DNA of 64,000 nt, taken from positions 43,237 to 107,236 of the forward strand of contig CAYRSA010000001.1 of the NCBI GenBank assembly GCA_964426845.1, written 5' to 3'. Positions 1-64,000 of this stretch are shown one piece after another. Within the stretch, counting starts at the first letter, position 1. The number at the start of each line of letters is the position of its first letter. The translations under genes were made by a program, and so were the position numbers. Source of the DNA: an uncultured Candidatus Saccharibacteria bacterium. GTDB lineage: Bacteria > Patescibacteriota > Saccharimonadia > Saccharimonadales > JAGQNJ01. The notes under the pieces were generated by a model that searched no databases, had not been told where the DNA came from, and saw only the letters and a list, made by a program, of their open reading frames with translations.

Positions 1-274
1 CGGCTGGGCTGGCTGAAGCGCTTCCGCCTGAACCGCTAGCTGCTGCTGCGGCCGCTGCTGCTGCAGGGTCAGAGCATCCGCCGCCGGCTACAGCATAGGG
101 AGCTGATGCGCTTTGTACAGTTGCTGACTGCGTAGCAGCAGAAGCAATCTGTGATTGGATAAGTTTGTTTGCTACGTATAGAGCGATAGGAACCGCTACT
201 AGGATTGCCACGATTGTCGACACGAAAGTCGCCATCATGCTGGCTCGCATTTGATTATATTGTGTTTGTACCAT
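1..274 (-). CDS. partial CDS (N-terminus only, continues past left edge): membrane-anchored Ala/Ser/Gly-rich protein
   Basis: ATG at 274 (rc) 7 nt after AAGGAGGG; reads MVQTQYNQMRASMMATFVSTIVAILVAVPIALYV (one TM-like segment) then a low-complexity Ala/Ser/Gly run to position 1 with no stop; absent from ORF track because truncated. Confidence 0.45.
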   Translation of the reverse strand, partial: MVQTQYNQMRASMMATFVSTIVAILVAVPIALYVANKLIQSQIASAATQSATVQSASAPYAVAGGGCSDPAAAAAAAAASGSGGSASASPA

Positions 275-458
275 ATTGATACCCTCCTTGTTATTTAACG
301 CACCTCTTCGTTTTTTCAGCGTACTCTTCATATACTAAATTGGTCAACCGTGAGCGTTTGTTTTCTACGAAAATACAACATTTAACTTCTAGCAAGGGGG
401 TGTTGTAAGATTTCTTACACCTTTTTTCAAGCCGGCAGTATTAACTTATAGCTAAACT

Positions 459-2222
459 ATGTTGTTTATTTCCGACCCCAGCAGGGCCACTCGCCGCGAT
501 ATTTTGCTAATTCACGTACTTCCGCCTCTATTGGTTTTTACAGCTTTTATGGGCGTCACGTTGTGGTCCTGGCAGACCACCAAACAAAGGGTGGCTGATC
601 AGCGCGACCAAGCCGTCAGTCAAGAAATCGGCCGGATTGAATCTCAGATTCGCGATCGAATGGGTGATTACGAACAAATCCTAGAATCAGCCAATGGATT
701 ATTTCAAGCCAGTAACGATGTTGATAGGGCAGAATGGAAAGCCTTCTACGAAAACTTCGACATCCCTAATCGCTATCCTGGTCTGCAGGGCATAGCTTTC
801 GCTGAAGTCGTACTGAAATCCGACTTAGAGTCTCACCAAAATCGAGTTCGAGCCGAGGGATATGCTAATTACACGGTCACGCCGGTTGGTGCACGCGATT
901 ATTACGTACCGTTGGTCTATCCTATCTCTGATGTTACGCCTGAAAATTACCAGTCTCTAAGCGGTTTTGGCTTTGATATTGCGACAGATGAAGTTCGTAA
1001 TCGGGCCCTCCAAGCAGCCAAGTCTTCGGGCCAGGCCACATTAACTGGAAAGCTTGCCTTGATGCAATCCGACCAACAGCAGGCTGCAGCCTTTATCCTG
1101 TACCAGCCTTTGTACCGTAAAGGTGATCTTAGTTCAGTAGCCGGCTATGCCTATGCACCGTTTACTGCCAAAAATCTGTTCGAGGGCATTTTTGGTGAAA
1201 ACAGTCAAAAAACCAGTATTGGCTTTAGGGTTTATGACCAAAAAGTCGCACCAGACAGCCTACTGTATAAAAATCAACTTTTTGACCAAGCCGAGAGTGA
1301 GATCATTCAGCACAGTGTTAAAATCGCTGGCCGCGACTGGATAATCGAGTATAAAGCGCCCGACTCTATTATTAGCGTTGCCAATCGCCGCAATCCGACA
1401 GCCACTCTAATCGCTGGTGTTATCTTTAGCGCTCTCATCGGCGGCCTAGTGCTTAGTCTACTGATGGCCCGAACCAGGTCCCTAGCTTTTGCCGAAACTC
1501 GCGAATTACAAAGAGCTAAAGACGATCTGTTGTCCATTGCCTCTCATCAACTGCGAACGCCGGCTACTGGGGTTAAGCAATATATTGGTATGTTGCTTGA
1601 GGGCTATGGGGGTAAAGTCCCGGCCAAGCAGAAAAAGTTGCTTAACGAGGCCTATAACAGTAATGAGCGCCAACTGGCGATTATCGATGAAATCCTGCAC
1701 GTGGCCAGAATCGACACTGGTCGGCTAGTTTTACAAAAAGAGCGTCTCAAAATTCGCTCGCTGGTCGATCAGATATTAAGAGAGCAGGCCAGTGCCATTC
1801 GCGATAAATCTCAAAAAATTCTGACATCCTTTCCCAAGAGAATCCTTTATGCGAATGGCGACCCTCAGTATGCCCGTATGGCCATTGAGAATATTATTAG
1901 CAATGCCATCAAGTACACTCCCGAAAAGGGGACCATCACCATTAAGTTAAAGCGATCTGGCGACTTTGCGGCCATTACTGTTTCGGATACTGGCGTGGGA
2001 ATTGATAAAAAAGATCTTGACTTGCTGTTCCAGAAGTTTTCGCGTATTCCTAATGAATTATCGAGACAAACTGCCGGCAGCGGCGTCGGCCTATATATTG
2101 CTCAGCATATTATTGACTTGCACGGCGGCAAAATTGAGGTCGACAGCGTCCTCGGCAAGGGGACAACTTTCACGATATTGTTGCCACTGGCTTTGCGAAA
2201 TCAAACTAAGGATAAACTGTGA
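459..2222 (+). CDS. sensor histidine kinase with extracytoplasmic CHASE-like domain
   Basis: 587 aa; two TM segments flanking ~280-aa sensor region; H-box SHQLRTPATG; HATPase_c motifs NAIKYT, DTGVGI, GSGVGL. Confidence 0.85.
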   Translation: MLFISDPSRATRRDILLIHVLPPLLVFTAFMGVTLWSWQTTKQRVADQRDQAVSQEIGRIESQIRDRMGDYEQILESANGLFQASNDVDRAEWKAFYENFDIPNRYPGLQGIAFAEVVLKSDLESHQNRVRAEGYANYTVTPVGARDYYVPLVYPISDVTPENYQSLSGFGFDIATDEVRNRALQAAKSSGQATLTGKLALMQSDQQQAAAFILYQPLYRKGDLSSVAGYAYAPFTAKNLFEGIFGENSQKTSIGFRVYDQKVAPDSLLYKNQLFDQAESEIIQHSVKIAGRDWIIEYKAPDSIISVANRRNPTATLIAGVIFSALIGGLVLSLLMARTRSLAFAETRELQRAKDDLLSIASHQLRTPATGVKQYIGMLLEGYGGKVPAKQKKLLNEAYNSNERQLAIIDEILHVARIDTGRLVLQKERLKIRSLVDQILREQASAIRDKSQKILTSFPKRILYANGDPQYARMAIENIISNAIKYTPEKGTITIKLKRSGDFAAITVSDTGVGIDKKDLDLLFQKFSRIPNELSRQTAGSGVGLYIAQHIIDLHGGKIEVDSVLGKGTTFTILLPLALRNQTKDKL

Positions 2223-2273
2223 ATTATTTCATTGTTCTAGGTCAGGCTATAAATGCTATGATTAGGAAACCAT

Positions 2274-2654
2274 ATGAGTAAACAAACTATTTTAATCGTC
2301 GAAGATGAGAAAGTCCTGAACGACGCCTATACCACGATACTAAAGAAAGAAGGCTACAAAGTTTTATCGGCCTACGACGGCGAAGAGGCTTTATCTATCG
2401 CCGAAACCAATCATATCGACCTAATCCTCCTCGACCTGCGTATGCCCAAGGTTAATGGAATCGAATTCCTTAAAGCCTACGACTTAGCCGGACAGGACAA
2501 CCCTCCAATCGTTATCGTCTTCAGTAACCTAGACATGCAAACCGAAATCGACGAGGCTTTCTCTCTGGGAGCTACCAAGTATATGCTTAAAGCCTGGGCC
2601 TCCCCCAAAGAATTAGTCAAACTAGTCAAAGATAACCTGGCCGTCAAAAAGTAA
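2274..2654 (+). CDS. single-domain response regulator (CheY-like receiver)
   Basis: 126 aa; EDE acidic pocket, DLILLDLRMP phospho-acceptor Asp, no output domain; directly downstream of the kinase. Confidence 0.9.
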   Translation: MSKQTILIVEDEKVLNDAYTTILKKEGYKVLSAYDGEEALSIAETNHIDLILLDLRMPKVNGIEFLKAYDLAGQDNPPIVIVFSNLDMQTEIDEAFSLGATKYMLKAWASPKELVKLVKDNLAVKK

Positions 2655-2665
2655 ACAATAGCATT

Positions 2666-2694
2666 TTGACACTATAGATAATGGGTGTTATAAT
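2666..2694 (+). promoter_or_regulatory. consensus sigma70-type promoter TTGACA-N17-TATAAT (with TGt extended -10)
   Basis: TTGACA 2666-2671, 17-nt spacer, TATAAT 2689-2694, ATG of next gene 8 nt after the -10 box. Confidence 0.6.
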
Positions 2695-2702
2695 AGATTA
2701 TT

Positions 2703-3314
2703 ATGTCGCGTGGTCATGTCATTGGTCTAGGATCCCTTCCAGGTGCCGGTAAAGGAGCGCTGGTCGAGCAACTCGAGGCTCGAGGCGTTCACCATCTCCA
2801 TGTTGGCACTATCGTACGTCAAGCAGCTGAGCACAATGGCTTTGTACCAGAGGACGAGACCCGCGAAGCTTATTTGCCGTTTTGGCGAGAGCACGCTAGC
2901 CGGCACGGAAATGACTGGCTAGCTCGGATAGCTTTTGCTACCGCTAGCGACCTAAAATCTCCCGTGGTACTAGACGGGGTGCGGATAAAAGCCGATGCCA
3001 AGGCCATCAAAGGTGCCAAGAACGCCACAATGGTATGGCTAGATGGTGACCTGCCGGTACTGGCTCAACGCCTACTAGATAGAGGCCGTATAGAAGATGC
3101 CGGAGTTCAAACCGTCGAAGATCACATTACAGCTTTACAGGCTCAGCTAGACAGCCGTGGTGAATTTGATCTGGGCGGTGTGCGCGAGCTGGCCGAGATA
3201 AGTCTGTTTCCAACGGTGCAGATCGAAGATCTTGAACAGCGCCAGCTTTACAATGGCCGAATAGCAGACAATCTGCTGGATCTTTGTAATCTTTTACCGC
3301 CCAAATCATACTAG
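2703..3314 (+). CDS. P-loop NTPase / nucleotide-kinase-like protein
   Basis: 203 aa; Walker A-like GSLPGAGKG near N-terminus; no closer family recognised. Confidence 0.55.
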   Translation: MSRGHVIGLGSLPGAGKGALVEQLEARGVHHLHVGTIVRQAAEHNGFVPEDETREAYLPFWREHASRHGNDWLARIAFATASDLKSPVVLDGVRIKADAKAIKGAKNATMVWLDGDLPVLAQRLLDRGRIEDAGVQTVEDHITALQAQLDSRGEFDLGGVRELAEISLFPTVQIEDLEQRQLYNGRIADNLLDLCNLLPPKSY

Positions 3315-3980
3315 CCGTATATCGGTAAAGCTTTCGTCGCCCATGCATTCCAGGAGTTTGCGGGTGTTTATTTTATAAACTTGATTATCGTATCTGACGA
3401 TGCCTTGCTTTTCCAGCTTCTTCATCTCGGTGGCCGTAGTTTCGCGAGTCAAGCCTACCAAGCTGGCAAACTGCTGATGGGTTAATTGAATGTTAATCTT
3501 GGAGATATTTTGGCTGACTGGCCGGCCATACCTTTGGGACAGATAAAACAGCGTGTAGCTAATTTTGGCGCTGGCCTTGGCCTGTTGCAAAGCCGTAACC
3601 CTTAACATCATACCCGTGTAGTTTTTAACGTAAGCGTCCATGAAATAACGAAGGTTATCGGGTTTTCTGCCGATCATAGTTCGCAGATCGTCCCGGGCAA
3701 TGCTGCAAATCTCACAATCAGTGAAGGTCTCATAGAAATAGACCGTGCTAGTGGTCTGGCCAAACAACCAGGTGCTGGGAAAGAACTCGCCAGCCACATG
3801 GAATGTCACTAACTGCTCCTCGCCGTCAGGGCTCAGATTGTAAACCTTAACTACCCCGCGCTTGATCAGAGCAACCGCCCGGGGAACTTCACCCTGATAG
3901 TAGATGACGTTATTCTTCGGCACACTGCGAGTTGTGCCTTTGGTTAGCACCTCCTTGATGATGGCCGGAACTTCTTTCAT
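3306..3980 (-). CDS. Crp/Fnr-family transcriptional regulator
   Basis: cNMP-binding beta-barrel (GEFFPSTWLFG...) plus C-terminal HTH (QQFASLVGLTRETTATEMKKLEKQGIV). ORF track starts at 4022; I prefer ATG 3980, which lies exactly 6 nt after TACACT (3987-3992 rc). Confidence 0.8.
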   Translation of the reverse strand: MKEVPAIIKEVLTKGTTRSVPKNNVIYYQGEVPRAVALIKRGVVKVYNLSPDGEEQLVTFHVAGEFFPSTWLFGQTTSTVYFYETFTDCEICSIARDDLRTMIGRKPDNLRYFMDAYVKNYTGMMLRVTALQQAKASAKISYTLFYLSQRYGRPVSQNISKINIQLTHQQFASLVGLTRETTATEMKKLEKQGIVRYDNQVYKINTRKLLECMGDESFTDIRLV

Positions 3981-4121
3981 AGACGTAGTGTAGCGTGCCG
4001 TCCACTGGCTGTCGACTTTCACCTCTGTACTTCGCCTTTATTGTGTAATATCTTACAGCTTTCCACTTGTTGTTGAGATAAATTTGATAAGCAAGCAATT
4101 AATAGTTCGTAAGGAGGATAT

Positions 4122-4235
4122 ATGAGCCAACAAACAAAGATTAACCAGTTTCTAGAGCGCAAAGCCCGGCAGTACCCTCGTTTAGATCTCAATAAGCAGA
4201 TCCAAACCGAAGATCGTTTAGATCATTTTCTGTAA
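4122..4235 (+). CDS. small ORF, 37 aa (MSQQTKINQFLERKARQYPRLDLNKQIQTEDRLDHFL)
   Basis: strong SD TAAGGAGGA 5 nt upstream of ATG; below ORF-track size cutoff. Confidence 0.35.
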   Translation: MSQQTKINQFLERKARQYPRLDLNKQIQTEDRLDHFL

Positions 4236-4276
4236 AGAAACTTTTGAGCGAATGAATACAAAGGAGGAGAGTGTTT

Positions 4277-4366
4277 ATGAAACAGCAACCGACCAGCATC
4301 ATGCACCGAGACGGAGATGAGGAAGGCGAAGGGACGACAGAGTGGCAGTCGCCCTACGAGCAATAA
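4277..4366 (+). CDS. small ORF, 29 aa (MKQQPTSIMHRDGDEEGEGTTEWQSPYEQ)
   Basis: strong SD AAAGGAGGAG 6 nt upstream of ATG; follows the 37-aa ORF. Confidence 0.3.
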   Translation: MKQQPTSIMHRDGDEEGEGTTEWQSPYEQ

Positions 4367-4497
4367 CCTAAGTCCACCGTACTTTGACAATACGAAAGGA
4401 TCAACCGAGCTACTTATCACTCGAGCAAGCGATATGCAGCCGACGTATTAAAGCATAAGTCCAGCCAGTGATTCTTCGATACAGTAGGGATACTAGA

Positions 4498-4534
4498 GCG
4501 GCCCCAAGGGAAGTGGGGTCGCTTTAGTTTTTTT
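4498..4534 (+). terminator. intrinsic terminator (possibly bidirectional)
   Basis: 9-bp GC-rich stem GCGGCCCCA/TGGGGTCGC (one G.U), 7-nt loop, followed by TTTAGTTTTTTT; lies between convergent units. Confidence 0.5.
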
Positions 4535-4540
4535 ACTGTC

Positions 4541-4780
4541 CTACTTAATTAGCGCATCGCGCAAGCCATCGATTAAGGGAATGTGGTCAAACAGGCTCAG
4601 GAACCACAGCAACAGCCCAATCAGGATAGTTCCGCCCAAGAAAGCCCCAAAACCGCCGGCCAAGCCTTTTAGAAATGAGGAAGTAACGGCCTGCTTTTTA
4701 TTAACATAGCCCGTCTCGTAGAAAGCTACTAGCTTTTTGCCCAGCTCCTCATATTGTTTGTCGGTTAACTTCTTACTCAT
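4541..4780 (-). CDS. small membrane protein (79 aa)
   Basis: start moved to ATG 4780 (SD AGGAG 9 nt upstream, 2 nt after stop of upstream gene); C-terminal TM GGFGAFLGGTILIGLLLWFLSLF. Confidence 0.6.
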   Translation of the reverse strand: MSKKLTDKQYEELGKKLVAFYETGYVNKKQAVTSSFLKGLAGGFGAFLGGTILIGLLLWFLSLFDHIPLIDGLRDALIK

Positions 4781-5213
4781 GACTGACCACTCCTGACGCC
4801 AGCTCTTTATATGAATTCTCAATTAGTTCGAAGAGTACAGCCGGGTCGACGTCACTGAGATGTTTTATATACAAACAAGCCTTTGATGTTGAATGCTTGC
4901 CCAGTTTTGCCATCTGAGAAGGGTAATTTACTTGCAGCTGACTGCTGAGGTAGAGTGTGGTTTTGCCTTTGCGCGGACTAAAGCCGACTTTCGGCCAATC
5001 ACCCTGTCGGCCACTGGCGTAAATATAGTGATAAGTGCCGTAGCCGATGATAGCCGGCCCCCACATGGCTGGCTTTTCGCCGGTAGCTTTTTGCATCATC
5101 TCATTAATAACTTTGCAGTCGGCCCGTTGTTTTTCATCGGGAATATTGTTAATAAAGTCTTCTACGCTAGCATTAGTTTTTTGGGTTTTTGGCTCTGTCG
5201 TTGACATAATCAA
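4773..5213 (-). CDS. DUF1801 (YdhG-like) domain protein
   Basis: 146 aa; N-terminal VEDFINNIPDEKQRADCKVINEMMQKATGEKPAMWGPAIIGYG is typical of this family. Confidence 0.7.
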   Translation of the reverse strand: MIMSTTEPKTQKTNASVEDFINNIPDEKQRADCKVINEMMQKATGEKPAMWGPAIIGYGTYHYIYASGRQGDWPKVGFSPRKGKTTLYLSSQLQVNYPSQMAKLGKHSTSKACLYIKHLSDVDPAVLFELIENSYKELASGVVSHE

Positions 5214-5271
5214 AGTATATCACCTCCTCGGTCACTAGTGTTCCTGTCATAAAAACAGTATAATACGGAGG

Positions 5272-5877
5272 ATGAAATCCCTAAAAAACCGCACTCTAGA
5301 ACAAAATTTACCCTGGATACTAGCTGGTGGCGCTAGTATCGGACTGCTAGCCGCCTTCGTGCTTACGCTGGAGAAAATCGCTCTCTTACAAGACCCGGGC
5401 CATCAATTATCTTGCAGTATTAACCCAGTGTTATCGTGTGGCTCGATTATCATGTCTGACCAGGCTTCAGCCTTTGGCTTTCCTAATCCGTTCCTTGGCA
5501 TTGCCGCCTTTGCTGTCCTGATAACTATCGGTGTGGCCATGCTGGCTGGAGCCAAGTTTAAGCGCTGGTTCTGGCGTGGCCTGCAACTAGGTACGATTTT
5601 CGGCATCGGCTTTGTCGCCTGGCTGATCTGGGAAAGCTTATATGACATCGGGGCACTGTGCCTGTACTGCATGGCGGTATGGTCAATTACCTGGCCAATT
5701 TTCTGGTACACAACTCTTTATAACTTGCGCAAGAAAAACATTCCCACTCCCAAGAGCCTTAAAGGGGTAGTAGCTTTTGCCCAACGGCATCACGCAGATA
5801 TCTTGATTGCCTGGTACGTATTGGTTATTGCCCTGATTATCGTGAACTTCTGGTACTACTGGAGCACCCTAGTATAA
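5272..5877 (+). CDS. vitamin K epoxide reductase (VKOR) family membrane protein
   Basis: 201 aa; 4-5 TM; cysteine pairs CSINPVLSC and CLYC. Confidence 0.8.
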   Translation: MKSLKNRTLEQNLPWILAGGASIGLLAAFVLTLEKIALLQDPGHQLSCSINPVLSCGSIIMSDQASAFGFPNPFLGIAAFAVLITIGVAMLAGAKFKRWFWRGLQLGTIFGIGFVAWLIWESLYDIGALCLYCMAVWSITWPIFWYTTLYNLRKKNIPTPKSLKGVVAFAQRHHADILIAWYVLVIALIIVNFWYYWSTLV

Positions 5878-5886
5878 ACTAGGGTT

Positions 5887-8718
5887 ATGGAATTAAATAA
5901 GGCTCAAGCGGCGGCGGCCGAACTTACTACCGGCCAGTTACAAGTCGTAGCCGGTGCTGGCACTGGCAAGACCAGGGTCATCGTCCAGAGGATCAGCAAT
6001 CTGCTAGACCAGGGTGTCAAGCCGCAGTCAATTCTGGCAGTGACCTTTACCGAGAAGGCCGCCGCCGAGATGCTGGAGCGAATATTGCAGTCGCGCCCCG
6101 ATCTGCACGCCGAGATGCCAATTCTGACCTTTAACGCTTTCGGCGAGAGACTGCTTCGGGAATTTAACACCGAAATTGGCCTGGGGCGCGGTTTCTTGTT
6201 GCTGAGCGATAGCGCTCAGATAGTTTTTCTCGAACAACACCTTGACGAGCTGGAGCTGGACTTTTACTCACCAGCCACCCAGCCCAAGGGGCAGTTGGTA
6301 GACGTGTCTAAGTACTTTTCTAAACTTAAACAAAACATCGTGACACCCGAAGCCTACGATAAATTTGTCAAGAAAATGGCCAGCGCTGATACCAGCCAAA
6401 AACTCGAGAAGACCAAGCACCAGGAGTTGTCACGGGCCTATGCCAATTACATCCGGCTGTGCAAAGAGTATAACGTCATCGATTATGACGATCAGATTTA
6501 TAGAGCAATTGAACTCCTAAGGGTTCGACCGAATATTCAAACTCTACTACAAGATCGCTACCGAGCGATTATGGTTGATGAGTTTCAGGATACCAACCCT
6601 ATGCAGTCGGAGCTGATTGACTTGCTAAGCGGGCGAGGCAACAGCTTAATGGTTGTTGGTGACGACGACCAGAGCATTTACGGCTTTCGGGGGGCGACTT
6701 TGGCTAATATTTTAGACTTCAAACAGCGCTACCCAAAGAGTCAAGAGGTGACCTTGATTGAAAACTATCGCAGTGGTCAGGCTATTCTGGATGCCGCTTA
6801 CTCGCTAGTACAGAACAATAACCCTTATCGTTTGGAAGCTACGCTTGGCATCGACAAGCGCCTACGAGCAAAAAAGGCCGGCAAAAAGCCAACCATCAAG
6901 CAATTCTCACGCCGAGACTATGAATTGCAATGGATTGTCGATGACATTATCGAACATCTTGCTGGCGGCACTCCGGCCGGAGAGATTGCTGTGCTAGTTC
7001 GCAATAATACGACCGCTAAGCTTATTGGCCAAGCTTTGAATCTAGCCGATATCGACTACGTCATTATTGGTGAACGCTACCAACTATACAGAACAGAGGT
7101 AGTTCGAATGATTGTCGAAGCCTTGCGCTGCATTATCGACACCACCAACAACACCAGCCTATATCACACCTTGGGCAGTGATCTTTTCGGTATTTCCGGG
7201 GCACTACTGGCCGATCTGTCCGGCCAAGCTCGGGTTAACAAGCAACGACTTGAGGAATTCTTGAATGAACAATCCGATGAAACTAAAGTTCAAGAGGCTC
7301 TGACTCAGATCAAACACTGGCGGGAAATGGCACCGACAACCGCTGTCGACAAGCTAGTTTACGCAATTCTCGATGAAACTGGCTATAAAAATCGGATTTA
7401 TAGCCGAGCCATGAGCGACACAGCCACCTCCATAACCGCTCAGCAACTGACCGAGTTTTTTAGAGCCATGGGCGAATTCGTATCTATTGCCCAACAACCA
7501 ACCGCTCTGCAGTATCTGGAATCATATCCGGTCCTGGAAGCGGCCGGTGAAAGCTCTGAGGATCAGACCCTACAGATTAGCAACCAACGAGTCAACGTCT
7601 TGACCATCCATAAAGCCAAAGGCCTAGAATGGGAAACAGTCTACATACCAGACTGTGTCGAGCGGGTACTGCCTAACACTACGCCACGGGGTGGCATCCC
7701 TCTGCCTAAAAAACTGGTGGCCAAGCATGTCTCGGAAGCTGATGACCAAATTGCCGAGGAGCGACGTCTGATGTACGTAGCCATGACCCGGGCCAGGGAA
7801 GACTTAATCATCTCCTTCAGTCGCAGCCATAACGGTCGGACTGCTCGCCGGCCATCGCGGTTTATCTCGGAAACATTTAAAAAAGATGAATTCGCCGACA
7901 GCGATGGCCGCTTACCGCCCCAGACCTTAGAGCTAGCCATTGCCGAGTCCATGGTCCAAAAGGAAGTACCACTCCCAGCCAGTATGCGCGAGGGCGAAAA
8001 CCTGCGGCTCAGCGTTAGCCAAATCGAGACCTACTTGCATTGTCCGCTTAACTTTTACTTTAAACACATTCTCAACATACCCGAACCAGCCAGCACCCAA
8101 GCCAGTTACGGCCAGGCCATTCATGGCGCAATCGAGACTATAAATAAAGCTTTGATGTCCGGAGACAAGCCTGACCTAAAGGCTGTCGAGTTGACCTTAG
8201 TAGAGGATATCGATAACGTCCCCGCCGAGTCTCAGCTTCTTAAACAACGCTTACAGCAACAGGCCTTAGACACCATTAGGCGATTCTATAAGTCACATGT
8301 CGAAGACAACCCGGAGGTGCCACAGCTAGTCGAGTCGTCATTTAGAATAAGGCTGGCTGATCAGAATTTAGTGATAACCGGACGCCTGGACGCCGTATTC
8401 GCATCTGAAAAGGGCGTCGAAATTCGGGACTACAAGACTAGCCCCAACGTAGACACGCCCACCAAAGCTAAAAACAAAGCCACCAACAGTCCCCAGCTTA
8501 CACTTTACGCGCTGGTCTGGCAGCAGCAACATGATGAGATTCCTCATAAACTGAGTCTTGAGTTCGTCAACACCGATCTGACTGGTAGTGTAGGCAAGAC
8601 TCAGCGGGGCATCGACACGATGACCACTAAGCTAGAGGAAATGGTCAAGTCTATTAGCGAACGCCAGTTCAAACCAGGCAGTAAACACGATTACTGCATC
8701 CATCCAGACCTAGACTAG
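5887..8718 (+). CDS. UvrD/PcrA-type SF1 helicase fused to C-terminal PD-(D/E)xK nuclease domain
   Basis: 943 aa; Walker A GAGTGKT, DEFQDT, VGDDDQSIYGFRGA, TIHKAKGLEW, YVAMTRA; C-terminal GRLDAV...EIRDYKT nuclease motif. Confidence 0.85.
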   Translation: MELNKAQAAAAELTTGQLQVVAGAGTGKTRVIVQRISNLLDQGVKPQSILAVTFTEKAAAEMLERILQSRPDLHAEMPILTFNAFGERLLREFNTEIGLGRGFLLLSDSAQIVFLEQHLDELELDFYSPATQPKGQLVDVSKYFSKLKQNIVTPEAYDKFVKKMASADTSQKLEKTKHQELSRAYANYIRLCKEYNVIDYDDQIYRAIELLRVRPNIQTLLQDRYRAIMVDEFQDTNPMQSELIDLLSGRGNSLMVVGDDDQSIYGFRGATLANILDFKQRYPKSQEVTLIENYRSGQAILDAAYSLVQNNNPYRLEATLGIDKRLRAKKAGKKPTIKQFSRRDYELQWIVDDIIEHLAGGTPAGEIAVLVRNNTTAKLIGQALNLADIDYVIIGERYQLYRTEVVRMIVEALRCIIDTTNNTSLYHTLGSDLFGISGALLADLSGQARVNKQRLEEFLNEQSDETKVQEALTQIKHWREMAPTTAVDKLVYAILDETGYKNRIYSRAMSDTATSITAQQLTEFFRAMGEFVSIAQQPTALQYLESYPVLEAAGESSEDQTLQISNQRVNVLTIHKAKGLEWETVYIPDCVERVLPNTTPRGGIPLPKKLVAKHVSEADDQIAEERRLMYVAMTRAREDLIISFSRSHNGRTARRPSRFISETFKKDEFADSDGRLPPQTLELAIAESMVQKEVPLPASMREGENLRLSVSQIETYLHCPLNFYFKHILNIPEPASTQASYGQAIHGAIETINKALMSGDKPDLKAVELTLVEDIDNVPAESQLLKQRLQQQALDTIRRFYKSHVEDNPEVPQLVESSFRIRLADQNLVITGRLDAVFASEKGVEIRDYKTSPNVDTPTKAKNKATNSPQLTLYALVWQQQHDEIPHKLSLEFVNTDLTGSVGKTQRGIDTMTTKLEEMVKSISERQFKPGSKHDYCIHPDLD

Positions 8719-8719
8719 C

Positions 8720-9424
8720 TTATTTTTTAGTAACTTTTTTGACAGTTTTTTCAGCTTTAGCGGCCGTACGAGCTAAGAAGCCAGGCTGTTTAGCGAACAA
8801 TAGAGCGAACAGATTTACACCAATAACTCCGCCAACCAGTGGTCCGATGACGTAAGCTTTACTCCAAGAGTCAACACCAAGGGCGGCAGCTGGGTTTAAG
8901 ATACCGTTACTGGCTATACCGGCGATGATGATACCGACGGCCAAAGATCCGCCGATAGTGGCGGCCTTTTGTCCACCCTCGTAACCGTTAAAGACGGCGG
9001 CAGCGACACCAAAGGTGAAGATGAAGGCTCCCACTAATTCAGCGACTAGTACTGGCCATTCAAAGGTTGGACCGGCAATGTTTTGCATGCCGGTGGGTAC
9101 AAGGTAGTTGTACAGGCTATAAGCGGCCAGGGCACCCAGGAATTGAGCAGCTACATAAACCAAGGCTCGAACTGTGCTGACCTTACGAGCCGACCACAAG
9201 CCCACAGTGACGGCAGGGTTAACGTGAGCACCAGAAGCGCTACCAATCAGCAGCACCAGCATGGCCATGGTTAAACCCACACCTAAGGCCACAAAGTAAG
9301 GCACACCGATTGCCGATCGCGATACAGCTAATATTGTGCCGGTTAGCACGGCTGTACCCATTACTTCAGCCACTACGGCAGCTGTATTTCTTCTATTCAA
9401 TACGTCCATCTGAGAACCCTCCAA
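8720..9424 (-). CDS. MIP-family channel (aquaporin/glycerol facilitator)
   Basis: 234 aa; two NPA boxes (HVNPAVT, ILNPAAA); 6 TM pattern; Lys-rich C-terminal tail. Confidence 0.9.
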   Translation of the reverse strand: MEGSQMDVLNRRNTAAVVAEVMGTAVLTGTILAVSRSAIGVPYFVALGVGLTMAMLVLLIGSASGAHVNPAVTVGLWSARKVSTVRALVYVAAQFLGALAAYSLYNYLVPTGMQNIAGPTFEWPVLVAELVGAFIFTFGVAAAVFNGYEGGQKAATIGGSLAVGIIIAGIASNGILNPAAALGVDSWSKAYVIGPLVGGVIGVNLFALLFAKQPGFLARTAAKAEKTVKKVTKK

Positions 9425-9478
9425 GTGAATTATTTTCTAACATATAGCATAATCCAATCTAACTGATTATGCAATCTA

Positions 9479-10519
9479 CTACTGGACTATGACAACTGGT
9501 AGAGCTTCGCCTCCGCCCTGTTCTTCAGCAGTCAGCTGTTTGCCAACACCCAGGTTGAAAAGGATCGCACCCATGACTTTGCGAGCGGCCTCGGTCTCTG
9601 TTCGACCTTGTTGCTCAAAGGACTCGAAGACAGCGTCTTTATAGAGCTTAATGGAGGCCACAAATGCTTCAACCGGTTGGCCGTCTGGTCCTTGGAAATC
9701 GCGCATAAAGGCTCCTTCATCGAAAGCCGAATCAGAAGCATCAACTACAACAACTTTTTCACTGTGATCCTCAATAAGTTCCTCATATTCGGCACCATGC
9801 TCAGTAGCAATTTCAATAATACCTTCAACAGGCACATCAAATAAAGCTTTGTTCTTGGCGTTGTGGCCACCACGATTAATTAGCTCCGACACTTCTGCTT
9901 CCTTGAGGTGGTCATGAAGGCCAACTAAGCCACCAACAGTCCAGGCTTTAGGCGCTACCACTGCTTTGTTGCGAACATTGGCTTTGAAAACTTCACCAGA
10001 AGCAAGCTGGCCAGCCGCTCCACAACCGCCGGCACCTTTATTATCATCACCATGCACAACGACTGGTCGGCCTTCGCCAATAATATTGACCACGTTCTGT
10101 TTGACCAGCAGGCTTACTGGTTGGTCATCATACAGCATCATGTCTGAGGCTGCACTAGTAATAGCTTCTCCGCCGGCAGTCTGAGGGTCAGCAAAGCCTT
10201 CCGTGAGCTGTAATCCACCTTCAGGGACGCGACCATCAATGCAACGAAACCGATTTGTCGGTTTACGTCGATATTCTGGACGAGCTACAGCTTGGACAAC
10301 TTCAGTTTTTCGGAGCTCTGGTATATCGGCGGCGCCAATAGCCCCAGCATTACCAGGCCCTAGGTCAGTTACGGCAATAATATTTACTTCTGGCACGATG
10401 AGTTTCTCCTGATTAGCTAACCTTTGGGCAATTTTAATTTGAGGGTCAAATTCCACACGGCTTCCTTGTTTATATTGTGATTTATGTAATTGTTTGTTAG
10501 TGACATTAGTCACAGTCAA
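9479..10519 (-). CDS. hypothetical protein (346 aa) with CxDxR ... H-x9-CG motifs
   Basis: long ORF, no overlap conflict; RCIDGR and VVHGDDNKGAGGCGA about 63 aa apart (see finding). Confidence 0.6.
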   Translation of the reverse strand: MTVTNVTNKQLHKSQYKQGSRVEFDPQIKIAQRLANQEKLIVPEVNIIAVTDLGPGNAGAIGAADIPELRKTEVVQAVARPEYRRKPTNRFRCIDGRVPEGGLQLTEGFADPQTAGGEAITSAASDMMLYDDQPVSLLVKQNVVNIIGEGRPVVVHGDDNKGAGGCGAAGQLASGEVFKANVRNKAVVAPKAWTVGGLVGLHDHLKEAEVSELINRGGHNAKNKALFDVPVEGIIEIATEHGAEYEELIEDHSEKVVVVDASDSAFDEGAFMRDFQGPDGQPVEAFVASIKLYKDAVFESFEQQGRTETEAARKVMGAILFNLGVGKQLTAEEQGGGEALPVVIVQ

Positions 10520-10575
10520 CAGAGGTCAATTGTACAGATGCAAATACACATGTCAAGTATAAATTTTAGATTTTG

Positions 10576-11001
10576 TTAGTGCCGTTTGCGACGCTTGAGT
10601 TCGGCGACCTTCAGGCGCACAGCTGAGCGGTCTAGCAGGCTTTGAGCCTTGTCCAGCGATACTTGGTCCTTGGCGCTCTTGCGTAGCTCCAGGGCCTCCT
10701 GATGAGCTTTCTCGGCCTCTTTTTCGTTGATCTCGTCAGAGGAATCAGCTTCGTCGACCAAAACTCGAACTTTATTATCAGTAATCTCGATGATACCGCC
10801 ATTAGTGGCGTAAACTTTCATAAAATCATCTGGGTCACCAGCTTTGACCCGAACCTTGATAATGCCCGGAGTGGCAATGGTTACCAGGGGCATGTGGTCT
10901 GGGAAGACTGCAATCTGACCTTCAGGTGTCGGTAAAACCACCTCGTGGACATTATCGCCGAACTTAGTGCCGGATAGGGTGACTAGGGAAAAGTGAATCA
11001 T
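10576..11001 (-). CDS. atpC: F1 ATP synthase epsilon subunit
   Basis: 141 aa; beta-sandwich N-domain plus helical C-domain; last gene of the atp operon. Confidence 0.9.
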   Translation of the reverse strand: MIHFSLVTLSGTKFGDNVHEVVLPTPEGQIAVFPDHMPLVTIATPGIIKVRVKAGDPDDFMKVYATNGGIIEITDNKVRVLVDEADSSDEINEKEAEKAHQEALELRKSAKDQVSLDKAQSLLDRSAVRLKVAELKRRKRH

Positions 11002-11281
11002 AGTTGATCTTCTGGGGGTAGTCTGTATTGCTCTTCAACGAAGTCGAGGGCTCGTCTTTGGTCATCTGCAACCGGTGGAACTTGCTGGCCGAGCCCAGGA
11101 CCTTGAGGTATAGCTGGATCATCCGCTAGTGCGTCGGCAATCTCCGTGAAAGCCTCTAGCTCATTGTCGGATACTTGGTCACGGCCATCTTCCTTACCAG
11201 GACCTTCAAGCGGGCCTTCTATATACTGGGGCGCATCGGGCCCTAAATACGGTTTTGGCTTCCAGTCAATTGGTTCTGGCA

Positions 11282-11282
<1 letters not shown>
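10998..11282 (-). CDS. small acidic Pro/Gly-rich ORF (94 aa) inserted between atpD and atpC
   Basis: start overlaps atpD stop (TAATG); stop overlaps atpC start (ATGA); no recognisable domain. Confidence 0.6.
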
Positions 11283-12667
<1,385 letters not shown>

Positions 12668-13015
12668 TTATTCTCCTTTATACCTGGGTTCTTGATACGA
12701 TTTTACTTTGTCATCTAGTCTACGTAGCTTGGCTATGTACTTAATTCTTGCTTCGGGTGTCCGGTGACTGCCCTTGTATACGCAGTCCCTGGCAATCATT
12801 TGTTGGGCAGATCCCAGATGCCGCCAAATTCCATGTGGCGACGGACAGCCAATCTGACTGTCGATATACGCCTGACTGGCCATTGCTAAATCGGCAACTT
12901 GCTGGGCTGTAACACTCTGTTGAGCCAGTCGGACATCTCTTACTCCTCCCCTGTAGAGAGCATCGCTATCTACTACTGTTGGGGGGTACTCAAATGCTTC
13001 GGTAGGCAGCGTCAT
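12668..13015 (-). CDS. ORF (115 aa) inserted between atpG and atpD
   Basis: stop abuts atpD start (TAAATG), and the atpD SD lies inside its 3' end; contains CPSPHGIWRH...C..GSH Cys/His cluster. Confidence 0.6.
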   Translation of the reverse strand: MTLPTEAFEYPPTVVDSDALYRGGVRDVRLAQQSVTAQQVADLAMASQAYIDSQIGCPSPHGIWRHLGSAQQMIARDCVYKGSHRTPEARIKYIAKLRRLDDKVKSYQEPRYKGE

Positions 13016-13017
13016 GT

Positions 13018-13251
13018 TTAGGCATCCTCCCCAGGCAGTTGTTCTGCGGGTTCGTCTGTGTCTGGGATAGGAAAAATATCTCCACTAAAACCAGCTTCGC
13101 CCTTTAATACTGCCTGTCCGTAGGCGCTGTTGGCGCCTGGATATTCTACGACTTCATCATCAATCATAGGGACACCGCGATCTGACCTCGTTGACGTCTC
13201 GCCGAATTCGGCACCCATTAATGACTTGTTTTCTCCAAACATTCCACTCAT
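13018..13251 (-). CDS. small acidic ORF (77 aa) inserted after atpG
   Basis: start overlaps atpG stop (ATGA); stop 2 nt before next ORF start. Confidence 0.55.
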   Translation of the reverse strand: MSGMFGENKSLMGAEFGETSTRSDRGVPMIDDEVVEYPGANSAYGQAVLKGEAGFSGDIFPIPDTDEPAEQLPGEDA

Positions 13252-14114
13252 TTCATGGCCTCCGCTCCACCGGTTATTTCTGCTAATTCCTGGGTAATGG
13301 CTGCTTGCCTAGCTGTATTAAACGCTAGTGTGAGGTCATCGACAAGCTCATTAGCGTTGTCGGTGGCGTTTTTCATAGCCATCATGCGCATCGATTGCTC
13401 GCTGGCCTGAGACTCATAAAAGATTTGGGATAGCTGAGATTCGATCAGTCGCATGGTTACGGTCTCTAGGACTTTCTCAGGTGAAGGCTCAAAATCGGCA
13501 GTTTCTAGGTCATGCGAAATTGGTTGAGCCGTAAAGGCGGCCGGCAAGACGCGCTGGACTTTGACTACTTGAGTGATACTCGATTGATAATCAGTGAAAA
13601 TAGCATCAACAGCATCGACTTTCTTCTTTTCGAATAGCTCAGTAATGGTTTGAAGAATTGGGGCGATATCATTGGCGTTCGGCTTTTCCGGGAAGTCGTT
13701 ATAAGAAGCCAGGACATCGACATCTTGCAGTCTAGACACAAAGCGAGCGGCTTGCTTGCCGACAATAATCAATTGGGCCGCCACTTTGTCGGCTTTGTCA
13801 ACTTGTAAGCTCTTAGTCAATTGGCGCAGGACGTTGCTGTTGTAGGCTCCGGCCAGACCACGGTCACTAGTAACCACAATGTAGACTTTGCTTTTGACAG
13901 TTCTTTGCACAAATAGGGGATGCTTGTTGACATTGGTCAGTTCGCGCAAGCGAGTCAGGATTTCGCCGGCTAAACGAGCATAGTCACGAGTCCGCAGAGT
14001 CTGCTCCTGGGCCCGGCGCATCTTAGAGGCCGCCACCAACTCCATAGCCTTAGTAATCTGCTTGGTATTCTTGACACTGGTAATCCGTCGCTTGAGCGCA
14101 GTGGTATTAGCCAT
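13248..14114 (-). CDS. atpG: F1 ATP synthase gamma subunit
   Basis: 288 aa; typical N- and C-terminal helices (MANTTALKRRI...ITQELAEITGGAEA). Confidence 0.95.
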   Translation of the reverse strand: MANTTALKRRITSVKNTKQITKAMELVAASKMRRAQEQTLRTRDYARLAGEILTRLRELTNVNKHPLFVQRTVKSKVYIVVTSDRGLAGAYNSNVLRQLTKSLQVDKADKVAAQLIIVGKQAARFVSRLQDVDVLASYNDFPEKPNANDIAPILQTITELFEKKKVDAVDAIFTDYQSSITQVVKVQRVLPAAFTAQPISHDLETADFEPSPEKVLETVTMRLIESQLSQIFYESQASEQSMRMMAMKNATDNANELVDDLTLAFNTARQAAITQELAEITGGAEAMK

Positions 14115-14117
14115 GTC

Positions 14118-14396
14118 TTACACATCCTCCAAGCCGGTTTCTGGCATACCTGCAGCGAACATTGACAAGCATTGATGAACAGCCAGACCCGCAAAGCCCA
14201 CTGTTGGCACTAACTTGCGCAGTCCTGGATCAAGTCCAATCGATACTGCAATGTCATGGGCTTGATCAGTACTAGCCCCAAATGCAATAGCCGCAGCAAA
14301 ACCATCACCTGCCTGGGCATCGCGTAACTCGCGGAACTTAGAGCTGGCCATAACTTCCCGGGCAAAAAATATCTCTTGGTCAGTTAGTCTAATCAT
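14118..14396 (-). CDS. ORF (92 aa) inserted between atpA and atpG
   Basis: start overlaps upstream ORF stop (ATGA); stop 3 nt before atpG ATG, and the atpG SD GGAGGA lies inside its 3' end. Confidence 0.6.
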   Translation of the reverse strand: MIRLTDQEIFFAREVMASSKFRELRDAQAGDGFAAAIAFGASTDQAHDIAVSIGLDPGLRKLVPTVGFAGLAVHQCLSMFAAGMPETGLEDV

Positions 14397-14629
14397 TCCT
14401 GCCTCGCTTCTCCTACGCCTTGACGAGCCTTTTCCAAGCCCCTCAAAAAAGCTACATCTTGAACTTGGTCGACTTCCAATGCTTGCGCTGCCAGAGTCGA
14501 CTGACTAGTCGTACGCTCAATGGCAGTTATTACGCCGACACTGACTCGGTTGCTGTAGCTACGGCGGGGGACAAACACATTAACTTCGTGTAGTAGCTCT
14601 CTGTTGAGTTCAAATTTAACTTCTGGCAT
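14393..14629 (-). CDS. ORF (78 aa) inserted directly after atpA
   Basis: start overlaps atpA stop (TAATG); no recognisable domain. Confidence 0.55.
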   Translation of the reverse strand: MPEVKFELNRELLHEVNVFVPRRSYSNRVSVGVITAIERTTSQSTLAAQALEVDQVQDVAFLRGLEKARQGVGEARQE

Positions 14630-16164
14630 TACTTCTCCTGATATTCCTTAGCTACTTGTTTGGCAACTTTTAGGATTAGGTCTTTGACTTTGTCATCTGG
14701 CTTGTCGCCCTTGTCTAATTGGGTCATTTCTTTCTTATGTTGAGACTTTAGAGCATTAAGTACGGCGTCTTGAGCTTTCTTAATGCTAGCCACTGGCACA
14801 CTGTCAAACACGCCTTCGTTGGCGGCCAACAACAAGGCGGTTTGTTGCCAAACAGCCAGTGGAGAGTACTGAGGTTGTTTCAGTAATTCAGTTAAGCGCT
14901 GGCCGCGCTCAATGGCTTGTTTGGTCTCGGGGTCTAGGTCGGTCGAGAACTGCGAGAAAGCCGCTAGTTCACGGAACTGGGCCAAGCTTAGGCGCAGGTT
15001 GCCGGCCACTGACTTAACAGCCTTGGTCTGAGCCGAACCACCAACACGGGACACCGACAGACCAACCGAAATGGCTGGGCGTATGCCTTGGTAGAACAGG
15101 GAAGTCTCTAGGAAAATTTGACCGTCGGTGATGGAAATCACGTTGGTTGGCACATAGGCGCTGATGTCACCGGCTTGAGTCTCGATGATAGGCAAGGCGG
15201 TCAACGAACCGCCGCCAAGTTTGTCGGACAGTTTAGCCGAACGCTCCAATAGGCGAGAGTGTAGGTAGAAGACGTCACCCGGGTAGGCTTCGCGGCCAGG
15301 TGGGCGACGAAGTAGCAAGGACATCTGGCGGTAGGCCGTGGCGTGCTTGGATAAATCGTCGTAGATGATTAAAGCGTGCTGAGCATTATCGCGGAAGTAT
15401 TCACCCATGGCTGTACCGGCGTAAGGAGCCAGGTACTGCAAGCTGGCTGGATCAGAGGCACTTGTGGCCACAATAATCGATTGGTCCATCACGCCTTCGC
15501 GTTTCAAACGTTCGGCTAGACGAGCCACCTTAGACAACTTCTGGCCAATAGCTACGTATATATTCACTACGCCGGTGCCTTGCTTGTGCTGGTTGATCAT
15601 AGTGTCGACAGCTACGGCGGTTTTACCAGTTTGGCGGTCACCGATAATTAGCTCGCGCTGGCCACGGCCGATAGGCACCATGGCATCAATAGCCATTAGG
15701 CCAGTCATCAAAGGCTCATGAACAGATTTGCGGTCCAGGACGCCCGGAGCCGGTCGTTCAATCGGACTGGTCGACTTAGTTTTAATCGCGCCCTTGTTGT
15801 CCAGAGGATTTCCCAGCGGGTCGACTACTCGGCCGACTAGTTCTGGTCCAACTGGCACTTCCAAGATGCGACCGGTAAGGCGAACTTTGGCGCCGGCCCT
15901 AATGTTGGTATCGTCACCCAGAATCACGGCGCCGATTTCGTCTTCCATTAAGTTCAAGGCAAAAGCTGGCACTACGCCGCCGTCATTGGCGTCAATTTCA
16001 ATCATTTCCGAATAACCGGTGTTAAACAGACCGTAAATCCAAGCCACACCGTCGCCGACTCGGGTAACAACGCCAACTTTTTCGACGTTGGGGCTGGTTT
16101 TTAGAGCCTCTATCGCGGCTTTTACGTCACTGCTTAGTTCTTTTACGTTCAAATCCTTCATCAT
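14629..16164 (-). CDS. atpA: F1 ATP synthase alpha subunit
   Basis: 511 aa; GDRQTGKT Walker A; full length. Confidence 0.97.
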
Positions 16165-16170
16165 TCTCCT

Positions 16171-16551
16171 TTATCTGCTAGCCGCTTTTAGCTGGTTTAA
16201 TCGGTTGCGTACGGTTAGGTCCAGCAATTCTTCGCTGGTTTCCAAGCGCACACCACCGAGTAACTCAGGGTCGACGACTTCGTTAATTATTAACTGTTTA
16301 CGGCCCATCAGGGACTTTATGGCCTTACGCGCACCGTCATTCAGTTTAAAAGCACTGGTGGCGGTCACTTCAGTCACATTGTCTTGCTTTTCCCGCAACC
16401 GAGCCACTTCGCGCATAACCGCGTCCAGCTCGCCAGTCCGGCGGCTCTCCACCAGGTAAGCCGCGATCGTCTCGGTCAGTTTCTTTTCAGAAACTTTGCT
16501 GGACAACTTCAAGATAGCTTCGGCTAGTTGTTGGCGGGAAGGGGCAGACAC
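16171..16551 (-). CDS. atpH: ATP synthase delta (OSCP) subunit, short form
   Basis: 126 aa; C-terminal DPELLGGVRLE...LDLTVRNRLNQL matches the delta C-domain; N-terminal part much shorter than the usual ~180 aa. Confidence 0.75.
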   Translation of the reverse strand: MSAPSRQQLAEAILKLSSKVSEKKLTETIAAYLVESRRTGELDAVMREVARLREKQDNVTEVTATSAFKLNDGARKAIKSLMGRKQLIINEVVDPELLGGVRLETSEELLDLTVRNRLNQLKAASR

Positions 16552-17099
16552 TAGGCTTTGCTCCCGACTCGAGCGAAGGCCCGCTTGATCAGAGATTCAT
16601 CTTTCTTAGCATCCAATTTCTCTTCGATAATAACTTCCGTAGCCTCGGCTACAAGAGCACGCATTTCTTGCTCTAAGCTCTTGCGGGCGGCGGCGATGTC
16701 GTCATCAATCTTGCCACGAGCATCAGCTAGAATGGCATCAGCTTTGCGACCGGCGGCTTCTTCGGCAGCCTTGATAATCTCGGCTGACTCCTTTTGGCCG
16801 CCAACGATAATTTCGTCAGCACTAACTCGAGCTTTACGCAACATCTCTTCGACTTTGTTGTCAAGTTGCTCTTTCTCGGCCTCCATCTCACGGCCCAGTC
16901 GCACACCGTCATCAATGGTCTTGCGACGCTTTTCCAGAGTCTGGACAATACCGTCCAGGGCAAACTTCTTGATAATAAAGAACAGCACCAAGAATGTAGC
17001 GGCTTGAGCCAGAATAGCCAACGGGTCGATACCCAATGCGCCAATACCCGAAACCTCTTCGGTAGCGCCAAAATTGGTTAATAAACTCAGTATCTCCAT
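16551..17099 (-). CDS. atpF: Fo ATP synthase b subunit
   Basis: 182 aa; one N-terminal TM then long charged coiled coil. Confidence 0.9.
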   Translation of the reverse strand: MEILSLLTNFGATEEVSGIGALGIDPLAILAQAATFLVLFFIIKKFALDGIVQTLEKRRKTIDDGVRLGREMEAEKEQLDNKVEEMLRKARVSADEIIVGGQKESAEIIKAAEEAAGRKADAILADARGKIDDDIAAARKSLEQEMRALVAEATEVIIEEKLDAKKDESLIKRAFARVGSKA

Positions 17100-17174
17100 G
17101 TTCTCCTTAGAATTATATCATCTTATCTGTTGTACGAGCTAAGCGGCGGGGCCTTAAGGCCCCGCTCAAATTAA

Positions 17175-17438
17175 CTATCCAAGCAAGAAGGCACCCAGAA
17201 GGAATGCCAACAGCGCGGTAACCTCGACCATGGCCGCGATAATCACGACCTGGCCAGCAGCCTTACCAGCTTCAGGGTTGCGACCCAAAGCTTTCATGTA
17301 GGCTGAGCCGATCCAACCAAGACCGATAGCGGCAGCTGACAAAGCAGCTCCCAGCATCAAAGCCTTAGCCATAGTTACGTCGGCAGCAACGGCTGCTTCA
17401 GACGCAGCTTCAGCTGCAAATGTTGTTAGTGGACCCAT
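17175..17438 (-). CDS. atpE: Fo ATP synthase c subunit
   Basis: 87 aa; hairpin of two TM helices, ALGRNPE loop, carboxylate in AMVEVTALLAF. Confidence 0.92.
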   Translation of the reverse strand: MGPLTTFAAEAASEAAVAADVTMAKALMLGAALSAAAIGLGWIGSAYMKALGRNPEAGKAAGQVVIIAAMVEVTALLAFLLGAFLLG

Positions 17439-17507
17439 ATTTCTCCTTTGCCGTGCGCCCTTTTTACGGGGAACCCGGGCTTAAATTTTACCTTATATGT
17501 CCTTTTA

Positions 17508-18359
17508 TCATGTAGTGCCAGCCTCGACCTTTTTGGCTGTCATCGTTTCATGAACGTCTTCATGGCCATGATCTTCAGCGTGGGCGATGGCCAAGCCCAG
17601 GTAGGTTGCAGTCAAAACAGTAAATACGTAGGCCTGAATACCGGCCACTAGGATCTCAAACATAATAATTGGAATAACGGCCAGCGGTGTTCGGCCGTTG
17701 GAAATAACCAGGGAAGTGAAGACCGCCACCAAAATCTCGCCGACGGCAGTGTTTAGGAACAGTCTTAAGCTTAGGCTCAAAATTCTAGTAAACTCACCGA
17801 AGACTTCCAGCAGGCCGATAAACATATTCAAAGGATTAAGTGGCTTGTTAGTGAAGTAGTGTTGCAGGTGTTTCTTGCCACCCTGAGCTTTGATAGACAG
17901 AATTTGCACGAATACGATAGCGGTTACGGCCATAGCGATGGTGCCGTTAAGGTCGGCGGTGAAGGGACGGAGGAGAGGGACGTGCTCGCCGGCATAGACA
18001 ACACTGACCTGCGGGCCGACTACCGGCAAAAGCCCCAGGGTGTTATTCAGTAAGATAAACATAAAGAACGTCCCGAAGATTGGTGCATACTGAACAGCTT
18101 TGGCTCGAGAACCGAAGACACCTTCCAGCATGTTTAGGACATATTCAATGATAACTTCAATAATCTGACCCCAGCCTTTACGGGGCTCAACCTTAATCCG
18201 TCGTCGAGCGGCAATCATAATTACAGAGATCAGCACGGCGCAAATCAGACCGTAGATCATGGCGTTAGTAACCTTCAAAGGTCCGAGGGTGGTAACTTGC
18301 TCGGCCCGCAGGCTGACATGAATATCGGATTCTGCAAACCGCAAAAAAGAGCCTAACAT
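17508..18359 (-). CDS. atpB: Fo ATP synthase a subunit
   Basis: 283 aa; polytopic; conserved LSLRLFLN Arg motif. Confidence 0.92.
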   Translation of the reverse strand: MLGSFLRFAESDIHVSLRAEQVTTLGPLKVTNAMIYGLICAVLISVIMIAARRRIKVEPRKGWGQIIEVIIEYVLNMLEGVFGSRAKAVQYAPIFGTFFMFILLNNTLGLLPVVGPQVSVVYAGEHVPLLRPFTADLNGTIAMAVTAIVFVQILSIKAQGGKKHLQHYFTNKPLNPLNMFIGLLEVFGEFTRILSLSLRLFLNTAVGEILVAVFTSLVISNGRTPLAVIPIIMFEILVAGIQAYVFTVLTATYLGLAIAHAEDHGHEDVHETMTAKKVEAGTT

Positions 18360-18478
18360 ATTCGGCTCCTGGCACCCTTACGAGTTGTCGTCATGACGAT
18401 GGCGGCAGCTTTACTCATTTACTTCCCGAACTATAGCAAATACCACCCCTGTGCGCAAGCCTACAAATCTAAGCCTGT

Positions 18479-18883
18479 TTAGCCTTGGACTGACTGGTGA
18501 TTGAGAAGGTCAAGCTGTACACCTTCGCCAGAAGATAGTCTACTTATAACTTCAGTTCGAACACGCTCTCGACGCTCTGCCTCGTGAGCCCCATAGAGCA
18601 TGGTCACACCACTAGCAGTCAGCAAACCGCCTGCAACTACACAATCTTCTATAAGCTCGACAGTAGATTCGTACAAATGCGCCTCAGTATCTAGTTTGTC
18701 AGCCGCCAACCACACGGCTCCGGTTAGCAGCATAGTGGCTCCAGGCACTACAGCACCGCATCCAAGCCCTTGCATAACGCGTTTGACCCACTTATTCTGC
18801 TTTGCTGACTTTTCCAGGTCTGCCCGAGAATCTAGAGCCAGCTGTTCGTAACCAAATCGGTTGATCATATTAGTATTATACAT
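18479..18883 (-). CDS. hypothetical membrane protein (134 aa) upstream of the atp operon
   Basis: two hydrophobic segments; at the position usually held by atpI but no recognisable similarity. Confidence 0.5.
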   Translation of the reverse strand: MYNTNMINRFGYEQLALDSRADLEKSAKQNKWVKRVMQGLGCGAVVPGATMLLTGAVWLAADKLDTEAHLYESTVELIEDCVVAGGLLTASGVTMLYGAHEAERRERVRTEVISRLSSGEGVQLDLLNHQSVQG

Positions 18884-18951
18884 GGTGTTACTAGTTTTGT
18901 CAATGTTATAAGTCGTTTATTGCGGTTTGTGATAGGTGATATAATAGACAT

Positions 18952-19128
18952 ATGTACTTTGCGCATATAATTGGCGAACACCACCACGAGAGTTTCCTGA
19001 CCGGAGTCATGCATGCCATCTTCAGCTGGACGGGGCTAATCATCTCCATCATCGTCTCACTTATCATCGGTCAAGCCATTTATCTGCATTTTCGTAAAAA
19101 AACCGCTAAGGAGCAAATCAAAAAATGA
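18952..19128 (+). CDS. small His-rich membrane protein (58 aa)
   Basis: MYFAHIIGEHHHESF...TM...HFRKKTAKEQIKK; TATAAT 6 nt before ATG; stop overlaps next start (ATGA); below ORF-track cutoff. Confidence 0.45.
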   Translation: MYFAHIIGEHHHESFLTGVMHAIFSWTGLIISIIVSLIIGQAIYLHFRKKTAKEQIKK

Positions 19129-19355
19129 TAACTGTCTACACAACCCCAACCTGCGCATTCTGTAAAGCTGTCAAAGCCTACCTAACCGACAAGAAAAAAG
19201 AATTCAAAGTGGTTGATCTGACCGAAGATCCCGAGGCCGCCCAATGGGTCTTACAGAACACAGGTCAACTGGCCGTACCGGTAACCCGTTTTGAAGATGA
19301 CACTATTGTGGTCGGTTTCGACCGTCCCCGACTAGAAGCCGCTCTGGCCAAGTAA
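19125..19355 (+). CDS. glutaredoxin/NrdH-like thiol-disulfide protein
   Basis: 76 aa; CAFC redox motif at the N-terminus of a thioredoxin fold. Confidence 0.85.
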   Translation: MITVYTTPTCAFCKAVKAYLTDKKKEFKVVDLTEDPEAAQWVLQNTGQLAVPVTRFEDDTIVVGFDRPRLEAALAK

Positions 19356-19451
19356 TCACAACCGGTTGTGATTAATATCACACGCTAGATGTGGGGTATT
19401 CAGTCGCCACCATAACGCTAGCAATAGTATTATGGGAGATAGGAGATAGAT

Positions 19452-19883
19452 ATGGCCCAGAAACCACAATATCCTTTCGTCGAATCACTAGCCGAACTAG
19501 CCGGGCCGGTACCGGCCGAATTGCCTCGTGATATCTATGAACTCGACAGCCTACTGACAGGCGACCGAAGTCTTGAGCGAATGCGAAGGGCCTATCCGCC
19601 CATGCTTTTCGAACATGCCATAGAACCGGTCTATCCCGGAGCTTACTTTGAAATTGCCAGCGTCCTTGATGCCATGCAGCTGGGCTCGGCGGCCTTGGCT
19701 GAAGATTTTCCTGAGGATAGTTTATTGGAAACCGTATTAGCTCGTTTTGATGAGTTCGTTCAAGATCATCACGGCATCGTATTAGAAAGGCAAGTTGACG
19801 CCACTAAGAATTTTGGCCGGCTGGCCACGGCCACGGCTCGCAAGCTGGGTGGCGTCTACCCAACCCTCAAGCACAGCGCCTAA
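19452..19883 (+). CDS. hypothetical protein (143 aa)
   Basis: ORF with SD AGGAGA upstream; no domain recognised. Confidence 0.5.
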   Translation: MAQKPQYPFVESLAELAGPVPAELPRDIYELDSLLTGDRSLERMRRAYPPMLFEHAIEPVYPGAYFEIASVLDAMQLGSAALAEDFPEDSLLETVLARFDEFVQDHHGIVLERQVDATKNFGRLATATARKLGGVYPTLKHSA

Positions 19884-19903
19884 ATTTCATGTAAGATATT
19901 GGT

Positions 19904-20476
19904 ATGGTTTTTGAGGATTATAAACAAAAAGACGCCGTAGTGGTGGTTTACACCGGCGAGGGCAAGGGCAAGACCAGCGCCAGCATGGGACTAATGACCC
20001 GGGCCCTGGGCAATGGCTGGAAAGTGGCCTTTATTCAGTTCATCAAGCACTGGGACGTCGGCGAACACGCCTTTATTCATAAGGTTCAACCGTTGTTCGG
20101 CAAAGATTTGTATTTTGTTAAAGGCGGCAAGGGTTTTTACAAAGCCCCCGAAGGCCTGGGTGAAGAGGGTGTAACCGAAGCCGACCATAAAAAGGCCGCA
20201 CGCGATACTTATGATGAGGCTTACAAAGCCGCCACCTCCGGCAAGTTCGATTTAGTCATCTGCGACGAAATTAACAATGCCGTCCAGAATAAGCTTATCA
20301 CCGTCAAAGATCTGGAGAAATTAATGAAAGATCGCAATCCTAAGACAAGCCTATGTCTAACAGGACGCAACTTCCCAGAAGAACTACTGTCACTGGCTGA
20401 CATCGCCACCAACATGACTAAGATCAAGCATCACTTCGACGATAAGTACCTGGCCAACAAGGGTATCGACTACTAG
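19904..20476 (+). CDS. cob(I)yrinic acid a,c-diamide adenosyltransferase (CobA/CobO/BtuR family)
   Basis: 190 aa; VYTGEGKGKTSASMGLMTRALGNGWKVAFIQFIK and CDEIN motifs typical of the family. Confidence 0.8.
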   Translation: MVFEDYKQKDAVVVVYTGEGKGKTSASMGLMTRALGNGWKVAFIQFIKHWDVGEHAFIHKVQPLFGKDLYFVKGGKGFYKAPEGLGEEGVTEADHKKAARDTYDEAYKAATSGKFDLVICDEINNAVQNKLITVKDLEKLMKDRNPKTSLCLTGRNFPEELLSLADIATNMTKIKHHFDDKYLANKGIDY

Positions 20477-20995
20477 ATGAATAGGCCAGTTCTGTTCCTG
20501 ATGGTGGGCTATCCTGGTTCTGGCAAAACCACTGTGGCGCAGCTTATCCATGAAGTTACTGGCGCCAAACACCTGTGGGCCGATCAAGAGCGCCAGAAGC
20601 GCTTCGAACATCCAGTTCATAAGCCTCAACAAAGTCGCAAGTTGTATAGCCAACTAAACCAAGAAGTTAGTGACATGCTCAAGGACGGGCACAGCGTCGT
20701 ATACGACACCAATTTTAACTTCCGGCGGGACCGCGGTCGAATGCGTACGCTAGCCCAGGAGGCCCAAGCTGACTGCAAATTGATTTGGGTCCAGGTGCCT
20801 CGGGATTTGGCTAAAACTAGGGCAGTTGAGCAATCAGCTGGCAAGCCAACTCGTCTATGGGGCAACATGGCAGAAGCCGACTTCAGCCGGATGGCGGACA
20901 ACTTAGAAGAGCCGGGGGCTGACGAACAACCAATCATTATCTACGGTGTGAATGTCGACAAAACGCGGGTCATGACAGCGCTAAGTTCAAGTTAA
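20477..20995 (+). CDS. P-loop kinase-like ATPase (AAA_33/zeta-toxin-like fold)
   Basis: 172 aa; GYPGSGKTT Walker A at the N-terminus. Confidence 0.6.
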   Translation: MNRPVLFLMVGYPGSGKTTVAQLIHEVTGAKHLWADQERQKRFEHPVHKPQQSRKLYSQLNQEVSDMLKDGHSVVYDTNFNFRRDRGRMRTLAQEAQADCKLIWVQVPRDLAKTRAVEQSAGKPTRLWGNMAEADFSRMADNLEEPGADEQPIIIYGVNVDKTRVMTALSSS

Positions 20996-21023
20996 GTTCA
21001 TTTTTAAGTGTTATAACTAAGTC

Positions 21024-21599
21024 ATGACCAAGCGCCAGAAAAAGCGGCTAGCTCAAGCTATTATCGCCCTTATCATTTTTCTGGCCGGCCTGGCTAGTGC
21101 GGCTCTGCAGGGCAATCCGTCGTCAGTGCCGGTGGCTGTGCAAGCAGGATTCTACCCCGTAACCCAGTTCGATGACGGCGACACGGTCGTCGTTAACATG
21201 GCCGGGGTAGAGGAGAAAGTCCGCTTTATTGGCGTGGACACGCCCGAGACCAAAGATCCCCGCAAGCCGGTTCAATGTTTTGGTCAGGCGGCCAGCTCTT
21301 TTACTAAAAACTTGATCGGTGATCGGCCGGTCAAGCTGGAGTCCGATCCGACCAACACTAACCGAGACCGCTATGGCCGATTGCTGAGATACGTCTACTT
21401 GCCGGACGGTACTTTCGTAAATCTGGAGATTATCAAACAGGGTTACGGCTTTGCCTACGTGGGTTTTCCAGTTCAAAAGTTGGAGGAGTTCAAATCGGCT
21501 CAGGCCGAAGCTAGAGCAGCTAACCGTGGTCTGTGGTCAGGCTGTAAGCCTACAGAAGACCAGTACGGCGGCTTTACCAGCAACGACGAAGGTAGCTAA
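21024..21599 (+). CDS. secreted thermonuclease (SNase family)
   Basis: 191 aa; N-terminal TM/signal; RFIGVDTPE and DRYGRLLRYVY motifs. Confidence 0.85.
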   Translation: MTKRQKKRLAQAIIALIIFLAGLASAALQGNPSSVPVAVQAGFYPVTQFDDGDTVVVNMAGVEEKVRFIGVDTPETKDPRKPVQCFGQAASSFTKNLIGDRPVKLESDPTNTNRDRYGRLLRYVYLPDGTFVNLEIIKQGYGFAYVGFPVQKLEEFKSAQAEARAANRGLWSGCKPTEDQYGGFTSNDEGS

Positions 21600-22462
21600 C
21601 GAATTTCTTTTAGCTTGTCGCTATCGACGTGGTGCATAGTCTTAAAGACTGGCCAACTTATCAAAGCATAGACGGTAAATAGCACAGCCGGTAAGAAGCC
21701 TATTAAACCCTGGATAATCCGCCGAGGCAGGCTTAATTGCAAATCTTTGTGCTGACTGAGAGTGCCTTTGCGGTCGTGGTAGGCTTTCATGCGGAAAGTC
21801 TTTTTCAGGTAGTCCCAATATTTTGGCCAGTACAGAAAGCTACCACCGTGGGTACGAATGATTAGCTGATTATCCTGAACAACTCGGTGACCATGGCCAA
21901 TCAGCTGGTAGGCGACGTCCTGATCTTCATGAACTAACAGACCGTTGGGTGCCATATCGTCCTTAATATCCTGCCAAGCTGTTCGTCGGACAGCCATGTT
22001 AGCTCCCCAGGTGGAGACGATGCCGTGTAGCGCTCGAATATTAATGAAGTAAGCTCGGGACCAAAGAGTGGAATGCCAATTTATGCCCATAATGACTCGG
22101 GTACTGCCTAGCCCGGTCAAGCCACCAACTGCCGGATCTTGGAAATCGGCTTGGACCCGCTTGACCCAATCCGTCATGATGACACTGTCGGCGTCGATAC
22201 GGCCCAAGATATCGCCTTTGGCCGAATTAAAGCCCCGAGCCCTCGAGACTGTCCGACCCTGGATAGGCTCTTTAACCACTCTGACAAACGGGTATTGGCG
22301 AGCAATAGCAATAGTGCCGTCAGTGCAGTTGTTATCGACAACGATAACTTCCAACGGCTTAACTGATTGTTTCTTGATAGCCTCCAGACACTGGAGAATA
22401 TGGTTCTCTTCATTAAAAACTGGTATGATTATAGAGACAGAAAGTGCTTGTGCTTTGTTCAT
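21596..22462 (-). CDS. family 2 glycosyltransferase
   Basis: 288 aa; SIIIPVFNEE, VVDNNCTDGT, RIDAD (DxD-like) motifs. Confidence 0.85.
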   Translation of the reverse strand: MNKAQALSVSIIIPVFNEENHILQCLEAIKKQSVKPLEVIVVDNNCTDGTIAIARQYPFVRVVKEPIQGRTVSRARGFNSAKGDILGRIDADSVIMTDWVKRVQADFQDPAVGGLTGLGSTRVIMGINWHSTLWSRAYFINIRALHGIVSTWGANMAVRRTAWQDIKDDMAPNGLLVHEDQDVAYQLIGHGHRVVQDNQLIIRTHGGSFLYWPKYWDYLKKTFRMKAYHDRKGTLSQHKDLQLSLPRRIIQGLIGFLPAVLFTVYALISWPVFKTMHHVDSDKLKEIR

Positions 22463-22491
22463 AAGTATATAGAAATACTAGCAGAAATAGC

Positions 22492-23727
22492 TTGCCCATG
22501 CCCCATAAACGACCTCGCAAAAAAACCAAATCGACCAAGATCCACCACCGAGCCATCCGACGGGTGACCTTGATGGGCTCGACTATCAAGCAAATGAGCA
22601 CGCCTCACGCCTTGAGGGCCAAGCACTGGTACGAACGCCGTAGTTTCTGGCACAAAGTCGGCATAATCCTAGCCACCGTAGTTATTCTATTTGTAGGCTC
22701 AATGTATGCGGTGGCTCGCTGGTACATGGCCAAGCACGCCGACGAACCACTGACTATTGGCACCACCTTTATTGCTCCTTACGCTGAGTACTACGGGCTA
22801 GACGCCAAGGACACCATGCAAGCCATTATTGATGACCTGGGCATTCGCCGCTTTCGCCTGGTTAGTTATTGGGATAGGATAGAGCCGGTCAACGGCCAGT
22901 ACGACTGGGAGGAACTAGATTGGCAATTCGATAAGATCGAGCAAGCGGGCGGCACGGTCAGCCTGGCCATTGGTCTGCGCCAGCCACGCTGGCCAGAGTG
23001 CCACTGGCCGCAGTGGGCTAAGGACGAACCCCAAACCGTCTGGCAGCCGCAGTTATACGAGTTTATGACTCAAGTTATCGAGCGTTATAAAGATCGGCCT
23101 AGCTTAGTCAGTTACCAGCTGGAAAATGAGTACTTTTTAGACGTTTTTGGTGATTGCCCAGACCACTCCCGCGAACGCTTGGTCGAAGAGTACAATTTAG
23201 TCAAAGGTCTGGACCCCAACACTCCAGTCATCGTAACCCGTAGCAATAATGCATTACCCAGCTGGCCAGTCGGCGAACCCCGAGCCGATATGATTGGAGC
23301 CTCGATTTATAAACGAGTCTGGGACGGCACAGTCACCAAGAGATACTTCGAGTATCCTTTGCCACCGTGGTTCTATGCTTTACTCGCCGGCGGGGCCGAG
23401 TTAACCACTGGTCGCAACACCTTCATCCACGAGATGCAGACCGAGCCCTGGGCGCCGATCGGCATGACGAATGCTACTATCGAGGAGCAGGACAAGTCGC
23501 TGTCGGCCGAAGATTTGCCCGAGCGCATCCAGTACGGTGTAGACACCGGCATGCGCACCATTGATTTATGGGGTGTGGAGTGGTGGTACTGGCGCAAGAT
23601 GAAACTCAACGACCCTAGTGTATGGGAAGCCGGCAAGCAAAAGATTAAACAATTAACCGAATCCGAAAAGCAGTGCAGTAATTATTACGCGGCACCGACT
23701 GATTCGCGCTCTAAGAGCCCTTGCTAA
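22492..23727 (+). CDS. membrane-anchored glycoside hydrolase (TIM-barrel, GH5/GH42-like)
   Basis: 411 aa; basic N-terminus plus TM; YQLENEY catalytic-type motif; true start uncertain (alternatives 22573, 22594). Confidence 0.6.
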   Translation: MPMPHKRPRKKTKSTKIHHRAIRRVTLMGSTIKQMSTPHALRAKHWYERRSFWHKVGIILATVVILFVGSMYAVARWYMAKHADEPLTIGTTFIAPYAEYYGLDAKDTMQAIIDDLGIRRFRLVSYWDRIEPVNGQYDWEELDWQFDKIEQAGGTVSLAIGLRQPRWPECHWPQWAKDEPQTVWQPQLYEFMTQVIERYKDRPSLVSYQLENEYFLDVFGDCPDHSRERLVEEYNLVKGLDPNTPVIVTRSNNALPSWPVGEPRADMIGASIYKRVWDGTVTKRYFEYPLPPWFYALLAGGAELTTGRNTFIHEMQTEPWAPIGMTNATIEEQDKSLSAEDLPERIQYGVDTGMRTIDLWGVEWWYWRKMKLNDPSVWEAGKQKIKQLTESEKQCSNYYAAPTDSRSKSPC

Positions 23728-23808
23728 CATCTGACTTGACCTTTTATAACATATTTGCAGCTTTTGTCTATGTACTTTATGGGGTGACTGGGTTATACTT
23801 ATGGCTAT

Positions 23809-24261
23809 ATGAAAAAGAAGAAGCATACGCCCGGCCGAATCCTAAATCGCCGCGCCAAGTTCGATTATCAGCTTGGTGATAGCTTTTTGGTGGGCATAAT
23901 TCTGACTGGTCGCGAGACCAAGTCTTTGCGCCAGGGACATGCTCATCTACGCGGAGCTTACGTGACTGTTAAGGATAATGAACTGTGGCTAACCAACGCT
24001 ACTATTGCCAGCGGTCGTACTTTTGTCATTCCGGAGGAAGAGCAAACCCGCCCCCGTAAACTACTAGCTCACCGCAAAGAAATTGACACCATGATCGCTG
24101 CCCGCCAGCAGGGCAACACCCTTGTGCCAACAGAGTTTTTGACGGGTTCTAGGCATATCAAACTTCGAGTCTCCATCGGCCGCGGTAAAAAGCGCTATGA
24201 TAAGCGCCAAACTATCAAAGAGCGTGACCAGGCTAGGGAAAGCGCCCGGTTGGTACGTTAG
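23809..24261 (+). CDS. smpB: SsrA-binding protein
   Basis: 150 aa; NRRAKFDY...LLAHRKEI...GRGKKRYDKRQ typical SmpB. Confidence 0.93.
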   Translation: MKKKKHTPGRILNRRAKFDYQLGDSFLVGIILTGRETKSLRQGHAHLRGAYVTVKDNELWLTNATIASGRTFVIPEEEQTRPRKLLAHRKEIDTMIAARQQGNTLVPTEFLTGSRHIKLRVSIGRGKKRYDKRQTIKERDQARESARLVR

Positions 24262-24336
24262 CGTTGCTGTAAATAGTACTTGCAAACTTAGCATAAAATT
24301 CATGATTATTTAAGAATCAACGATTATACTTGAGGA

Positions 24337-24690
24337 ATGACCAAAAACTTTGAAGACACTATACTCTCACTACTGCGTGGCATGGACCAGCGTATGGACG
24401 GAATGGCAGGAGATATAGCCGAATTGAAGACTGGCTACAACCACCTCGACAAAAAAATAGACTTGGTAATCGATATTTTGGCCGAACACACCGCAAAGCT
24501 AAAAGAGCACGACGAGCGTTTTTCTCAGATAGACGAGCGTTTTTCTCAGATAGACAAACGATTCGATGAGCACGACAGAATGTTCCGGCAAATTATTGAT
24601 GGTGTCATACCAGAGATGGAGACACGTACTAAACATAGTATGAAGCTCAAAAACCACGAGCGACGCATCACTGCACTCGAGTCAGCCTAA
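24337..24690 (+). CDS. coiled-coil protein with heptad DERFSQI repeats
   Basis: 117 aa; contains a 21-bp tandem duplication (24511-24552); TATACT 6 nt before ATG. Confidence 0.55.
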   Translation: MTKNFEDTILSLLRGMDQRMDGMAGDIAELKTGYNHLDKKIDLVIDILAEHTAKLKEHDERFSQIDERFSQIDKRFDEHDRMFRQIIDGVIPEMETRTKHSMKLKNHERRITALESA

Positions 24691-24739
24691 ACTCTTCGTT
24701 GCCAACAACAGGGGAGTCCGCTATAATTTCAAAGCATAT

Positions 24740-24814
24740 TCCCGGGTAGCTCAATGGTGGAGCAAGAAGCTGTTAACTTCGAGGTTGCCGGTTCGAGTCC
24801 GGCCCCGGGAGCCA
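24740..24814 (+). tRNA. tRNA-Asn (anticodon GTT), CCA encoded
   Basis: 75 nt; acceptor TCCCGGG/CCCGGGA, D arm GCTC/GAGC, anticodon loop CTGTTAA, T arm GCCGG-TTCGAGT-CCGGC; TATAAT promoter box at 24722. Confidence 0.92.
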
Positions 24815-24860
24815 AGCATAAGCATTTTCTTTACATTTCTTAATGCGATATAATTAGCGT

Positions 24861-25271
24861 ATGGCTGAACGAATTATCGGGATAGGTGAAACGAGTTCTT
24901 TTCGCTACTTTGCAATTCAGCCGCCCCTCGAAGATGTCGAAGCTAAAGCTCTTATTGACACACTGCAGCTTCCGTTCAGGGCTTACTGGCCGATGAACTT
25001 TACGCAAGAGCGAAGGGCTGACAGCCCGGACCATACCGAATTTGGAATTGACGTTGGAGCCGCTATAGATTGGATTGGGCTAGAAGAAGTCGATGGTGGA
25101 GCCGTTGAGATAGCTCAACAAATAGCATCTATCCTCGCCCAGCAAGGAGACGATGTTGTTGTTCTTGAAGATATTGTATCTACGAGCTGGGAAGCTCCCA
25201 TTTTTGGGCAAGATGCTGACCACCAAAGGGAGCTTGCGGAATACTTTAGGTCGCATCCAGAGCAAGAATAG
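24861..25271 (+). CDS. cassette 1: hypothetical acidic protein (136 aa)
   Basis: TATAAT (24849-24854) 6 nt before ATG; no domain recognised. Confidence 0.6.
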   Translation: MAERIIGIGETSSFRYFAIQPPLEDVEAKALIDTLQLPFRAYWPMNFTQERRADSPDHTEFGIDVGAAIDWIGLEEVDGGAVEIAQQIASILAQQGDDVVVLEDIVSTSWEAPIFGQDADHQRELAEYFRSHPEQE

Positions 25272-25349
25272 TCCGAGCATCCATCACCACCGAGAGCCAA
25301 GCATAATCGGAATGAGGCCTGAGAGGGTCTCTTTTGTTATGATTAGTGT
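25272..25349 (+). repeat. junction J1 (short form)
   Basis: left arm TCCGAGCATCCATCACCACCGAGA; core GAGAGCCAAGCATAATC 25292-25308; hairpin GAGGCC-TGAGAG-GGTCTC plus TTTTG; TATGAT 25338-25343. Confidence 0.8.
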
Positions 25350-26222
25350 ATGCGAGACTATGTAGCTGAAGTTAAGGCAGCCTTTCCTGAGCTAAAGATT
25401 AAGAAAACAAAGCTCTATGAAAATGGCTGGGATTGTGTAGTCGTAGAAGTGAATAACAGTCTCATGTTCCGCGTGCCAAGAAAAAAACGAGACATGACCA
25501 ACGACTGGAAACTCTTGGACTTCCTATCGAAGAAGGCCCTATCCGTACCCGGTGGCAATGTTATCTCGGCGGACGGTGTCATTACTGGTTATGAGAAGCT
25601 CCCAGGGGAAGAACTAAGGCCAAAAGTCCTCGAGAACCTAGACCCAGCTTTGAAAGGTGATGCCCTAAATCAGATAGCTGATTTCCTGACAGAACTGCAC
25701 GGTCTGGATATCAAAGAAGTTGAGGCTCTCGGCTACCAGCCAAAGGCTCCAGATTATTTGTTCGACAAGGTGCGGGGATGGGTTGATAAGTACCTGCCGC
25801 AACGCTTAAGTGGGCCAGAAATGGAACGGGTTGAGAAGTTTATGCATGAATGGGAAGAAAACATCGGTGGCTACACAGCTTGTTTAGTTCATTGCGACTT
25901 TTCATCAGACCATATCTTGTACAACAAGGAAGACAGCAACATACGATTAGGCTTTATTGACTTCTCGGACAGCATCATCCACGACCCAGCCTGGGACTTC
26001 GCCAAGCTATTCGACTACGGTGAGAAAGCATTCAAGCACATACTTGGCAGGTACAAAACAGCAAACAACAAGCACGGGATTGACAAACGAGCAAGAATCT
26101 ACAGAGAACGAACCTATGTATGGCACTTAGTTGACCCCTTCTTAGACCTGCCGTACTTACCCTTTGACTTTGAAACGGCATTGAAAGATTTCAGAGCTAA
26201 CATGATGTCAGAGAAAGATTAG
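25350..26222 (+). CDS. cassette 2: aminoglycoside/small-molecule phosphotransferase (APH family kinase)
   Basis: 290 aa; catalytic HCDFSSDHILY and IDFSD motifs of the APH/choline-kinase fold. Confidence 0.8.
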   Translation: MRDYVAEVKAAFPELKIKKTKLYENGWDCVVVEVNNSLMFRVPRKKRDMTNDWKLLDFLSKKALSVPGGNVISADGVITGYEKLPGEELRPKVLENLDPALKGDALNQIADFLTELHGLDIKEVEALGYQPKAPDYLFDKVRGWVDKYLPQRLSGPEMERVEKFMHEWEENIGGYTACLVHCDFSSDHILYNKEDSNIRLGFIDFSDSIIHDPAWDFAKLFDYGEKAFKHILGRYKTANNKHGIDKRARIYRERTYVWHLVDPFLDLPYLPFDFETALKDFRANMMSEKD

Positions 26223-26314
26223 TTCTAACGTCCGTCACTACCGAGACCCAAGCATAAGCGGGATGAGAAAGAGGCAGGAATACATCTTTTGATATCTTGG
26301 GATATACTGTAAAT
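26223..26314 (+). repeat. junction J2 (short form, unique right arm)
   Basis: left arm AGTTCTAACGTCCGTCACTACCGAGA; core GAGACCCAAGCATAAGC 26243-26259; TATACT 26303-26308. Confidence 0.75.
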
Positions 26315-26812
26315 GTGATTAAAATTGAATTTGTTCCTGAATCTGAAAGTTTTACTCCAGCAGCTAGTGAATATGCTGATATATGGAACGCTGATGGTTC
26401 TCGAGTGGTAGAAGCAATACAAACCGTGACTGGCTTACCCCTGGAAGAAGAAGTCCAAGCAGTGGTCTTTGAGGGGATAAGCCGCTCACACCCTCTTAAG
26501 TTCAGAGCTAGTTATGATAGAGAAACTAAAGCAGCTACTATTGTGCACGAGTTGTTGCACAGGGTTTGTGTTGCTAATCATCTTAAATTACCAGTGGATG
26601 ACGAAGACCGAGGCATAGCTGCTCACAAACAGATTGACCTGGCACTCTATGACATTTGGCGCAGTCTATATGGTCAAGAGTTTGCAGATAGACAGGTAGC
26701 AATTGAGTCTGAGAGAGCAAACGGTAAATACCGTGAAGCTTGGGGTTGGGCACTATCAATGTCAGAGCAAGAACGACAAGCTAAATTTGCTTCATTAATT
26801 CCCAAAGAATAG
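26315..26812 (+). CDS. cassette 3: hypothetical protein with HExxH-like motif (VHELLH)
   Basis: ORF track starts at TTG 26297; GTG 26315 lies exactly 6 nt after TATACT, as in the other cassettes. Confidence 0.55.
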   Translation: MIKIEFVPESESFTPAASEYADIWNADGSRVVEAIQTVTGLPLEEEVQAVVFEGISRSHPLKFRASYDRETKAATIVHELLHRVCVANHLKLPVDDEDRGIAAHKQIDLALYDIWRSLYGQEFADRQVAIESERANGKYREAWGWALSMSEQERQAKFASLIPKE

Positions 26813-26955
26813 TTCTATCTTCCATTGTTTTGGACAGAACCATAATCTGACCATAGTACTTGGTACGAAGTACGTCAGCTATAGGGAGCCAAGCATAAGC
26901 ACTTTGAAGGTGTTAAAACCTAGACATATATCACGTTTTGTGGTATTTTTAGTTT
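26813..26955 (+). repeat. junction J3 (long form)
   Basis: left arm AGTTCTATCTTCCATTG; insert CCATAATCTGACCATAGTACTTGGTACGAAGTACGTCAGCTA from 26840; exact core 26884-26900; right arm CCTAGACA..TTTTGTGGTATTTT; TATTTT 26944-26949. Confidence 0.85.
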
Positions 26956-27459
26956 GTGTCAGTTCGTGTTACTACTGAAGAAGCCCGAGAGTATGTAGCC
27001 TCCAAATTACATGGCCTCGAAACTCCTCGAATGATGAGGTTTCCGACAATGGGCAATCATCTTGCATCTGCAATCATTTGGGCTGCCTGTGGTGAGGAAG
27101 GACAAAGACACGATATTGGGTTTTATTACACTTCCTTCAGGATTATTAGCCCAAGACCGTTCGAACAAAACTTGCAAAGAAGTCAACTTTGGCTAGACGC
27201 CCTGGAGAACTTTGAAGAATATGAATGGGGAGCGCGTGAGAGGCTTAGAAATGGTGAAAGTGACAATATTTTAGACGGTCTCGATTGGGAGACGGCTGCT
27301 CAGTGGAAGTTTGATGATTGGCCAGTCGATATTTTCGCGGTTAACTCGCTTGGAGAGGCAGCAAAAGTTTCACACATGGGCGGATTTGTAGACTTAGATG
27401 ATACAAGCTGGCCTATCGTTCAGTCTTCAATTCACTATGGGATAGCAGAGCAGTTCTAA
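26956..27459 (+). CDS. cassette 4: hypothetical protein (167 aa)
   Basis: GTG start 6 nt after TATTTT; no domain recognised; its TAA stop is the second stop of the AGTTCTAA motif. Confidence 0.55.
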   Translation: MSVRVTTEEAREYVASKLHGLETPRMMRFPTMGNHLASAIIWAACGEEGQRHDIGFYYTSFRIISPRPFEQNLQRSQLWLDALENFEEYEWGARERLRNGESDNILDGLDWETAAQWKFDDWPVDIFAVNSLGEAAKVSHMGGFVDLDDTSWPIVQSSIHYGIAEQF

Positions 27460-27576
27460 TTTCTTTCAGCTCTGCCATTGCCATAATCTGACCATAGTAC
27501 TTGGTACGAAGTACGTCAGCTAGAGGGGCCAAGCATAAGCACTTTGAAAGAGGTGCTTTTTTGTTAGTATTAGAGC
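27460..27576 (+). repeat. junction J4 (long form)
   Basis: insert from 27481; core with 1-nt deletion GGGGCCAAGCATAAGC 27525-27540; hairpin AGCAC-TTTGAAAGAG-GTGCT plus TTTTTTG; TAGTAT 27565-27570. Confidence 0.85.
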
Positions 27577-28224
27577 ATGAAAGTTGCGATTACAGGAGCG
27601 AACGGAAAAGTTGCACAGGCATTGATTGGCCAGCTTGACCCTGAACGATTTGAAATTACTAAACTAGACATCCCAGACCACGACTCAGCTAATCTGGATG
27701 CCTTAATTGCTGATACCAAGGGTCATGACGCACTTATTCATCTGGCCTGGAAAGACCTAGACGTAGGCTCTGTTGACCCAATCAATGGGGTTATGTACGA
27801 GAACGCCTACAGAGCGGCTGTGGCAAACGGAATTAGTCTTGTTATGATGGGTAGCTCCAACCATGCTAGAAGCCACGAGCAGCGTGAAGCTGATGGTCGG
27901 ATACGATACACAGGCCAAGCCGAATTAGCTAATAACCTCTATGGGGTGGAGAAGCAGAAGATGGAGGCAATGGGGAGGCTGTTTGCTGCAACAGAAGGGT
28001 TGTCAGTGCTCTGTGTGCGTATCGGCAATATTAATCCAGAAGATGAACCACGCCCCGACGTGCCGACCAGGTGGATGAGTCACAGAGACTGGGGAAACTT
28101 TGCAAGTCTTGCTTTAGAGTACGCTTTTCCTGAAGGGCATTTCGAGATAGCTTATGGCGTAAGCGACCAACCTATCTTCGACTGGACTAATTCATTTGGT
28201 TACGAGCCACAAGACAAAGCTTAG
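27577..28224 (+). CDS. cassette 5: NAD(P)-binding Rossmann protein (epimerase/dehydratase-like, short)
   Basis: 215 aa; MKVAITGANGKVAQAL glycine-rich dinucleotide motif. Confidence 0.65.
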   Translation: MKVAITGANGKVAQALIGQLDPERFEITKLDIPDHDSANLDALIADTKGHDALIHLAWKDLDVGSVDPINGVMYENAYRAAVANGISLVMMGSSNHARSHEQREADGRIRYTGQAELANNLYGVEKQKMEAMGRLFAATEGLSVLCVRIGNINPEDEPRPDVPTRWMSHRDWGNFASLALEYAFPEGHFEIAYGVSDQPIFDWTNSFGYEPQDKA

Positions 28225-28353
28225 CTCTAACTTCCATCACACCCGACATCGCCATAATCTGTCCGTAATACTTAGTACGAAGTACGTCAGCTAGAGGAAG
28301 CCAAGCATAAGCGGAATGAGACCTGAGAGGGTCTCTTTTGTTATGATTAAGAA
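28225..28353 (+). repeat. junction J5 (long form)
   Basis: left arm AGCTCTAACTTCCATCACACCCGACA; insert from 28251; core GGAAGCCAAGCATAAGC 28296-28312; hairpin GAGACC-TGAGAG-GGTCTC plus TTTTG; TATGAT 6 nt before ATG. Confidence 0.85.
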
Positions 28354-28839
28354 ATGGGTGTTAAGAACTATCTGATTGAAGGTGTCTCAGGAACAGGCAA
28401 AAGCTCGGTTTGCCAGGAACTTAGGCGTCGTGGCTACGATGTGGTGGATGGCGATAAAGAGCTGGCTTATCAAGGTGACCCTGAAACAGGCGAAAAGACA
28501 GAAGGGCATACTCACCAACACCACATCTGGAATGAAGCTAAAGTCCGTAAAATTGCTTCAGACCACACAAAGTCAGTTACTTACTTTTGTGGTGGTTCAA
28601 GAAACTTCAGCAGGTTCTTAGACGTGTTCGACAGGATATACATCCTGGATGTTGACGAAGCAACCCTAAACGACCGACTAGACAGTAGGGATGGATGGGG
28701 TAAAGAAAAATCTGAACGTGAATTAGTATTAAGGCTTCATGAGAGCAAGGAAGACTTGCCACAAGACGGTATAGAGATAGATGCCACGGAGCCACTGTCA
28801 AAAGTGGTGGATAAAATCATTAGCTCATCAGAAGCCTAG
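28354..28839 (+). CDS. cassette 6: P-loop kinase-like protein
   Basis: 161 aa; GVSGTGKSS Walker A at the N-terminus. Confidence 0.6.
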   Translation: MGVKNYLIEGVSGTGKSSVCQELRRRGYDVVDGDKELAYQGDPETGEKTEGHTHQHHIWNEAKVRKIASDHTKSVTYFCGGSRNFSRFLDVFDRIYILDVDEATLNDRLDSRDGWGKEKSERELVLRLHESKEDLPQDGIEIDATEPLSKVVDKIISSSEA

Positions 28840-28907
28840 TTATAACATCCCCCACTACTAAGAGCCACAACCTAGACAAATTTCACTTTTTGTGGTATTT
28901 TAGTGAT
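28840..28907 (+). repeat. junction J6 (degenerate short form)
   Basis: left arm AGTTATAACATCCCCCACTACTAAGA; only GAGCCA of the core retained, then CCTAGACAAATTTCACTTTTTGTGGTATTTT (same right arm as J3); TATTTT 28896-28901. Confidence 0.7.
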
Positions 28908-29453
28908 ATGAATGTCCGTAGAGAAACCGACCCGCAATCACCAACGTCTCCCATACTTGCTAGGTGGTTGGCATATGATGATGAATATTGCGAGCACGAT
29001 ATTACGCTAGAAACTGCTGGCGGCCGACATGGCATAGGCATTTGGAAAGAAGAAGGTGAGATAGTTGTAGCTACCGGAAACCTTTGGGTTGATGAAAAAA
29101 TGCGTCAAACTGGCGTCGGTACTAGGCTACTTAAAGCCGGTCTTGTATTGGCCAAGAGCCACGGAGCCACAATATCAAGCTCTGATGTCTACTCGCCCCA
29201 TGCATTAAAAATTAGGCAAAATATATTTGGTGAAAACAATCTTAGATTTTGGGACGCATCCAACTTCAATATAGGTGAGCTACCTATTTCAGTAAGTCAA
29301 GCAATTATGTCTCTTGAGCGGGCTGCCCAGAGTGCCGAAGAGTATAGAACAAGCGAAGAGGGATTTATCGTTAGGTCTGTACTTGCCGATGTAGATATGT
29401 GCGACTGGGAGCAACCTATAGAAGTGAACGCTCCTGACCTGCCAACGGACTAA
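28908..29453 (+). CDS. cassette 7: GNAT-like N-acetyltransferase
   Basis: ORF track starts at TTG 28890; ATG 28908 is 6 nt after TATTTT; acetyl-CoA loop-like MRQTGVGTRLLKAGLVLAKSHGA. Confidence 0.55.
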   Translation: MNVRRETDPQSPTSPILARWLAYDDEYCEHDITLETAGGRHGIGIWKEEGEIVVATGNLWVDEKMRQTGVGTRLLKAGLVLAKSHGATISSSDVYSPHALKIRQNIFGENNLRFWDASNFNIGELPISVSQAIMSLERAAQSAEEYRTSEEGFIVRSVLADVDMCDWEQPIEVNAPDLPTD

Positions 29454-29594
29454 TACTCTTTTTCCATCACTTCCGAGAGCGCCATAATTTGACCGTAGTA
29501 CTTGGTACGAAGCAAGTCAGCTAGAGGGAGCCAAGCATAAGCGATATGAGACCTGAGAAGGTCTCTTTTGTTGTTTGTGGGGTATACTATCTGT
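29454..29594 (+). repeat. junction J7 (long form)
   Basis: left arm TACTCTTTTTCCATCACTTCCGAGA; insert from 29481; exact core 29526-29542; hairpin GAGACC-TGAGAA-GGTCTC plus TTTTG; TATACT 29583-29588. Confidence 0.85.
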
Positions 29595-30284
29595 ATGAAA
29601 CTTGCAGGTGAAACAGCGGTTATAGTCGGTGGAAGCCAAGGAATCGGGCGGGCGCTGGCCGAAGGACTGCTCCACGAAGGTGCCAATGTTGTAATCGCTA
29701 GTCGAACCCAAGAAACAGTAGAAAAGACTGCTGAAGAAATTGGTGCAGAGGCTTTTGTTGTAGACGTACGTGAAGAACAGGACTTAAGAGACCTTGCTGC
29801 TTTTGCAATCGAGACTTTTGGTGGAATTAACTTATGGGTCAATAGTGCGGGTCAATTCAAGAAGTTTCCCAAGGAAGACCTCCTTGACATGGAAAGAGCT
29901 CATGAGATGTTTGACGTAAACTTTTTTGGTGCTGTACTTGGCTCAAGAACAGCATTGCTCAATATGGAAGACGGTGCATTAATTAACTTACTATCCAGCG
30001 CAGCACTCGATGCCACTCGGTCTGTTGGAGCTAAGTTATATGCATCAAGCAAGTGGGCACTGCGGGGCTATGTAGATGCATTGCGTGGTGAAAATCCAGA
30101 CAGTCCAGTAAGAATACTTTCTGTTTATCCAGGTGGCACGAAGTCACACCTACATGACGAAGCTCTGCCCGATGAATTTGCAAATTTTATGGAGCCAGAG
30201 CATGTTGTTGAGAAAGTTATCGCAAACTTGCTACTCGAAGAGCCAGAACTAGATTTAGTTATTAAGCGACCGTCAGTAAGCTAG
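29595..30284 (+). CDS. cassette 8: short-chain dehydrogenase/reductase (SDR)
   Basis: ORF track starts at TTG 29568; ATG 29595 (MKLAGETAVIVGGSQGIGRA) is 6 nt after TATACT; YASSK catalytic motif. Confidence 0.85.
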   Translation: MKLAGETAVIVGGSQGIGRALAEGLLHEGANVVIASRTQETVEKTAEEIGAEAFVVDVREEQDLRDLAAFAIETFGGINLWVNSAGQFKKFPKEDLLDMERAHEMFDVNFFGAVLGSRTALLNMEDGALINLLSSAALDATRSVGAKLYASSKWALRGYVDALRGENPDSPVRILSVYPGGTKSHLHDEALPDEFANFMEPEHVVEKVIANLLLEEPELDLVIKRPSVS

Positions 30285-30402
30285 GCCTACCCCAAGCAAT
30301 CTCCATAACCTGACCGTAATACCTGGTAAGAAGTACGTCAGCTAGAGGGAGCCAAGCATAAGCGCTTTGAATAAGGTGCTTTTTTGTTAGTATTAGGCCA
30401 GT
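30285..30402 (+). repeat. junction J8 (long form, most diverged)
   Basis: left part GCCTACCCCAAGCAATCTCCATAACC; insert from 30302; exact core 30347-30363; hairpin AGCGC-TTTGAATAAG-GTGCT (A-T, G-C, C-G, G.U, C-G pairs) plus TTTTTTG; TAGTAT 9 nt before ATG. Confidence 0.8.
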
Positions 30403-31635
30403 ATGTCAACAGTCTCTTTTATTCGTTCTCCATGTGAGGTCCTGGTACTTGATGAGGTCAAGACTGGGTCTCGATTTCTTGAACTTCCACCTCCCGAATA
30501 CACAGACAGGGAATATGAAGAGGTCTTCCGAGATGCACAAGCAAGGCTAGGGCTTGAAGATTTAGAGCCTGTTCATGAAGGAGGGAAAACAAAACTTGTA
30601 GCCCCTGACGGATACAAGTTTCGGATAACTGGAGCTTTTACCCTCTGGCCAGACGGTAATGATATTTCCTGGGGCTATGGACCTCCTACGGACAGTTACG
30701 AAGAATGGCGCAGACAAAATCAGGGTAGCTTGGCTAGGTATGAGGCTGAGGGGTTAAGTCCTGAAGAAGCTGAGAAACGGGTTGCTGACGGAGAATGGGA
30801 GACAAGTACATATGGCATTCCGAGTATTGAATATTATGAAGGCCCAAGTCTGACATTTTCTTTTGATGACGTGGAGTGGGGAGGAATTGTGCCAACAGAC
30901 AGAGAAAGCAGACACTCTTCTGATGATGGGCCGCCCACTGTTAAGGTACGACTAAGTCATTATAGGGAAACTTGGTTAGAGCAAGCGCGTAGGCATATAA
31001 AACTGCCTAATAGCGAAAATGACAGATTGCTTGCAACCCACCAATACGGACAGCCCGGAATAATTCCTTGCTGGAAGGGTGGACACAGTGATGGTGATAT
31101 AGAAAATATCGCGATTGAACTTGTACCAATCGGTGAAGACGATGGAGACAAAGAATTGCCTATGCTGAAAAGATTGTGGGTACCCGAGAATGTACGATGG
31201 ACTTTATATGAAGACTTCCCCGACTTAATAGACCAAGATGGCGACGAAGCAAGCCGCACGGACATGGGAGGTGCAATGCGCATGTTTGGGGAAGTTATGG
31301 GGCTTCTTGGTGGTTCAGACCAGAATATGTTTGACCAATTAAGCGCGGAAAGCAGATTAGCAGTCGTCGACCACCCTATGCTTGCTCATATGGATACTGG
31401 GAAGTTAGCAGAAGCCGTTGAGGAGCTTATTCAAATCACAAATGAGCAAGAACCAGGGAAAGATAGAGAGCGAGAGAGAGAAGAGGAAAATGCTAAAAAG
31501 ATGGAAGCAAAACGGAAACGACTCGTAGTTATAACAGACTTGGACGAAAGTATTCATTCGGTTGCTCGAAGAATAGGGGCAGACGACACTTGGCTCGAAG
31601 ACCACGCTCGCTATGTCAATAGCTTTGACTGGTAA
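30403..31635 (+). CDS. cassette 9: hypothetical acidic protein (410 aa)
   Basis: long ORF, no domain recognised; C-terminal charged EREREEENAKKMEAKRKR stretch. Confidence 0.6.
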   Translation: MSTVSFIRSPCEVLVLDEVKTGSRFLELPPPEYTDREYEEVFRDAQARLGLEDLEPVHEGGKTKLVAPDGYKFRITGAFTLWPDGNDISWGYGPPTDSYEEWRRQNQGSLARYEAEGLSPEEAEKRVADGEWETSTYGIPSIEYYEGPSLTFSFDDVEWGGIVPTDRESRHSSDDGPPTVKVRLSHYRETWLEQARRHIKLPNSENDRLLATHQYGQPGIIPCWKGGHSDGDIENIAIELVPIGEDDGDKELPMLKRLWVPENVRWTLYEDFPDLIDQDGDEASRTDMGGAMRMFGEVMGLLGGSDQNMFDQLSAESRLAVVDHPMLAHMDTGKLAEAVEELIQITNEQEPGKDREREREEENAKKMEAKRKRLVVITDLDESIHSVARRIGADDTWLEDHARYVNSFDW

Positions 31636-31771
31636 TGTGAAGTTCTAGCTTCCACAGCCTTCGCCATGGCCATAATCTGACCATAATACTTAGTACGAAG
31701 TACGTCAGCTAGAGGGAGCCAAGCGTAAGCGTTTTGAGACCTGGAAGGGTCTCTTTTGTTATACTAGGACA
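31636..31771 (+). repeat. junction J9 (long form)
   Basis: left arm GAAGTTCTAGCTTCCACAGCC; insert from 31669; core GGGAGCCAAGCGTAAGC 31714-31730; hairpin GAGACC-TGGAAG-GGTCTC plus TTTTG; TATACT 31760-31765. Confidence 0.85.
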
Positions 31772-32218
31772 ATGGATTTACACGAACTTGCAAAAGAGTA
31801 TCTAGGCAGTGTCAAGCACATGCAACTTGCTACCGTCAAGAATGGTCAGCCATGGATTTGTACCGTCTATTTTGTGGCTGATGACGATTACAATTTTTAT
31901 TGGACGTCGGGCCGAGACAAGCAACACTCGGTTGAAATAAAATCTGATCCAAGAGCCGCGGCTACCGTAGTTCTAGACACTGATAAAAAACGAGCTCTAC
32001 AGATGGCGGGTAGTGCCGAGGAAGTCAGTGATGAGGAGTTAGAGCGCGTACACCAGCTATACCAGTCAAAATTTGGCTCAAAAGACTATGATTTAGAGGA
32101 AATGAAACAGCACAAGGCCGTCGGCCGAGCCTATTGGAAGTTTAAGCCTTCTGTAGCCATGTTTTGGGACGAGGTTAACTTCCCAGACACGCCAAAACAA
32201 CGCTTGAATCTGGTATAA
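31772..32218 (+). CDS. cassette 10: pyridoxamine 5'-phosphate oxidase-family (FMN-binding split barrel) protein
   Basis: 148 aa; N-terminal HMQLATVKNGQPWICTVYF pattern typical of PNPOx/general-stress-26-like proteins. Confidence 0.7.
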   Translation: MDLHELAKEYLGSVKHMQLATVKNGQPWICTVYFVADDDYNFYWTSGRDKQHSVEIKSDPRAAATVVLDTDKKRALQMAGSAEEVSDEELERVHQLYQSKFGSKDYDLEEMKQHKAVGRAYWKFKPSVAMFWDEVNFPDTPKQRLNLV

Positions 32219-32331
32219 TAACCTCGTTGATAAGTCCAGATAACGGATAGACCTTGTCCTCGCAAGGAACAACTATTTACTGGCTAACATTATAAAAGAG
32301 GCTCACTATTAACATAATAAGGAGTCATCTG

Positions 32332-32490
32332 ATGTCAAAAATGACAAAAGAAGAAGAAATCGACTGGTACGAGCGGTCCAAGAAACATTGGCGTTCGTGG
32401 GGTTCGTGGTTCAGTTGGGGCTCTCCTGTCGGGTTAGGACTATTTTTCCTAGCCTGCGCCGGAGCCATCTGGATCATTGCTCAGATATAG
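32332..32490 (+). CDS. small Trp-rich membrane protein (52 aa)
   Basis: SD AAGGAG 7 nt upstream; MSKMTKEEEIDWYERSKKHWRSWGSWFSWGSPVGLGLFFLACAGAIWIIAQI; below ORF-track cutoff. Confidence 0.45.
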   Translation: MSKMTKEEEIDWYERSKKHWRSWGSWFSWGSPVGLGLFFLACAGAIWIIAQI

Positions 32491-32685
32491 AGCAATCAGC
32501 AGGGAAGCAGGGCGTCACAACATGGCGCTCTGTTTTTGTCTTTTGTAGACAAGCACCCACTTTTGTGATATTTTCCATTATATGCCCTTAAGAATTGATG
32601 AGACTACGCCTTTTGACTTGGTACGAGAGCTGTCTCCAACCCGGCACGCCGCTACCGCTGCTAGAGATAGACCCCTAGACACCGA

Positions 32686-32928
32686 TTAGATTATCGGCAG
32701 GTCCTCGACAGGCTGATCGAGTATTTTAGCTAGTAGCTCGATCTGTTGAAACTTACAGTATTTAATTGGAGCTCCGGCGGCGTCATAAATCCGGTAGTAG
32801 TGGGTGAAGGTGACTGTTTCACCTTTGAAGTTCTTGGCCTGTGTGGGCTTTTCGATTCGCCTAATTGTCCAGCCGGCTGGCTGGTCGGCTAGAATGCGCT
32901 TGATCTTGGCGTAGTGGTTGAAAGGCAT
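32686..32928 (-). CDS. hypothetical protein (80 aa)
   Basis: ORF track extends to 33123, but ATG 32928 (MPFNHYAKIKRIL...) lies 7 nt after TATACT and avoids overlap with the divergent gene. Confidence 0.5.
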   Translation of the reverse strand: MPFNHYAKIKRILADQPAGWTIRRIEKPTQAKNFKGETVTFTHYYRIYDAAGAPIKYCKFQQIELLAKILDQPVEDLPII

Positions 32929-33002
32929 TAATAAGAGTATATCAATACATAAGTCCAGAAGCCCCGTCTCTCGACAAAACACTGTTATTATGGTATCCTT
33001 TA

Positions 33003-33770
33003 ATGATGACAGAACATCAGCCAAGACTACCGGATAATGCCTGGTTCCCTGGGGAGCAGGTCGCCAGTTGGGAAGGCCGCCGCTTTGGCTACCGAGCCCT
33101 TTTTGAAGCCATCGTCGATCCATCTACCTTTAAAGAGATTTGTAATTCAGCCGGACAGGACGAGCTGATTGAATTATTTGAGCCTACTGAGAACGATAGT
33201 CTATCGATCACCATGTTAGGCGAATACGACGAACCTACTGGTGAACCGGTTGTACTAAGCATTGAAAACCCAGCCACAATCTTAACACATGGCTCGCGTT
33301 TCATACTTGATGCTACTGCCTCCAGCGAACCTTTCGCTTACACCTGCACTTTATACGGAGAAAAGCCTTTGAGACTTGATTACTTCGCTCTGGGTGATCG
33401 GGAGCGTCCTGTCAGATTCATAGAAACTCTAGCTATCAAAGATGGAGTCGAGTGCGATGTCTATGAGCTCGACGGCGACGATACACAGGATTTGGCTATA
33501 GTTCGGGTCGCCAAGGGCTCATCTACACCACGCCAACGTGTGCTACAGGGCGACTTAACGATTGAAGGCCATGTATCAGGCGAAGGCGAATTAGTTATCG
33601 CTAGAGCCAACGGCAACAAAGAAGTATACCCTTTCAGAGATGATTTACGTACACGGCCAGTGCAGGTAGATATCGGTGACACCATGCGCTGGACAGCAAT
33701 TGGAGATCTCGTTTTCTATGAAATATGCCAGCCGCCCTACGCCGAAGGCCGCTATCAAGACCTAGATTAA
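33003..33770 (+). CDS. hypothetical protein, C-terminal cupin-like barrel
   Basis: 255 aa; C-terminal GDLTIEGHVSGEGELVIA...GDTMRWTAIGDLVFYEI suggests a beta-barrel; weak call. Confidence 0.5.
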   Translation: MMTEHQPRLPDNAWFPGEQVASWEGRRFGYRALFEAIVDPSTFKEICNSAGQDELIELFEPTENDSLSITMLGEYDEPTGEPVVLSIENPATILTHGSRFILDATASSEPFAYTCTLYGEKPLRLDYFALGDRERPVRFIETLAIKDGVECDVYELDGDDTQDLAIVRVAKGSSTPRQRVLQGDLTIEGHVSGEGELVIARANGNKEVYPFRDDLRTRPVQVDIGDTMRWTAIGDLVFYEICQPPYAEGRYQDLD

Positions 33771-33803
33771 GCCAATTGCCGCAACTAGTGGTACACTATT
33801 ATC

Positions 33804-34283
33804 ATGATGGTTAAGCTTGTCTCGTACTTGCGATATGCTCTAGGTGGCGCTGGTTTATATTTTGCCTTCAGTCAACTGGCCGCTAGCCCAGCCGAAGCTG
33901 TAGCCACTGCCACTCTATACACTGTGGGAGCCGTAGGAATTCTCAGTTTTGTCAGCCATGCCCTCCTACACGAAGGCGATGCCAAGATGATTGGCTTCAG
34001 CAGTAAAACACCTAGTTTCCAGTTCGAAGTTGGCTTCGCTAATCTAGCTTTTGGTGTGGTAGCCTTGATCAGTTACGTCGATGGCTGGGGCATCAGAGCC
34101 AACACCACTCTGTTACTAGCTTACTCTTTGTACCTACTCCAAGCCGGAATCTTGCATTTCGCCGAATCCCGCCGAAAGAAGAAAATGAGCCAAACCAACC
34201 TCATTAGGGCTATGGTCACTTTTGCATACAGCGGAGCTATGCTGTACATCGCCGCCCACGCTATCAGCTCGAGCTCCTTCTAG
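33804..34283 (+). CDS. hypothetical polytopic membrane protein (159 aa)
   Basis: 4-5 hydrophobic segments; TGgTACACT 6 nt before ATG. Confidence 0.6.
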   Translation: MMVKLVSYLRYALGGAGLYFAFSQLAASPAEAVATATLYTVGAVGILSFVSHALLHEGDAKMIGFSSKTPSFQFEVGFANLAFGVVALISYVDGWGIRANTTLLLAYSLYLLQAGILHFAESRRKKKMSQTNLIRAMVTFAYSGAMLYIAAHAISSSSF

Positions 34284-34329
34284 CCATTTACAAGCGGAGT
34301 ATAATAGAGGCATTAACCAAGGAGGGATT

Positions 34330-34557
34330 ATGTCTGCAAAAGAATTAAACCTAAAACCAGGTAAGTGGGTAGTGGCCGACTGTGGCTCGATGCCCAGCGA
34401 CAGCAACTGCCAATTAGTCATATTGGCTCCTGAGGACCAGAAGGCTGATTTAGTAGATGCCGGCGTCAAGCATGCCGTTGCCAAGCATGGCCACGAAGAA
34501 AGCGACGAGCTGAGGAAGGGCGTTGAAGGCATGTGCGAGGTCGTCGAAATCGCATGA
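34330..34557 (+). CDS. DUF1059-like small metal-binding protein (75 aa)
   Basis: start set to ATG 34330 behind SD AAGGAGGGA; Cys pair plus His-rich KHAVAKHGHEE. Confidence 0.6.
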   Translation: MSAKELNLKPGKWVVADCGSMPSDSNCQLVILAPEDQKADLVDAGVKHAVAKHGHEESDELRKGVEGMCEVVEIA

Positions 34558-35204
34558 AAATAACCAAGCTAGTTCACTCTTGCTTACTGGTCGAGAAAGA
34601 GAATACTCGGATACTTGTCGATCCCGGCAACTACAGCTGGGCCAGTGGATTGGTCGGCGAAGATCACATGAAAGATTTGAGCGCCGTGGTGGTCACTCAC
34701 GCTCATCCCGACCATCTGCATCAAGATTTCGTCGAAGCTATCAACAAGGGCTCGCCCAAAGCTGTTTGGTACGGTCCGCAGGAAGTAGTCGATCAACTTA
34801 GCGAGTGGGACATAAATGGCAGGACTACGAGCGACGACGTCAACGTCAAGTTTATTGATTCAAAGCACGCCGACTTGTCGCCATGGTTCGGCCAACAGCC
34901 CGACCATACCAGTTATGTGCTGTTCGGCGACCTGATAATTGGCGGTGACTGTCACACGCTTGACCAATCTCACGGAGCCAGAATCTTCGGCGCCGCAGTC
35001 AGTGGCGGCCCCTGGGCCGGAGTGGTGGGCTTTGCCAAAATGATCGAAGCTATGACAGACCGGCCAGCCACCGTAATCCCTCTACATGACTGGCATTGGA
35101 ACGAAGAGGCCAGGGCTGGTATCTATGACCGACTGCCAGATGTGCTGGGCCAATTTGACGTCAGCTTTGTACCGCTAGAGAACGGTAAAACCGAAGAGCT
35201 GTAA
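34554..35204 (+). CDS. MBL-fold metallo-hydrolase
   Basis: start set to ATG 34554 (ATGA overlap with upstream stop); THAHPDH zinc motif. Confidence 0.8.
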   Translation: MKITKLVHSCLLVEKENTRILVDPGNYSWASGLVGEDHMKDLSAVVVTHAHPDHLHQDFVEAINKGSPKAVWYGPQEVVDQLSEWDINGRTTSDDVNVKFIDSKHADLSPWFGQQPDHTSYVLFGDLIIGGDCHTLDQSHGARIFGAAVSGGPWAGVVGFAKMIEAMTDRPATVIPLHDWHWNEEARAGIYDRLPDVLGQFDVSFVPLENGKTEEL

Positions 35205-35235
35205 CATACGAAGATGCTCGGTGTATAATAAGGCC

Positions 35236-35547
35236 ATGCCCACAACCATCGTTTCCGCCGGTCCGGCTCATAAAATGCCGGCCGATCTGGGTAAAGCCCT
35301 GGCGGCTGACCCAAAAGCTCTGGCCAAGTGGGAGAGTCTGACGCCACTGGCTCGTAATGAGTGGATTTGCTGGAATGTGACCGTCAAACAGGAGGCCACC
35401 CGCAAGAATCACATAAAGAGAACTGTTACTGAACTCAAGGAAGGTAAGCGCCGCCCCTGTTGCTGGATGGGTTGTGTGCATCGGACCGACAAGCCGATCA
35501 GCCCAACCATGAAATGGATTCTAGAAAAACAAGGAGGTAAGCGATGA
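35236..35547 (+). CDS. YdeI/OmpD-associated family protein
   Basis: start ATG 35236 is 6 nt after TATAAT; PADLGKALAADPKALAKWESLTPLARNEWICW is typical of the family. Confidence 0.7.
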   Translation: MPTTIVSAGPAHKMPADLGKALAADPKALAKWESLTPLARNEWICWNVTVKQEATRKNHIKRTVTELKEGKRRPCCWMGCVHRTDKPISPTMKWILEKQGGKR

Positions 35548-35999
35548 CAATAACCCCAAACCTGTGGTTCGACGGCAATGCCAAGGAAGCGGTGGACTTT
35601 TACGTCTCGGTCTTCCCGGACAGCAAGATAACCTCGACCGAATACTACCCCGAGACGCAAGAGGAGGGTCTAGCCGACTTTCAGAAAAGCCTGGCCGGCA
35701 AAGTGCTGACCATTGAGTTCGTGCTATCCGGCAACCCCTTTGTCGCCATCAACGCCGGTCCAGAGTTCAAATTCAACGAATCGGTTTCCTTCTCGGTGCC
35801 TTGCAAAGACCAAGCAGAAATCGACTACTTCTGGGAAAAACTATCCAAAGTACCCGAGTCCGAGCAGTGTGGCTGGTGCAAAGATCAATTTGGCCTGAGT
35901 TGGCAAATCGTGCCGGCCAATATGAGCGAGCTAATGAAGCGCCCTGATGCTTTCAAGAAGATGATGGAGATGCACAAGCTGATTATTGCTGACTTCTAG
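35544..35999 (+). CDS. VOC/glyoxalase-superfamily protein (PhnB-like, 3-demethylubiquinone-9 3-methyltransferase-domain family)
   Basis: 151 aa; MTITPNLWFDGNAKEAVDFYVSVFPDSKI and CGWCKDQFGLSWQI are signatures of this family. Confidence 0.85.
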   Translation: MTITPNLWFDGNAKEAVDFYVSVFPDSKITSTEYYPETQEEGLADFQKSLAGKVLTIEFVLSGNPFVAINAGPEFKFNESVSFSVPCKDQAEIDYFWEKLSKVPESEQCGWCKDQFGLSWQIVPANMSELMKRPDAFKKMMEMHKLIIADF

Positions 36000-36864
36000 A
36001 GTTTTTGTAGTCGTTAAAGCGCACTTCAGTAGGCGTAATCTTCAGGACTACGTAGTCGCCGGCCGCAATTTTTGTTATCGGCGGAATATCAACTTCGCCT
36101 CTGTATAAGTGAGGTCTGACTATCTTCTCCAACATCATTTGGGCTTTGGGCAATTCTGATTCAACTGTAGCCATACCCTGCAATTGGACAGTTTGGCGGG
36201 CGCCTTCATCAACAACCGTCAGGGCCACGCCAGGGTGTACTAGAATATTTTGAGCTTTCCGGGTGGTGCTCTTGGTAGCTACATAAATGTCTCCGTTGTC
36301 GGATAGGGCATAGTAGACGGCCGCGCCGGTGATATTACCTTCGCGGTCGGCACTGGATAGCACGGCCAAGTTGTGCGAAGCCAAGAACACGCCGGCCGAC
36401 TTGTCGATACCCACGGGTGTCGCCGAGATTTCAGCTGGGTTGGGGCTGCCAATTGCCGTGCCGCCAACTTCCTCTAAGCGTCGTTCCTCCATATAGGAAA
36501 CGAATTTATCAGCGCATTTACGGTTTACAAACAGGATTGTGTAGTCACCAAGCCTAGTATGGACGGTGACGCCCGCAAAACGGCCTTGGGTATTGAAAGA
36601 CACGCCGCTCAGCACGTTGTAGGAGATCTCATCATTAATTCTGAAGAAAGGCTTGTGTTCTAGATAAAGCATTCTCAGGTTAGTAGCCACAAACATAGCT
36701 GACTCCCGACCACGACGACCGTATATTACACCGCCAATATGTTCGTCAGGATGAATCATGGTGGGCAGATGTTTGGTCTCGCCCTTCATAAGGCCATAAT
36801 TGGACATGCCGGCGGCCACCAACTCTTTACGAACCCGTTCTTCGTGGGCAGTCAATGGTTTCAT
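35983..36864 (-). CDS. bacterial PH-domain plus PNPOx-like fusion protein
   Basis: 293 aa; N-terminal YokE-like PH region, C-terminal FMN-binding split-barrel-like region. Confidence 0.55.
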   Translation of the reverse strand: MKPLTAHEERVRKELVAAGMSNYGLMKGETKHLPTMIHPDEHIGGVIYGRRGRESAMFVATNLRMLYLEHKPFFRINDEISYNVLSGVSFNTQGRFAGVTVHTRLGDYTILFVNRKCADKFVSYMEERRLEEVGGTAIGSPNPAEISATPVGIDKSAGVFLASHNLAVLSSADREGNITGAAVYYALSDNGDIYVATKSTTRKAQNILVHPGVALTVVDEGARQTVQLQGMATVESELPKAQMMLEKIVRPHLYRGEVDIPPITKIAAGDYVVLKITPTEVRFNDYKNSRSQQ

Positions 36865-36886
36865 ACTCTTATTATACTCCTCTGGG

Positions 36887-38041
36887 CTAGCGAACGGGGG
36901 TATAGCCCTCGGCCGCGCCGTGATCGGTCATGACCGCCTGGAACAATAGATTGGTTTGATTTCGAAATGAACCAGCACAGATGAGTAAGTAATACTGCCA
37001 CATGCGCTTGAATCTTTCGTCATAGTGGTCGGAGATGTCCGGCCAGGCTTTTTGAAAGTTAGCATGCCAGGCCATCAAGGTGTGATCGTAATTTGTGCCC
37101 ATTTCGTGCCAGTCGGCTATATCGAAGGCAGCTTTGGAAGCTCGCCGAATTTGAGCCTCCGAAGGGATGTGCCCGCCTGGGAAAATGTACTTAGTTATCC
37201 AGGGGTCGGTGGTCAGGCGGGTGCGGGGCGCCCCGATGGTGTGCAATAGGCTCATACCCCCGGGCTTGGTCACGGCTTTGACCTTATCAAAATAGCCGCG
37301 GTAGTTTTTTGGACCAACATGCTCGAACATACCGATAGAGTAAACTCGGTCGTATTGGCCAGTTACTTCACGCCAATCCTGGCGACGGACTTTGATTTTT
37401 GGGTGATGTTTCTTGATATAAGCCACCTGTTCAGACGCCGGTGTAATGCCGACGCCCTCTACACCGTACTTACGCATAGCATAACTCAACGGACCCCCCC
37501 AGCCACAGCCGATTTCCAACACCCGCATCCCCGGTTGAAGCCCCAGCTTGCGGCAAATTAGGTCAAACTTAGCTTCTTGAGCCTGGTCAAGGTATTTGGG
37601 GTCGCCTTTAGACTTGTCGGGAACATCTTTCCAGTAAGCACAGCTGTAAGCCATGGTCTTGCCCAGCATCGGTACATATAAATCGTTGCCAATATTGTAA
37701 TGGTGTTCGGCGTTATGCCTGGCCCGCTGGGGACTTTGGAGATTTTGAAACAGCGCGGCGGCGGCTGCTCGGGCTAGAGTCGCTTTTCCTAGACTTTGTA
37801 CTGGCGATTCGGCTCCACCGATTTTGTCGACCAGGATGTCCAGCCGTTCGCAGTCCCATAAGCCGTCCATATAGGTCTCGCCGGCGGCTAGGGCACCACC
37901 ACGGATCAAGCGCCCGTATGCCGACTCGTCATGAACCTGTGGATCCCAGGGGTTGGGGCCGTTGAGCTGGCAGCCAGCGGCTTCCAGCATTTTAGTGATT
38001 TTTTCTTCTGCGCTTAACGGCACGTAAGCTCCAATCTTCAC
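36887..38041 (-). CDS. cfa: cyclopropane-fatty-acyl-phospholipid synthase
   Basis: 384 aa; SAM motif VLEIGCGWGG, HYNIGNDLY, FEHVG, YIFPGG motifs. Confidence 0.88.
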   Translation of the reverse strand: MKIGAYVPLSAEEKITKMLEAAGCQLNGPNPWDPQVHDESAYGRLIRGGALAAGETYMDGLWDCERLDILVDKIGGAESPVQSLGKATLARAAAAALFQNLQSPQRARHNAEHHYNIGNDLYVPMLGKTMAYSCAYWKDVPDKSKGDPKYLDQAQEAKFDLICRKLGLQPGMRVLEIGCGWGGPLSYAMRKYGVEGVGITPASEQVAYIKKHHPKIKVRRQDWREVTGQYDRVYSIGMFEHVGPKNYRGYFDKVKAVTKPGGMSLLHTIGAPRTRLTTDPWITKYIFPGGHIPSEAQIRRASKAAFDIADWHEMGTNYDHTLMAWHANFQKAWPDISDHYDERFKRMWQYYLLICAGSFRNQTNLLFQAVMTDHGAAEGYTPVR

Positions 38042-38256
38042 TACAATGCTCTAGTAACTAAATTATTAGCATATCCCTATCTGTTAATCAAGGTGTGACT
38101 ACCCTTATAAAAGTACTCATCAGTATTTACTTGATGTCTATCTATACGGCGGGCTTCGGCGGTTGTTTCCAGTTTCAGACAAGACTGTCTTTATGCCTGT
38201 CCTGTTAGTACGGGCGTGGGGTAATAAAAAAAAGGGGGAGTTGTTATAATTAGATT

Positions 38257-40092
38257 ATGTCAGAACAACGTAATGGTCCGCGCGAGGAAGAAGTTTTCCA
38301 GACTCAACTGGCGTCAATCGTAGATAGACCTTTGGACCCCAGAAGTATTGATACTTACGCTGACGACATCCTGAATGACTTGATCGCTTTTTCTAGCGAG
38401 GTACGTGATAGGTATGCCGCAATAGACGGCCGGGCATATTCAAGCCTTAAGGATGTCGAAGACGCAGCGTTTGCTCATTTTGACCTTGAGGATATGGATG
38501 AGCTACTGGACTTCGTTCAAAGGAAAGCCGACGCCATTCACTCACTTGATGCTGTAATAGGCAAGGCCACCGAAGTTAACAAAGTTATTACACCCCCTGA
38601 AACAGAGTCTAGTCTGTCACAAGGGTATGAGCCGTTTGAGCCCAAGGAAATAATCCCAAAGTTAAAAACTACACTATTTGTTTTGCTCAATAACTTTGAA
38701 ATTGATGTTGCAGACCCCGATCAACTAAGACTTACCCGGGGCGTACTCGATCAACGTATGATGCGCAGACAAAGCTATTATATGCTTGAGGTCTTAAAGA
38801 TCGACCGTATAGCCCTAGTATGTGACGAGGGTGATAACGTTACCTTTGTATTTGACACAGCCCGCCTGAAAGAACTAGGAATATCGGCCAGTGATCTCGC
38901 TGATCTGCCAAAGCCAGATCTTGAAGACATAATCAAAAACGAGCCGAACAGTGGTAAGCGGTTCATTTATAGCAAAAACTACGCAGGCCGAATGCTCGAC
39001 GCACTACAGGATCCGACTACTGCGAATCGTCCTGAGCCCCCTGATAATGGGGAGTTACGCCTGGTAGTAGCCGCTCCAGAGAATTACCTAAGTACTAAGG
39101 GTCTTTGTGCGAAGCTGGGTGTAGGCAGTGTTGCTATCAAGAAAGTCCTCGAGGAACTTGGTGAAGCTTTAGGAGAAACACGCCCTTATAAATTTGGTTC
39201 CAAAACGACCGTTGGATATTCTCCGCAACAGCAAGCTATGATTGAAACAGCTATAGAGGCTGATGGCCCCCGGACTATGCCAGACGGGTATCTCAACACA
39301 AGAAATATTGCCTCTATAACCGGCCTGGATTGGCCTTTAGTTAATAAAGTCATTGAAAGCCTGGGCGAGGAGCTGGGAGAGGTTTATAAATACCGGTCAG
39401 CCGGAAAGTTAGTTTCCGCCTTTAGCCCAGAACAACAGGATCTTATTCTGGAGAACATTCAGATTATTCCTGATGCGCCCGAGGGCTATTTGTCACGAAC
39501 AGGTATAAATGCTGCCACTGGCTTTAGTCATGATTTATTAAGGAAAGCAATCGCTGCTGTCCGCGATGAATTGGGCGAACCAACAATTCTCAAGGGGAAG
39601 ACAGGAGTAGGCACTGAGTTCTTTTCTCCAGAAAAACAAGAAATTATTATGGATTACCTCTCTAGGGAAGGTTTTTTGGCTAGTGACGCGCCGGAGGGTT
39701 ACCTGACCGTTGCGGGCATTGCTAGTCATTTTGGTATATCTAGCAATGCTGTCAATACCGCAACTGAAGTAATTGGAGAAGAATTAGGCCCAGCCCATAG
39801 GTATAAAGTGCAATCACATGTTGCGCTTACTTATTCACCGGACCAAATCGCTAAGATTCGTGAACACCTGGAGTTGAATAAAAAGTTGGCCGGGCGGCCG
39901 CCTGAGGGTTTTATGTCCATCAGACGCGTCGCAACACAATATGGACATTCAACCGACACCGTCTGGAAAGCTTTGGATGAGTTAGAAGACGAACTTGGAG
40001 AGATAGCAGACCACAAGTATGGATCTGTGGTTACAAAAAGCCTGTCGCCAGAACAGCAACAAATATTGATACGCCACATGGAGAAGATATAG
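38257..40092 (+). CDS. hypothetical 611-aa protein with 5 C-terminal tandem ~65-aa HTH-like modules
   Basis: repeats from 39070: APENYLSTKGLCAKLGVG..., MPDGYLNTRNIASITGLD..., APEGYLSRTGINAATGFS..., APEGYLTVAGIASHFGIS..., PPEGFMSIRRVATQYGHS..., each ending ..YSPEQQ..I; TGtTATAAT 6 nt before ATG. Confidence 0.75.
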   Translation: MSEQRNGPREEEVFQTQLASIVDRPLDPRSIDTYADDILNDLIAFSSEVRDRYAAIDGRAYSSLKDVEDAAFAHFDLEDMDELLDFVQRKADAIHSLDAVIGKATEVNKVITPPETESSLSQGYEPFEPKEIIPKLKTTLFVLLNNFEIDVADPDQLRLTRGVLDQRMMRRQSYYMLEVLKIDRIALVCDEGDNVTFVFDTARLKELGISASDLADLPKPDLEDIIKNEPNSGKRFIYSKNYAGRMLDALQDPTTANRPEPPDNGELRLVVAAPENYLSTKGLCAKLGVGSVAIKKVLEELGEALGETRPYKFGSKTTVGYSPQQQAMIETAIEADGPRTMPDGYLNTRNIASITGLDWPLVNKVIESLGEELGEVYKYRSAGKLVSAFSPEQQDLILENIQIIPDAPEGYLSRTGINAATGFSHDLLRKAIAAVRDELGEPTILKGKTGVGTEFFSPEKQEIIMDYLSREGFLASDAPEGYLTVAGIASHFGISSNAVNTATEVIGEELGPAHRYKVQSHVALTYSPDQIAKIREHLELNKKLAGRPPEGFMSIRRVATQYGHSTDTVWKALDELEDELGEIADHKYGSVVTKSLSPEQQQILIRHMEKI

Positions 40093-40137
40093 ACCCCTGT
40101 CGTCACAGCACAAGCACAAGCGTGATAGAATAGGGGT

Positions 40138-41421
40138 ATGACAAACAGTTCGCTTAAGAAGAAGCGTTCCAGTAAGAAAAATAGCCGGCCGACTTTTTGG
40201 CAAAGGCACCGGATATTTAAGTGGTTTTTAATCATCTTAGCAGCCTTGGTGGCTTTAATGTTCCTGAAGTCAGCTTTCGGTACCTGGCAAACCAACAAAC
40301 AGCAGTCCGAGCTAGCGCCGTTTTATGACACCACTGGACTATCTCTAGACGGGCCACTGGGCGAAGTAGTCAGATGGGAGAATTTGGGCGACGAAGTAGT
40401 CGGCGGTATCGGTTACCGAGTTTTGTATAGGACCGAGAAAGCTGATGGCACTAATACTTTTACATCTGGCATGGTGTTTGTGCCGTACAATCCGGCTCAG
40501 AACCGGCCGGTGTTGGCTTGGGCTCATGGCACCCTGGGGTTGGGTGACGTGTGCACGCCGTCCAGAGTTAAAGATCCGGCTAATATCTCGTGGTTGGGCG
40601 ATGCATTGAGCCAGGGTTGGGTAGTGACAGCGACTGATTACGCTGGTCAGGGAACGCCCGGGCCACAGGAGTACTTGGTGGGCTCGGCTGAGGCTCATGA
40701 CGTTATTAACAGTGTGCGAGCCGCCCGCAACATGGAGCAAACCAACGCCAGCAACGAATACGTAGTCTGGGGCCATTCCCAAGGAGGCAACTCGGCTCTG
40801 TTTACAGCCAGCAACTCGTCTAAATATGCACCGGAATTATCCCTGAAGGGCACGGTGGCCTCGGCCCCAGCCGCTGAACTACCAGAACTGCTTGACGCTC
40901 AGTACAATACAGCTACTGGCTGGGTGATTGGCTCGATTGTAGCCGCGACTTGGCCAGCCGTAAACCCGGCATTAAATCTTAATGATGTGCTGAGCAACGC
41001 CGGCCAGAAGACTTATCAGAAGTTGGCTAATCAGTGTATTCAGAAGTCGGCCCTAGCCGGCCTAATGCGAACAGCTTTGAAGCAACAGATATTCTCGACT
41101 AACCCTATCGAGGTTCCGGCCTGGAAAGACATGGCCGTGGCTCAGTCTGGACCGAATTTGGCAGCTAATCAGCCGTTGTTAGTGGTCGAGAGCAAAACTG
41201 ATAAAGTCGTTCTGCCGTCGACCACGGCGCTGTATATCCAGCAGGCTTGCTCGGCTGGCTCGAACTTGCAAAGCTTGTGGATCGACAAGGGTAATCATGA
41301 AGTCATACCGAAGTTGACCTACCCGCAGGTGATCCCGTGGATTAAAGACCGGTTCCAGGGATTGGCTAACCAATCTAGTTGCTCTCAGCCACCGGCGGTG
41401 ACACCGGCCACACCCATTTAG
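40138..41421 (+). CDS. secreted alpha/beta-hydrolase, LIP-type lipase-like
   Basis: 427 aa; basic N-terminus plus TM/signal; nucleophile elbow GHSQGG. Confidence 0.7.
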   Translation: MTNSSLKKKRSSKKNSRPTFWQRHRIFKWFLIILAALVALMFLKSAFGTWQTNKQQSELAPFYDTTGLSLDGPLGEVVRWENLGDEVVGGIGYRVLYRTEKADGTNTFTSGMVFVPYNPAQNRPVLAWAHGTLGLGDVCTPSRVKDPANISWLGDALSQGWVVTATDYAGQGTPGPQEYLVGSAEAHDVINSVRAARNMEQTNASNEYVVWGHSQGGNSALFTASNSSKYAPELSLKGTVASAPAAELPELLDAQYNTATGWVIGSIVAATWPAVNPALNLNDVLSNAGQKTYQKLANQCIQKSALAGLMRTALKQQIFSTNPIEVPAWKDMAVAQSGPNLAANQPLLVVESKTDKVVLPSTTALYIQQACSAGSNLQSLWIDKGNHEVIPKLTYPQVIPWIKDRFQGLANQSSCSQPPAVTPATPI

Positions 41422-44109
41422 TTACTCCATGTTCCGCTTAACATGTTCCGCTTGATCGGCGGTATAGTATTCGGCTAATTGTCCGTTCCCAGCTAGGTAC
41501 TCTGCAGGTTGTATACCAAGTTCGATGGCCTTTTCCCGAAAGAGCTGGGCCCGCCTGGTGCTTCCCGCAGCCGTGAATGCGGTTACAACCGTGTCTGGAG
41601 CAGGCTGATAACTGAAGTATGGATGTTGCTTTAGCTGTTCGAGGTCTTCGGGAGACAGGTATCTCGATACTCTACCTTTGGAATTTTTGAATCTCTGCCA
41701 CTCCATGCCCAAACTTTTAACCATCTGGTCGATATATCGACCATCTCGTCCCAATTCTTCACTTAGGTCGTTGACTGAGTAGAAGCCATCCGGGGCTACT
41801 GTAGTTGTTAACAACGGATGCTGTTCAAGACTGGCAACATTTTCTGGGGTCAAATGCTTCGATAATCTTCCTTTGTCCGTTCTGTGCATAGTAACTTCTA
41901 TGCCTAGCTCGACACACATACTTTCTAGAGTTATTGTCGAGAGTCCGTTAGACCGAGCAAAGCTTCGAAAGCCGACAAGCGTGTCAGATCCTCGCTCACT
42001 GGTGACAATGGGGTGCTCGGCGATCCGATCATAGTCTTCATCCGAAACGTAAGCAACAGGAATATTTCGCGGACTGCGATAAGTAGTGATTTCTATTCCG
42101 AGGTCTTCACAGGCTGATTGAAAGGCAGCAAGGGTGACATCAAGTTTGGCGTGAGCTTGGTTCACTGAAATAAAGCCCTCCTCAGGTACGGGTGATCCCC
42201 GTCTTTCGTAAGCTTCTCGGAGTATATCTATATCACGTGGTGAATAATGATCTGTCAACAAACCTCGATCTGTCAGATAAGGCGTCGGTGTTACTCCGGT
42301 TTCCGCGACTAGGTCAGCGAATAGTCGAGAGGAGGCGAAGCCTATTTGTTCTGAGACTGTTCTTCGAGTCACAAACTCCTCGGGGGCATAGTCGGCCTGA
42401 ACATCTGGGTATTTTCGAAGATCCTGAATCTGTTCTGGCGACAGACACATGCCTAGCTTTTTGCTGAGTGGAGAGGGGTAGAAAGACACTGCCATCTTGG
42501 TATCACTAATTATTCTCTCTATCTTGGCCCTACTAACTCCCAAGTTTTCGGCTGCAGTCGAGATGTGAACATAATCCTCTGGCATATCTTGGTAGTGCTC
42601 GATAATGTAGTCGACGATCGCCTCGGCATCCTCGGGGTTCAGGTAGTAGTATGTCCGCCGACCTCGGGATATTTGACTAGTTTCAACTTCAAGCAATCCG
42701 GCTATCCGGCCAATAAAGTCATCCGTAACACCTAAGCTATTAGCAAGGCCACCTAGAGTCATCCAACCTGTTTCGTTCATTTGTCTCTCGGTCTGAAGGG
42801 TGTTTTCGACCTCAGACAACACCTCTAAAACATCGCGAGTCGTCTTTGAGAACTTAACTTCACCGATTTGGACACGCTGTACTTCTTTGGGAATGCCTCG
42901 CTTTTCGGCATGGGTCTGAACTTTGTCCCAGAACTCTCTGACCATTAACAGCCTGTCAGCATTAGCTACAAAATCACGAACTTGAACCCGCTCTTTTCCC
43001 GGGAACTTACGCAAGCCCCGACCGAGCTGTTGTAAGAAGATAGTTGGTGATTCGGTCATACGTCGGAAAACCACTTGGTTAACGTCAGGCACATCGATAC
43101 CTTCGTTAAACATGTCAATTGTTAGTAGTGTATCCAGTTCTCCTGACCTTAACTGATCTAGGTATTTTTTGACCTCATGAGTGGGTAAACCCGAATGGAC
43201 GGGGGCGGCACGGTCAAAATACTGAGCAAATTCTTCGGCATCTTCAATCGAGGTACAGAAAACTAGTCGCTTGACCGGACCTTGGATATCAGCCTCGTCA
43301 GCGATACATATATCGGCCATCTCTTGATCTCGTAGGGGAACAAAGATGCTGCGGTTGAGTTGTGTGTAAGCGTGTTCATCGCCGTGTATATCAACCAGGA
43401 GGCGGTTAGTTTCAACGTCGTCAATACAAACCTGATAATCAACTTGGGTCAAGGAACCTTCCGCAATAGCTTCTTCCAGAGGCTTTGTATAGCGTTCAGG
43501 ACCAAAAACTTCCCTAATGTTCCTTTGATCCATACGATCAGGCGTTGCCGTCACCCCGACAAGGGAGTCGAAAGCAAAATACCGAACTGTCGGTTCGTAG
43601 GTTACGGCCTTAGCATGGTGACCTTCGTCGACATAGCCAAATCTGAACTCATCTGGCATAAAGGCCTCTCTCCACCTGCGCATAGCCTGAAAAGAGGCGA
43701 ACAGACAAGTTACTTCATGATAATCCCGTTCTTCACCTGTAAATATACCGTAAGTGTGGTCTGGACCAACTATTTTTTCGAAGCGGTCCCTGGATTGTTC
43801 AAGTATACGGTTTTGATGACAAAGAAATAGCACTCGATCTTCTGGGCTCTGGCTTAATAGTCTGCGGGCATCAGCCGCCATAACCGTGGTCTTACCTAGG
43901 CCTGGAGCCATCTGTATTAGGGTAGTACTAGCGCCTGCTTGACGAGCCGCCTCTATAGCATCCAAGGCCTCAATTTGTTCTACCCGAGTCTCAATATCGG
44001 GATTTTCTTGCTGAATATCAGCTATTAACCTCAGGGTATCTTCTGAAAATGGGTAGCTAGAACCGGGAGGAATTCCTGCTGGCAAGCGCTCAAAACTAAC
44101 GTCCGACAT
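41422..44109 (-). CDS. SF2 DExH helicase (ResIII/Helicase_C type) fused to 7 C-terminal ~60-65-aa HTH-like modules
   Basis: 895 aa; APGLGKT, DEGH, TATP, QQLGRGLR motifs in aa 60-370; repeat region aa 444-895 (nt 41425-42780); stop abuts lipase stop with 0 nt. Confidence 0.85.
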   Translation of the reverse strand: MSDVSFERLPAGIPPGSSYPFSEDTLRLIADIQQENPDIETRVEQIEALDAIEAARQAGASTTLIQMAPGLGKTTVMAADARRLLSQSPEDRVLFLCHQNRILEQSRDRFEKIVGPDHTYGIFTGEERDYHEVTCLFASFQAMRRWREAFMPDEFRFGYVDEGHHAKAVTYEPTVRYFAFDSLVGVTATPDRMDQRNIREVFGPERYTKPLEEAIAEGSLTQVDYQVCIDDVETNRLLVDIHGDEHAYTQLNRSIFVPLRDQEMADICIADEADIQGPVKRLVFCTSIEDAEEFAQYFDRAAPVHSGLPTHEVKKYLDQLRSGELDTLLTIDMFNEGIDVPDVNQVVFRRMTESPTIFLQQLGRGLRKFPGKERVQVRDFVANADRLLMVREFWDKVQTHAEKRGIPKEVQRVQIGEVKFSKTTRDVLEVLSEVENTLQTERQMNETGWMTLGGLANSLGVTDDFIGRIAGLLEVETSQISRGRRTYYYLNPEDAEAIVDYIIEHYQDMPEDYVHISTAAENLGVSRAKIERIISDTKMAVSFYPSPLSKKLGMCLSPEQIQDLRKYPDVQADYAPEEFVTRRTVSEQIGFASSRLFADLVAETGVTPTPYLTDRGLLTDHYSPRDIDILREAYERRGSPVPEEGFISVNQAHAKLDVTLAAFQSACEDLGIEITTYRSPRNIPVAYVSDEDYDRIAEHPIVTSERGSDTLVGFRSFARSNGLSTITLESMCVELGIEVTMHRTDKGRLSKHLTPENVASLEQHPLLTTTVAPDGFYSVNDLSEELGRDGRYIDQMVKSLGMEWQRFKNSKGRVSRYLSPEDLEQLKQHPYFSYQPAPDTVVTAFTAAGSTRRAQLFREKAIELGIQPAEYLAGNGQLAEYYTADQAEHVKRNME

Positions 44110-44156
44110 TCCAAGATTATACTATATTACTCTAATATTATCAAGGGTGGGGTAGT

Positions 44157-44846
44157 CTAGTGCCAGGTCTCGATAGACTCGTGGAGAGCTTCAACCTCAT
44201 CTGCATATGCCCCGGCTAAGTCGTTTTCATCAGCAAACCGCTTTGCATTGATTCGAGCCGCCCCCAGGTTAAAGCCCCTTATTAGAGTTGATTCCACTAC
44301 GTACTCCATTGATCTTTGCATAAACTCAGATGAGGGCTCGCCGTCTGTTGCGCCCCCTGTTTCTTCAAAAATTTCCCTTATTCTTTGGTGCCGCTCGGCT
44401 TTGGCGACTTCACTGTCAAGCCGCTTCAAGGCCGGACTTTCAGCTATAAAGTATTTAGCGATAGTAGGCTGGATGGTGCCACCCTTTATTTGGTACTGAA
44501 TCCAATCCTGTGGTATTACCTCGTCATCTGGCCGGGTGGTTCGAAGGTCTATTTGTAAAATGGTCGCGCGGGGGTCTAGATAGCCACCAGTGTTAAGAAT
44601 AGTAGCTGGTTTGTAGTCTGTGGCCTGCTCTGGAGTCAAACCGGCCCGGTCTCTTACGGCGTCGGGCAAAGTCAAGGGTTCTTGACCATACCAGAAATGG
44701 AGCGACGTTAATTGGGGATATGGAGACTCCTCACAGTTAAGCATATTGTGGCCGACAGCAGCCGTTAATAGCCCGCTAATCTGTTCGGGGCTGGCAAGTA
44801 TCTCTGACATGTCGGATATTATCCACCAATCAAGTAGATTCTGCAA
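44157..44846 (-). CDS. hypothetical protein (229 aa), first gene of the helicase unit
   Basis: co-oriented, 47 nt upstream of the helicase start; no domain recognised. Confidence 0.55.
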   Translation of the reverse strand: MQNLLDWWIISDMSEILASPEQISGLLTAAVGHNMLNCEESPYPQLTSLHFWYGQEPLTLPDAVRDRAGLTPEQATDYKPATILNTGGYLDPRATILQIDLRTTRPDDEVIPQDWIQYQIKGGTIQPTIAKYFIAESPALKRLDSEVAKAERHQRIREIFEETGGATDGEPSSEFMQRSMEYVVESTLIRGFNLGAARINAKRFADENDLAGAYADEVEALHESIETWH

Positions 44847-44897
44847 GCATAAGCAATTATGCTATTATTACAACAACCATTAAAAAGGACTCTTATT

Positions 44898-45518
44898 ATG
44901 AAACTACGAAACAATCAGCAGGGAATCGCTCATCTGTATTTAATCCTAGCCTTGATTCTAGCTCTAGTCATCGGCCTGGTTGGTTGGCGAGTATGGGCTA
45001 TGAGATCAGACAAAGCGGCTGAGACCTCAACGGCTAAGACGGCCGAGGAGGAAGAGCCAGCCCCAGCCCTAACATATGTCCAGCCGCCCAGCGAAGATTA
45101 CCGGGTAGCTTTGCCCGATACCTGGGTTACTGGCAGCTGTCCAGATACCCCAAATCTGTTATTCTTGGCGCCAACTAGCGATAAGCTAGGCAAGTGTAAT
45201 AGCGAGTCCGGTGGCACAGTGAGCATTAGCCGCAACGATGGCAATACCGGTTATGGGGAAGACTATTATACGGCGGATGATTATTACGGCAGTGTCAGTT
45301 ACACACCAGTAACTATTGACGGTATCGAGGGCTATAAAGTGGCCTACACAGTGTCTACAGCGACCGAGCTAGGCTATCCACCAATCGGCACCCAAGTAGT
45401 GCAATACGTGCTGTTTGACGGCACCAACACCTACCAGGTTACTTACACTCGCTTTAGCGGCGACCCAGACCTCAGCGCTCAGGCCCAAGCCATTGCTGAG
45501 TCGTTTGATGTGTTGTAG
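44898..45518 (+). CDS. hypothetical membrane-anchored/secreted protein
   Basis: start set to ATG 44898 (SD AAAGGA); N-terminal TM LYLILALILALVIGLVGW. Confidence 0.55.
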   Translation: MKLRNNQQGIAHLYLILALILALVIGLVGWRVWAMRSDKAAETSTAKTAEEEEPAPALTYVQPPSEDYRVALPDTWVTGSCPDTPNLLFLAPTSDKLGKCNSESGGTVSISRNDGNTGYGEDYYTADDYYGSVSYTPVTIDGIEGYKVAYTVSTATELGYPPIGTQVVQYVLFDGTNTYQVTYTRFSGDPDLSAQAQAIAESFDVL

Positions 45519-45527
45519 CTCTACCAG

Positions 45528-46943
45528 CTACCTAATGCGAGTTTGTCTAGGCAAAGTGATCCGAAATGTAGTTGGCTTTTTGGACCCTATGAGCTCTATA
45601 GAACCTTTAAAGTGCGTCTCAACAACTGTTTTCGTAATGAACAATCCGATGCCCATACCATTCTTTTTAGTTCCATAGAATGGCTGAAATATCTTTTTCG
45701 CACACCCAGCCGGCACTCCTGCGCCCCAGTCGCTAACATCAATAACAATCTTCTTCTTGGCCGCTTTAATACTCACGGTTACGGATCGGAGATCATCAGA
45801 GCTTTGAGATACGTTCATGGCTTCTAGTGCGTTCTTCACCAAGATGGTAATTATCTGCCCAAAACGCATTGGGTCGCCCGTCACCTTCATATTACTATTG
45901 TTTCCTTCTGTGACTACGTATGGAGTAATCTGTGTCTTTTGGAAGTAATCATGCAAATGATCAATAACAGCCTTTATCTCTTCGTGTACATTGAATTCTC
46001 TTGGATGCTCCTCGTCCTGAAGTTGGCCACGAACTTCCTGAACTAAGTCATCCAGATAGGAGATACTCTGGTGAGCGCTCTCGACGGCTTGCTCGATAGC
46101 GTCGGAATGAGCCTGCTTCTTCAGGTCTTCAATATCCAGTGTCAATACGCTAAGATGGTTGGCAACATCGTGCACTAGAGCGGTACTCATTTGGCCGAGC
46201 TCTGCAAAGCGATAAAGCTGTTGCATCTCCTTGAGCTGGACAGCTCTCAATTCTTGCGTTCTTTTTTCAAGACGGATGGCCAGAAGTTTCTTTTCATCAG
46301 ACAGCGCTTTTTCAGCTACATGTGCCTGGTTGAGAGAACGCTCGATCTGCCGGCCAAATAACCACGATACGAGAGCCAGCATTCCGATTAGCAGGCAATA
46401 GCCAAGCGCCTCACCTAATTTTGGTTGGGCGCCGACCTGCCAGCTCACACTGGGCGAGTAAATACCTAACGAATTCAATAACTCGATAGTAAGCATGAAG
46501 AAGCTGATAACAGCTGCCATAATCAGAGAGAAGTGAGCTCCGAGCAATATACCCGACAGGGTGACTGCGATACTCATCATCAGAAGCGCGAAGGGAACAT
46601 TAATTCCCCAGGCCCAAATTGAGGCAACAGATATAAATAAGTAAAGTCCTACAAGTAGGGTTGAGGTTAAGTACCTTTGCTTGCGATGATGCAGTATATT
46701 TGCGCCCACAAGATATATAAACGCTATGCCGCCTGCTATAACTCGAGCTAGTATATGATGGTTGCCGGCCAAGCTATAGCTAAGTAACATCAGCACAAAC
46801 AGCCCGCCAATGACCATGGTGGTTGCGACTAGTAGGGCCTTTAGCACGATCGAGCTAGCCGCGCTGTCCGGAATTTTCGAGTACCCATTCAGGTCGCTAT
46901 AGGCAAGTTTTAATCTTTGTCGAGCGCTATTTTTTTGTTCCAT
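45528..46943 (-). CDS. sensor histidine kinase, polytopic membrane sensor
   Basis: 471 aa; ~6 TM; H-box LVHDVANHL; HATPase_c NALEA, DWGAGV, GMGIGL. Confidence 0.85.
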   Translation of the reverse strand: MEQKNSARQRLKLAYSDLNGYSKIPDSAASSIVLKALLVATTMVIGGLFVLMLLSYSLAGNHHILARVIAGGIAFIYLVGANILHHRKQRYLTSTLLVGLYLFISVASIWAWGINVPFALLMMSIAVTLSGILLGAHFSLIMAAVISFFMLTIELLNSLGIYSPSVSWQVGAQPKLGEALGYCLLIGMLALVSWLFGRQIERSLNQAHVAEKALSDEKKLLAIRLEKRTQELRAVQLKEMQQLYRFAELGQMSTALVHDVANHLSVLTLDIEDLKKQAHSDAIEQAVESAHQSISYLDDLVQEVRGQLQDEEHPREFNVHEEIKAVIDHLHDYFQKTQITPYVVTEGNNSNMKVTGDPMRFGQIITILVKNALEAMNVSQSSDDLRSVTVSIKAAKKKIVIDVSDWGAGVPAGCAKKIFQPFYGTKKNGMGIGLFITKTVVETHFKGSIELIGSKKPTTFRITLPRQTRIR

Positions 46944-47649
46944 TTTTGTTGGTTTTATCGAATTCAGCCTCTGAGTTTGGGGAGTCTTCCACCATATACC
47001 CTATGCCGTAAGCGGTCTTAATCAAAGGTTGCCTGAAGGGGCGATCAACTTTATCACGCAAGTGTTTAATATGTACATCAACAGTGTTATTCCAACTTGA
47101 CACACCATCTTGCCAGGCATGATCTAGTATCATTTCTCGTGACATGGCTCGGCCTCTGTTGCTAACTAGGTATTCAAGAATATCAAACTCTTTACGCCGC
47201 AACGAGATTTGTATGCCACTCCTGTGGACCTCTCTTCGCGCGGTATTGATTTCTAAGTCTTGCACAAGTAGTGTGTCGGCGATCATTTGCCGAGGCTGGC
47301 GGCGTGCTAATGCAGCGACACGAGCTTCCAACTCTGCGCCACTAAAGGGTTTGGTGAGATAATCGTCTGCTCCACTACTAAGTAATTGCACTTTGGATGA
47401 GACATCGTCCACAGCTGTTAGTATTAGAATTGGGACATCAACATCATTTGCTCGCAGAGCTTTACAGACCTCTAGCCCGGGTATGTCGGGGAGTCCAAGG
47501 TCTAAAATAATGACACCGTAATCCTCTTTTAAGGCTAGGTTCAGACCATCCTCGCCATTAAAGGAAACTGCAACGACGTAAGCCTTCTCGAGGACTTTTT
47601 TAATACGATCGGTCAGTCGGATATTATCCTCAATCACTAAAACTTTCAT
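46927..47649 (-). CDS. OmpR-family response regulator
   Basis: 240 aa; receiver (VIILDLGLPD) plus winged-helix trans_reg_C (TVDVHIKHLRDKV...IKTAYGIGY). Confidence 0.9.
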   Translation of the reverse strand: MKVLVIEDNIRLTDRIKKVLEKAYVVAVSFNGEDGLNLALKEDYGVIILDLGLPDIPGLEVCKALRANDVDVPILILTAVDDVSSKVQLLSSGADDYLTKPFSGAELEARVAALARRQPRQMIADTLLVQDLEINTARREVHRSGIQISLRRKEFDILEYLVSNRGRAMSREMILDHAWQDGVSSWNNTVDVHIKHLRDKVDRPFRQPLIKTAYGIGYMVEDSPNSEAEFDKTNKNGTKK

Positions 47650-47770
47650 TTGTAGAAGTCCTGTTAGTATTCTTAACTACCCTAATATTGCATACCAATT
47701 GTTAAATGATTATTAACTTTTTAGTTAATTTTTATGGTGCTTTTTACAACCAGCTTGTAAGGAAAAGTTG

Positions 47771-48514
47771 TTAACCTAAGATACTCTTGTATGTTTCGTG
47801 TGTGATGACTATATGATCAAGCAAATCTATCCCTAGAATAGTACCTGCTGACTGGACTTGCGTAGTTACAATTAAGTCTGCCTCGGTAGGCTGAACATTA
47901 CCAGAAGGATGGTTGTGAGCAATAATCACGCCAACAGCTCCGTGCTCAATGGCCGGCTTGAAGACTTCGCGTGGATGAACGATGTTAGCAGTAAGACTAC
48001 CTACAGAGATCAGTTCCTCGTGCACTAGTTCGTAACGACTATTCACATACAGCCCTCTAAGTTGCTCTTTCTGAAGTCCGCCCATTGTCTTTAAGTATTC
48101 ATAGGCCTGGGCAGCTGTTCGAATGAAAACAGGCCGACCAGCCTTGGTGGCATAGAAACGCCGGCCCAATTCAAATGCAGCTATCAACTGGCAAGCTTTC
48201 GATACCGGGATATCAAGAATCTCTGCCATGCGCTCTGGGTTAGTCTCGTGGACGATAGATCGCTCTCCGTACTCTTTGAGAATCCGCTGAGACATGTGCA
48301 TTACTTCTTCTTTTTTGCTACCGACACCAAGCACGACCGCCACAATCTCGCTAAGTGATAAGTTAGTTGGGCCGTAGGCGATCATCCTTTCACGAGGCTT
48401 CTCGGCTCCGGGCAAGTCGCGTACGCGCAGTACGTATCTATTGGGCGCTTCACCCATAACAAGATCGTTGTCGTTGAGTTCATAGGTGGATTTTGTGTCT
48501 TCAGTCGTAATCAT
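47771..48514 (-). CDS. radC: RadC-like JAB-domain protein
   Basis: 247 aa; HNHPSG JAMM motif and HhH-like N-terminal region. Confidence 0.88.
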   Translation of the reverse strand: MITTEDTKSTYELNDNDLVMGEAPNRYVLRVRDLPGAEKPRERMIAYGPTNLSLSEIVAVVLGVGSKKEEVMHMSQRILKEYGERSIVHETNPERMAEILDIPVSKACQLIAAFELGRRFYATKAGRPVFIRTAAQAYEYLKTMGGLQKEQLRGLYVNSRYELVHEELISVGSLTANIVHPREVFKPAIEHGAVGVIIAHNHPSGNVQPTEADLIVTTQVQSAGTILGIDLLDHIVITHETYKSILG

Positions 48515-48714
48515 ATCCTTACTTTACCAAAGCACTTATTAAATAGTGCTTAACTTGTAAAAATACTAGGTGAATACCTCGTTTAATAAATAGTAAGTTG
48601 GGCTATTTAATGGATAGGAAATAGTTCGCTTCAGTAACTTTACACCTTAGAGTACGTATAGGGTCTATACAAAATAATGCGATAGTGTATAATTATGTAA
48701 GAAAGTTATATGCT

Positions 48715-49800
48715 ATGATAAATTACGGAAAACCTCCATTTTTACCAGTAAATAATCTCGACGTTTCAAGCTACTACCGCGAATTAGCTGATGCTTCATA
48801 TGCACTCGGCATGCTCCAGGTGGCGCACGGTAAAATAAGCAACTCAGACCACCTTATCCGTCCTCTACTCACAAGAGAAGCTTCGCTCAGTTCTAAAATA
48901 GAAGGAACCGTTACTGATTCAAAGGATGTGTTTATACTTGATGCAACAGGCAAGGCACCTAAGCAAGACACTGTCGTCGTAGCAAACTACCGTCGTGCCA
49001 TGAAGATAGCATCATCGTTTAAAGACGATCGTAAAATTACTCAGACAAAGTTACGCCAACTTCACACTGTCCTGCTTCGCAACACTCCATACACAGGAAC
49101 GCTAGGAAAGTATCGAGAAGTTGACGCATGGATTGGCAAGGATAAAAATACCCCCATTGATAAAGCATTATATGTAGCGCCGCATCCTACTCAGGTTACC
49201 CCTTATATGGACAACCTGCTTAAGTACTTGAATAATTATGATGAGCATCCGCTGATTAAAACAGCGGTATTCCATTACCAGTTCGAAGCTGTGCACCCTT
49301 TTGAGGATGGTAACGGCAGAATTGGCCGCATGCTGGTGCCGGCATTCTTGCACTATCTAGGCGCCCTTTCAGCTCCTGTCCTTTATACAAGTGAATACTT
49401 TGAGAAAGAAGCAGAGACCTATCGTAAAAAACTCAACGATGTTGATAAGACTGGGGACATAACTCCTTGGATAAAGTTCTTTCTTGAATCAATAAAGAAT
49501 CAGTGCGATATCTCTATAGCGTTGGTAGACAGGATTCTGAAACTTAACGCCGAACTTCATGAGACCTATGAACACTCGCAGTCACCAAATGTCGTCCGTG
49601 TAATTGATTACTTTTTCGAGTATCCAATATTCACAGTGCCCGAGATGGTAAAACACCTAGGCATAAACCGTATTACGGCCGTCAATATTCTGAAGAAACT
49701 TGAAAGCGATGGAGTTATTGAGCTACTCGCAAACCTGAAGGGCCCCAAAAATGCCAAGCTTTATTCATTCCCAAAACTGGTAGAAATTATCGTTTCTTAG
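48715..49800 (+). CDS. Fic-family (AMPylation/filamentation) protein with C-terminal wHTH
   Basis: HPFEDGNGRIGR Fic motif; ORF track starts at GTG 48685, first ATG is 48715; start uncertain. Confidence 0.85.
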   Translation: MINYGKPPFLPVNNLDVSSYYRELADASYALGMLQVAHGKISNSDHLIRPLLTREASLSSKIEGTVTDSKDVFILDATGKAPKQDTVVVANYRRAMKIASSFKDDRKITQTKLRQLHTVLLRNTPYTGTLGKYREVDAWIGKDKNTPIDKALYVAPHPTQVTPYMDNLLKYLNNYDEHPLIKTAVFHYQFEAVHPFEDGNGRIGRMLVPAFLHYLGALSAPVLYTSEYFEKEAETYRKKLNDVDKTGDITPWIKFFLESIKNQCDISIALVDRILKLNAELHETYEHSQSPNVVRVIDYFFEYPIFTVPEMVKHLGINRITAVNILKKLESDGVIELLANLKGPKNAKLYSFPKLVEIIVS

Positions 49801-50163
49801 GCTTAGTGTAATTTTCTGCTAATGAGGCGCCTGTAACTTTTCTTACTGTAGCCCAGACATAAGCTTCTTAGACTGATAAGTACCAACAAAAATGGAGGGT
49901 ACTGTGGGGACAGAATCGAACAAACGCAAAATAGAATACAACCGAGCTGCCGAAAAGCGGGCCACTTGGCGGGAATATTCCTGGCAGACTTAGGCGATAA
50001 GAAGGGCAGATGAACAAATTTGCTCCAACCGTCGCCAAGCTGTGGCCAGTGTGCTGTCCAAGGCTCGGGAAAGCTAATAACTGTTGTGGTTATCTCCTAA
50101 AACCGTTGACAAAACCCCGACAAAAGCCAACAATAAGGGTATCAACATAATCGGAGGTATCCT

Positions 50164-50706
50164 ATGGATGCAGTCAAACCCATGTGGGAAGCATTGATGG
50201 TACGCGGTATTGCAGGAATACTGTTTGGCATCGTGGCCGTATTTTGGCCAGGTCTTACACTAGTTACGCTAGTGTACATTTTTAGTGTCTATGTTTTAAT
50301 CAGTGGTGTTGTCGGCATCATTACCGGTGTTAGTCACCTGGTAAAGGGCAATAAGTGGTTCTTAGGACTACTGCTTGGCTTTGTCGAGCTGGGCGTCGGT
50401 ATCTACTTGGTACGGCACCCCTTGGTAACCTTCGCAACTCTAATCTTGCTGATCGGGCTTGTCTTTATCGCTCGGGGAGTTTTCGAAGTTGTTATGGGCT
50501 TCACCGAAGACAACTACGCTACTCATAAGCTACTTGTGATCATGGGCGGCGTGCTATCAGCTGTCGTTGGTATCATCGTCTTGCTGCAACCAGCAGCCGG
50601 CGGCGTAGCTTTCGTCTGGGTACTTGGCCTTTACGCCTTGATTACCGGACCAATTCTAGTAGCCCTGTCGCTTGACGTTAAAAAGACTGTCGAAGGCAAG
50701 AAGTAA
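50164..50706 (+). CDS. HdeD/DUF308-family membrane protein
   Basis: 180 aa; six regularly spaced TM helices with repeated G-rich pattern; SD GGAGG. Confidence 0.65.
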   Translation: MDAVKPMWEALMVRGIAGILFGIVAVFWPGLTLVTLVYIFSVYVLISGVVGIITGVSHLVKGNKWFLGLLLGFVELGVGIYLVRHPLVTFATLILLIGLVFIARGVFEVVMGFTEDNYATHKLLVIMGGVLSAVVGIIVLLQPAAGGVAFVWVLGLYALITGPILVALSLDVKKTVEGKK

Positions 50707-50814
50707 CTAGCTAAAATAAAATCCTGCATTGAAACACCCTGGGAAGCCGGGGTGTTTTATATTAGCAACTTATACACAGCGCAGTTTAAAGCGCTTATGT
50801 AATAATAGAAGTAA

Positions 50815-52578
50815 ATGGAAAAGGAGAAGAACCTAAGATACAAGGCGTGGCTACGCTCATACTACCGGGGCGCCTGGTTGCACGTCTCGATATTACTGGT
50901 CCTGACCCTGATCCTAGTAGGCATTGAACTAGCCAATCCATGGCCCCTGAAGCTACTGGCCGATTCAGTCTTCGGCGACGTACCGCCGCCGGGTTTTTTG
51001 GCTGAATACTCCAGGGAGTCGCTGCTGGTTTTGGTAGCCTTTTCATACATCGGCCTGTACTTGTTCGGCAGCTTGTTTGCCTTTATTAACGACTACCTTG
51101 GTACGCGCTTCAAGATGAGCATGGACCAAAAACTCAAAGAAAACTTTTTCTGGCATGTATTGCATCTGCCAGTCCGCGACCCTCAACGCTTAGAGAACAG
51201 CGACTATGTCTACCGTCTTAATGACGAGAGCAACTCCATGCCAGCCCTGGTCTTTGACAACTTTATCACCATTGTCAGTTCGACTATTACCATTGGTGGT
51301 GTCCTGATTATCTTGCTGATGTTTGACTGGCAAATGACCTTGCTGGCTCTGGCTATTGTGCCTTTCTTATTCTTGTCGGTGGTTTACTTCGGCAAGCGCC
51401 TAGAGAAACAGTCCGAGATCATTGAAGAGGCTTACAGCGATATCTACAGCCACACAACCGAGTCCATAGAGAATACCGACATCGTTCAGTCCTTCAACCG
51501 CCAACAACAGCAAGTCGCGGACTTAGGTGCCTTGCTGAAACGACGCCTCAAGGAAGAGCTGAAGAGCACCACCTTAAATGGCCGGTTTAGCTTCACTAAC
51601 AGTTTGTTGTCCATCCTATCGATTTGTGTGGTTATCGTCTTAGGCGGTCATGCCGTCTTTAACGGCCGCATAACCTTCGGAGACTTGTTGATCTTCGTGA
51701 CTTACACCCAGGCCATGTATGACCCCTTACAGGCCTTGTCCGAAGCCCTGGGAGCTCGTAAAGACAATCACGGCCGGCTCAAGCGCGTTTTTGAGGTTAT
51801 CTACGATCACGCCGACATCGAGAACACTAATGTCGGGGCGGTGATGGAGAACGTCCAGGGTCGTATTAGCTTCAGAAAGGTTTCTTTTAGCTACAAAGAT
51901 AAGGTCATTTTAGATAATGTCACCCTAGATGTCCGGGCAGGCGAGAAAGTCGGCTTTATCGGGCCCAGCGGCACCGGGAAGAGCACTATGTTGTCGCTGT
52001 TGCCGCGTTTTGGATTACCAGATAGTGGCTTTATCTACATCGACGGACAGGAGATCAGCACTCTTAATCTCAAGAGCCTGCGCGAGCAGATTGCCATCGT
52101 CTCCCAAGAACCTAAGCTATTCTCCATAACCATTGGCGAGAACATCGCCTATGCTTATCCCGATGAGACAAACCCCTTACCAGATATCATGCGAGCCGCA
52201 GTGGCAGCTAACGCCTCGGAGTTTATTGATAGGTTACCCGATAAATACGACACGCCGGTTAACGGCAGTGGAACCAGCCTTAGCGGTGGTCAGAAACAGC
52301 GGGTGGCTGTGGCTAGAGCGATGTTCAAGCGGGCACCGATTCTCATCTTGGATGAGCCAACATCGGCACAGGATACTAGCTCTGAGAATAAAGTCTTGGA
52401 CGGCATTAACCACCTCATGCACGGTAAGACGGTGATGATGGTGACTCACAAACACTCACTATTGTCAGCCATGGACACAATTTATGTTATTGAAGACGGC
52501 AAGATTAGAAACGTTAAAGAATACGGCGGTCTAGACTCTTACGAGCGCTATCTGGAGATTCACGAACTAAAAAGCTAA
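50815..52578 (+). CDS. ABC exporter, fused permease/ATPase (MsbA-like type I)
   Basis: 587 aa; 6 TM; Walker A GPSGTGKST, signature LSGGQKQR, Walker B ILILDEPTS. Confidence 0.9.
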   Translation: MEKEKNLRYKAWLRSYYRGAWLHVSILLVLTLILVGIELANPWPLKLLADSVFGDVPPPGFLAEYSRESLLVLVAFSYIGLYLFGSLFAFINDYLGTRFKMSMDQKLKENFFWHVLHLPVRDPQRLENSDYVYRLNDESNSMPALVFDNFITIVSSTITIGGVLIILLMFDWQMTLLALAIVPFLFLSVVYFGKRLEKQSEIIEEAYSDIYSHTTESIENTDIVQSFNRQQQQVADLGALLKRRLKEELKSTTLNGRFSFTNSLLSILSICVVIVLGGHAVFNGRITFGDLLIFVTYTQAMYDPLQALSEALGARKDNHGRLKRVFEVIYDHADIENTNVGAVMENVQGRISFRKVSFSYKDKVILDNVTLDVRAGEKVGFIGPSGTGKSTMLSLLPRFGLPDSGFIYIDGQEISTLNLKSLREQIAIVSQEPKLFSITIGENIAYAYPDETNPLPDIMRAAVAANASEFIDRLPDKYDTPVNGSGTSLSGGQKQRVAVARAMFKRAPILILDEPTSAQDTSSENKVLDGINHLMHGKTVMMVTHKHSLLSAMDTIYVIEDGKIRNVKEYGGLDSYERYLEIHELKS

Positions 52579-52582
52579 AAAC

Positions 52583-52711
52583 CTATGGTCGGCCCGAGGG
52601 ACGGCTGGGTCGGCCAATGGCTGCTCCGCGTATCTCTTGTTGTTTCTTGATGATAGCAGTTATATGCGAAGTAGGACTTCGGCGAGCTTGTGTTGTGTAG
52701 TTTTTTGGCAT
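52583..52711 (-). CDS. Pro/Arg-rich mini-protein C (42 aa)
   Basis: MPKNYTTQARRSPTSHITAIIKKQQEIRGAAIGRPSRPSGRP; SD AAGGAG 4 nt upstream; 11 nt after the stop of peptide B; stop 4 nt from the ABC exporter stop. Confidence 0.55.
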   Translation of the reverse strand: MPKNYTTQARRSPTSHITAIIKKQQEIRGAAIGRPSRPSGRP

Positions 52712-52722
52712 TTGACTCCTTT

Positions 52723-52851
52723 TTATTTACCGCGTCCTATTGGTCGACCTGGTCGACTAGGGAGGCGATATATTTGAGTAACCGGGCGTCCGGTTGCTGG
52801 TTTTGGCCTGTTAGGGGTTGGGCGACGACTATTTACTGGTTTTTTTGCCAT
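52723..52851 (-). CDS. Pro/Arg-rich mini-protein B (42 aa)
   Basis: MAKKPVNSRRPTPNRPKPATGRPVTQIYRLPSRPGRPIGRGK; AAAGG 7 nt upstream; 12 nt after the stop of peptide A. Confidence 0.6.
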   Translation of the reverse strand: MAKKPVNSRRPTPNRPKPATGRPVTQIYRLPSRPGRPIGRGK

Positions 52852-52863
52852 TTTTTTGCCTTT

Positions 52864-52989
52864 CTATTTAGTGCGTCTACCTATCGGACGAGCGGGGCGG
52901 CTCGGTGGACGATAAATTATAGTGTTTGGACGTCCAGGTTTTGGTTTCGCTCCACCTGCACCTGGATCAATTGTTGGTGATTTTGCCAT
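52864..52989 (-). CDS. Pro/Arg-rich mini-protein A (41 aa)
   Basis: MAKSPTIDPGAGGAKPKPGRPNTIIYRPPSRPARPIGRRTK; AAGGAT 7 nt upstream; shares YR.PSRP.RPIGR with peptide B. Confidence 0.6.
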   Translation of the reverse strand: MAKSPTIDPGAGGAKPKPGRPNTIIYRPPSRPARPIGRRTK

Positions 52990-53028
52990 TTTATTTATCC
53001 TTTTTTATTTTTGTTGCTTACGCTTTTT

Positions 53029-53058
53029 ATAATAGTCCGCTTGGGATTATTTTGTCAA
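53029..53058 (-). promoter_or_regulatory. promoter of the mini-protein operon (TTGACA-N18-TATTAT)
   Basis: rc TTGACA = 53053-53058, rc TATTAT = 53029-53034, 18-nt spacer; ~40 nt upstream of peptide A ATG. Confidence 0.5.
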
Positions 53059-53111
53059 GCATGGTATAACTATCAATATCCAACCGAATAATCCAATGGA
53101 GACAAAAACCT

Positions 53112-53945
53112 ATGCCCAATGAAACCCTCGAAGCCTTCGAAGTACAAGAGCTCAACCCCGAGCAATCGGCTGCCTTACTAGATATATCCAACCAAGCGGG
53201 CGTAATCATGGAACAGCGGTGGGGTAGTGGCTTCCCAGAGTTTACCAGAGGCGAGCTGGACACTCTGCCATACCATAATCTGAACCACGCCGAGACCCAC
53301 GCCCGAGCCAGTGCTAAGATTGTCGAGAAGTTGGGCTTTCCACAACCATATGTGGTTTTGGCCGAATTGACCGGTCGCTCTCATGACCTAGAACAGCAGA
53401 AGGGCCGGGGCCAGGACGAAGCCGACAGCGCCAGTTGGCTGGGCGAAAAGCTGCGCGAAACCGGCTTGTTCCCAGAGTCATATATTAAGATGGCCGAGCT
53501 GGGCATTGTTGGTACCGAGCCAGTCTTTGACGATAAGGGCATACCAACCGGCCAAGTAGCTACTACCCAAGAATACCCTGATGAAATCACCGCCAAATTC
53601 GCCAAGGCTATTGCTTGTGGCGATTTTGCCCATTTGTATTCACCAGCCGGACCGTATCTCGGGCAAATGCTATACTGCGAGATCAACAAGCTTGACCCAC
53701 AGGCCACCGGCCCTATCGAAGATATTGACAAGGTCACTGCTTGGTTTGAGGGCAATGTTAGACTACTTGCCAACTTCAAGTTTGCTCTGCCAGAGGCTGA
53801 GGAGATTCTTACTGGCAATAAAGTAGCAGTCCAAGCTCATACCGACCAGCTAGTGGCCAACCTACGTGGTGGTGAAATCTCTACTTGGGATCAGCTGACC
53901 AAGGCCAACCTTGGCTTTATGGAAATTACTAGTGCCAGCCAGTAG
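53112..53945 (+). CDS. hypothetical protein, possible HD-domain phosphohydrolase
   Basis: 277 aa; H...HD pattern (YHNLNHAETH ... GRSHDLEQ); weak call. Confidence 0.45.
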   Translation: MPNETLEAFEVQELNPEQSAALLDISNQAGVIMEQRWGSGFPEFTRGELDTLPYHNLNHAETHARASAKIVEKLGFPQPYVVLAELTGRSHDLEQQKGRGQDEADSASWLGEKLRETGLFPESYIKMAELGIVGTEPVFDDKGIPTGQVATTQEYPDEITAKFAKAIACGDFAHLYSPAGPYLGQMLYCEINKLDPQATGPIEDIDKVTAWFEGNVRLLANFKFALPEAEEILTGNKVAVQAHTDQLVANLRGGEISTWDQLTKANLGFMEITSASQ

Positions 53946-53947
53946 TC

Positions 53948-55159
53948 CTATTCTCGCCGAAGAGCCGCTATGGGATCCTTTTTGGCAGCTTTGACGGCCG
54001 GGGCAACACCGAAGATGCCGCCCACGGCTATTGCCACAAACAGGGCGATGATGGCGTATTGCGGTGGCAAAACCAAGCTGATGTCGGTGAATAAGTTCAT
54101 ATAAATGACGACTGCATAGGCCAGCACAACGCCCAGTAGACCGCCGACGGCACTTAAGATAACGGCTTCGGCCAGGAACTGTTGCAGGATTTGTTGGTCG
54201 GTGGCGCCGACAGCTTTGCGCACACCAATCTCGTGAGTCCGCTCGGTGACCGATACGATCATGACGTTCATAACCCCAATACCGCCAACGAACAGGGAAA
54301 TAGCCGCGATGGCCGCCACTAGGCCGGTCAGGATATCCAAAGTTTGACTGGTCAGAGCCAGGGTCTCGGTTTGTTTGAGAACGCTGAAGTCCTCTTGGCC
54401 GCCGTGGGCCTTCTTAAGATTAGCCACTACTTCCTGCTGAGCCTGATCGACTGCGTCCGGGCTGGTCGGTTTGGCTAGAATTTGGAAAATCTGAGCATTG
54501 CCCTCGGCCACAGCTTTGCCCGTGGTGTAGGGGATAAAGATAGCACTGTTGTAGTTGGCTCCCGGCGTGAAGGGCGAGCTGTCGAACTCGGCCAGAACAC
54601 CTTTGACGATATAGCGTTCGCCACGGAAGTCCAGGGCTTTGCCGACCGGTACGTTTTCTTGGAAGACTTCTTCAGCCACCTGTTTGCCGATAACTGCAAA
54701 CTTGCGGCCCTCGTCGGTCTCCCGGAAAAACTCGCCATATTCAATCTTGTGGTTAAGCAGTTCTGGGAAGACATGAGTGGTGGCAATCACCCCGCCATTT
54801 TGGTACTTCTTGCCGTCATAACTAACAATGCCGGTTACCGTACTCAGTGGAGCCACGGTCTGGACTTCGGACGCGCTGGTGACAGCCTCGACGTCAACAT
54901 CATTGAGTGTGCCGGTCGGCCCGCTTCCGAAAATCGAACTGCTGGACACCCCGCTCTTACCGGTCGTGCCAGGACGCACCAACAGCAAATCGCTGCCATA
55001 CTCTTGGACCTGGCCCCGGATATCCTGCTTAGCCCCTTCGCCGAGAGAAATAATGACCAGCACCGAAGTCACGCCGACAATTATACCCAGCATAGTAAAC
55101 AAACTGCGCAGTTTAGCTCGTTTAATCGATTGCCAAGCTAATTTCAGGTTGCCATTCAT
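53948..55159 (-). CDS. ABC transporter permease, MacB/FtsX type
   Basis: 403 aa; N-terminal TM, large extracytoplasmic domain, three C-terminal TM (FtsX fold). Confidence 0.85.
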   Translation of the reverse strand: MNGNLKLAWQSIKRAKLRSLFTMLGIIVGVTSVLVIISLGEGAKQDIRGQVQEYGSDLLLVRPGTTGKSGVSSSSIFGSGPTGTLNDVDVEAVTSASEVQTVAPLSTVTGIVSYDGKKYQNGGVIATTHVFPELLNHKIEYGEFFRETDEGRKFAVIGKQVAEEVFQENVPVGKALDFRGERYIVKGVLAEFDSSPFTPGANYNSAIFIPYTTGKAVAEGNAQIFQILAKPTSPDAVDQAQQEVVANLKKAHGGQEDFSVLKQTETLALTSQTLDILTGLVAAIAAISLFVGGIGVMNVMIVSVTERTHEIGVRKAVGATDQQILQQFLAEAVILSAVGGLLGVVLAYAVVIYMNLFTDISLVLPPQYAIIALFVAIAVGGIFGVAPAVKAAKKDPIAALRRE

Positions 55160-56031
55160 GACTTTTTAACCTTTTTAGTCTTCTTCTTGGACTTAAGTTT
55201 GGCCTTGCGCTTTTTCTTGGCCGGCTTAGTTTTATCCTCTTCGCCTGGAATAGCCTTCATCAAGGCCGACACCCCAGCTGCGTCGTCCTCCTCAGTCTTC
55301 CTGGATACAAAGTACATACTACGCTGCAGAATCTGCGGTATATCACCGATTTGGCTCTGCTCGTCGTGGATAATCGCCCCATCGTGCATGTAGACGACGC
55401 GGCTGGCGTACCTAGTCAGGGCCGGGTTGTGGGTGACCATCAACACAGTGTTGCCGGCTTTGTGAATTTCGCTGAGCAACTCCATGACTAAACGCGAGGA
55501 TTCACTGTCTAGATTGCCGGTTGGCTCATCGGCGATTATCAGACTAGGGTTATTGATAAGCGCTCGGGCAATGGCTGCTCGCTGGGCCTCACCACCGGAC
55601 AGCTGGGAAGGGTAGAAATACTCGCGGTCAGCCAAGCCAACCCGGTCTAGGATCTCGCTGGCTCGTTTAGCCCGGCGCACCGGTGTTAAACCCTTGTAGG
55701 CCAGGGGCAAAGCTACGTTTTCCAGAACCGTCAGTTCGGGCAGCAGATTAAAGGATTGAAAGACAAAGCCTACAGTATCACGGCGGATCCGAGCCCGCTG
55801 CCTAGACCGTAGCTTGCCAGTCATGCGGGCGCCCAGCTTGTAATTACCGTGACTTGGTGTGTCCAGCAAGCCAATGACGTTCATAAGAGTGGTCTTGCCG
55901 GAGCCACTAGGGCCCATTATGGCAATGAAGTCGTTCTTCTCGACCACGAAATTAACTTCGTCCAAAGCAATAGTGGCAGCCTCACCAAAGCCATAGAGTT
56001 TGCTTAGTTCCTGAATTTCGATTAACGCCAT
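55156..56031 (-). CDS. ABC transporter ATP-binding protein (MacB/LolD type) with polylysine C-terminal tail
   Basis: 291 aa; [28 protein letters not shown]; last 30 aa [25 protein letters not shown]; ATGA overlap with permease. Confidence 0.9.
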
Positions 56032-56163
56032 GTTGAGCCCGCCGTATTACCTAGTATTAAAAAGGGTATTTGCCGTGTTGGCAAAAACCCTCCAGTGCCC
56101 CTTACTATACGCCTGGCATAGGTATCATTTCAAGGTAATTTTAAGCTATACTAGTCCAGTCAA

Positions 56164-56255
56164 GGAGAGGTGTCCGAGTGGTTGAAGGAGCACGCTTGGA
56201 AAGCGTGTATGCGCGGCAACGTGTATCGCGGGTTCGAATCCCGCTCTCTCCGCCA
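56164..56255 (+). tRNA. tRNA-Ser (anticodon GGA), long variable arm, CCA encoded
   Basis: 92 nt; acceptor GGAGAGG/TCTCTCC, anticodon stem-loop CACGC-TTGGAAA-GCGTG, T arm GCGGG-TTCGAAT-CCCGC. Confidence 0.9.
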
Positions 56256-56295
56256 TATATTGATATTATTACTATAAAGTTGTATAGTTTAGATA

Positions 56296-57399
56296 ATGAG
56301 TAGTGAATTAGAGCGTAGCTACGATTGGTCGCCCCACCGGGCCGAGTTGGTGGTCGACCATGACTCGTCAGTCGCCACTGTTAATTTCCCAGCCGATCCC
56401 AACGCCGTAGACATTTTGCGCCTGGGTGATTTCTATTTTCACTTCGATGCCGACCGGCTCGGCATCTTATCCAAGATCGAATATCCCTTTAACCCGGACA
56501 GCGCTAGCGCCGCTCCGATCCTGCCTATTGAAGAGAGCCCTGATGGCAAGCTCGGGTCCACCGACCGCCACGTCCACACGGCTATGAAACTAATTGGTGT
56601 CGGTCTTTGGGATGAATTAAGATCAACCGGACTTATTGATAGTCGCAAAGATCTTGACGAGGCCTTTACTGTAGTCGGTCGTGACGGTGCCGAGGCCACC
56701 CGTCTTGAAGTTCACCTGCTGATAAAAGATTCCTTAGGTCGGCTGGTGCCATCTGGCCTTCTGGACGCCGAACTAAGAGGTGCCGTAAAACACCCAAACG
56801 TACACAAACTCCGGCGAAGCCGCATGGTTCGTATCGCCGCGTTTGGCGTGGCGGCCATTGCTTTGGTTGGCCCGGCTTACAGAAGCGGCCAAGCGGTACT
56901 TCGAGCCAACGACCAGATTCTGGCACTGGAAGACGCTAATAATGACCTTCGAAACAGTCTGTCCAATCCCCGAATACTATTGGACGACATTGATGACGGT
57001 GCATTCGCTGTTGGGGATAGGGACTACATGCCTAGTATTCCCAACATGACGGCCACAACTATGCTGGACGAGTTAGATTACGACCCAGCCATATCCGATG
57101 CTGTAGTAGTCATGGCCAGCAGCCCGGGCGATTCCATTGATGAACTCAACCCCTCAGACAAACAACGAGTTAGACGTGACCTCGACGACTTCTTGGACCG
57201 TGCGGCCGTCACCATGAATAACACCGACGATACTATCGATGACCTCACGGCTGAAGAGGGTAAGAAGTTAGTGGATATGTTAGAGCTTGGTAGCCTGGGC
57301 TTAGCCGCCCTGGGAGTTTTCGGCTGGCGTCAGCTGGGTGGACCGAGGCGCTTTGTCCGTAATAAAAGCAAGATCCGTGGCGATCAACTTAGGTGGTAG
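56296..57399 (+). CDS. hypothetical protein (367 aa) with internal and C-terminal TM segments
   Basis: long ORF; TATAGT 7 nt before ATG; no domain recognised. Confidence 0.55.
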   Translation: MSSELERSYDWSPHRAELVVDHDSSVATVNFPADPNAVDILRLGDFYFHFDADRLGILSKIEYPFNPDSASAAPILPIEESPDGKLGSTDRHVHTAMKLIGVGLWDELRSTGLIDSRKDLDEAFTVVGRDGAEATRLEVHLLIKDSLGRLVPSGLLDAELRGAVKHPNVHKLRRSRMVRIAAFGVAAIALVGPAYRSGQAVLRANDQILALEDANNDLRNSLSNPRILLDDIDDGAFAVGDRDYMPSIPNMTATTMLDELDYDPAISDAVVVMASSPGDSIDELNPSDKQRVRRDLDDFLDRAAVTMNNTDDTIDDLTAEEGKKLVDMLELGSLGLAALGVFGWRQLGGPRRFVRNKSKIRGDQLRW

Positions 57400-57403
57400 G
57401 GAA

Positions 57404-58117
57404 TTAGACGATTGTGGTGCCGACCTGGTCGCCTTTGACCACAGCCAGCAGATTACCTTCTTTGAAAGCGTCGAAGACCACGATAGACATGTCATGCTCC
57501 ATAGCCAGGCCTAGAGCCGCCTTGTCCATTACCTTTATCTGAGGATTCTCGATAGCCTTCTGTAGAGTCATAGCCTCCAAGCGCTTTGCATCTTTGTGCT
57601 GAGCCGGATCTTTATCATAGACACCGTCAACTTTCGAAGCTTTCAGCACGACGTCGCAATCCAGCTCCAAGCCAATATTAACGGCTGGCATATCGTGCGT
57701 GAAGTAGGGCCTAGCAATGCCGCCGGCCACAATAACCACTCGGCCTTTTTGCAGATGCTTTTCCGCCAAACGGAAGGAGTAAGATTCAGCTACTTGCTCG
57801 GCAAAAACGTTGCTCAAACAGCGAGTTTTGATACCCTGGGACTCAAATATATCGGTTAGAGCCATTGCGTTAATAAGCCCGGACAGCATTCCCATTTGAT
57901 CAGCTGTAACTCGTTTTATCCCATGCCCAGCCACTTCGGCACCACGCACCATATTGCCGCCACCAGCGATAATAACTATCTGACAACCGGCATCGGTGGT
58001 TTTCTTAATTTCCTTGGCCAGCCAAATGGCAACGTTCGGGTCGATACCAGACTTGAAATCGCCAGCCAGCTGTTCGCCCGACAGCTTTAGAAGAACTCGC
58101 GAATACTTGGTACTCAT
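57404..58117 (-). CDS. pyrH: UMP kinase
   Basis: 237 aa; KYSRVLLKLSGE, GGGN, amino-acid-kinase fold motifs. Confidence 0.95.
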   Translation of the reverse strand: MSTKYSRVLLKLSGEQLAGDFKSGIDPNVAIWLAKEIKKTTDAGCQIVIIAGGGNMVRGAEVAGHGIKRVTADQMGMLSGLINAMALTDIFESQGIKTRCLSNVFAEQVAESYSFRLAEKHLQKGRVVIVAGGIARPYFTHDMPAVNIGLELDCDVVLKASKVDGVYDKDPAQHKDAKRLEAMTLQKAIENPQIKVMDKAALGLAMEHDMSIVVFDAFKEGNLLAVVKGDQVGTTIV

Positions 58118-58146
58118 CTAAGGGGTAAGTCTAGCACAAAATTGAT

Positions 58147-58581
58147 TTATTCAGTAGTGGTTACAGGGGGCAGAATGGTGATTCTGCCATCTTCAACAGT
58201 AACAATATCGTCTTGACTTAAGGCATTGAATTGATTTGGTCCGATTCGTAGGGTGTGGTCTCGGCAGACTTCTTCTTCTGAGGTTCTGGCCACCGGTTGA
58301 CCTTCACAACGCTCGAGTGTGACATACCACTCTGCTGGAAAGCGTTGCCTATGCGAGCCTTGAGTGCAGGCAACTACTGGGAATGCTACCACGCAGTTCT
58401 GAGTATCCGGTACGTAGTCGGTATGAGCTGGGTTATGAATCAAATCAGCTACCCGTGATGGTCTAGTTAGATCCATGGGTTCCGGGACGGGTCGCCTATC
58501 CTCGTTGGCCGGGTCTCCACAGCCGGCTAGCAATAATAGGCTGAGCGCCGTGGGTGCAAATTTTTCAAAAGTTCTATTCAT
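58147..58581 (-). CDS. hypothetical lipoprotein (144 aa)
   Basis: signal peptide with lipobox LLLAGC. Confidence 0.6.
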   Translation of the reverse strand: MNRTFEKFAPTALSLLLLAGCGDPANEDRRPVPEPMDLTRPSRVADLIHNPAHTDYVPDTQNCVVAFPVVACTQGSHRQRFPAEWYVTLERCEGQPVARTSEEEVCRDHTLRIGPNQFNALSQDDIVTVEDGRITILPPVTTTE

Positions 58582-58634
58582 ACTCGATATTATACCACAT
58601 GAGTCAATTTTTGCAACTTTGCTATACTGGTGGC

Positions 58635-59429
58635 ATGAAGTTGTACAGCTGGAACGTCAACGGCATCCGAGCCGTCTGGAACAAGGGCGCTTTTCAGGAA
58701 TTTATCAAGCAGCATGACCCCGACGTCTTGTGCCTACAGGAGACAAAAGCTCAGCCCGATCAATCGCCAGTGGATTTGCCTAACTACGAAGAATACTGGT
58801 TTAGCGCCGTTAAGAAGGGTTATTCCGGCACGGCCATTTTCTCTAAGACAAAACCTCTTGCCGTTATCAACGGCTTTCCTGAAGATATTATCAAGAAGTA
58901 CAAGGTGACAGGGGACGTTTACGGTGACTCCAACGACGAGGGCCGGGTAATGGCCGCGGAGTTCCGAGATTTCTATGTACTGACTGTCTACACACCTAAC
59001 GCCAAAGACGACCTAAGCCGAGTAGGCCTGCGCCACAAGCAGTGGGATCCTGCCTTTTTGGCTTATATCAAGCAATTAGAGAAGAAAAAGCCAGTCCTGG
59101 CCTGCGGTGACCTCAATGTGGCTCATACCGAAGATGACTTAGCCCGGCCCAAGCCTAATGTCGGCAAGAAAGGCTTTACTGACGAGGAAAGGGAAGGCTT
59201 CCAACGCTTTATGGACTCTGGGCTAGTCGACACCTTCCGAATGTTTACCAAGGGCAATGGTCACTACACTTGGTGGTCGCATTTTGCCAAGGCAAGGCAA
59301 CGCAATGTCGGCTGGCGGATCGACTACTGGCTGGCTTCGGCTAAACTCAAGTCCAAAATCAAGTCAGCCCAAATCCACGACGACGTCATGGGTAGCGACC
59401 ACTGCCCGATAAGTATTGAGATTATATAA
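58635..59429 (+). CDS. xth: exodeoxyribonuclease III
   Basis: start set to ATG 58635 (MKLYSWNVNGIRA), 6 nt after TATACT; QETK, GDLNVAH, SDHCP motifs. Confidence 0.92.
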   Translation: MKLYSWNVNGIRAVWNKGAFQEFIKQHDPDVLCLQETKAQPDQSPVDLPNYEEYWFSAVKKGYSGTAIFSKTKPLAVINGFPEDIIKKYKVTGDVYGDSNDEGRVMAAEFRDFYVLTVYTPNAKDDLSRVGLRHKQWDPAFLAYIKQLEKKKPVLACGDLNVAHTEDDLARPKPNVGKKGFTDEEREGFQRFMDSGLVDTFRMFTKGNGHYTWWSHFAKARQRNVGWRIDYWLASAKLKSKIKSAQIHDDVMGSDHCPISIEII

Positions 59430-60142
59430 TGGGCAAGCAGTTTGCTGTCTTCGACATAGACGGCACCCTGATTCGCTGGCAGCTTTACCACGCCGTCGTC
59501 GACCGCTTGGCCAAAAAGGGGTTACTTGGCACGGAGGCCTATGAGGCTATCCATGAGGCCCGCATGGTTTGGAAAAATCGCGAGTTTCCAGAGGCTTTTC
59601 GCGCATACGAACTAGAGGTTATCAAAGCTTACGAGTCAGCCCTACCCAAGCTAAGTGTGGCTGACTTTCAAACCATCGCTGGCGAGATTGCTGAGGAGTA
59701 TTCGTCACAGGTCTACAGTTACACCCGAGATCTGGCCAAACGCCTTAAAAAAGAGGGCTATGTATTGCTGGCTATCTCTGGCTCGCACCAGGAACTGGTT
59801 GAGCATGTCGGCCGACAGTACGGCTTCGATGATTGCCTGGGCACCCAGTATCTACAAAGCCATGGGCGTTTCACTGGCGAACAAATATTTGTAGCCGACG
59901 ACAAACGAGCAGCTCTCAACAAACTTATCAAAAAACGCAGTCTCAGCCTCAAGGGCAGCTATGCCGTCGGTGACAGCAAAAGTGATGCCCCCATGCTGGC
60001 GATGGTAGATAATCCGGTGGCTTTCAATCCGGACCGCAACCTGTTCGATATAGCCCAGAAATCTGGCTGGCCCATAGTTATCGAGCGCAAAAATGTCGTC
60101 TACCAACTCGATAAGCGATCCGGCAAGTATCAGTTACAATAG
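59429..60142 (+). CDS. HAD-superfamily hydrolase (subfamily IB, SerB-like)
   Basis: 237 aa; FDIDGTLI, ISGS, GDSKSDAPM motifs. Confidence 0.8.
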   Translation: MGKQFAVFDIDGTLIRWQLYHAVVDRLAKKGLLGTEAYEAIHEARMVWKNREFPEAFRAYELEVIKAYESALPKLSVADFQTIAGEIAEEYSSQVYSYTRDLAKRLKKEGYVLLAISGSHQELVEHVGRQYGFDDCLGTQYLQSHGRFTGEQIFVADDKRAALNKLIKKRSLSLKGSYAVGDSKSDAPMLAMVDNPVAFNPDRNLFDIAQKSGWPIVIERKNVVYQLDKRSGKYQLQ

Positions 60143-60146
60143 AGTT

Positions 60147-60929
60147 ATGGATTTTTGGCAAAAACAGGCAAGCGAACCACTCTTTCCAGATCTGTTATGG
60201 AGCCGACCCGAAAATAAGCGTACTGCCGGTAAACTGTTAATCATTGGTGGCAATCTGCACAATTTCAGCGCTCCGGGTGCGGCTTATCAGACGGCTGTGG
60301 AGGCAGGAGTAGGCACAGCTCGAGTCCTCTTGCCTGAGGGCCTGCGCAAAACCATTGGCGCCGTCCTGGATAATTGTGAATTTGCGCCCATGAATAAAAG
60401 TGGTAGCTTCTCAAAACTAGCACTTGATGAGTGGCTAGAAAACGCCGCTTGGGCTGACGGAGTCTTGCTGTCTGGTGACCTGGGTCGCAACTCCGAGACG
60501 GCCATTGTCACCGAGCAGTTTATCAAGAAATACTCTGGTCAGTTGACCATCACCCAGGACGCCCTGGACCAATTCCGAGACAACCCCAAGGAGCTATTTA
60601 GCCGGCCCAACACTACCAACATAGCCAGCTTTGGCCAGTTGCAGAAAATGTGGCCCTTCGTCACCGCCGACGACCGAGTCATCAAGTATGGTAATTCCTT
60701 GACTCAGAATCTCGACATCCTGCACGCCACAGCCAAGAATCTGCCGATCAATCTAATAACCAAGCAGCACGACGACTTAATTGTCTTAGCTGACGGCAAG
60801 ATTAGCACTACCAAGAGCACCGAAGAAGTTTGGCGGGTAGACACCGCCGCCAAGGTCGCTGTCTGGTGGTTGCAAAATCCGATCAAACCTTTCGAAGCCC
60901 TGACCACTGCCGTGGCTAAATTCAAGTAA
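60147..60929 (+). CDS. YjeF_C/carbohydrate-kinase-like protein (degenerate NAD(P)HX dehydratase homolog?)
   Basis: start set to ATG 60147; GKLLIIGGN and GVLLSGDLGRNSETA resemble, but do not match, the GPGLG motif; weak call. Confidence 0.4.
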   Translation: MDFWQKQASEPLFPDLLWSRPENKRTAGKLLIIGGNLHNFSAPGAAYQTAVEAGVGTARVLLPEGLRKTIGAVLDNCEFAPMNKSGSFSKLALDEWLENAAWADGVLLSGDLGRNSETAIVTEQFIKKYSGQLTITQDALDQFRDNPKELFSRPNTTNIASFGQLQKMWPFVTADDRVIKYGNSLTQNLDILHATAKNLPINLITKQHDDLIVLADGKISTTKSTEEVWRVDTAAKVAVWWLQNPIKPFEALTTAVAKFK

Positions 60930-61006
60930 ACTGCGATCTTATCGCAGAATGCGATTTATGTCACACAGTCTGGCAATCCGGAGTTGGCTTGATTATAGTT
61001 ATGGTT

Positions 61007-62023
61007 ATGGCAGGCCCAGAATCGACAGTACGCCCCATTGCGATTTATCGAAACTACGGCGATACTCCACCTGACTTTGAAACCCTTTTGCCACTTTACG
61101 AACGCCAGCTTCACATCATCGAACCAATTGTCCCGACTGATTTACTTGAATTTCCCATCCTAGAACCACCACCTAACCTAGGAGGTGGTGTATCAAGGGA
61201 TTTATTACTTGGCGACTTATGTCGTGACTTGGCCGATGCTCGAAGGGAGCAAAGAGACCAGTGGCTAGGCCGAGCCAAAAGTCATCTTAGAGATGCCAGA
61301 GATGTTGGTAAGATATGGGTAGAGAGAGGCCCGAGAAGACGCACCGATGATCTCCACCAAAATGTTGCCGCGGCAGCAGTCCGCCTTATCGACACTCCTA
61401 CTTGGGAAGCAGCACTGGCCGGGAAACCGGTCAGTTTTGATTATGAGGCAATTATCAAGGCGTGTGCCAAAGTCTACCAATTTGTAGACCACAGGGCGAG
61501 TGGGGTAGAAGATGCCATGGCCGAAGCCCTGCCAATGATAGCCGTAGCCCACCAAGGGGCGGGGTCTGGGCGCCATGCTTTGTATCGAGAAGACCAGCAG
61601 AATGCACTTCATTCTGTAGAGCAACGGCGAGACGCTCAAGAGCCACCGCCTTATCTTCGACGCCGAAATCCTCGATGGGATTGCAGTCTGACCCGCTCCA
61701 CGCATCCAGATGACTTAGTGACGCCACCTCGCCGTATACAAGTCAAACGGCTCAATTTTCGCCCCGGAACTAACGCCTCGGCCAATGCCTACCTAAACGG
61801 GAACGTATTGCCGGTATGCACTGCTAATTTTGGCTGGGCCTCCCCAAGAGCTGTAATTGCCAGTTGTGCTATAGCTTTAGGCCTGGAGAATCCTAGATTG
61901 CTAGAAGGTTTGGACCGGAGTAGTATCATGAGTCCTTCGCAACTGGAGGACAGTTTCGGTAACGCTATGCACTATTTGCTCGATGCTTCGATCGAAGAAG
62001 TGGCAGAAGCTGTTAATCAATAG
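61007..62023 (+). CDS. hypothetical protein (~338 aa)
   Basis: ORF track starts at TTG 60989; ATG 61007 is 7 nt after TATAGT; no domain recognised. Confidence 0.5.
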   Translation: MAGPESTVRPIAIYRNYGDTPPDFETLLPLYERQLHIIEPIVPTDLLEFPILEPPPNLGGGVSRDLLLGDLCRDLADARREQRDQWLGRAKSHLRDARDVGKIWVERGPRRRTDDLHQNVAAAAVRLIDTPTWEAALAGKPVSFDYEAIIKACAKVYQFVDHRASGVEDAMAEALPMIAVAHQGAGSGRHALYREDQQNALHSVEQRRDAQEPPPYLRRRNPRWDCSLTRSTHPDDLVTPPRRIQVKRLNFRPGTNASANAYLNGNVLPVCTANFGWASPRAVIASCAIALGLENPRLLEGLDRSSIMSPSQLEDSFGNAMHYLLDASIEEVAEAVNQ

Positions 62024-62026
62024 GTG

Positions 62027-62111
62027 TGGTGCCGGAGGAGGGACTCGAACCCTCAATCCCGAAGGAACACGATTTTGAGTCGTGCGCGTATACCAATTCC
62101 GCCACTCCGGC
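62027..62111 (-). tRNA. tRNA-Leu (anticodon CAA), CCA encoded
   Basis: 85 nt; acceptor GCCGGAG/CTCCGGC, anticodon stem-loop CACGA-CTCAAAA-TCGTG, long variable arm, T arm GAGGG-TTCGAGT-CCCTC. Confidence 0.9.
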
Positions 62112-62185
62112 ATGCGTCAAATTGTACTACATTTACCCCAAGAGATGATATACTTTTATCTGTTAGACAAGCATAAGTTATACCT

Positions 62186-63307
62186 ATGAGCAGTAACGAC
62201 CATGACAACCTAGAGCCGGCGGTTAATATTGCCCGCGCCAAGCTGGCCAAGCTATACGCCGAAGAGCCCAACGCCAAGGAGGAGATTGTTGAGGCTAGTA
62301 CGGCCACACACCGCTCCAAGCACCAGCGCTATATGCACTCCTTAAGCACTTCTGGGAAATCTCTGGCCGAGATTCAAACGGCTTGGCACAGTTATTACGT
62401 CGGCCTATCCGATAAGGAAAAGCACGATGTTTGGCAGGAGTTCTACGCCGCTCATGATAAAACTAATATCCCACCGGCGCAGGCACCCCAAGCTCAACAT
62501 CCAGTTGCCGATGTACCCAAAAAGCCGGCCAAGCCTCAGTCGGTGGCCGCCGTCAAGCAAAGGATTGTCCGATCTGCCAACTCTGGCCGCAAACCCTCCA
62601 GGAAACAGCACCTCCACTCCATGTTCTTTGGCCTGGGTATGGGTGCGTTAGTCATGTTAGTGCTGCTGTTTGGCTTCTTCAATGAGCGCTTTGTAGCGCC
62701 GTTTATTACTCCAAGTCGAGCCGTAAGTTCAACACCAATAATTGTCGATCCTAACTCCACGGTGGCCGGACCGGAGTCTGAAATCATCATTCCCAAGATT
62801 AATGTTGAAATCCCAGTTGTTTACGACGTCGGCACTACCGAAGCTGATATCCAAAACGCCCTCGAGAGGGGAGTCGTCCACTATTCCAGCACGCCCAACC
62901 CCGGGCAAAAGGGCAACTCGGTGATTGTCGGCCACTCCAGCAACAACATTTTCAACCAGGGTAAGTATAAGTTTGCTTTCGTTTTACTGAATAAGTTGGA
63001 AGTAGGTGACATCTTCTACTTAACCAAGGATGGCGTCCGCTATGCCTACAAGATTTACGAGAAGAAGGTTGTACCGCCGTCGGATGTCTCGGTCTTAGGC
63101 CCCAATGATAAGCCGGCCACGGCTACACTCATCACTTGCGATCCGCCGGGCACCTCTATCAACCGCTTAATCGTGGTTGGCGAGCAAATCAGCCCCGACC
63201 CCAACAACAACACCGCCAGTACAGCTAGTCCGGCTGCCGGCGAAACCAGCACTGTGCCTGGTAATGCTCAGTCCCTGTGGAACCGCATCACAGACCTAAT
63301 TTTCTAG
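62186..63307 (+). CDS. sortase-family transpeptidase with long N-terminal extension
   Basis: 373 aa; TM at ~aa 150-170; catalytic VIVGHS and TLITCDP (TLxTC) motifs. Confidence 0.85.
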   Translation: MSSNDHDNLEPAVNIARAKLAKLYAEEPNAKEEIVEASTATHRSKHQRYMHSLSTSGKSLAEIQTAWHSYYVGLSDKEKHDVWQEFYAAHDKTNIPPAQAPQAQHPVADVPKKPAKPQSVAAVKQRIVRSANSGRKPSRKQHLHSMFFGLGMGALVMLVLLFGFFNERFVAPFITPSRAVSSTPIIVDPNSTVAGPESEIIIPKINVEIPVVYDVGTTEADIQNALERGVVHYSSTPNPGQKGNSVIVGHSSNNIFNQGKYKFAFVLLNKLEVGDIFYLTKDGVRYAYKIYEKKVVPPSDVSVLGPNDKPATATLITCDPPGTSINRLIVVGEQISPDPNNNTASTASPAAGETSTVPGNAQSLWNRITDLIF

Positions 63308-63334
63308 CCCGCTCTCACTTCGCTCAAATCTCGA

Positions 63335-63352
63335 TGTAGCATATATGCTACA
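63335..63352. other. perfect 18-bp palindrome between convergent genes
   Basis: TGTAGCATATATGCTACA; no flanking T-tract, so terminator function is uncertain. Confidence 0.4.
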
Positions 63353-63376
63353 GAGCAGGTAAGGACACCGGGCATT

Positions 63377-64000
63377 CTATTGAACGCGCATTGAGGTATT
63401 GGTCAAGGATTGACCTGAAGTGGCCGGCGCCAGGGTGTTGAGCTGCTCAAAGTTGTCATCAAACATTGGCTGGGTGCCAGGCACAATAGGATTCAAGGTC
63501 TGCTGGTTGGTGCCGTCGAAGTCAATAATCAAAACTTTACCCTCGGTCGAGCCCATCAGGCGGTGGCCGTCCATCCAACGCACAGCGCTGGGGTCATCAA
63601 AATTGGGGTTGACCGTATACTTATATTGGCGGTCTTTTTCAGAGTCGTAGACCGCGAAATTAGAGCCGTTCTGAACAGCAATAAAGCGGCTGGTTGCCGA
63701 GAAGCTTACGCGAGTCGGGTGGTCTAGGCGAATAGTCCTGATGGTAGGCGTGGTGTTATTGACGCTTTGCAAGGCCAGCACCGGATCGCGGTAGACATAG
63801 GCTTCATTAGCCGTCGAACTACCAACCACTACATACCAGCGGTTACTGTATTGAGCCAGGTCCAAGACATAGGTCTCGCCAGCCGGCAGTTCGCGCACCA
63901 AGTAATCTTTGTTGTCTTGCCGAACCATGGCTCGGACTTTAGCCGGATCGGTGGCTCCGGCCGATGTGACATATAAGATATTGTCGTCACCATGCGCTTT
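63377..64000 (-). CDS. partial CDS (C-terminal part; N-terminus beyond right edge): beta-propeller-like hypothetical protein
   Basis: the frame stays open from 63928 to 64000 (24 codons, no stop), so the ORF-track ATG 63928 is probably internal. Confidence 0.55.
   Translation of the reverse strand, partial: KAHGDDNILYVTSAGATDPAKVRAMVRQDNKDYLVRELPAGETYVLDLAQYSNRWYVVVGSSTANEAYVYRDPVLALQSVNNTTPTIRTIRLDHPTRVSFSATSRFIAVQNGSNFAVYDSEKDRQYKYTVNPNFDDPSAVRWMDGHRLMGSTEGKVLIIDFDGTNQQTLNPIVPGTQPMFDDNFEQLNTLAPATSGQSLTNTSMRVQ

Follow-up and report, generated by a model that had tools for sequence, protein, structure and literature searches.

Background

Integrons, including sedentary chromosomal integrons and CALINs, are co-oriented arrays of mostly one-gene, mostly promoterless cassettes with accessory-type enzymes as cargo. 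A recombination site begins at or over each stop codon and units are gained or lost at the platform-proximal site. The tyrosine recombinase gene intI, whose product carries an IntI-specific insertion, lies adjacent to attI and the Pc promoter, although the recombinase need not lie next to every array (as in CALINs), and attC sites are imperfect palindromes (R''-L''...L'-R') that fold into a hairpin with extrahelical bases. Tycheposons and other tRNA-targeted integrative islands are anchored at the 3' end of a tRNA gene, reiterate the tRNA end between units and accrete in tandem, so that newer units displace older ones and closely related strains differ by whole units (10.1101/2020.12.28.424599). 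These elements are 3-15 kb, each carries its own tyrosine or serine recombinase, often with replication genes, and they are flanked by partial tRNAs of about 40 nt. In other integrating elements the att site overlaps coding sequence, as in the SSV-type split integrases of archaea and the dusA-specific islands (PMC4482086), and reiterated att copies therefore carry coding fragments without their own start codon, while the parent gene (int or dusA) is known and present.

Here we analyzed a locus next to a tRNA-Asn gene in a Saccharibacteria (CPR) genome, within a stretch of 64,000 nucleotides referred to as the window (GCA_964426845.1 CAYRSA010000001.1:43237-107236). About ten single-gene units, each probably expressed from its own promoter, follow the tRNA, and nearly all end in the same short recombination-type site. 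Like integron cassettes, the units are co-oriented, mostly carry one gene and have a site at the stop codon; unlike in an integron, the platform is the end of a tRNA gene instead of attI beside intI. Compared with tycheposon-type islands, the units are only 0.5-1.4 kb, contain no recombinase, share only 8-14 nt with the tRNA and share a stereotyped 3' module.

Architecture of the array

Both ARAGORN and Rfam (RF00005, 63.6 bits) identified the tRNA-Asn(GTT) gene. The 17-mer GGGAGCCAAGCATAAGC, composed of the last 8 nt of the tRNA and the next 9 nt, had 10 matches at up to 3 mismatches in the window, against 0.21 expected. Nine of these lay at 24807-31730, at the coordinates given in the initial annotation, while the tenth (5547, 3 mismatches) had no flanking similarity. 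One + strand ORF was found between consecutive copies. The initial annotation was also correct that junction J6 (the junction after unit 6) keeps only GAGCCA and that no repeat follows the last ORF, c10. However, the starts of c3, c7 and c8 needed correction to those listed in Table 1. The left arm, which had been assigned to every junction, was clear in J1, J2, J3, J5, J6 and J9, partial in J4 and J7, and weak in J8. Furthermore, only 8 nt (10-14 nt in the short forms) are shared with the tRNA, and the 10-mer CAAGCATAAG also occurs twice outside the array, at 44844 and 62168.

Table 1. Features of the tRNA-Asn locus, in window coordinates
Feature	Coordinates	Strand	Description
tRNA-Asn(GTT)	24740-24814	+	Anchor of the array; CCA is encoded; promoter-like TTGCCA-17-TATAAT at 24699-24727
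Core copy 0	24807-24823	+	GGGAGCCAAGCATAAGC; contains both breakpoints of the strain polymorphism
Unit 1	24824-25308	+	Own upstream module (TATAAT, 6 nt, ATG); ORF c1 24861-25271 (136 aa, no family); short-form 3' module 25269-25308 (core 25292-25308)
Unit 2	25309-26259	+	Hairpin plus T-run 25314-25331; TGTTATGAT; ORF c2 25350-26222 (APH-type phosphotransferase, PF01636, 1.5e-19); short-form 3' module 26220-26259 (core 26243-26259)
Unit 3	26260-26900	+	ORF c3 26315-26812 (GTG start, 165 aa, HExxH motif, no family); long-form 3' module 26810-26900 (core 26884-26900)
Unit 4	26901-27540	+	TAGACA-17-TGgTATTTT promoter-like site; ORF c4 26956-27459 (167 aa, no family; stop codon inside AGTTCTAA); long-form 3' module 27452-27540 (core with a 1-nt deletion)
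Unit 5	27541-28312	+	Hairpin plus T-run 27537-27558; TGTTAGTAT; ORF c5 27577-28224 (NAD-epimerase-like); long-form 3' module 28222-28312
Unit 6	28313-28868	+	Hairpin plus T-run 28318-28335; ORF c6 28354-28839 (P-loop kinase, AAA_18); degenerate short 3' module 28837-28868 (only GAGCCA at 28862-28867)
Unit 7	28869-29542	+	TAGACA-17-TGgTATTTT; ORF c7 28908-29453 (ATG start, GNAT-like); long-form 3' module 29451-29542
Unit 8	29543-30363	+	Hairpin plus T-run 29548-29565; TATACT; ORF c8 29595-30284 (ATG start, SDR); long-form 3' module 30282-30363
Unit 9	30364-31730	+	Hairpin plus T-run 30360-30381; ORF c9 30403-31635 (410 aa, orphan family); long-form 3' module 31641-31730
Unit 10	31731-32218	+	Hairpin plus T-run 31736-31753; TATACT; ORF c10 31772-32218 (PNPOx-like); no 3' module
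Coding-type tail of J3	26811-26891	-	WLPIADVLRTKYYGQIMVLSKTMEDRT
Coding-type tail of J4	27452-27531	-	Frame broken by the 1-nt deletion next to the core
Coding-type tail of J5	28223-28303	-	WLPLADVLRTKYYGQIMAMSGVMEVRA
Coding-type tail of J7	29453-29533	-	WLPLADLLRTKYYGQIMALSEVMEKEY*
Coding-type tail of J8	30283-30354	-	WLPLADVLLTRYYGQVME...
Coding-type tail of J9	31641-31721	-	WLPLADVLRTKYYGQIMAMAKAVEART
Downstream genes (tentative)	32219-35999	+	Co-oriented small accessory-type genes without recognisable junctions

Each junction has three parts: a 3' module starting at the stop codon, an invariant core (AGCCAAGCATAAGC in this lineage and GGGAGCCAAG across lineages), and a terminator-like hairpin followed by a -10 box 6 nt before the start codon, a leaderless design. 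There were 16 terminator-like sites against 6.5 +/- 2.1 expected, six of them in junctions. TANNNT ended exactly 6 nt before the start codon in 9 of 10 units, compared with 2.6% of all ATGs, indicating that the cassettes are probably not promoterless. The cassette products are accessory-type enzymes (APH, GNAT, SDR, kinase, PNPOx). Since unit 10 has no 3' module, it is either the resident gene of the original site or the oldest unit. The array has lower GC than its flanks, and lower GC with positive GC skew extends up to about 33 kb. The genes downstream of unit 10 are possibly older decayed units.

A profile search (nhmmer) with the long junction found significant copies only at 24.8-31.8 kb, so within the 64 kb examined the element is not a dispersed terminator repeat. 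Since the junctions contain terminator-like hairpins and lie strictly between genes, a mobile intergenic repeat of MITE or REP type that spread through a pre-existing cluster of immobile genes was considered. This is very unlikely, because all copies have the same orientation, no palindromic structure was found, the strain polymorphism described below involves whole gene units rather than repeats, the same repeat flanks unrelated genes elsewhere, and the same gene occurs with and without it.

Comparison with integron and other recombination sites

The junctions resemble attC sites in starting at or over the stop codon, and TTCTAAC resembles RYYYAAC. However, single-stranded DNA folds of whole junctions on either strand were no better than shuffled sequence (z from -1.3 to +1.4). 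RNAalifold found no conserved or covarying pairs (-1.9 kcal/mol) in the 66-nt tail-plus-core region of 8 long-form copies, and there was no R''/R' complementarity in general. Together with the probable promoters and the failure to find intI in the window, these folds, obtained without the attC covariance model, make a divergent CALIN with unusual attC sites highly unlikely.

No tyrosine or serine recombinase, transposase or HUH domain was found with Pfam in about 66 window ORFs (nearly all of those of 150 aa or more), nor with PHROGs or NCBIfam among the orphan ORFs. No recombinase was found in up to 20 kb around four related loci either. The core shows no obvious dyad symmetry of the kind found in a tyrosine-recombinase core site, as read directly from the sequence. 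The pdif/Xer modules of Acinetobacter plasmids are probably one- or few-gene modules moved by a recombinase encoded elsewhere, with 28-bp XerC/XerD dyads in alternating orientation. In contrast, all cores here are direct repeats anchored to a tRNA, and no dif-like dyad was seen by eye around AGCCAAGCATAAGC.

Strain polymorphism at the tRNA-proximal site

The initial annotation had interpreted the locus as a serially loaded cassette platform that uses tRNA-Asn as its attachment site, with an enzyme that acts in trans or has been lost. This interpretation was supported by strain comparison. Four contigs from other samples (L003, L004, L008 and L010), with an identical SmpB and a 99.7% identical left flank, stopped matching the window at exactly 24823 and then carried a different three-gene unit that ends in the long repeat. 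In two further samples (L032 and L033), c1-c4 were 99.9% identical from exactly 24807 onward, but were preceded by ACGTCAGCTAGA of a long-form repeat instead of the tRNA. Thus a whole unit is present or absent between tRNA-Asn and c1, and both junctions fall within the 17-nt core, although the polymorphism could be a deletion between two 17-nt direct repeats rather than an insertion. The upstream module stayed with the downstream gene (it travels with c1 in L032 and L033) and the 3' module stayed with the upstream gene, while tail types and upstream-module types combined freely.

An alternative is that transformation and RecA-type recombination swap, delete or duplicate units without a dedicated recombinase, with the 60-130-nt junctions as portable homology arms. 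Natural competence and recombination-based gene replacement are shown for Saccharibacteria (PMC10633639), no recombinase was found in the searches above, and junction copies are 66-96% identical over 50-120 nt. In addition, 3 of the 4 SNPs in 2.7 kb between L032 and the window lay in one 73-nt tail, that of unit 4, and two of them recreate the variant of another junction, suggesting gene conversion and showing that homologous exchange is active among the junctions. However, the tRNA side and a cassette junction share only 17 nt, which is too short for ordinary RecA-type recombination. The core is invariant at the nucleotide level while the adjacent tail drifts at synonymous sites, which suggests a protein-recognised site rather than generic homology. 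This mechanism can spread existing arrangements but cannot create the first tRNA-core-unit junction, and as the sole explanation it is unlikely.

We therefore favour, with moderate confidence, a chromosomal gene-cassette platform whose attachment site is the 3' end of tRNA-Asn plus a few trailer bases. Each mobile unit would consist of a terminator-like hairpin with an extended -10 promoter, one gene (occasionally two or three), a 30- or 81-nt 3' module and the core. Units would enter or leave by conservative site-specific recombination between two cores, served by a recombinase encoded elsewhere and acting in trans. The tRNA would stay intact, every unit would be insulated from its neighbour and expressed on its own, and earlier units would be pushed away from the tRNA. 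Homologous exchange and gene conversion between junctions would additionally reshuffle and homogenise the array. The recombination chemistry, the direction of the events, circular intermediates, promoter and terminator activity and the trans-acting enzyme are inferred. The initial annotation knew of no described system with this architecture; this holds for the architecture but not for the principle, as tRNA-anchored accretion of cargo units is known from tycheposons.

Coding-type conservation of the 3' module

Unexpectedly, the 3' module was conserved as a peptide on the opposite strand (WLPLADxLRTKYY; pN/pS 0.31, no stops). The left arm and the apparent hairpin are in fact a coding-type relic on the minus strand. 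The peptide has no start codon, and no full-length protein carrying the motif was found among 1.84e9 representative proteins or in viral contigs. There was no Pfam hit at E<=10 and no PDB hit, although 20-30 aa is too short for a decisive test. This conservation is unexplained and is not predicted by a pure DNA-site model. As in the elements whose att site overlaps coding sequence, att-adjacent sequence appears protein-coding, but here no parent gene could be found and the anchor is a tRNA.

The relic could be the end of an element gene that overlapped attP, each unit being the remnant of a larger tRNA-Asn-targeting element that once carried its own integrase. The documented tandem accretion at tRNAs, with newer elements pushing older ones inward (10.1101/2020.12.28.424599), and homologues of c9 and of c8 next to T4SS genes in other genomes are in line with this. 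On the other hand, there are ten stereotyped one-gene units whose 3' module always starts at the stop codon, and independent random deletions would not give identical boundaries. No integrase fragment was seen in any of about 25 units in 5-6 genomes, and neither the 10 units nor those of the related loci L001, L003, L012, L030 and L031 contain a recombinase-sized ORF or domain. Such decayed tandem elements are thus a doubtful explanation.

It is possible, but only tentatively proposed, that an integron-analogous gene-capture system arose independently in Saccharibacteria. A recombinase of unknown, possibly new, family encoded away from the array would load self-expressed cassettes at the end of tRNA-Asn. 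The 3' site would be derived from, and still constrained as, a short protein-coding sequence whose product or parent gene is part of the mechanism. The tandem-HTH protein that recurs near these sites is a candidate partner.

Occurrence in other genomes

The same junction element separates unrelated genes in at least four other Saccharibacteria genomes, represented by CAYVSP010000026.1, Ga0105044_10338973, SRR16630578 and Ga0558080 contigs. The element is rare, being found in one species among the GTDB representatives and in one JGI contig. A 72% aa homologue of the c8 SDR lies in the L012 array with another neighbour and a short-form 3' module, whereas an 83% homologue lies in an ordinary operon with no repeats in GCA_003962975.1. 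The L012 homologue of the MBL-fold gene (34533-35204) is followed by a long-form junction, but the window copy is not. Homologues of c9 lie next to tRNA-Trp, next to a core-like site and inside a T4SS element. A parallel case exists at tRNA-Trp in the L028 locus, where tRNA-Trp 3'-end repeats are present.

Structure of the array

ARAGORN and Rfam placed a tRNA-Asn(GTT) gene at the head of the array. The 17-mer GGGAGCCAAGCATAAGC, which spans the last 8 nt of this tRNA plus 9 nt of trailer, had 10 matches at up to 3 mismatches, against 0.21 expected. Nine of them were located between 24807 and 31730, in agreement with the initial annotation. A profile of the long junction found significant copies only at 24.8-31.8 kb of the window, and a repeat search gave the same families. 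When the long form was compared by eye with the tRNA, it matched beyond 8 nt only at chance level. Searching viral contigs with the bare 17-mer gave nine hits, all chance and without flanking similarity. The right half of the core, CAAGCATAAG, also occurred twice outside the array (9 copies in the window against 0.23 expected). Both extra copies were found 5-8 nt upstream of a start codon, that of a PsbP_2-like gene and that of a sortase gene, the second being about 57 nt from a tRNA-Leu; they could be secondary sites or a promoter-like motif.

One + strand ORF was found between consecutive copies. Gene calls on sibling contigs and the promoter spacing corrected the starts of three of them, c3, c7 and c8. 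Six of the ten products were assigned by Pfam, namely an APH-type kinase, an epimerase-like protein, a P-loop kinase, a GNAT, an SDR and a PNPOx, while the other four were orphans. The flanks consisted of housekeeping genes, with SmpB just upstream and ATP synthase further left. GC was slightly lower in the array (0.43-0.48 against about 0.50) and GC skew was strongly positive. Between smpB and tRNA-Asn there was a 117-aa coiled-coil ORF containing an exact 21-nt tandem duplication (DERFSQI x2), which matched a PHROG of unknown function (4e-9). A similar 83-aa coiled-coil ORF formed its own unit in the array of contig L001. The coordinates of the features are collected in the table.

Coordinates of the array features and of other features in the window and in other contigs (labelled L)
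Feature	Sequence	Coordinates	Strand
117-aa coiled-coil ORF	window	24337-24690	+
Tandem 21-nt duplication within the 117-aa ORF	window	24511-24552	
tRNA-Asn(GTT)	window	24740-24814	
c3 corrected start (GTG)	window	26315	
c7 corrected start (ATG)	window	28908	
c8 corrected start (ATG)	window	29595	
c9, 410 aa	window	30403-31635	
Small accessory-type genes right of the array	window	32219-35999	
ORF right of the array	window	33003-33770	
611-aa HTH protein	window	38257-40092	+
611-aa HTH protein homologue	L025	61-1947	
611-aa HTH protein homologue	L031	3904-5979	-
Defence- or mobile-type gene cluster	window	41422-49800	
CAAGCATAAG upstream of the PsbP_2-like gene (44859)	window	44844-44853	
CAAGCATAAG upstream of the sortase gene (62186)	window	62168-62177	
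83-aa coiled-coil ORF	L001	3686-3937	
20-nt match AGCCAAGCATAAGCATTTTC	L025	2802-2821	
20-nt match AGCCAAGCATAAGCATTTTC	L026	707-726	
tRNA-Trp 3' end and second tRNA-like 3' fragment, with repeats	L028	5597-5671, 8161-8191, 9812-9840, 11075-11103	

Each junction was composed of three parts. The first was a 3' module beginning on or over the stop codon, (T)AGTTCTAAC-TTCCATCAC, which occurred either as a short form of about 30 nt (junctions J1 and J2; degenerate in J6) or as a long form with 51 extra nt (J3, J4, J5, J7, J8 and J9). The second was the core, in which AGCCAAGCATAAGC was nearly invariant in this lineage. The third was an upstream module belonging to the next gene, which in six junctions was a GC hairpin followed by a T-run. 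Terminator-like sites numbered 16 against 6.5 +/- 2.1 expected, and six of them were in junctions. A TANNNT hexamer followed, usually with TG before it, and ended exactly 6 nt before the start codon in 9 of 10 units, against 2.6% of all ATGs in the window. About a third of other genes in the window had the same leaderless layout, so the cassettes use the normal promoter design of the organism, although promoter and terminator function are inferred from sequence only.

Strain variation at tRNA-Asn

In order to compare the locus between strains, sibling contigs were recovered by exact-protein look-ups. Four contigs (L003, L004, L008 and L010) had an identical SmpB and a 99.7% identical left flank, and matched the window up to exactly 24823, the last base of the core. 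They then continued with a different upstream module and a three-gene unit (PNPOx, alpha/beta hydrolase and a 105-aa protein) that ended in a long-form repeat. Conversely, L032 and L033, contigs from two other samples, carried c1 (L032 continued through c4) at 99.9% identity starting exactly at 24807. What preceded was ...ACGTCAGCTAGA, the end of a long-form repeat, rather than the tRNA body. A further contig, L011, had the arrangement of the window. So a whole unit is present or absent between tRNA-Asn and c1, and both breakpoints lie within the 17-nt core. The upstream module stayed with the gene that follows it and the 3' module stayed with the gene that precedes it, while the tRNA side and a cassette junction shared only these 17 nt. 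Exact-protein look-ups of c10 and of the ORF at 33003-33770 returned no record, so this comparison is confined to the left side of the array.

Homologous exchange was also indicated. L032 differed from the window at 4 positions in 2718 nt. Three of these were in the 73-nt c4 tail, all at third codon positions, and two recreated the variant of J5/J9, which looks like gene conversion among junctions. Together with the documented natural competence of Saccharibacteria (PMC10633639), this keeps a homology-driven mechanism possible for reshuffling inside arrays. However, it cannot account for the 17-nt-limited junction at the tRNA.

The junction element in other genomes

The same junction element separated unrelated genes in an 8.25 kb contig of another Saccharibacteria MAG (CAYVSP010000026.1), in a JGI contig (L012) and in two more distant contigs (L030 and L031), where it followed a RibD_C-type gene neighbourhood and a PIN toxin-antitoxin pair. 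The c8 SDR recurred in L012 at 72% aa identity, where it kept a homologous promoter segment but had a different upstream neighbour and a short-form 3' module. An 83% homologue in GCA_003962975.1 was located in an ordinary overlapping operon with no junction element and no tRNA. Genes therefore exist both inside and outside the cassette format.

The orphan 410-aa c9 family (44-49% identity among about 10 members) recurred in mobile-looking contexts in contigs L022-L029. Members were found inside a T4SS/conjugative-type gene cluster (L022-L024), directly after tRNA-Trp and next to a Fic gene (L028 and L029), and next to PLDc_2. In L025 and L026, a perfect 20-nt match, AGCCAAGCATAAGCATTTTC (the core plus the first bases of the right side of J0 in the window), was located about 60 nt upstream of a 46%-identical c9 homologue, overlapping the start of a 46-aa minus-strand ORF coupled to a PLDc_2 gene. 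In L028, the tRNA-Trp 3' end (TGCCCCTGCCAAA plus a terminator) was repeated after the pair of the c9 homologue and Fic, and a second tRNA-like 3' fragment (CCACTAGGGGCTGCCAAAA) was repeated twice further on, with no integrase present in the 17 kb. The 3' end of tRNA-Trp was reiterated downstream in L028 and L029, so tRNA-end-bounded small units may be more general in this lineage. Within the window, only tRNA-Asn showed this pattern.

Folding of the junctions and search for a recombinase

Whole junctions folded no better than shuffled sequence as single-stranded DNA on either strand (z from -1.3 to +1.4). RNAalifold found no conserved or covarying pairs in the 66-nt tail-plus-core region of eight long-form copies, and the CTGAC...GTCAG and GTACTT...AAGTAC pairings seen by eye in the long form were not conserved. 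The defining feature of attC was therefore absent, and a reading of the junctions as attC sites was rejected on these grounds. A REP or MITE was likewise not supported, since the element was not dispersed in the window.

No recombinase, transposase or HUH domain was found with Pfam in about 66 window ORFs (nearly all of those of 150 aa or more), nor with PHROGs and NCBIfam among the orphans. The possibility that c9 is a hidden recombinase was also considered, but there was no family hit and the AlphaFold model was too poor to use (pLDDT 54), although no fold search was made.

A coding-type signature on the minus strand

Unexpectedly, when the long-form module was read on the minus strand in the frame that starts with TGG (the reverse complement of the CCA of the tRNA), it gave WLP[LI]AD[VLM]LRT[KQ]YY[GD]x[IV][ML]..., while the short form gave WLSVVMEVRT. 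The long form equals the short form plus an in-frame 51 nt. Over 10 copies of 22 codons, this frame had no stops, with pS = 0.39 and pN/pS = 0.31, whereas the other five frames had 9-24 stops. Across 14 distinct sequences (12 clear copies), Arg was CGT six times and AGA five times, Leu was CTT, CTC, TTG or TTA, and Gly was GGT, GGA or GGG. Third codon positions varied twice as much as second positions. In L030 and L031 the peptide was kept although the codons differed heavily. By contrast, the core itself was conserved at the nucleotide level.

Yet no nearby in-frame ATG, GTG or TTG preceded the tail at any window junction. Only J7 had distant TTGs, 48 and 100 codons upstream, and these were inside antisense c8. 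The ATG inside the core was 1 nt out of frame in this lineage, whereas in L031 an extra C put it in frame. A word-indexed search found no protein sharing words with the peptide in a database of 5.8e9 sequences. A full HMMER profile search of 1.84e9 representatives found only three ORFs of 36-57 aa, which are further copies of the element, and a back-translated pattern gave no hit in viral contigs. A by-eye resemblance to the catalytic-Tyr box of tyrosine recombinases had no statistical support. We cannot explain this signature. It could be a relic of an element gene that overlapped the att site, continually re-seeded from an autonomous element that has not been sampled, a micro-protein that is made in some lineages, or the result of translation by an unconventional route. 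Peptide-type conservation of a recombination-site module that has no ORF is a puzzle in itself, and explaining it may reveal the missing recombinase or show how such cassettes are made, a question that remains open for integrons too.

Comparison with known systems and probable mechanism

Functionally the locus behaves like an integron, with cassette gain or loss at a platform-proximal site and co-oriented single-gene accessory cargo. It differs from integrons in that no attC was found, no intI was found in the window, and the cassettes have their own inferred promoters. It shares with tycheposon-type islands (10.1101/2020.12.28.424599) the tRNA anchoring and the accretion in which newer units push older ones. 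However, its units lack recombinases, are 0.5-1.4 kb long and share a stereotyped 3' module. No description of such arrays in Saccharibacteria or CPR was found in the literature searched, which was incomplete.

The main point of the initial annotation, that the array is a serially loaded cassette platform using tRNA-Asn as its attachment site, was supported, although the direction of the event at the tRNA (insertion or deletion) is inferred. The most likely mechanism, which we hold with moderate confidence, is site-specific recombination at the core by a trans-encoded, unidentified recombinase, with homologous exchange as a secondary process or as the main rival. CPR/Patescibacteria have tiny genomes, and how they acquire genes is poorly understood. 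This locus shows a compact, modular way of adding and removing single accessory genes, each with its own inferred terminator and promoter, at a safe site next to a tRNA. It would be a second, independently evolved solution to the problem that integrons solve. The core and junction modules could also serve as a natural landing pad for genetic engineering of Saccharibacteria.

Genes to the right of the array

To the right of the array there were further co-oriented small accessory-type genes (a DUF6790 protein, an MBL-fold protein and a glyoxalase-like protein) without junction repeats. As the L012 homologue of the MBL-fold gene is followed by a long-form junction, these may be older units whose sites have decayed.

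A 611-aa protein was encoded 6.5 kb from the array. It has an unannotated N-terminal domain of about 270 aa followed by about five tandem 70-aa wHTH-like repeats (...APEGYLS..GIA...ELGE..YKFG...YSPEQQ...). Its homologues were located 0.9-1.1 kb from a core-like site (L025) or a junction element (L031). No Pfam, NCBIfam or PDB assignment was found, and the single-sequence AlphaFold model of the N-terminal domain was useless (pLDDT 39). The protein may be a DNA-binding partner of the system. Further right, a cluster of defence- or mobile-type genes was identified, including a ResIII/SNF2 helicase (895 aa), RadC, Fic/DOC and a two-component system.

What the first reader, a model, noticed from the sequence alone, without database searches (positions are those of the whole stretch)
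24849..31774. Nearly every cassette is a self-contained expression unit: terminator hairpin, T-tract merging into a TG-extended -10 box, and a start codon exactly 6 nt later with no Shine-Dalgarno
Seen in sequence. The -10-like hexamers and their spacing to the start codon are:
- TATAAT-N6-ATG 24861
- TATGAT-N6-ATG 25350
- TATACT-N6-GTG 26315
- TATTTT-N6-GTG 26956
- TAGTAT-N6-ATG 27577
- TATGAT-N6-ATG 28354
- TATTTT-N6-ATG 28908
- TATACT-N6-ATG 29595
- TAGTAT-N9-ATG 30403
- TATACT-N6-ATG 31772

Most are preceded by TGn. No purine-rich SD fits in the 6 nt. In three cases the pattern predicts a start different from the ORF-track start (26315, 28908, 29595), and the predicted N-termini are more canonical, for example MKLAGETAVIVGGSQGIG for the SDR. 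The hairpin plus T-run immediately upstream would terminate the preceding cassette; it is absent before cassette 1, and cassette 3 has no clear one.

Established knowledge: transcription normally starts about 7 nt after the -10 hexamer, so these mRNAs would begin at or next to the start codon (leaderless).

Inference: unlike integron cassettes, which depend on Pc, these cassettes are insulated and self-promoted.
Basis: partly seen in the sequence, partly recalled or inferred. Interest (0 to 1): 0.55.

Follow-up and report, generated by a model that had tools for sequence, protein, structure and literature searches.

The report
Self-promoted leaderless gene cassettes in Saccharibacteria
Ten small genes lined up behind a tRNA-Asn gene in a Saccharibacteria genome each appear to carry their own promoter placed so that the mRNA begins at the start codon, and most are separated by terminators; this start-codon layout is the organism's normal habit, but the same cassette design recurs in many other Saccharibacteria.

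Summary

Two corrections:
- Clear terminator hairpins precede only 6 of the 10 cassettes, not "nearly every" one.
- The leaderless layout is not special to the cassettes. It marks about 38% of genes elsewhere in the window. In 80 other Saccharibacteria loci, -10-like hexamers peak sharply 6-7 nt before start codons. Those sites also show TG at -15/-14, a weak TTG 17 nt upstream, and T(-1)/A(+1).

The array hangs on tRNA-Asn. Each junction repeats a 13-nt core, GCCAAGCATAAGC, made of the tRNA's last 4 nt plus its trailer. I found the same core in 146 non-redundant junctions from other Saccharibacteria MAGs and metagenomes. It is usually followed by a hairpin with compensatory changes and a T-run (134 of 170 junction segments), and in 78 of 146 junctions by a -10 box 5-8 nt (mostly 6) before an ORF start.

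The self-promoted, partly insulated, leaderless reading is therefore well supported in silico, but no transcript ends are mapped. No integrase was found. Ten full-text literature searches found no description of the arrays or of leaderless expression in Saccharibacteria.

The parts
24699..24727 (+). Promoter-like site TTGCCA-17-TATAAT in front of tRNA-Asn
   Evidence: 11 of 12 consensus matches
24740..24814 (+). tRNA-Asn (GTT). Its last 4 nt (GCCA) begin the 13-nt core that is repeated at every junction.
24811..24823 (+). Core copy 0, GCCAAGCATAAGC (tRNA 3' end plus trailer). No hairpin follows it.
24849..25271 (+). Cassette 1 unit: -10 TATAAT 24849-24854, N6, ATG 24861, ORF to 25271 (136 aa, no Pfam match)
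25296..25308 (+). Core copy 1 (GCCAAGCATAATC)
25314..25337 (+). Terminator-like hairpin GAGGCC-TGAGAG-GGTCTC plus TTTTGT (class A)
   Evidence: (-16.7 kcal/mol, z -3.25)
25338..26222 (+). Cassette 2 unit: TGt-TATGAT 25338-25343, N6, ATG 25350, ORF to 26222 (APH-family phosphotransferase)
26247..26259 (+). Core copy 2 (CCCAAGCATAAGC), followed by a degenerate class A remnant with no clear terminator
26303..26812 (+). Cassette 3 unit: TATACT 26303-26308, N6, GTG 26315, ORF to 26812 (no Pfam match). The ORF-track TTG at 26297 lies upstream of the -10 box.
26811..26887 (+). Long 3' junction element (starts at the stop codon; pseudo-tRNA-3'-end-like; imperfect hairpin CTGAC-CATA-GTACTT...AAGTAC-GTCAG)
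   Evidence: (D2)
26888..26900 (+). Core copy 3
26921..27459 (+). Cassette 4 unit: -35 TAGACA 26921-26926, 17-nt spacer, TGg-TATTTT 26944-26949, N6, GTG 26956, ORF to 27459 (no Pfam match). No terminator upstream.
27452..27527 (+). Long 3' junction element
   Evidence: D2
27528..27540 (+). Core copy 4
27537..27564 (+). Terminator-like hairpin AAGCACTTT-GAAA-GAGGTGCTT plus TTTTGT (class B). The stem includes the right end of the core.
   Evidence: (-11.7 kcal/mol, z -2.4)
27565..28224 (+). Cassette 5 unit: TGt-TAGTAT, N6, ATG 27577, ORF to 28224 (NAD-dependent epimerase-like). Homologous cassettes occur in L089 and L037.
28223..28299 (+). Long 3' junction element
   Evidence: D2
28300..28312 (+). 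Core copy 5
28318..28341 (+). Terminator-like hairpin GAGACC-TGAGAG-GGTCTC plus TTTTGT (class A)
   Evidence: (-17.3 kcal/mol, z -4.2)
28342..28839 (+). Cassette 6 unit: TGt-TATGAT, N6, ATG 28354, ORF to 28839 (AAA_18 kinase-like). A homologous cassette in L084 has TATTAT-N6-ATG.
28863..28867 (+). Degenerate junction: only AGCCA is left of the core. Relative to junction 3, the rest of the core and the remnant hairpin are deleted.
28873..29453 (+). Cassette 7 unit: -35 TAGACA 28873-28878, 17-nt spacer, TGg-TATTTT 28896-28901, N6, ATG 28908, ORF to 29453 (GNAT). The ORF-track TTG at 28890 lies inside the promoter module.
29453..29529 (+). Long 3' junction element
   Evidence: D2
29530..29542 (+). 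Core copy 6
29548..29571 (+). Terminator-like hairpin GAGACC-TGAGAA-GGTCTC plus TTTTGTT (class A)
   Evidence: (-23.1 kcal/mol, z -4.8)
29583..30284 (+). Cassette 8 unit: TATACT 29583-29588, N6, ATG 29595, ORF to 30284 (short-chain dehydrogenase). The start is fixed by the L187 homologue, which has an in-frame TAA 9 nt upstream of the aligned ATG.
30274..30350 (+). Long 3' junction element
   Evidence: D2
30351..30363 (+). Core copy 7
30360..30387 (+). Terminator-like hairpin AAGCGCTTT-GAAT-AAGGTGCTT plus TTTTGT (class B)
   Evidence: (-10.3 kcal/mol, canonical shape, z only -0.7)
30388..31635 (+). Cassette 9 unit: TGt-TAGTAT 30388-30393, N9 (3-nt insertion relative to junction 4), ATG 30403, ORF to 31635 (410 aa, no Pfam match)
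31641..31717 (+). Long 3' junction element
   Evidence: D2
31718..31730 (+). Core copy 8 (GCCAAGCGTAAGC), the last one
31736..31759 (+). Terminator-like hairpin GAGACC-TGGAAG-GGTCTC plus TTTTGT (class A)
   Evidence: (-14.1 kcal/mol, z -1.9)
31760..32218 (+). Unit 10: TGt-TATACT, N6, ATG 31772, ORF to 32218 (PNPOx-like). No core follows it, so it may be the resident gene distal to the insertion site rather than a cassette.

Best explanation
The window comes from a Candidatus Saccharibacteria genome. Behind tRNA-Asn lies an array of nine or ten one-gene cassettes, all on the + strand.

**Anatomy (shown)**
- Each junction repeats a 13-nt core, GCCAAGCATAAGC. It consists of the last 4 nt of the tRNA plus 9 nt of its trailer.
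- Each junction core is preceded by a diverged tRNA-3'-end-like element that begins at the stop codon of the gene before it.

**How it most likely works**
1. At most junctions a stem-loop follows the core and partly includes it, ending in a U-run. The structure and its conservation are shown. The inferred function is to stop transcripts arriving from the tRNA or from the preceding cassette.
2. The T-run leads, within 0 to about 20 nt, into an extended -10 promoter (TGnTAnnnT, with a weak -35 or none). The sequence, spacing and phylum-wide statistics are shown. The inferred step is that RNA polymerase starts 7 nt after the hexamer, on the A of the ATG.
3. The mRNA therefore has no 5' UTR and no Shine-Dalgarno, and is translated as a leaderless message. 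This follows from established knowledge of leaderless initiation in Actinobacteria and Deinococcus.
4. Each cassette is thus expressed independently of its position in the array. This differs from integron cassettes, which depend on Pc.

**Scope**
The leaderless layout is not peculiar to the cassettes. It is how this organism, and Saccharibacteria generally, start a large share of their transcription units. Cassettes score 10 of 10 because each is its own unit. Insulation is incomplete, since three internal junctions lack a terminator.
For: **Coordinates and motifs:**

**Core**
- Nine copies in the window, all on the + strand and all inside the array, against 0.11 expected.
- All 33 tRNAs that abut the core in other loci are tRNA-Asn.

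**Terminators in the window**
Six junctions meet the hairpin plus T-run criteria. Folding energies run from -10 to -23 kcal/mol.

**Terminators across junctions elsewhere**
- 134 of 170 junction segments have a hairpin plus T-run, against 35 of 170 in shuffles. There are 92 distinct stems.
- On a 49-sequence alignment, an 11-bp helix is 98% paired. Shuffled partners give 88.8% and slid registers 36-64%.
- Five pairs show changes on both sides (50 cells), and 0 of 500 shuffles reach the observed values.
- Many pairs are G-U, which fits an RNA structure on the sense strand.

**Promoters at junctions elsewhere**
- Hexamer-to-start spacing peaks at N6 (57) and N7 (17) over a background of about 4.
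- 78 of 146 junctions have a -10 box 5-8 nt before the ORF start. Of those, 56 have TGn and 69 start with ATG.

**Host-wide habit**
- Searches show the layout throughout the window and the 80 loci; 21 of 55 window genes outside the array have it.
- The position matrix of 224 N6 sites shows TG, TTG-17 and T(-1)/A(+1).
- ATG use is 85% at N6 sites, against 73% for strong-SD starts and 43% for other candidate starts.
- A TSS centred 7 bp after the -10 element is the bacterial norm (PMC12641261).
- A Pribnow box 6-8 nt before the start codon defines the leaderless 'group C' genomes (PMC6028130).

**The promoter belongs to the cassette**
Homologues of cassettes 5, 6 and 8 in other arrays keep a similar -10 region and the same start position, while the hairpin type differs.
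Against: - No experimental TSS, 3'-end or N-terminal data exist for this organism.
- -10-like hexamers are short and AT-rich. The loose pattern is not enriched in raw counts.
- The ten sites in the window derive from about five repeated modules, so they are not ten independent observations.
- Three internal junctions, and the junction after the tRNA, lack a terminator. Read-through transcripts are therefore likely there.
- One cassette has N9 spacing.
- In the wider sample, 10 junctions have only an SD-like signal and 30 have neither signal.
- The hairpin abuts the recombination core, so it could also, or instead, serve recombination.
Confidence: 0.72

Rival explanations
1. The cassettes are transcribed mainly as read-through polycistronic RNA from the tRNA-Asn promoter, or from one upstream promoter. 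On this view the TAnnnT boxes are AT-rich translation-initiation enhancers or chance, not promoters.
For: - A strong promoter-like site lies before the tRNA (24699-24727).
- No terminator follows the tRNA in this window, and three internal junctions also lack one.
- The loose pattern is not enriched overall.
Against: - The spacing peak is one nucleotide sharp, at N6/N7.
- TG at -15/-14, TTG 17 nt upstream and T(-1)/A(+1) are promoter features, not ribosome-binding-site features.
- Covarying hairpin plus U-run elements sit between cassettes.
- Other genes in the window do have normal GGAG SD sites, so the organism has a standard ribosome-binding site to use.
Confidence: 0.1
2. The conserved hairpin next to the core is primarily part of the recombination site, as a folded or protein-bound att structure. 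Any termination is incidental.
For: - The hairpin abuts and partly includes the 13-nt core.
- Its sequence type is shared within an array and differs between arrays, whichever gene follows it.
Against: - A T-run follows it almost invariably. Alignment columns 32-35 are invariant T.
- Many stem pairs are G-U, which are stable in RNA and become C-A mismatches on the other strand.
- The same element follows the genuine tRNA-Asn, where a terminator is expected.
- The two roles do not exclude each other.
Confidence: 0.15
3. The region is not an array of mobile cassettes. It is an ordinary host gene cluster whose intergenic spacers were colonised by a repeated terminator-promoter element of the REP or MITE kind.
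For: - No integrase was found in or near the arrays.
- The junction sequences within one array are homogenised.
Against: - The core occurs only in the array and only behind tRNA-Asn.
- The closest relatives (SmpB 81-86% identical) have the tRNA but no array, and synteny stops at the tRNA.
- The same genes occur in arrays with different neighbours in other samples.
- Unit sizes have a median of 696 bp, and stop codons are embedded in the 3' element. Both are cassette-like.
Confidence: 0.08

Closest known systems
Leaderless transcription units of 'group C' bacteria (Actinobacteria, Deinococcus-Thermus) as defined for GeneMarkS-2 (PMC6028130)
   Same: - The Pribnow box lies 6-8 nt before the start codon, with no SD.
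- Other genes in the same window carry normal SD sites.
- A quarter to a half of transcripts are affected.
- There is a strong ATG preference.
   Different: - The phylum is Saccharibacteria/Patescibacteria. I found no published statement of this habit for that phylum in ten full-text searches.
- Here the layout is also built into mobile-looking cassettes.
- Transcription starts are not mapped.
Integron gene-cassette arrays (IntI, attI, Pc, attC)
   Same: - Tandem, co-oriented, mostly single-ORF units of a few hundred bp.
- Each unit is bounded by a repeated site that begins at or next to the stop codon.
- The cargo includes APH, GNAT and SDR-type genes.
- Presence or absence varies between relatives.
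   Different: - No IntI gene is adjacent.
- The insertion point is the 3' end and trailer of tRNA-Asn.
- The repeated site is a 13-nt core plus a tRNA-3'-end-like element, not a demonstrated attC fold.
- Most cassettes carry their own promoter and many a terminator, instead of depending on Pc.
- A minority of integron cassettes do carry their own promoters (stated from my own knowledge).
tRNA-gene-targeting integrative elements and islands built by repeated insertion, for example tycheposon-type islands (named from my own knowledge, not tested here)
   Same: - Each unit is flanked by a repeat of the tRNA 3' end.
- The arrays grow at one tRNA gene.
- Synteny breaks at the tRNA.
   Different: - The units are single genes with a median of about 700 bp.
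- They carry no integrase or mobility genes.
- The junction module doubles as a terminator-promoter.
Intrinsic (Rho-independent) terminators
   Same: A GC-containing stem of 7-11 bp, a short loop and a U-run. The A-rich 5' flank pairs with the U-run.
   Different: - The 5' half of the stem is partly made of the recombination core.
- The U-run merges into the TG of the next promoter.
- Termination activity has not been measured.

Membership tests
Leaderless sigma-70-type transcription unit ('group C' pattern) | -10 (Pribnow) hexamer 6-8 nt upstream of the start codon | tested here: met
   - 9 of 10 at N6 and 1 at N9.
- At 146 related junctions the spacing mode is N6.
Leaderless sigma-70-type transcription unit ('group C' pattern) | No Shine-Dalgarno sequence between promoter and start codon | tested here: met
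   The spacers read directly. The only AGGA lies 2 nt from the ATG at 31772.
Leaderless sigma-70-type transcription unit ('group C' pattern) | Genome-wide mixture: a promoter at fixed distance before first genes, and SD before the other genes | tested here: met
   - Spacing peak at N6/N7 in the window and in 80 loci.
- Position matrix with TG, TTG-17 and T(-1)/A(+1).
- GGAG-type SD sites before many other genes.
- The context analysis is noisy because the gene calls are crude.
Leaderless sigma-70-type transcription unit ('group C' pattern) | Primary 5' end of the mRNA mapped at, or within a few nt of, the start codon | not testable with these tools
   No transcript data are available. The TM7x RNA-seq TSS set (PMID 35975994) could not be read.
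Intrinsic terminator | Stable stem-loop immediately followed by a U-run | tested here: met
   - Six of nine internal junctions in the window.
- 134 of 170 related junction segments, against 35 of 170 in shuffles.
Intrinsic terminator | Structure maintained by compensatory changes among relatives | tested here: met
   98% of cells paired, 5 of 11 pairs with changes on both sides, and 0 of 500 shuffles as high.
Intrinsic terminator | Transcript 3' ends at the U-run | not testable with these tools
   Needs Term-seq or in vitro termination assays.
Integron | intI tyrosine-recombinase gene next to the array, with attI and Pc | tested here: not met
   - The upstream neighbours are a GH42-like gene, smpB and a coiled-coil ORF. 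The downstream neighbours are unknowns.
- Ten further window ORFs have no integrase domain.
- A crude HxxR...LGH...Y regex finds nothing in the 64 kb.
- No recurrent integrase lies near arrays elsewhere.
Integron | attC sites (imperfect palindromes R''-L''/L'-R' with extrahelical bases) at cassette 3' ends | tested here: inconclusive
   - The 3' elements are tRNA-3'-end-like.
- The long form contains an imperfect hairpin with a 4-nt bulge.
- No attC model was available to score it, and Rfam gave no match.
Integron | Cassettes generally promoterless and expressed from Pc | tested here: not met
   10 of 10 units in the window and 78 of 146 junctions elsewhere have their own -10 box at the start codon.
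tRNA-gene-targeting integrative element | Direct repeats of the tRNA 3' end flanking each inserted unit | tested here: met
   - Nine cores containing GCCA plus trailer.
- tRNA-3'-end-like sequences upstream of the cores.
- All adjoining tRNAs are tRNA-Asn.
tRNA-gene-targeting integrative element | Element encodes its own integrase | tested here: not met
   The cassettes hold single small genes with no integrase domain.
tRNA-gene-targeting integrative element | Presence or absence polymorphism at the same tRNA among relatives | tested here: met
   - L001, L066 and L002 have tRNA-Asn without the core or an array.
- L037, L039, L057, L024, L005 and L036 have arrays.

The most novel reading that the evidence does not exclude
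Saccharibacteria may carry a widespread gene-capture system that I found described nowhere. It resembles an integron in outcome but is built differently.
- Single-gene cassettes insert at the 3' end and trailer of tRNA-Asn through a 13-nt core.
- The recombinase is not encoded next to the array.
- Each cassette is a complete promoter-to-terminator leaderless unit.

Every captured gene would then be expressed wherever it sits in the array, an 'always-on' cassette store rather than a mostly silent one.
Probability: 0.45. Interest if true: 0.8.

Novelty: new variant of a known kind. Interest (0 to 1): 0.6.

Why it matters
**Gene expression in Saccharibacteria**
If transcript mapping confirms it, Saccharibacteria would start a large share of their messages at the start codon. 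This group of ultrasmall epibionts has few cultured members and little known about its gene expression. That would affect several things:
- Gene-start annotation. Gene callers pick upstream TTG codons that lie inside promoters.
- The design of expression constructs for the newly tractable strains.
- How their reduced translation apparatus is understood.

**Cassette arrays**
Position-independent expression changes the logic known from integrons. There would be no gradient from Pc and no silent reservoir. The cost of each cassette would be paid at once, and selection could act on it at once.

**A practical handle**
The compact terminator-promoter junction and the conserved 13-nt core also give a simple sequence pattern for finding such arrays in metagenomes.

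Tried and rejected
- **RNAalifold on a mixed 63-sequence junction alignment** gave no helix. Two hairpin classes sit in different registers. A one-class subset (A3), with the helix named explicitly, gave the covariation result.
- **Integrase search** found nothing, by four routes:
  - Pfam on 20 flanking and other window ORFs.
  - ORF lists inside the arrays of L037 and L039.
  - Clustering of 349 large ORFs near arrays, then Pfam on the recurrent ones. These were ABC transporter, Wzy, histidine kinase, beta-lactamase-like, acyltransferase, MFS, Fic, VanY and DUF3817.
  - A crude tyrosine-recombinase regex on the window.
- **Viral contigs scanned for the core** gave 72 hits. All lie in unrelated sequence, several sets being near-identical copies of one another, and none has the junction architecture. 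This gives no sign of a phage attP.
- **Exact-protein look-up of cassette 5** found no record.
- **Synteny with the closest relatives** could not fix the distal border of the array. Nothing downstream of tRNA-Asn matches.
- **Literature:** They found no description of the arrays or of leaderless expression in Saccharibacteria. The TM7x TSS paper (PMID 35975994) is not held. The GeneMarkS-2 supplement listing group C genomes is not held.
- **A folding-energy threshold alone** did not separate junctions from random windows. I replaced it with the hairpin plus T-run criterion.

Full report
**1. What is there**

The window is from a Candidatus Saccharibacteria genome. Nearly all 80 of the closest SmpB loci found in the genome collection are Saccharibacteria or Saccharimonadales MAGs, and the best three are 81-86% identical. 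The local gene order is as follows:
- smpB at 23809-24261 and a small coiled-coil ORF at 24337-24690.
- tRNA-Asn (GTT) at 24740-24814.
- Ten single-gene units on the + strand, running up to 32218.

Pfam places the units as follows:

| Family | Units |
|---|---|
| APH phosphotransferase | one |
| NAD-dependent epimerase-like | one |
| AAA_18 kinase-like | one |
| GNAT | one |
| short-chain dehydrogenase | one |
| PNPOx-like | one |
| no match | four |

Every junction but one repeats a 13-nt core, GCCAAGCATAAGC. Its first four bases are the 3' end (GCCA) of the tRNA. There are nine copies, all on the + strand and all inside the array, against 0.11 expected by chance. At the remaining junction (28863-28867) only AGCCA survives.

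Upstream of the junction cores lies a diverged element resembling a tRNA 3' end, and it begins at the stop codon of the preceding gene. Six junctions carry a long form of about 76 nt.

The array has lower G+C (0.445-0.47 against about 0.48-0.52 in the flanking regions) and a strong positive GC skew.

**2. The observation**

Nine have TAnnnT-N6-start and one has N9. Seven hexamers are preceded by TGn. No spacer holds a usable Shine-Dalgarno. The three ORF-track starts that differ (TTG at 26297, 28890 and 29568) all lie upstream of, or inside, the -10 box.

The strict pattern TGnTAnnnT-N6-ATG occurs 13 times in the window against 2.4 expected, and 0 of 100 shuffles reach 13. The loose pattern is not enriched in raw count. 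Its signal lies in coinciding with ORF starts.

The ten sites are not independent. The junctions fall into about five sequence classes:
- Class A, before cassettes 2, 6, 8 and 10: hairpin GAGACC...GGTCTC-TTTTGT.
- Class B, before cassettes 5 and 9: hairpin AAGCACTTT...GGTGCTT-TTTTGT.
- Class C, before cassettes 4 and 7: no hairpin, but TAGACA-17-TGgTATTTT.
- Two unique junctions.

Spacing is nevertheless kept where the sequence differs. At junction 7 an insertion displaces the box, and it is still N6.

One correction concerns the hairpins. A terminator-like hairpin plus T-run precedes six units only (-10 to -23 kcal/mol).

**3. The layout is the host's habit**

Outside the array the same -10-N6/7-ATG arrangement is common in the window. 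Examples are the starts at 18868, 19904, 24337, 33804, 35236, 36864, 38257, 40138, 44109, 48514, 58635, 60147 and 62186. Many other genes in the window have GGAG-type SD sites instead. With crude gene calls, 21 of 55 non-array genes show the layout.

I made a spacing histogram that uses every candidate start, so start choice cannot bias it:
- In the window outside the array, 16 hexamers lie at N6 against a background of about 2.
- In the 80 Saccharibacteria loci, 208 lie at N6 and 140 at N7, against a background of about 45.

A position matrix of 224 N6 sites shows promoter features at positions that were not used for selection:
- T and G at -15/-14 (G 59% against an 18% background).
- TTG at -35 to -33, which is 17 nt upstream of the hexamer.
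- T at -1 (62%) and A at +1.

These are the extended -10 element, a weak -35 element, and the pyrimidine-purine preference at transcription start sites. ATG use is 85% at N6 sites, against 73% for strong-SD starts and 43% for other candidates.

A TSS 7 bp after the -10 element is the bacterial norm (PMC12641261). A Pribnow box 6-8 nt before the start codon is what defines the leaderless 'group C' genomes, mainly Actinobacteria and Deinococcus-Thermus (PMC6028130). This organism behaves like a group C genome. The main text of that paper does not mention Saccharibacteria.

**4. The same cassette design elsewhere**

Other Saccharibacteria MAGs carry arrays with the same core behind tRNA-Asn. L037 has seven cores, and L039, L057, L024, L005 and L036 also have arrays. 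The nearest relatives (L001, L066, L002) have the tRNA but neither core nor array, and their synteny with the window stops at the tRNA. Several contigs break right at tRNA-Asn.

Findings from these loci:
- All 33 tRNAs that abut the core are tRNA-Asn.
- Core-to-core distances have a median of 696 bp and range from 287 to 7201 bp.
- The core also follows the genuine tRNA, together with the same kind of hairpin. The junction module is therefore a copy of the tRNA's own trailer and terminator.
- Of 170 junction segments, 134 have a hairpin plus T-run, against 35 in shuffles, with 92 distinct stems.

On a one-class alignment of 49 junctions, I counted an 11-bp helix:
- It is 98% paired, against 88.8% with shuffled partners and 36-64% in slid registers.
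- Five pairs change on both sides (50 cells), and 0 of 500 shuffles are as high.
- Many pairs are G-U, which points to an RNA structure on the sense strand.

Downstream, the spacing of -10-like hexamers to ORF starts peaks at N6 (57) and N7 (17) over a background of about 4. The 146 non-redundant junctions break down as follows:

| Class | Junctions |
|---|---|
| -10 box 5-8 nt before the ORF start | 78 (56 with TGn, 69 with ATG) |
| SD-like signal only | 10 |
| neither signal | 30 |
| no forward ORF start within 200 nt | 28 |

The box lies 23-163 nt after the core, with a median of 33 nt.

**5. Does the promoter belong to the cassette?**

Homologues of cassettes 5, 6 and 8 sit in other arrays with different neighbours. 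Their -10 regions and start positions resemble those in the window:
- Cassette 6: TTGTTATGATTAAGAAATG in the window against TTGTTATTATTAACTTATG in L084.
- Cassette 8: GGGGTATACT in the window against GGGGTATAAT in L187.

For cassettes 6 and 8 the hairpins differ, and hairpin type is shared within an array instead. So the promoter travels with the gene, and the hairpin goes with the junction or the host.

Evidence on the three re-predicted starts:
- In L187 an in-frame TAA lies 9 nt upstream of the ATG that aligns with 29595. This fixes the dehydrogenase start there.
- For 28908, the homologous promoter module before cassette 4 carries an in-frame TAG. The TTG at 28890 is therefore an accident of the promoter sequence.
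- 26315 rests on the pattern alone.

**6. Mechanism and rivals**

The best explanation (confidence 0.72) is that each unit is transcribed from its own extended -10 promoter and starts on the start codon. It is then translated without a leader. At most junctions it is separated from its neighbour by an intrinsic terminator whose U-run merges into the next promoter. The sequence anatomy, spacing statistics, promoter-type position features and hairpin covariation are shown. Initiation at the ATG, termination and leaderless translation are inferred.

The rivals are:
- Read-through polycistronic RNA, with the boxes acting as AT-rich translation signals (0.1).
- The hairpin serving mainly in recombination (0.15, not exclusive of the best explanation).
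- An ordinary gene cluster colonised by an intergenic repeat (0.08).

**7. Comparison with known systems, and novelty**

| Aspect | Closest known |
|---|---|
| Expression | leaderless group C transcription units and ordinary intrinsic terminators |
| Organisation | integron cassette arrays and tRNA-targeted islands |

The array fails the defining integron features I could test. There is no adjacent IntI, and the cassettes are not promoterless. Its units also lack the integrase expected of tRNA-targeting elements.

Ten full-text searches found no description of these arrays or of leaderless expression in Saccharibacteria. I rate the finding a new variant of known kinds, with interest 0.6. The array system as a whole could be more novel, as set out in the novel case.

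Noticed in passing
window 26811-26887, 27452-27527, 28223-28299, 29453-29529, 30274-30350, 31641-31717: The long junction element looks composite.
- It begins with a short-type tRNA-3'-end-like piece (TAGTTCTAACTTCCATCAC...). In other arrays that piece alone precedes the core.
- A possible degenerate core (GCCATAATC) follows.
- A second tRNA-3'-end-like piece (GGTACGAAGTACGTCAGCTAGAGGGA) then comes before the true core.

This could be an empty cassette or a two-part site.
   Followed up: partly
window minus strand, ATG at 26843-26841, 27484-27482, 28255-28253, 29485-29483, 30306-30304, 31673-31671: On the opposite strand the long junction element reads TATGGT/TACGGT-N6-ATG. This is the same leaderless signature, pointing back into the preceding gene. 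It opens 11-23 codon ORFs (for example MAMAELKEIRTALLSHSELKTER). It could be an antisense promoter or chance within a repeat.
   Followed up: partly
window 32503-32689: Just past the array there is a strong terminator-like hairpin (32503-32537). It is followed by a third copy of the class C promoter, TAGACA-17-TGaTATTTT (32546-32574). Seven nt later comes an ATG at 32582 that opens a 35-codon ORF, convergent with the gene at 32686-33123 on the minus strand.
   Followed up: partly
window 24511-24552: A perfect 21-nt tandem duplication (GACGAGCGTTTTTCTCAGATA x2) lies inside the coiled-coil ORF between smpB and tRNA-Asn. It gives a repeated DERFSQI heptad.
   Followed up: no
L003, L008, L018, L023, L035, L052, L064, L066 (contig ends): Many Saccharibacteria MAG contigs end at tRNA-Asn or within about 200 nt after it. 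This is what repeated or strain-variable arrays would do to short-read assemblies, so arrays are probably under-represented in MAGs.
   Followed up: no
L127:3722-4540, L057:6079-6963, window 48715-49800: - One ORF that follows an array core in another sample is a VanY-type D-Ala-D-Ala carboxypeptidase (L127).
- A Fic/DOC protein lies about 900 nt downstream of the last detected core in L057.
- The window also has a Fic/DOC gene far from the array.
   Followed up: no
window 31772-32218 and 35983-36864: The last unit of the array is PNPOx-like and has no core after it. A second PNPOx-domain gene lies 4 kb downstream on the other strand. The true distal border of the array is unresolved, because nothing downstream of the tRNA is syntenic with the closest relatives.
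   Followed up: partly
L083, L098, L102, L123, L126, L127, L172, L184 (junctions): One group of metagenome junctions shares a longer hairpin (ACTATGACCATCTAT-GAAA-ATAGATGGTC). It is followed by TATACT and a 5-codon ATG-CTT-AGA-ACT-AAC-TAA rather than a gene start. This could be a different junction module, a leader peptide or a small RNA.
   Followed up: no

What the first reader, a model, noticed from the sequence alone, without database searches (positions are those of the whole stretch)
25272..31771. Junctions are mosaics of exchangeable modules: left arm, an optional 44-nt insert bounded by GCCA half-sites, the core, and one of three right arms
Seen in sequence.
- Long forms (J3, J4, J5, J7, J8, J9) carry ..GAGA|GCCATAATC-hairpin-GCTAGAGGGA|GCCAAGCATAAGC. 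Short forms (J1, J2) jump directly from ..CCGAGA to GCCAAGCATAA(T/G)C. The insert is therefore flanked by two related half-sites, GCCA-TAATC and GCCAAGCATAATC, and a long form can convert to a short form by recombination or deletion between them.
- Right arms fall into three types. Type A is the hairpin GAGACC-TGAGAG-GGTCTC plus TTTTGTTATGAT or TTTTGTTATACT (J1, J5, J7, J9). Type B is the hairpin AGCAC-TTTGAAAGAG-GTGCT plus TTTTTTGTTAGTAT (J4, J8). Type C is CCTAGACA-N7-CAC-TTTTGTGGTATTTT (J3, J6).
- J3 begins like type B (CACTTTGAAGGTGTT) and then switches to type C. J2 is unique.
- Left-arm and right-arm types combine freely.

Inference: the shuffling implies repeated recombination at or near the core, not simple tandem duplication of one unit.
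Basis: seen in the sequence. Interest (0 to 1): 0.55.

Follow-up and report, generated by a model that had tools for sequence, protein, structure and literature searches.

The report
Gene-cassette array behind tRNA-Asn in Saccharibacteria
The repeated "junctions" are hybrid recombination sites separating ten single-gene cassettes stacked behind a tRNA-Asn gene in a Saccharibacteria genome, which looks like an integron-style gene-capture locus that has no integron machinery and may be served by a large serine recombinase encoded elsewhere.

Summary

The core is the 3' end of tRNA-Asn (24740-24814) plus 9 nt. The region is the interior of an array of ten same-strand, single-ORF cassettes (24861-32218).

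Each junction has three parts:
- the end arm of the upstream cassette;
- GAGCCA, which is shared with the tRNA;
- a terminator/promoter arm belonging to the downstream cassette.

The two sides belong to different cassettes, so the mosaic is expected.

A strain 99.75% identical upstream carries a different first cassette, and homology stops at the last base of the core. Eight related Saccharibacteria loci hold variable or foreign DNA at the same tRNA end, and seven of them repeat the GAGCCA junction. Almost no genes are shared between them.

No recombinase was found in the window. In three relatives an element encoding a large serine recombinase sits at exactly this GCCA position. In two of them it ends in the window's short left arm. 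That makes this enzyme family the best candidate, but this is inferred.

It is not an integron. There is no IntI and no attC. The hairpin shows no covariation.

Corrections: the insert is 49 nt, not 44. J2 is not unique.

The parts
24699..24727 (+). sigma-70-like promoter of tRNA-Asn (TTGCCA-17-TATAAT)
24740..24814 (+). tRNA-Asn(GTT) with encoded CCA. Its last 8 nt, GGGAGCCA, are the left half of the repeated core. This is the anchor (attB/attI-like site) of the array.
24815..24860 (+). J0 right arm: AGCATAAGC plus a promoter (TATAAT, 6 nt, ATG) for cassette 1
24861..25271 (+). cassette 1 ORF, 136 aa, no family match
25270..25299 (+). J1 short left arm, ending GAGAGCCA
   Evidence: D7
25300..25349 (+). 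J1 right arm, type A: AGCATAATC, terminator hairpin 25314-25331, T-run, TGnTATGAT, 6 nt
   Evidence: (D4)
25350..26222 (+). cassette 2 ORF, 290 aa, APH phosphotransferase family
26221..26250 (+). J2 short left arm (AGTTCTAACGTCCGTCACTACCGAGACCCA)
26251..26314 (+). J2 right arm, a D-like variant with TATACT, 6 nt and in-frame GTG at 26315
26315..26812 (+). cassette 3 ORF (the ORF lister starts it at TTG 26297), about 165 aa, no family match
26811..26842 (+). J3 proximal left arm (AGTTCTATCTTCC...AACCA)
   Evidence: D2
26843..26891 (+). J3 49-nt palindromic module, TAATC...GTCAGCTATAGGGAGCCA
26892..26955 (+). J3 right arm: AGCATAAGC, degenerate type B stub, then type C full promoter (TAGACA-17-TATTTT with TG)
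   Evidence: D5, D6
26956..27459 (+). cassette 4 ORF, 167 aa, no family match
27484..27531 (+). J4 module (48 nt, one base shorter)
27532..27576 (+). J4 right arm, type B: terminator 27537-27558, then TGTTAGTAT
   Evidence: D5
27577..28224 (+). cassette 5 ORF, 215 aa, NAD-dependent epimerase/dehydratase family
28223..28254 (+). J5 proximal left arm (AGCTCTAACTTCCATCAC...GCCA), homologous to the short arm
28255..28303 (+). J5 49-nt module
28304..28353 (+). J5 right arm, type A (terminator 28318-28335)
28354..28839 (+). cassette 6 ORF, 161 aa, AAA_18 P-loop kinase family
28838..28867 (+). J6 short left arm (AGTTATAACATCCCCCACTACTAAGAGCCA)
28868..28907 (+). J6 right arm, type C, directly after CCA with no AGCATAAGC. 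Promoter TAGACA-17-TATTTT, 6 nt, ATG at 28908.
   Evidence: D6
28908..29453 (+). cassette 7 ORF, GNAT acetyltransferase (the ORF lister starts it at TTG 28890)
29485..29533 (+). J7 49-nt module, preceded by the short-arm-like TTTCCATCACTTCCGAGAGCGCCA
29534..29594 (+). J7 right arm: type A terminator 29548-29565, then D-type promoter GGGGTATACT, 6 nt, ATG at 29595
29595..30284 (+). cassette 8 ORF, short-chain dehydrogenase
30306..30354 (+). J8 49-nt module
30355..30402 (+). J8 right arm, type B (terminator 30360-30381)
30403..31635 (+). cassette 9 ORF, 410 aa, no family match
31673..31721 (+). J9 49-nt module
31722..31771 (+). J9 right arm, type A (terminator 31736-31753, TGTTATACT)
31772..32218 (+). 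last unit, 148 aa, PNPOx-like. No left arm or core follows it, so it may be the original chromosomal neighbour of the tRNA rather than a cassette.
32542..32574 (+). orphan type-C-like promoter beyond the array
   Evidence: D6

Best explanation
The region is the interior of a cassette array built by site-specific recombination at the 3' end of tRNA-Asn.

**Anatomy of a cassette**
- A right arm that carries a terminator (in types A, B and D) and a promoter placed a fixed 6 nt before the start codon. This spacing implies leaderless mRNA.
- Exactly one ORF.
- A left arm that begins at or inside the stop codon (AGTTCTAACTTCC...) and ends in GAGCCA. In six cassettes the left arm is lengthened by a 49-nt palindromic module that also ends in GAGCCA.

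**How the mosaic arises**
GAGCCA is shared with the tRNA's acceptor end and contains or abuts the crossover. Insertion at the tRNA pushes older cassettes distally. Each internal junction is therefore a hybrid site: the left arm of cassette k, then GAGCCA, then the right arm of cassette k+1. This produces the observed mosaic without any need to shuffle arms independently.

**The enzyme**
The recombinase acts in trans and is not encoded in the window. The best candidate is a family of large serine recombinases. Elements encoding them occupy exactly the same GCCA| position in related genomes and end in the same short left arm. On this view the cassettes would be recombinase-less passengers, as in staphylococcal SCC composite islands.

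**Shown versus inferred**
- Shown: the anatomy, the tRNA anchoring, the strain-level cassette replacement with a breakpoint at the core, the conservation of the architecture across species, and the shared position and arm of the serine-recombinase elements.
- Inferred: that cassettes move as units, the identity of the enzyme, and the exact crossover nucleotides.
For: - The core equals the tRNA-Asn 3' end plus 9 nt and recurs nine times on one strand.
- There are ten co-oriented single ORFs. Seven of them have Pfam hits to unrelated small-molecule-modifying enzyme families.
- Array GC is 0.45-0.46, against 0.49-0.52 in the flanks.
- L001, L002, L006 and L008 share 99.7-99.9% identical flanks but carry a different first cassette. 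Homology ends at window 24823.
- Eleven independent assemblies break at or just after the tRNA.
- The same architecture is present in L009, L012, L013, L015, L020 and L022. RAGCCA| is the one nearly invariant element in 43 junctions.
- Gene content across these arrays is almost entirely different.
- Right arms are predicted terminators (6 of 6 type A and B arms) and promoters.
- Large serine recombinase elements begin at tRNA...GAGCCA|TTGTGA in L012 and L022. They end with TAGTTCTAACTTCC(G/A)TCACTACGG(A/G)GAGCCA|, which is the window's short left arm. L013 holds a recombinase remnant at the same place.
- The recombinase family is widespread in Saccharimonadales and Patescibacteria.
- There is precedent for tandem integrations at tRNA genes separated by partial tRNA copies (10.1101/2020.12.28.424599). 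There is also precedent for serine recombinases mobilising tandem SCC-like elements (PMC11470126).
Against: - No recombinase of any kind was found in the 64-kb window. The rest of that genome could not be examined.
- No cassette was seen in two different array positions, and no circular form was seen. Mobility of individual cassettes is therefore inferred from replacement at the tRNA-proximal slot only.
- Canonical large serine recombinases recombine attP with attB. The window junctions look like attR-type hybrids (an element arm plus the tRNA-flank sequence AGCATAAGC).
- The right arms are too diverse to form one conserved P' half-site.
- Reconstructed attP and attB sites show no dyad symmetry above shuffles.
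- The 15-17 nt identity block is more typical of tyrosine integrases.
- The 49-nt module has no demonstrated link to the serine recombinase.
Confidence: 0.6

Rival explanations
1. The array architecture is the same, but the enzyme is a tyrosine integrase of the class that targets the 3' end of tRNA genes. It would be encoded elsewhere in the genome, or on a helper element.
For: - The tRNA flank and the cassette junctions share a 15-17 nt identity block, GGGAGCCAAGCATAAGC. This is typical of tyrosine-integrase core identity.
- The module contains 6-bp inverted repeats around a 6-bp spacer (GTACTT-GGTACG-AAGTAC), which resembles a core-type site.
- From memory: the enterobacterial asn-tRNA islands (Yersinia HPI, ICEKp) use a 17-bp repeat, CCAGTCAGAGGAGCCAA, at the same tRNA end with a P4-type integrase. 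The E. coli tRNA-Asn 3' sequence itself was verified.
Against: - No tyrosine recombinase was seen in the window or in any of about 200 kb of related loci, whereas serine recombinases were seen three times at this exact site.
- Type C and several foreign right arms share only GAGCCA with the tRNA site.
Confidence: 0.2
2. The repeats are fossils of old integrations. Present-day shuffling would then be driven by homologous recombination between the 60-120-nt junction repeats after DNA uptake, together with slippage deletions between repeats. No active cassette recombinase would be needed.
For: - Junction repeats are long and similar enough for short-patch homologous recombination: 66-83% identity to the reference over 76 nt, and about 90% for the module plus core.
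- J3 looks like a deletion scar, with a type B stub fused to a type C arm.
- J4 has lost one base of the core.
- No recombinase is present in the window.
Against: - It does not explain how unrelated ORFs became embedded between the same arms in the first place.
- It does not explain why nearly every junction in every species keeps RAGCCA, while sequence to the right of it is free to differ.
- Recombinase-bearing elements are inserted at that exact base in relatives.
Confidence: 0.15
3. It is a classical integron, or a cluster of attC sites that has lost its integrase.
For: Co-oriented single-ORF cassettes with enzyme-type cargo, separated by about 60-140-nt repeats with hairpin potential, and variable between strains.
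Against: - No IntI was found.
- The junctions have no R''/R' boxes placed as in attC.
- Breakpoints map to GCCA, not to a GTTRRRY box.
- The hairpin shows no covariation, and RNAalifold does not predict it.
- The short forms have no hairpin at all.
- Every cassette has its own promoter.
Confidence: 0.02
4. The junctions are copies of a small non-autonomous intergenic element (MITE/REP-like, or an IS200/IS605-type hairpin end recognised by an HUH transposase). These would have inserted between resident genes, so the genes themselves would not be mobile.
For: - Short conserved units with hairpins, all in one orientation, next to a fixed tetranucleotide (GCCA). This resembles the geometry of IS200/IS605 ends.
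Against: - In the 64-kb window the repeats occur only in this array.
- Gene content, not just repeat content, differs between near-identical strains and between species.
- No TnpA or other HUH protein was found.
- Short forms lack the hairpin, and the hairpin lacks covariation.
Confidence: 0.03

Closest known systems
Integrons (IntI, attI, attC gene cassettes; chromosomal 'super-integrons')
   Same: - Ordered, co-oriented array of mostly single-ORF cassettes.
- ORF-precise packaging between conserved repeats.
- Unrelated genes carry near-identical species-typical repeats.
- Cargo of small-molecule-modifying enzymes: acetyltransferase, phosphotransferase, dehydrogenases.
- The slot nearest the anchor differs between strains.
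   Different: - The anchor is the 3' end of a tRNA gene, not attI.
- There is no adjacent integrase and no tyrosine recombinase in view.
- The repeats are not attC: no R/L boxes, no structural covariation, and the crossover maps to GAGCCA.
- Every cassette brings its own promoter for a leaderless mRNA, and most bring a terminator.
Staphylococcal cassette chromosome composite islands (Ccr large serine recombinases at the 3' end of rlmH)
   Same: - Tandem units downstream of a housekeeping gene's 3' end.
- Each unit is bounded by the same short direct repeat.
- Some units carry the serine recombinase and others do not. The latter are mobilised alongside (PMC11470126).
- Here, serine-recombinase elements and recombinase-less units share one insertion point and one end arm.
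   Different: - The units here are about 0.5-1.4 kb single genes rather than elements of 20-70 kb.
- The target is a tRNA gene.
- The recombinase family was not compared with Ccr, and no activity was shown.
Tycheposons and tRNA-anchored genomic islands of Prochlorococcus
   Same: - Repeated integration at one tRNA gene pushes older elements outward.
- Units are separated by partial tRNA copies.
- Both tyrosine and large serine recombinases are used.
- The setting is a streamlined genome with few other mobile elements (10.1101/2020.12.28.424599).
   Different: - Tycheposons are multi-kb elements with their own integration and replication modules.
- Here the repeated tRNA piece is only 6-17 nt.
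- The units are single ORFs with standardised promoter and terminator arms.
asn-tRNA islands of Enterobacteriaceae (Yersinia HPI, ICEKp)
   Same: - Integration at the extreme 3' end of tRNA-Asn, with a short direct repeat ending ...GAGCCAA (recalled from memory).
- The E. coli tRNA-Asn end CAGTCAGAGGAGCCA was verified. It resembles the module's GTCAGCTAGAGGGAGCCA.
   Different: - Those are single large islands with a P4-type tyrosine integrase, not cassette arrays.
- The resemblance of the module to a foreign tRNA-Asn 3' half is weak (shuffle p about 0.013).

Membership tests
Integron | intI tyrosine recombinase gene next to the array | tested here: not met
   Pfam and PHROG scans of the flanking and unannotated ORFs found no Phage_integrase or other recombinase. 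The whole-window batch scan listed only the top 25 of 68 families, so this check is not exhaustive.
Integron | attC sites: imperfect inverted repeats (R''/L''...L'/R') that fold as a hairpin, with crossover in the GTTRRRY box | tested here: not met
   Breakpoints map to GAGCCA. The proposed hairpin has no covariation and is not predicted by RNAalifold. Short junctions have no hairpin.
Integron | co-oriented, mostly single-ORF cassettes whose content varies between strains | tested here: met
   Ten co-oriented single ORFs. The first cassette is replaced in a strain with 99.75% identical flanks.
Integron | cassettes generally promoterless, expressed from Pc | tested here: not met
   All ten units have a -10 box, with 6 nt (9 nt in J8) to the start codon.
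tRNA-targeting integrative elements in tandem (tycheposon-like islands) | integration in a tRNA gene, with a direct repeat of its 3' part at each boundary | tested here: met
   GGGAGCCA(AGCATAAGC) of tRNA-Asn is repeated at nine junctions. The same holds in seven other loci.
tRNA-targeting integrative elements in tandem (tycheposon-like islands) | each element encodes its own integrase | tested here: not met
   None of the ten window units encodes a recombinase. Only the large elements in L012 and L022, and the remnant in L013, do.
Large-serine-recombinase element with recombinase-less satellite cassettes (SCC-like) | large serine recombinase (Resolvase, Recombinase and zinc-ribbon domains) acting at the repeated site | tested here: inconclusive
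   The enzyme is present at exactly this site in L012, L022 and L013 (remnant) and shares the short left arm. It is absent from the window. Activity was not tested.
Large-serine-recombinase element with recombinase-less satellite cassettes (SCC-like) | all units bounded by the same att core, in direct orientation, downstream of one housekeeping gene | tested here: met
Large-serine-recombinase element with recombinase-less satellite cassettes (SCC-like) | recombinase-less units excised and inserted in trans | not testable with these tools
   This needs read-level junction or circle detection, or an assay.
IS200/IS605-type (HUH) ends or MITE/REP repeats | cognate transposase in the genome, conserved subterminal hairpins, and copies dispersed between otherwise conserved genes | tested here: not met
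   No such protein was found. The hairpin is absent from short forms and lacks covariation. In 64 kb the repeats are confined to the array. Genes differ between strains.

The most novel reading that the evidence does not exclude
A previously undescribed gene-capture platform in Saccharibacteria (Candidate Phyla Radiation) that works like an integron but evolved independently:
- The CCA end of tRNA-Asn serves as the insertion site.
- Cassettes are ORF-precise single genes. Each is packaged with a standard terminator/leaderless-promoter arm and a standard end arm.
- A large serine recombinase, carried by occasional helper elements that use the same site, supplies the recombination in trans.
Probability: 0.35. 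Interest if true: 0.8.

Novelty: new variant of a known kind. Interest (0 to 1): 0.62.

Why it matters
- Saccharibacteria are ultra-small episymbionts with genomes of about 1 Mb and few recognised mobile elements. How they acquire accessory genes is poorly understood.
- This locus stockpiles interchangeable, individually expressed genes at one tRNA, and it differs between strains that are 99.7% identical. It would be a main route of adaptive gene flux in this lineage. The cargo includes kinase, acetyltransferase, dehydrogenase and flavin-enzyme families.
- It would also be a second, independent solution to the cassette-array problem that integrons solve.
- If the serine recombinase link holds, it offers a natural system in which such an enzyme handles many short cassettes at a defined 6-nt core.
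- Practically, the locus breaks short-read assemblies. Eleven contigs end there, so its content is under-represented in metagenome-assembled genomes.

Tried and rejected
- **Public collection scans for the module plus core.** One GTDB genome matched (L009/L010). Two JGI metagenome scans found nothing. Viral contig scans found nothing.
- **Rfam at permissive E-value.** Only the tRNA itself matched. The junctions are not tRNA-like or any known RNA.
- **Hairpin as a structured site.** There was no covariation, and it was not predicted as a consensus structure.
- **Dyad symmetry** of reconstructed attP, attB and cassette-circle sites was no better than shuffles.
- **Module as a relic of a tRNA-Asn 3' half.** The match to the resident tRNA is not significant (p = 0.16). 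The match to E. coli tRNA-Asn is weak (p = 0.013, gap-rich). I kept this only as a lead.
- **Recombinase search in the window.** Nothing by Pfam or PHROGs. tblastn with the L012 serine recombinase hit only the 13 codons that overlap the tRNA antisense.
- **Replication terminus or dif site.** The GC-skew profile was uninformative.
- **Same cassette in two contexts.** The only other contig with a window cassette (L011) has the same order. The PNPOx unit is not on record.
- **Literature.** Seven full-text searches (six on Saccharibacteria/Patescibacteria cassette arrays, integrons and serine recombinases, one for tycheposons) found no description of this locus.

Full report
**1. What is at the coordinates**

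The region 25272-31771 runs from the stop codon of one small gene to the start codon of another. It contains eight further small genes, all on the + strand, separated by nine intergenic junctions of 56-149 nt.

GCCAAGCATAAGC with up to 2 mismatches occurs 14 times in the 64-kb window, against 1.96 expected. Nine of these hits form a same-strand series. That first copy is the end of a tRNA-Asn(GTT) gene at 24740-24814 (Rfam 63.6 bits). GCCA is the discriminator base plus the encoded CCA, and AGCATAAGC is the 9 nt that follow the tRNA. The 'core' is therefore a repeated copy of a tRNA 3' end. This is the classical signature of site-specific integration into a tRNA gene.

**2. The observation checked**

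- Six long left arms (J3, J4, J5, J7, J8, J9), which align without gaps over 76 nt.
- Two short left arms (J1, J2).
- Nine cores.
- Four type A right arms (J1, J5, J7, J9).
- Two type B arms (J4, J8) plus a partial copy in J3.
- Two type C arms (J3, J6) plus an orphan copy at 32542-32574.

Corrections:
- The optional insert measures 49 nt between the two CCA ends (48 in J4).
- The upstream 'half-site' is GCCA in only four of the six window copies, and it is degenerate in other genomes.
- J6 lacks AGCATAAGC.
- J2 is not unique. Aligned with arms from other loci, it falls into one family with type A and a 'type D' arm. J7 is an A/D hybrid.
- The hairpin is possible (84% of cells paired) but variation does not preserve pairing better than shuffles. 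RNAalifold does not predict it.
- The 3' half of the module (GTCAGCTA...GCC) is nearly invariant and the 5' half is not. This points to sequence recognition rather than structure.

**3. What the arms are**

All six type A and type B arms are called as intrinsic-terminator-like sites. The terminator T-run leads straight into TGn plus a -10 hexamer. Type C is a complete promoter, TAGACA-17-TATTTT with an upstream TG.

In nine of the ten units, including the one next to the tRNA, the -10 hexamer is followed by exactly 6 nt and then the start codon. This implies leaderless transcripts. It also corrects three ORF starts, to 26315, 28908 and 29595.

On the other side, the left arm begins at or inside the stop codon (TAGTTCTAAC...). 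The variable part of each unit is therefore almost exactly one ORF.

The ORFs are unrelated to each other. They comprise APH phosphotransferase, NAD-epimerase, AAA_18 kinase, GNAT acetyltransferase, short-chain dehydrogenase, a PNPOx-like protein and four with no family match. The array has lower GC (0.45-0.46) than its flanks (0.49-0.52).

**4. Evidence from elsewhere**

The gene upstream of the tRNA encodes SmpB. Contigs carrying the identical SmpB come from several sequencing runs and are 99.5-99.9% identical to the window upstream of the tRNA.
- In four of them (L001, L002, L006, L008) the tRNA and AGCATAAGC are followed by a different right arm. In L001 and L002 a different cassette can be read behind it, and L001 shows three genes ending in a long left arm. 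The alignment to the window stops at 24823, the last base of the core.
- Another contig (L004) diverges one base after GCCA.
- Eleven contigs end at or just beyond the tRNA.

Loci found through SmpB homologues of 81-89% identity, plus the one GTDB genome that matched the module, all identify as Saccharibacteria where named. Most of them show the same design downstream of tRNA-Asn.

I aligned 43 junctions from 14 loci on the CCA end:
- RAGCCA is conserved in nearly all. The exceptions are GACCCA, GGGCCA, GAGTCA and GAGCCG.
- To its left there are a few arm classes: the tRNA itself; AGTTCTAACTTCC(R)TCACTACSGRGAGCCA; AGTTATRACTTCCTCTAT..GTGAGCCA; TCCTAGACCGA.CCGCTGAGCCA; and the 49-nt module.
- To its right the sequence is free: AGCATAAGC, AGCAGAAGC, TGCAAAAGC, AAACTATAT, CAACCTAGA, TTGTGAACG and others.
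- In L015 a type C arm follows the tRNA's CCA directly, exactly as at window J6.

One hundred ORFs from ten arrays share almost nothing by BLASTP, yet each right-arm type precedes unrelated genes in several species. Breakpoints sit at the core, and arm types do not track the adjacent gene.

**5. Why the junctions are mosaics**

Suppose a circular unit carrying [left arm-GAGCCA-right arm] recombines with the tRNA site at GAGCCA.
- Its right arm ends up next to the tRNA.
- Its left arm is joined to whatever followed the tRNA before.

Repeating this gives internal junctions made of the left arm of one unit and the right arm of the next. Free combination of arm types follows directly. So does the finding that each right-arm type appears directly behind the tRNA in some genome: A in L021, C in L015, D in L001, and a fourth type in the window.

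Two further points fit this picture:
- J3 (core, type B stub, type C arm) and J4 (core one base short) look like later deletion scars.
- The last unit (PNPOx, 31772-32218) has no left arm or core after it. It may be the original neighbour of the tRNA. Its type A arm would then be the tRNA's native terminator region.

**6. The recombinase**

None was found in the window. The scan of the whole window was not exhaustive.

Evidence from related loci:
- In L012 a 535-aa large serine recombinase lies directly after the tRNA (GAGCCA|TTGTGAACGAACAGCC...). About 7.9 kb further on, the element ends with TAGTTCTAACTTCCGTCACTACGGAGAGCCA|. Ordinary cassettes follow.
- In L022, a more distant genome with a different tRNA-Asn acceptor stem, a 63%-identical recombinase again abuts the tRNA (GAGCCA|TTGTGAGCGAACAGCC...). 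About 11 kb on, that element ends with TAGTTCTAACTTCCATCACTACGGGGAGCCA|, followed by further small units.
- L013 has a remnant of the same gene at the same place, and its element also ends in ...GAGCCA|AGCATAAGC.

The end arm of these elements is the window's short left arm (J2: TAGTTCTAACGTCCGTCACTACCGAGACCCA). The recombinase family is common in Saccharimonadales and other Patescibacteria. This is the strongest lead to the enzyme. It suggests an arrangement like staphylococcal SCC composite islands, where Ccr serine recombinases mobilise neighbouring recombinase-less units (PMC11470126).

The enzyme assignment remains an inference, for these reasons:
- The right arms are too diverse to be one conserved half-site.
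- The junctions look like attR-type hybrids.
- No dyad symmetry was detectable.
- The 17-nt identity block would suit a tyrosine integrase equally well.
- The 49-nt module has no demonstrated connection to the serine recombinase.

**7. The 49-nt module**

It always lies between a (Y)CCA and the GAGCCA core, so it is bounded like a gene-less unit. The six window copies, together with their upstream 27-32 nt, form one gap-free family. The same module occurs in L001, L009, L010, L012 and L013.

Its sequence aligns weakly with the 3' half of E. coli tRNA-Asn from the anticodon loop to CCA (p about 0.013). It does not align significantly with the resident tRNA (p = 0.16). It may be a relic of a foreign tRNA-Asn half, or a second class of recombinase arm. 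I could not decide between these. Nothing shows that long forms convert into short forms by deletion.

**8. Comparison with known systems and novelty**

Functionally the locus resembles an integron. It fails the defining tests: no IntI, no attC, a different crossover site, and promoters on every cassette.

It meets the tRNA-repeat criterion of tandem tRNA islands such as tycheposon islands (10.1101/2020.12.28.424599). It differs from them because the units are single ORFs without integrases.

It shares the logic of SCC composite islands, but on a miniature scale and at a tRNA gene.

Seven full-text literature searches found no description of it.

I rate it a new variant of a known kind: site-specific tandem integration at a tRNA gene, here producing an integron-like array of ORF-precise, self-expressed cassettes in a Candidate Phyla Radiation lineage.

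**9. Verdict**

- The mosaic is the expected consequence of hybrid att sites.
- The open questions are the enzyme (a serine recombinase is the best lead), the role of the 49-nt module, and whether single cassettes still move.

Noticed in passing
L012:10530-12137 (-) and L022:10001-11608 (+): The large serine recombinase ORFs read about 13 codons into the antisense strand of tRNA-Asn. The protein's C-terminus would therefore differ between the integrated and the excised state of the element.
   Followed up: partly
L012:18439-18596: A 158-nt gene-less unit flanked by GAGCCA|TGCAAAA(A/G)C on both sides. It ends in a perfect 19-nt copy of the tRNA-Asn 3' end (AGTCCGGCCCCGGGAGCCA) and is probably a displaced older attachment site.
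   Followed up: partly
window 32503-32574: A strong terminator (15-bp stem) is followed immediately by an orphan type-C-like promoter (TAGACA-17-TATTTT with TG). This lies beyond the last cassette, after a 52-aa hydrophobic ORF (32332-32490). It may be a degenerate older part of the array.
   Followed up: no
window 24337-24690: A 117-aa coiled-coil-like ORF lies between smpB and the tRNA. It contains a perfect tandem duplication (GACGAGCGTTTTTCTCAGATA x2, about 24510-24555). Its homologues in relatives vary in length (68-117 aa).
   Followed up: no
L022:1-510 (- strand): An 87-aa GIY-YIG protein forms its own unit bounded by GAGCCA| on both sides. It has 11-nt inverted repeats (TTCGACTCGGC/GCCGAGTCGAA) in its upstream arm.
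   Followed up: no
L013:10890-17640: A restriction-modification island (N6_N4 methyltransferase plus ResIII helicase-nuclease) occupies the tRNA-proximal slot. It sits next to a decayed serine recombinase gene and is bounded by GAGCCA on both sides.
   Followed up: partly
L015:11122-13113: This genome uses a different junction repeat, present in three copies: TCCTAGACCGA.CCGCTGAGCCA|AAAC.ATATCTTT...terminator...TATACT. Its left arm contains CCTAGAC, the same heptamer as the -35 region of the type C right arm.
   Followed up: no
window 25258-25271 and 26209-26222: The similarity between the J1 and J2 left arms extends about 12 nt upstream of the stop codons, into two unrelated ORFs (CAGAGCAAGAATAG and CAGAGAAAGATTAG). 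The arm therefore seems to supply the last few codons.
   Followed up: no
window 62166-62178: A near-core sequence (GACAAGCATAAGT) lies about 55 nt from the 5' end of tRNA-Leu (62027-62111, - strand). It has 2 mismatches and is probably chance.
   Followed up: no
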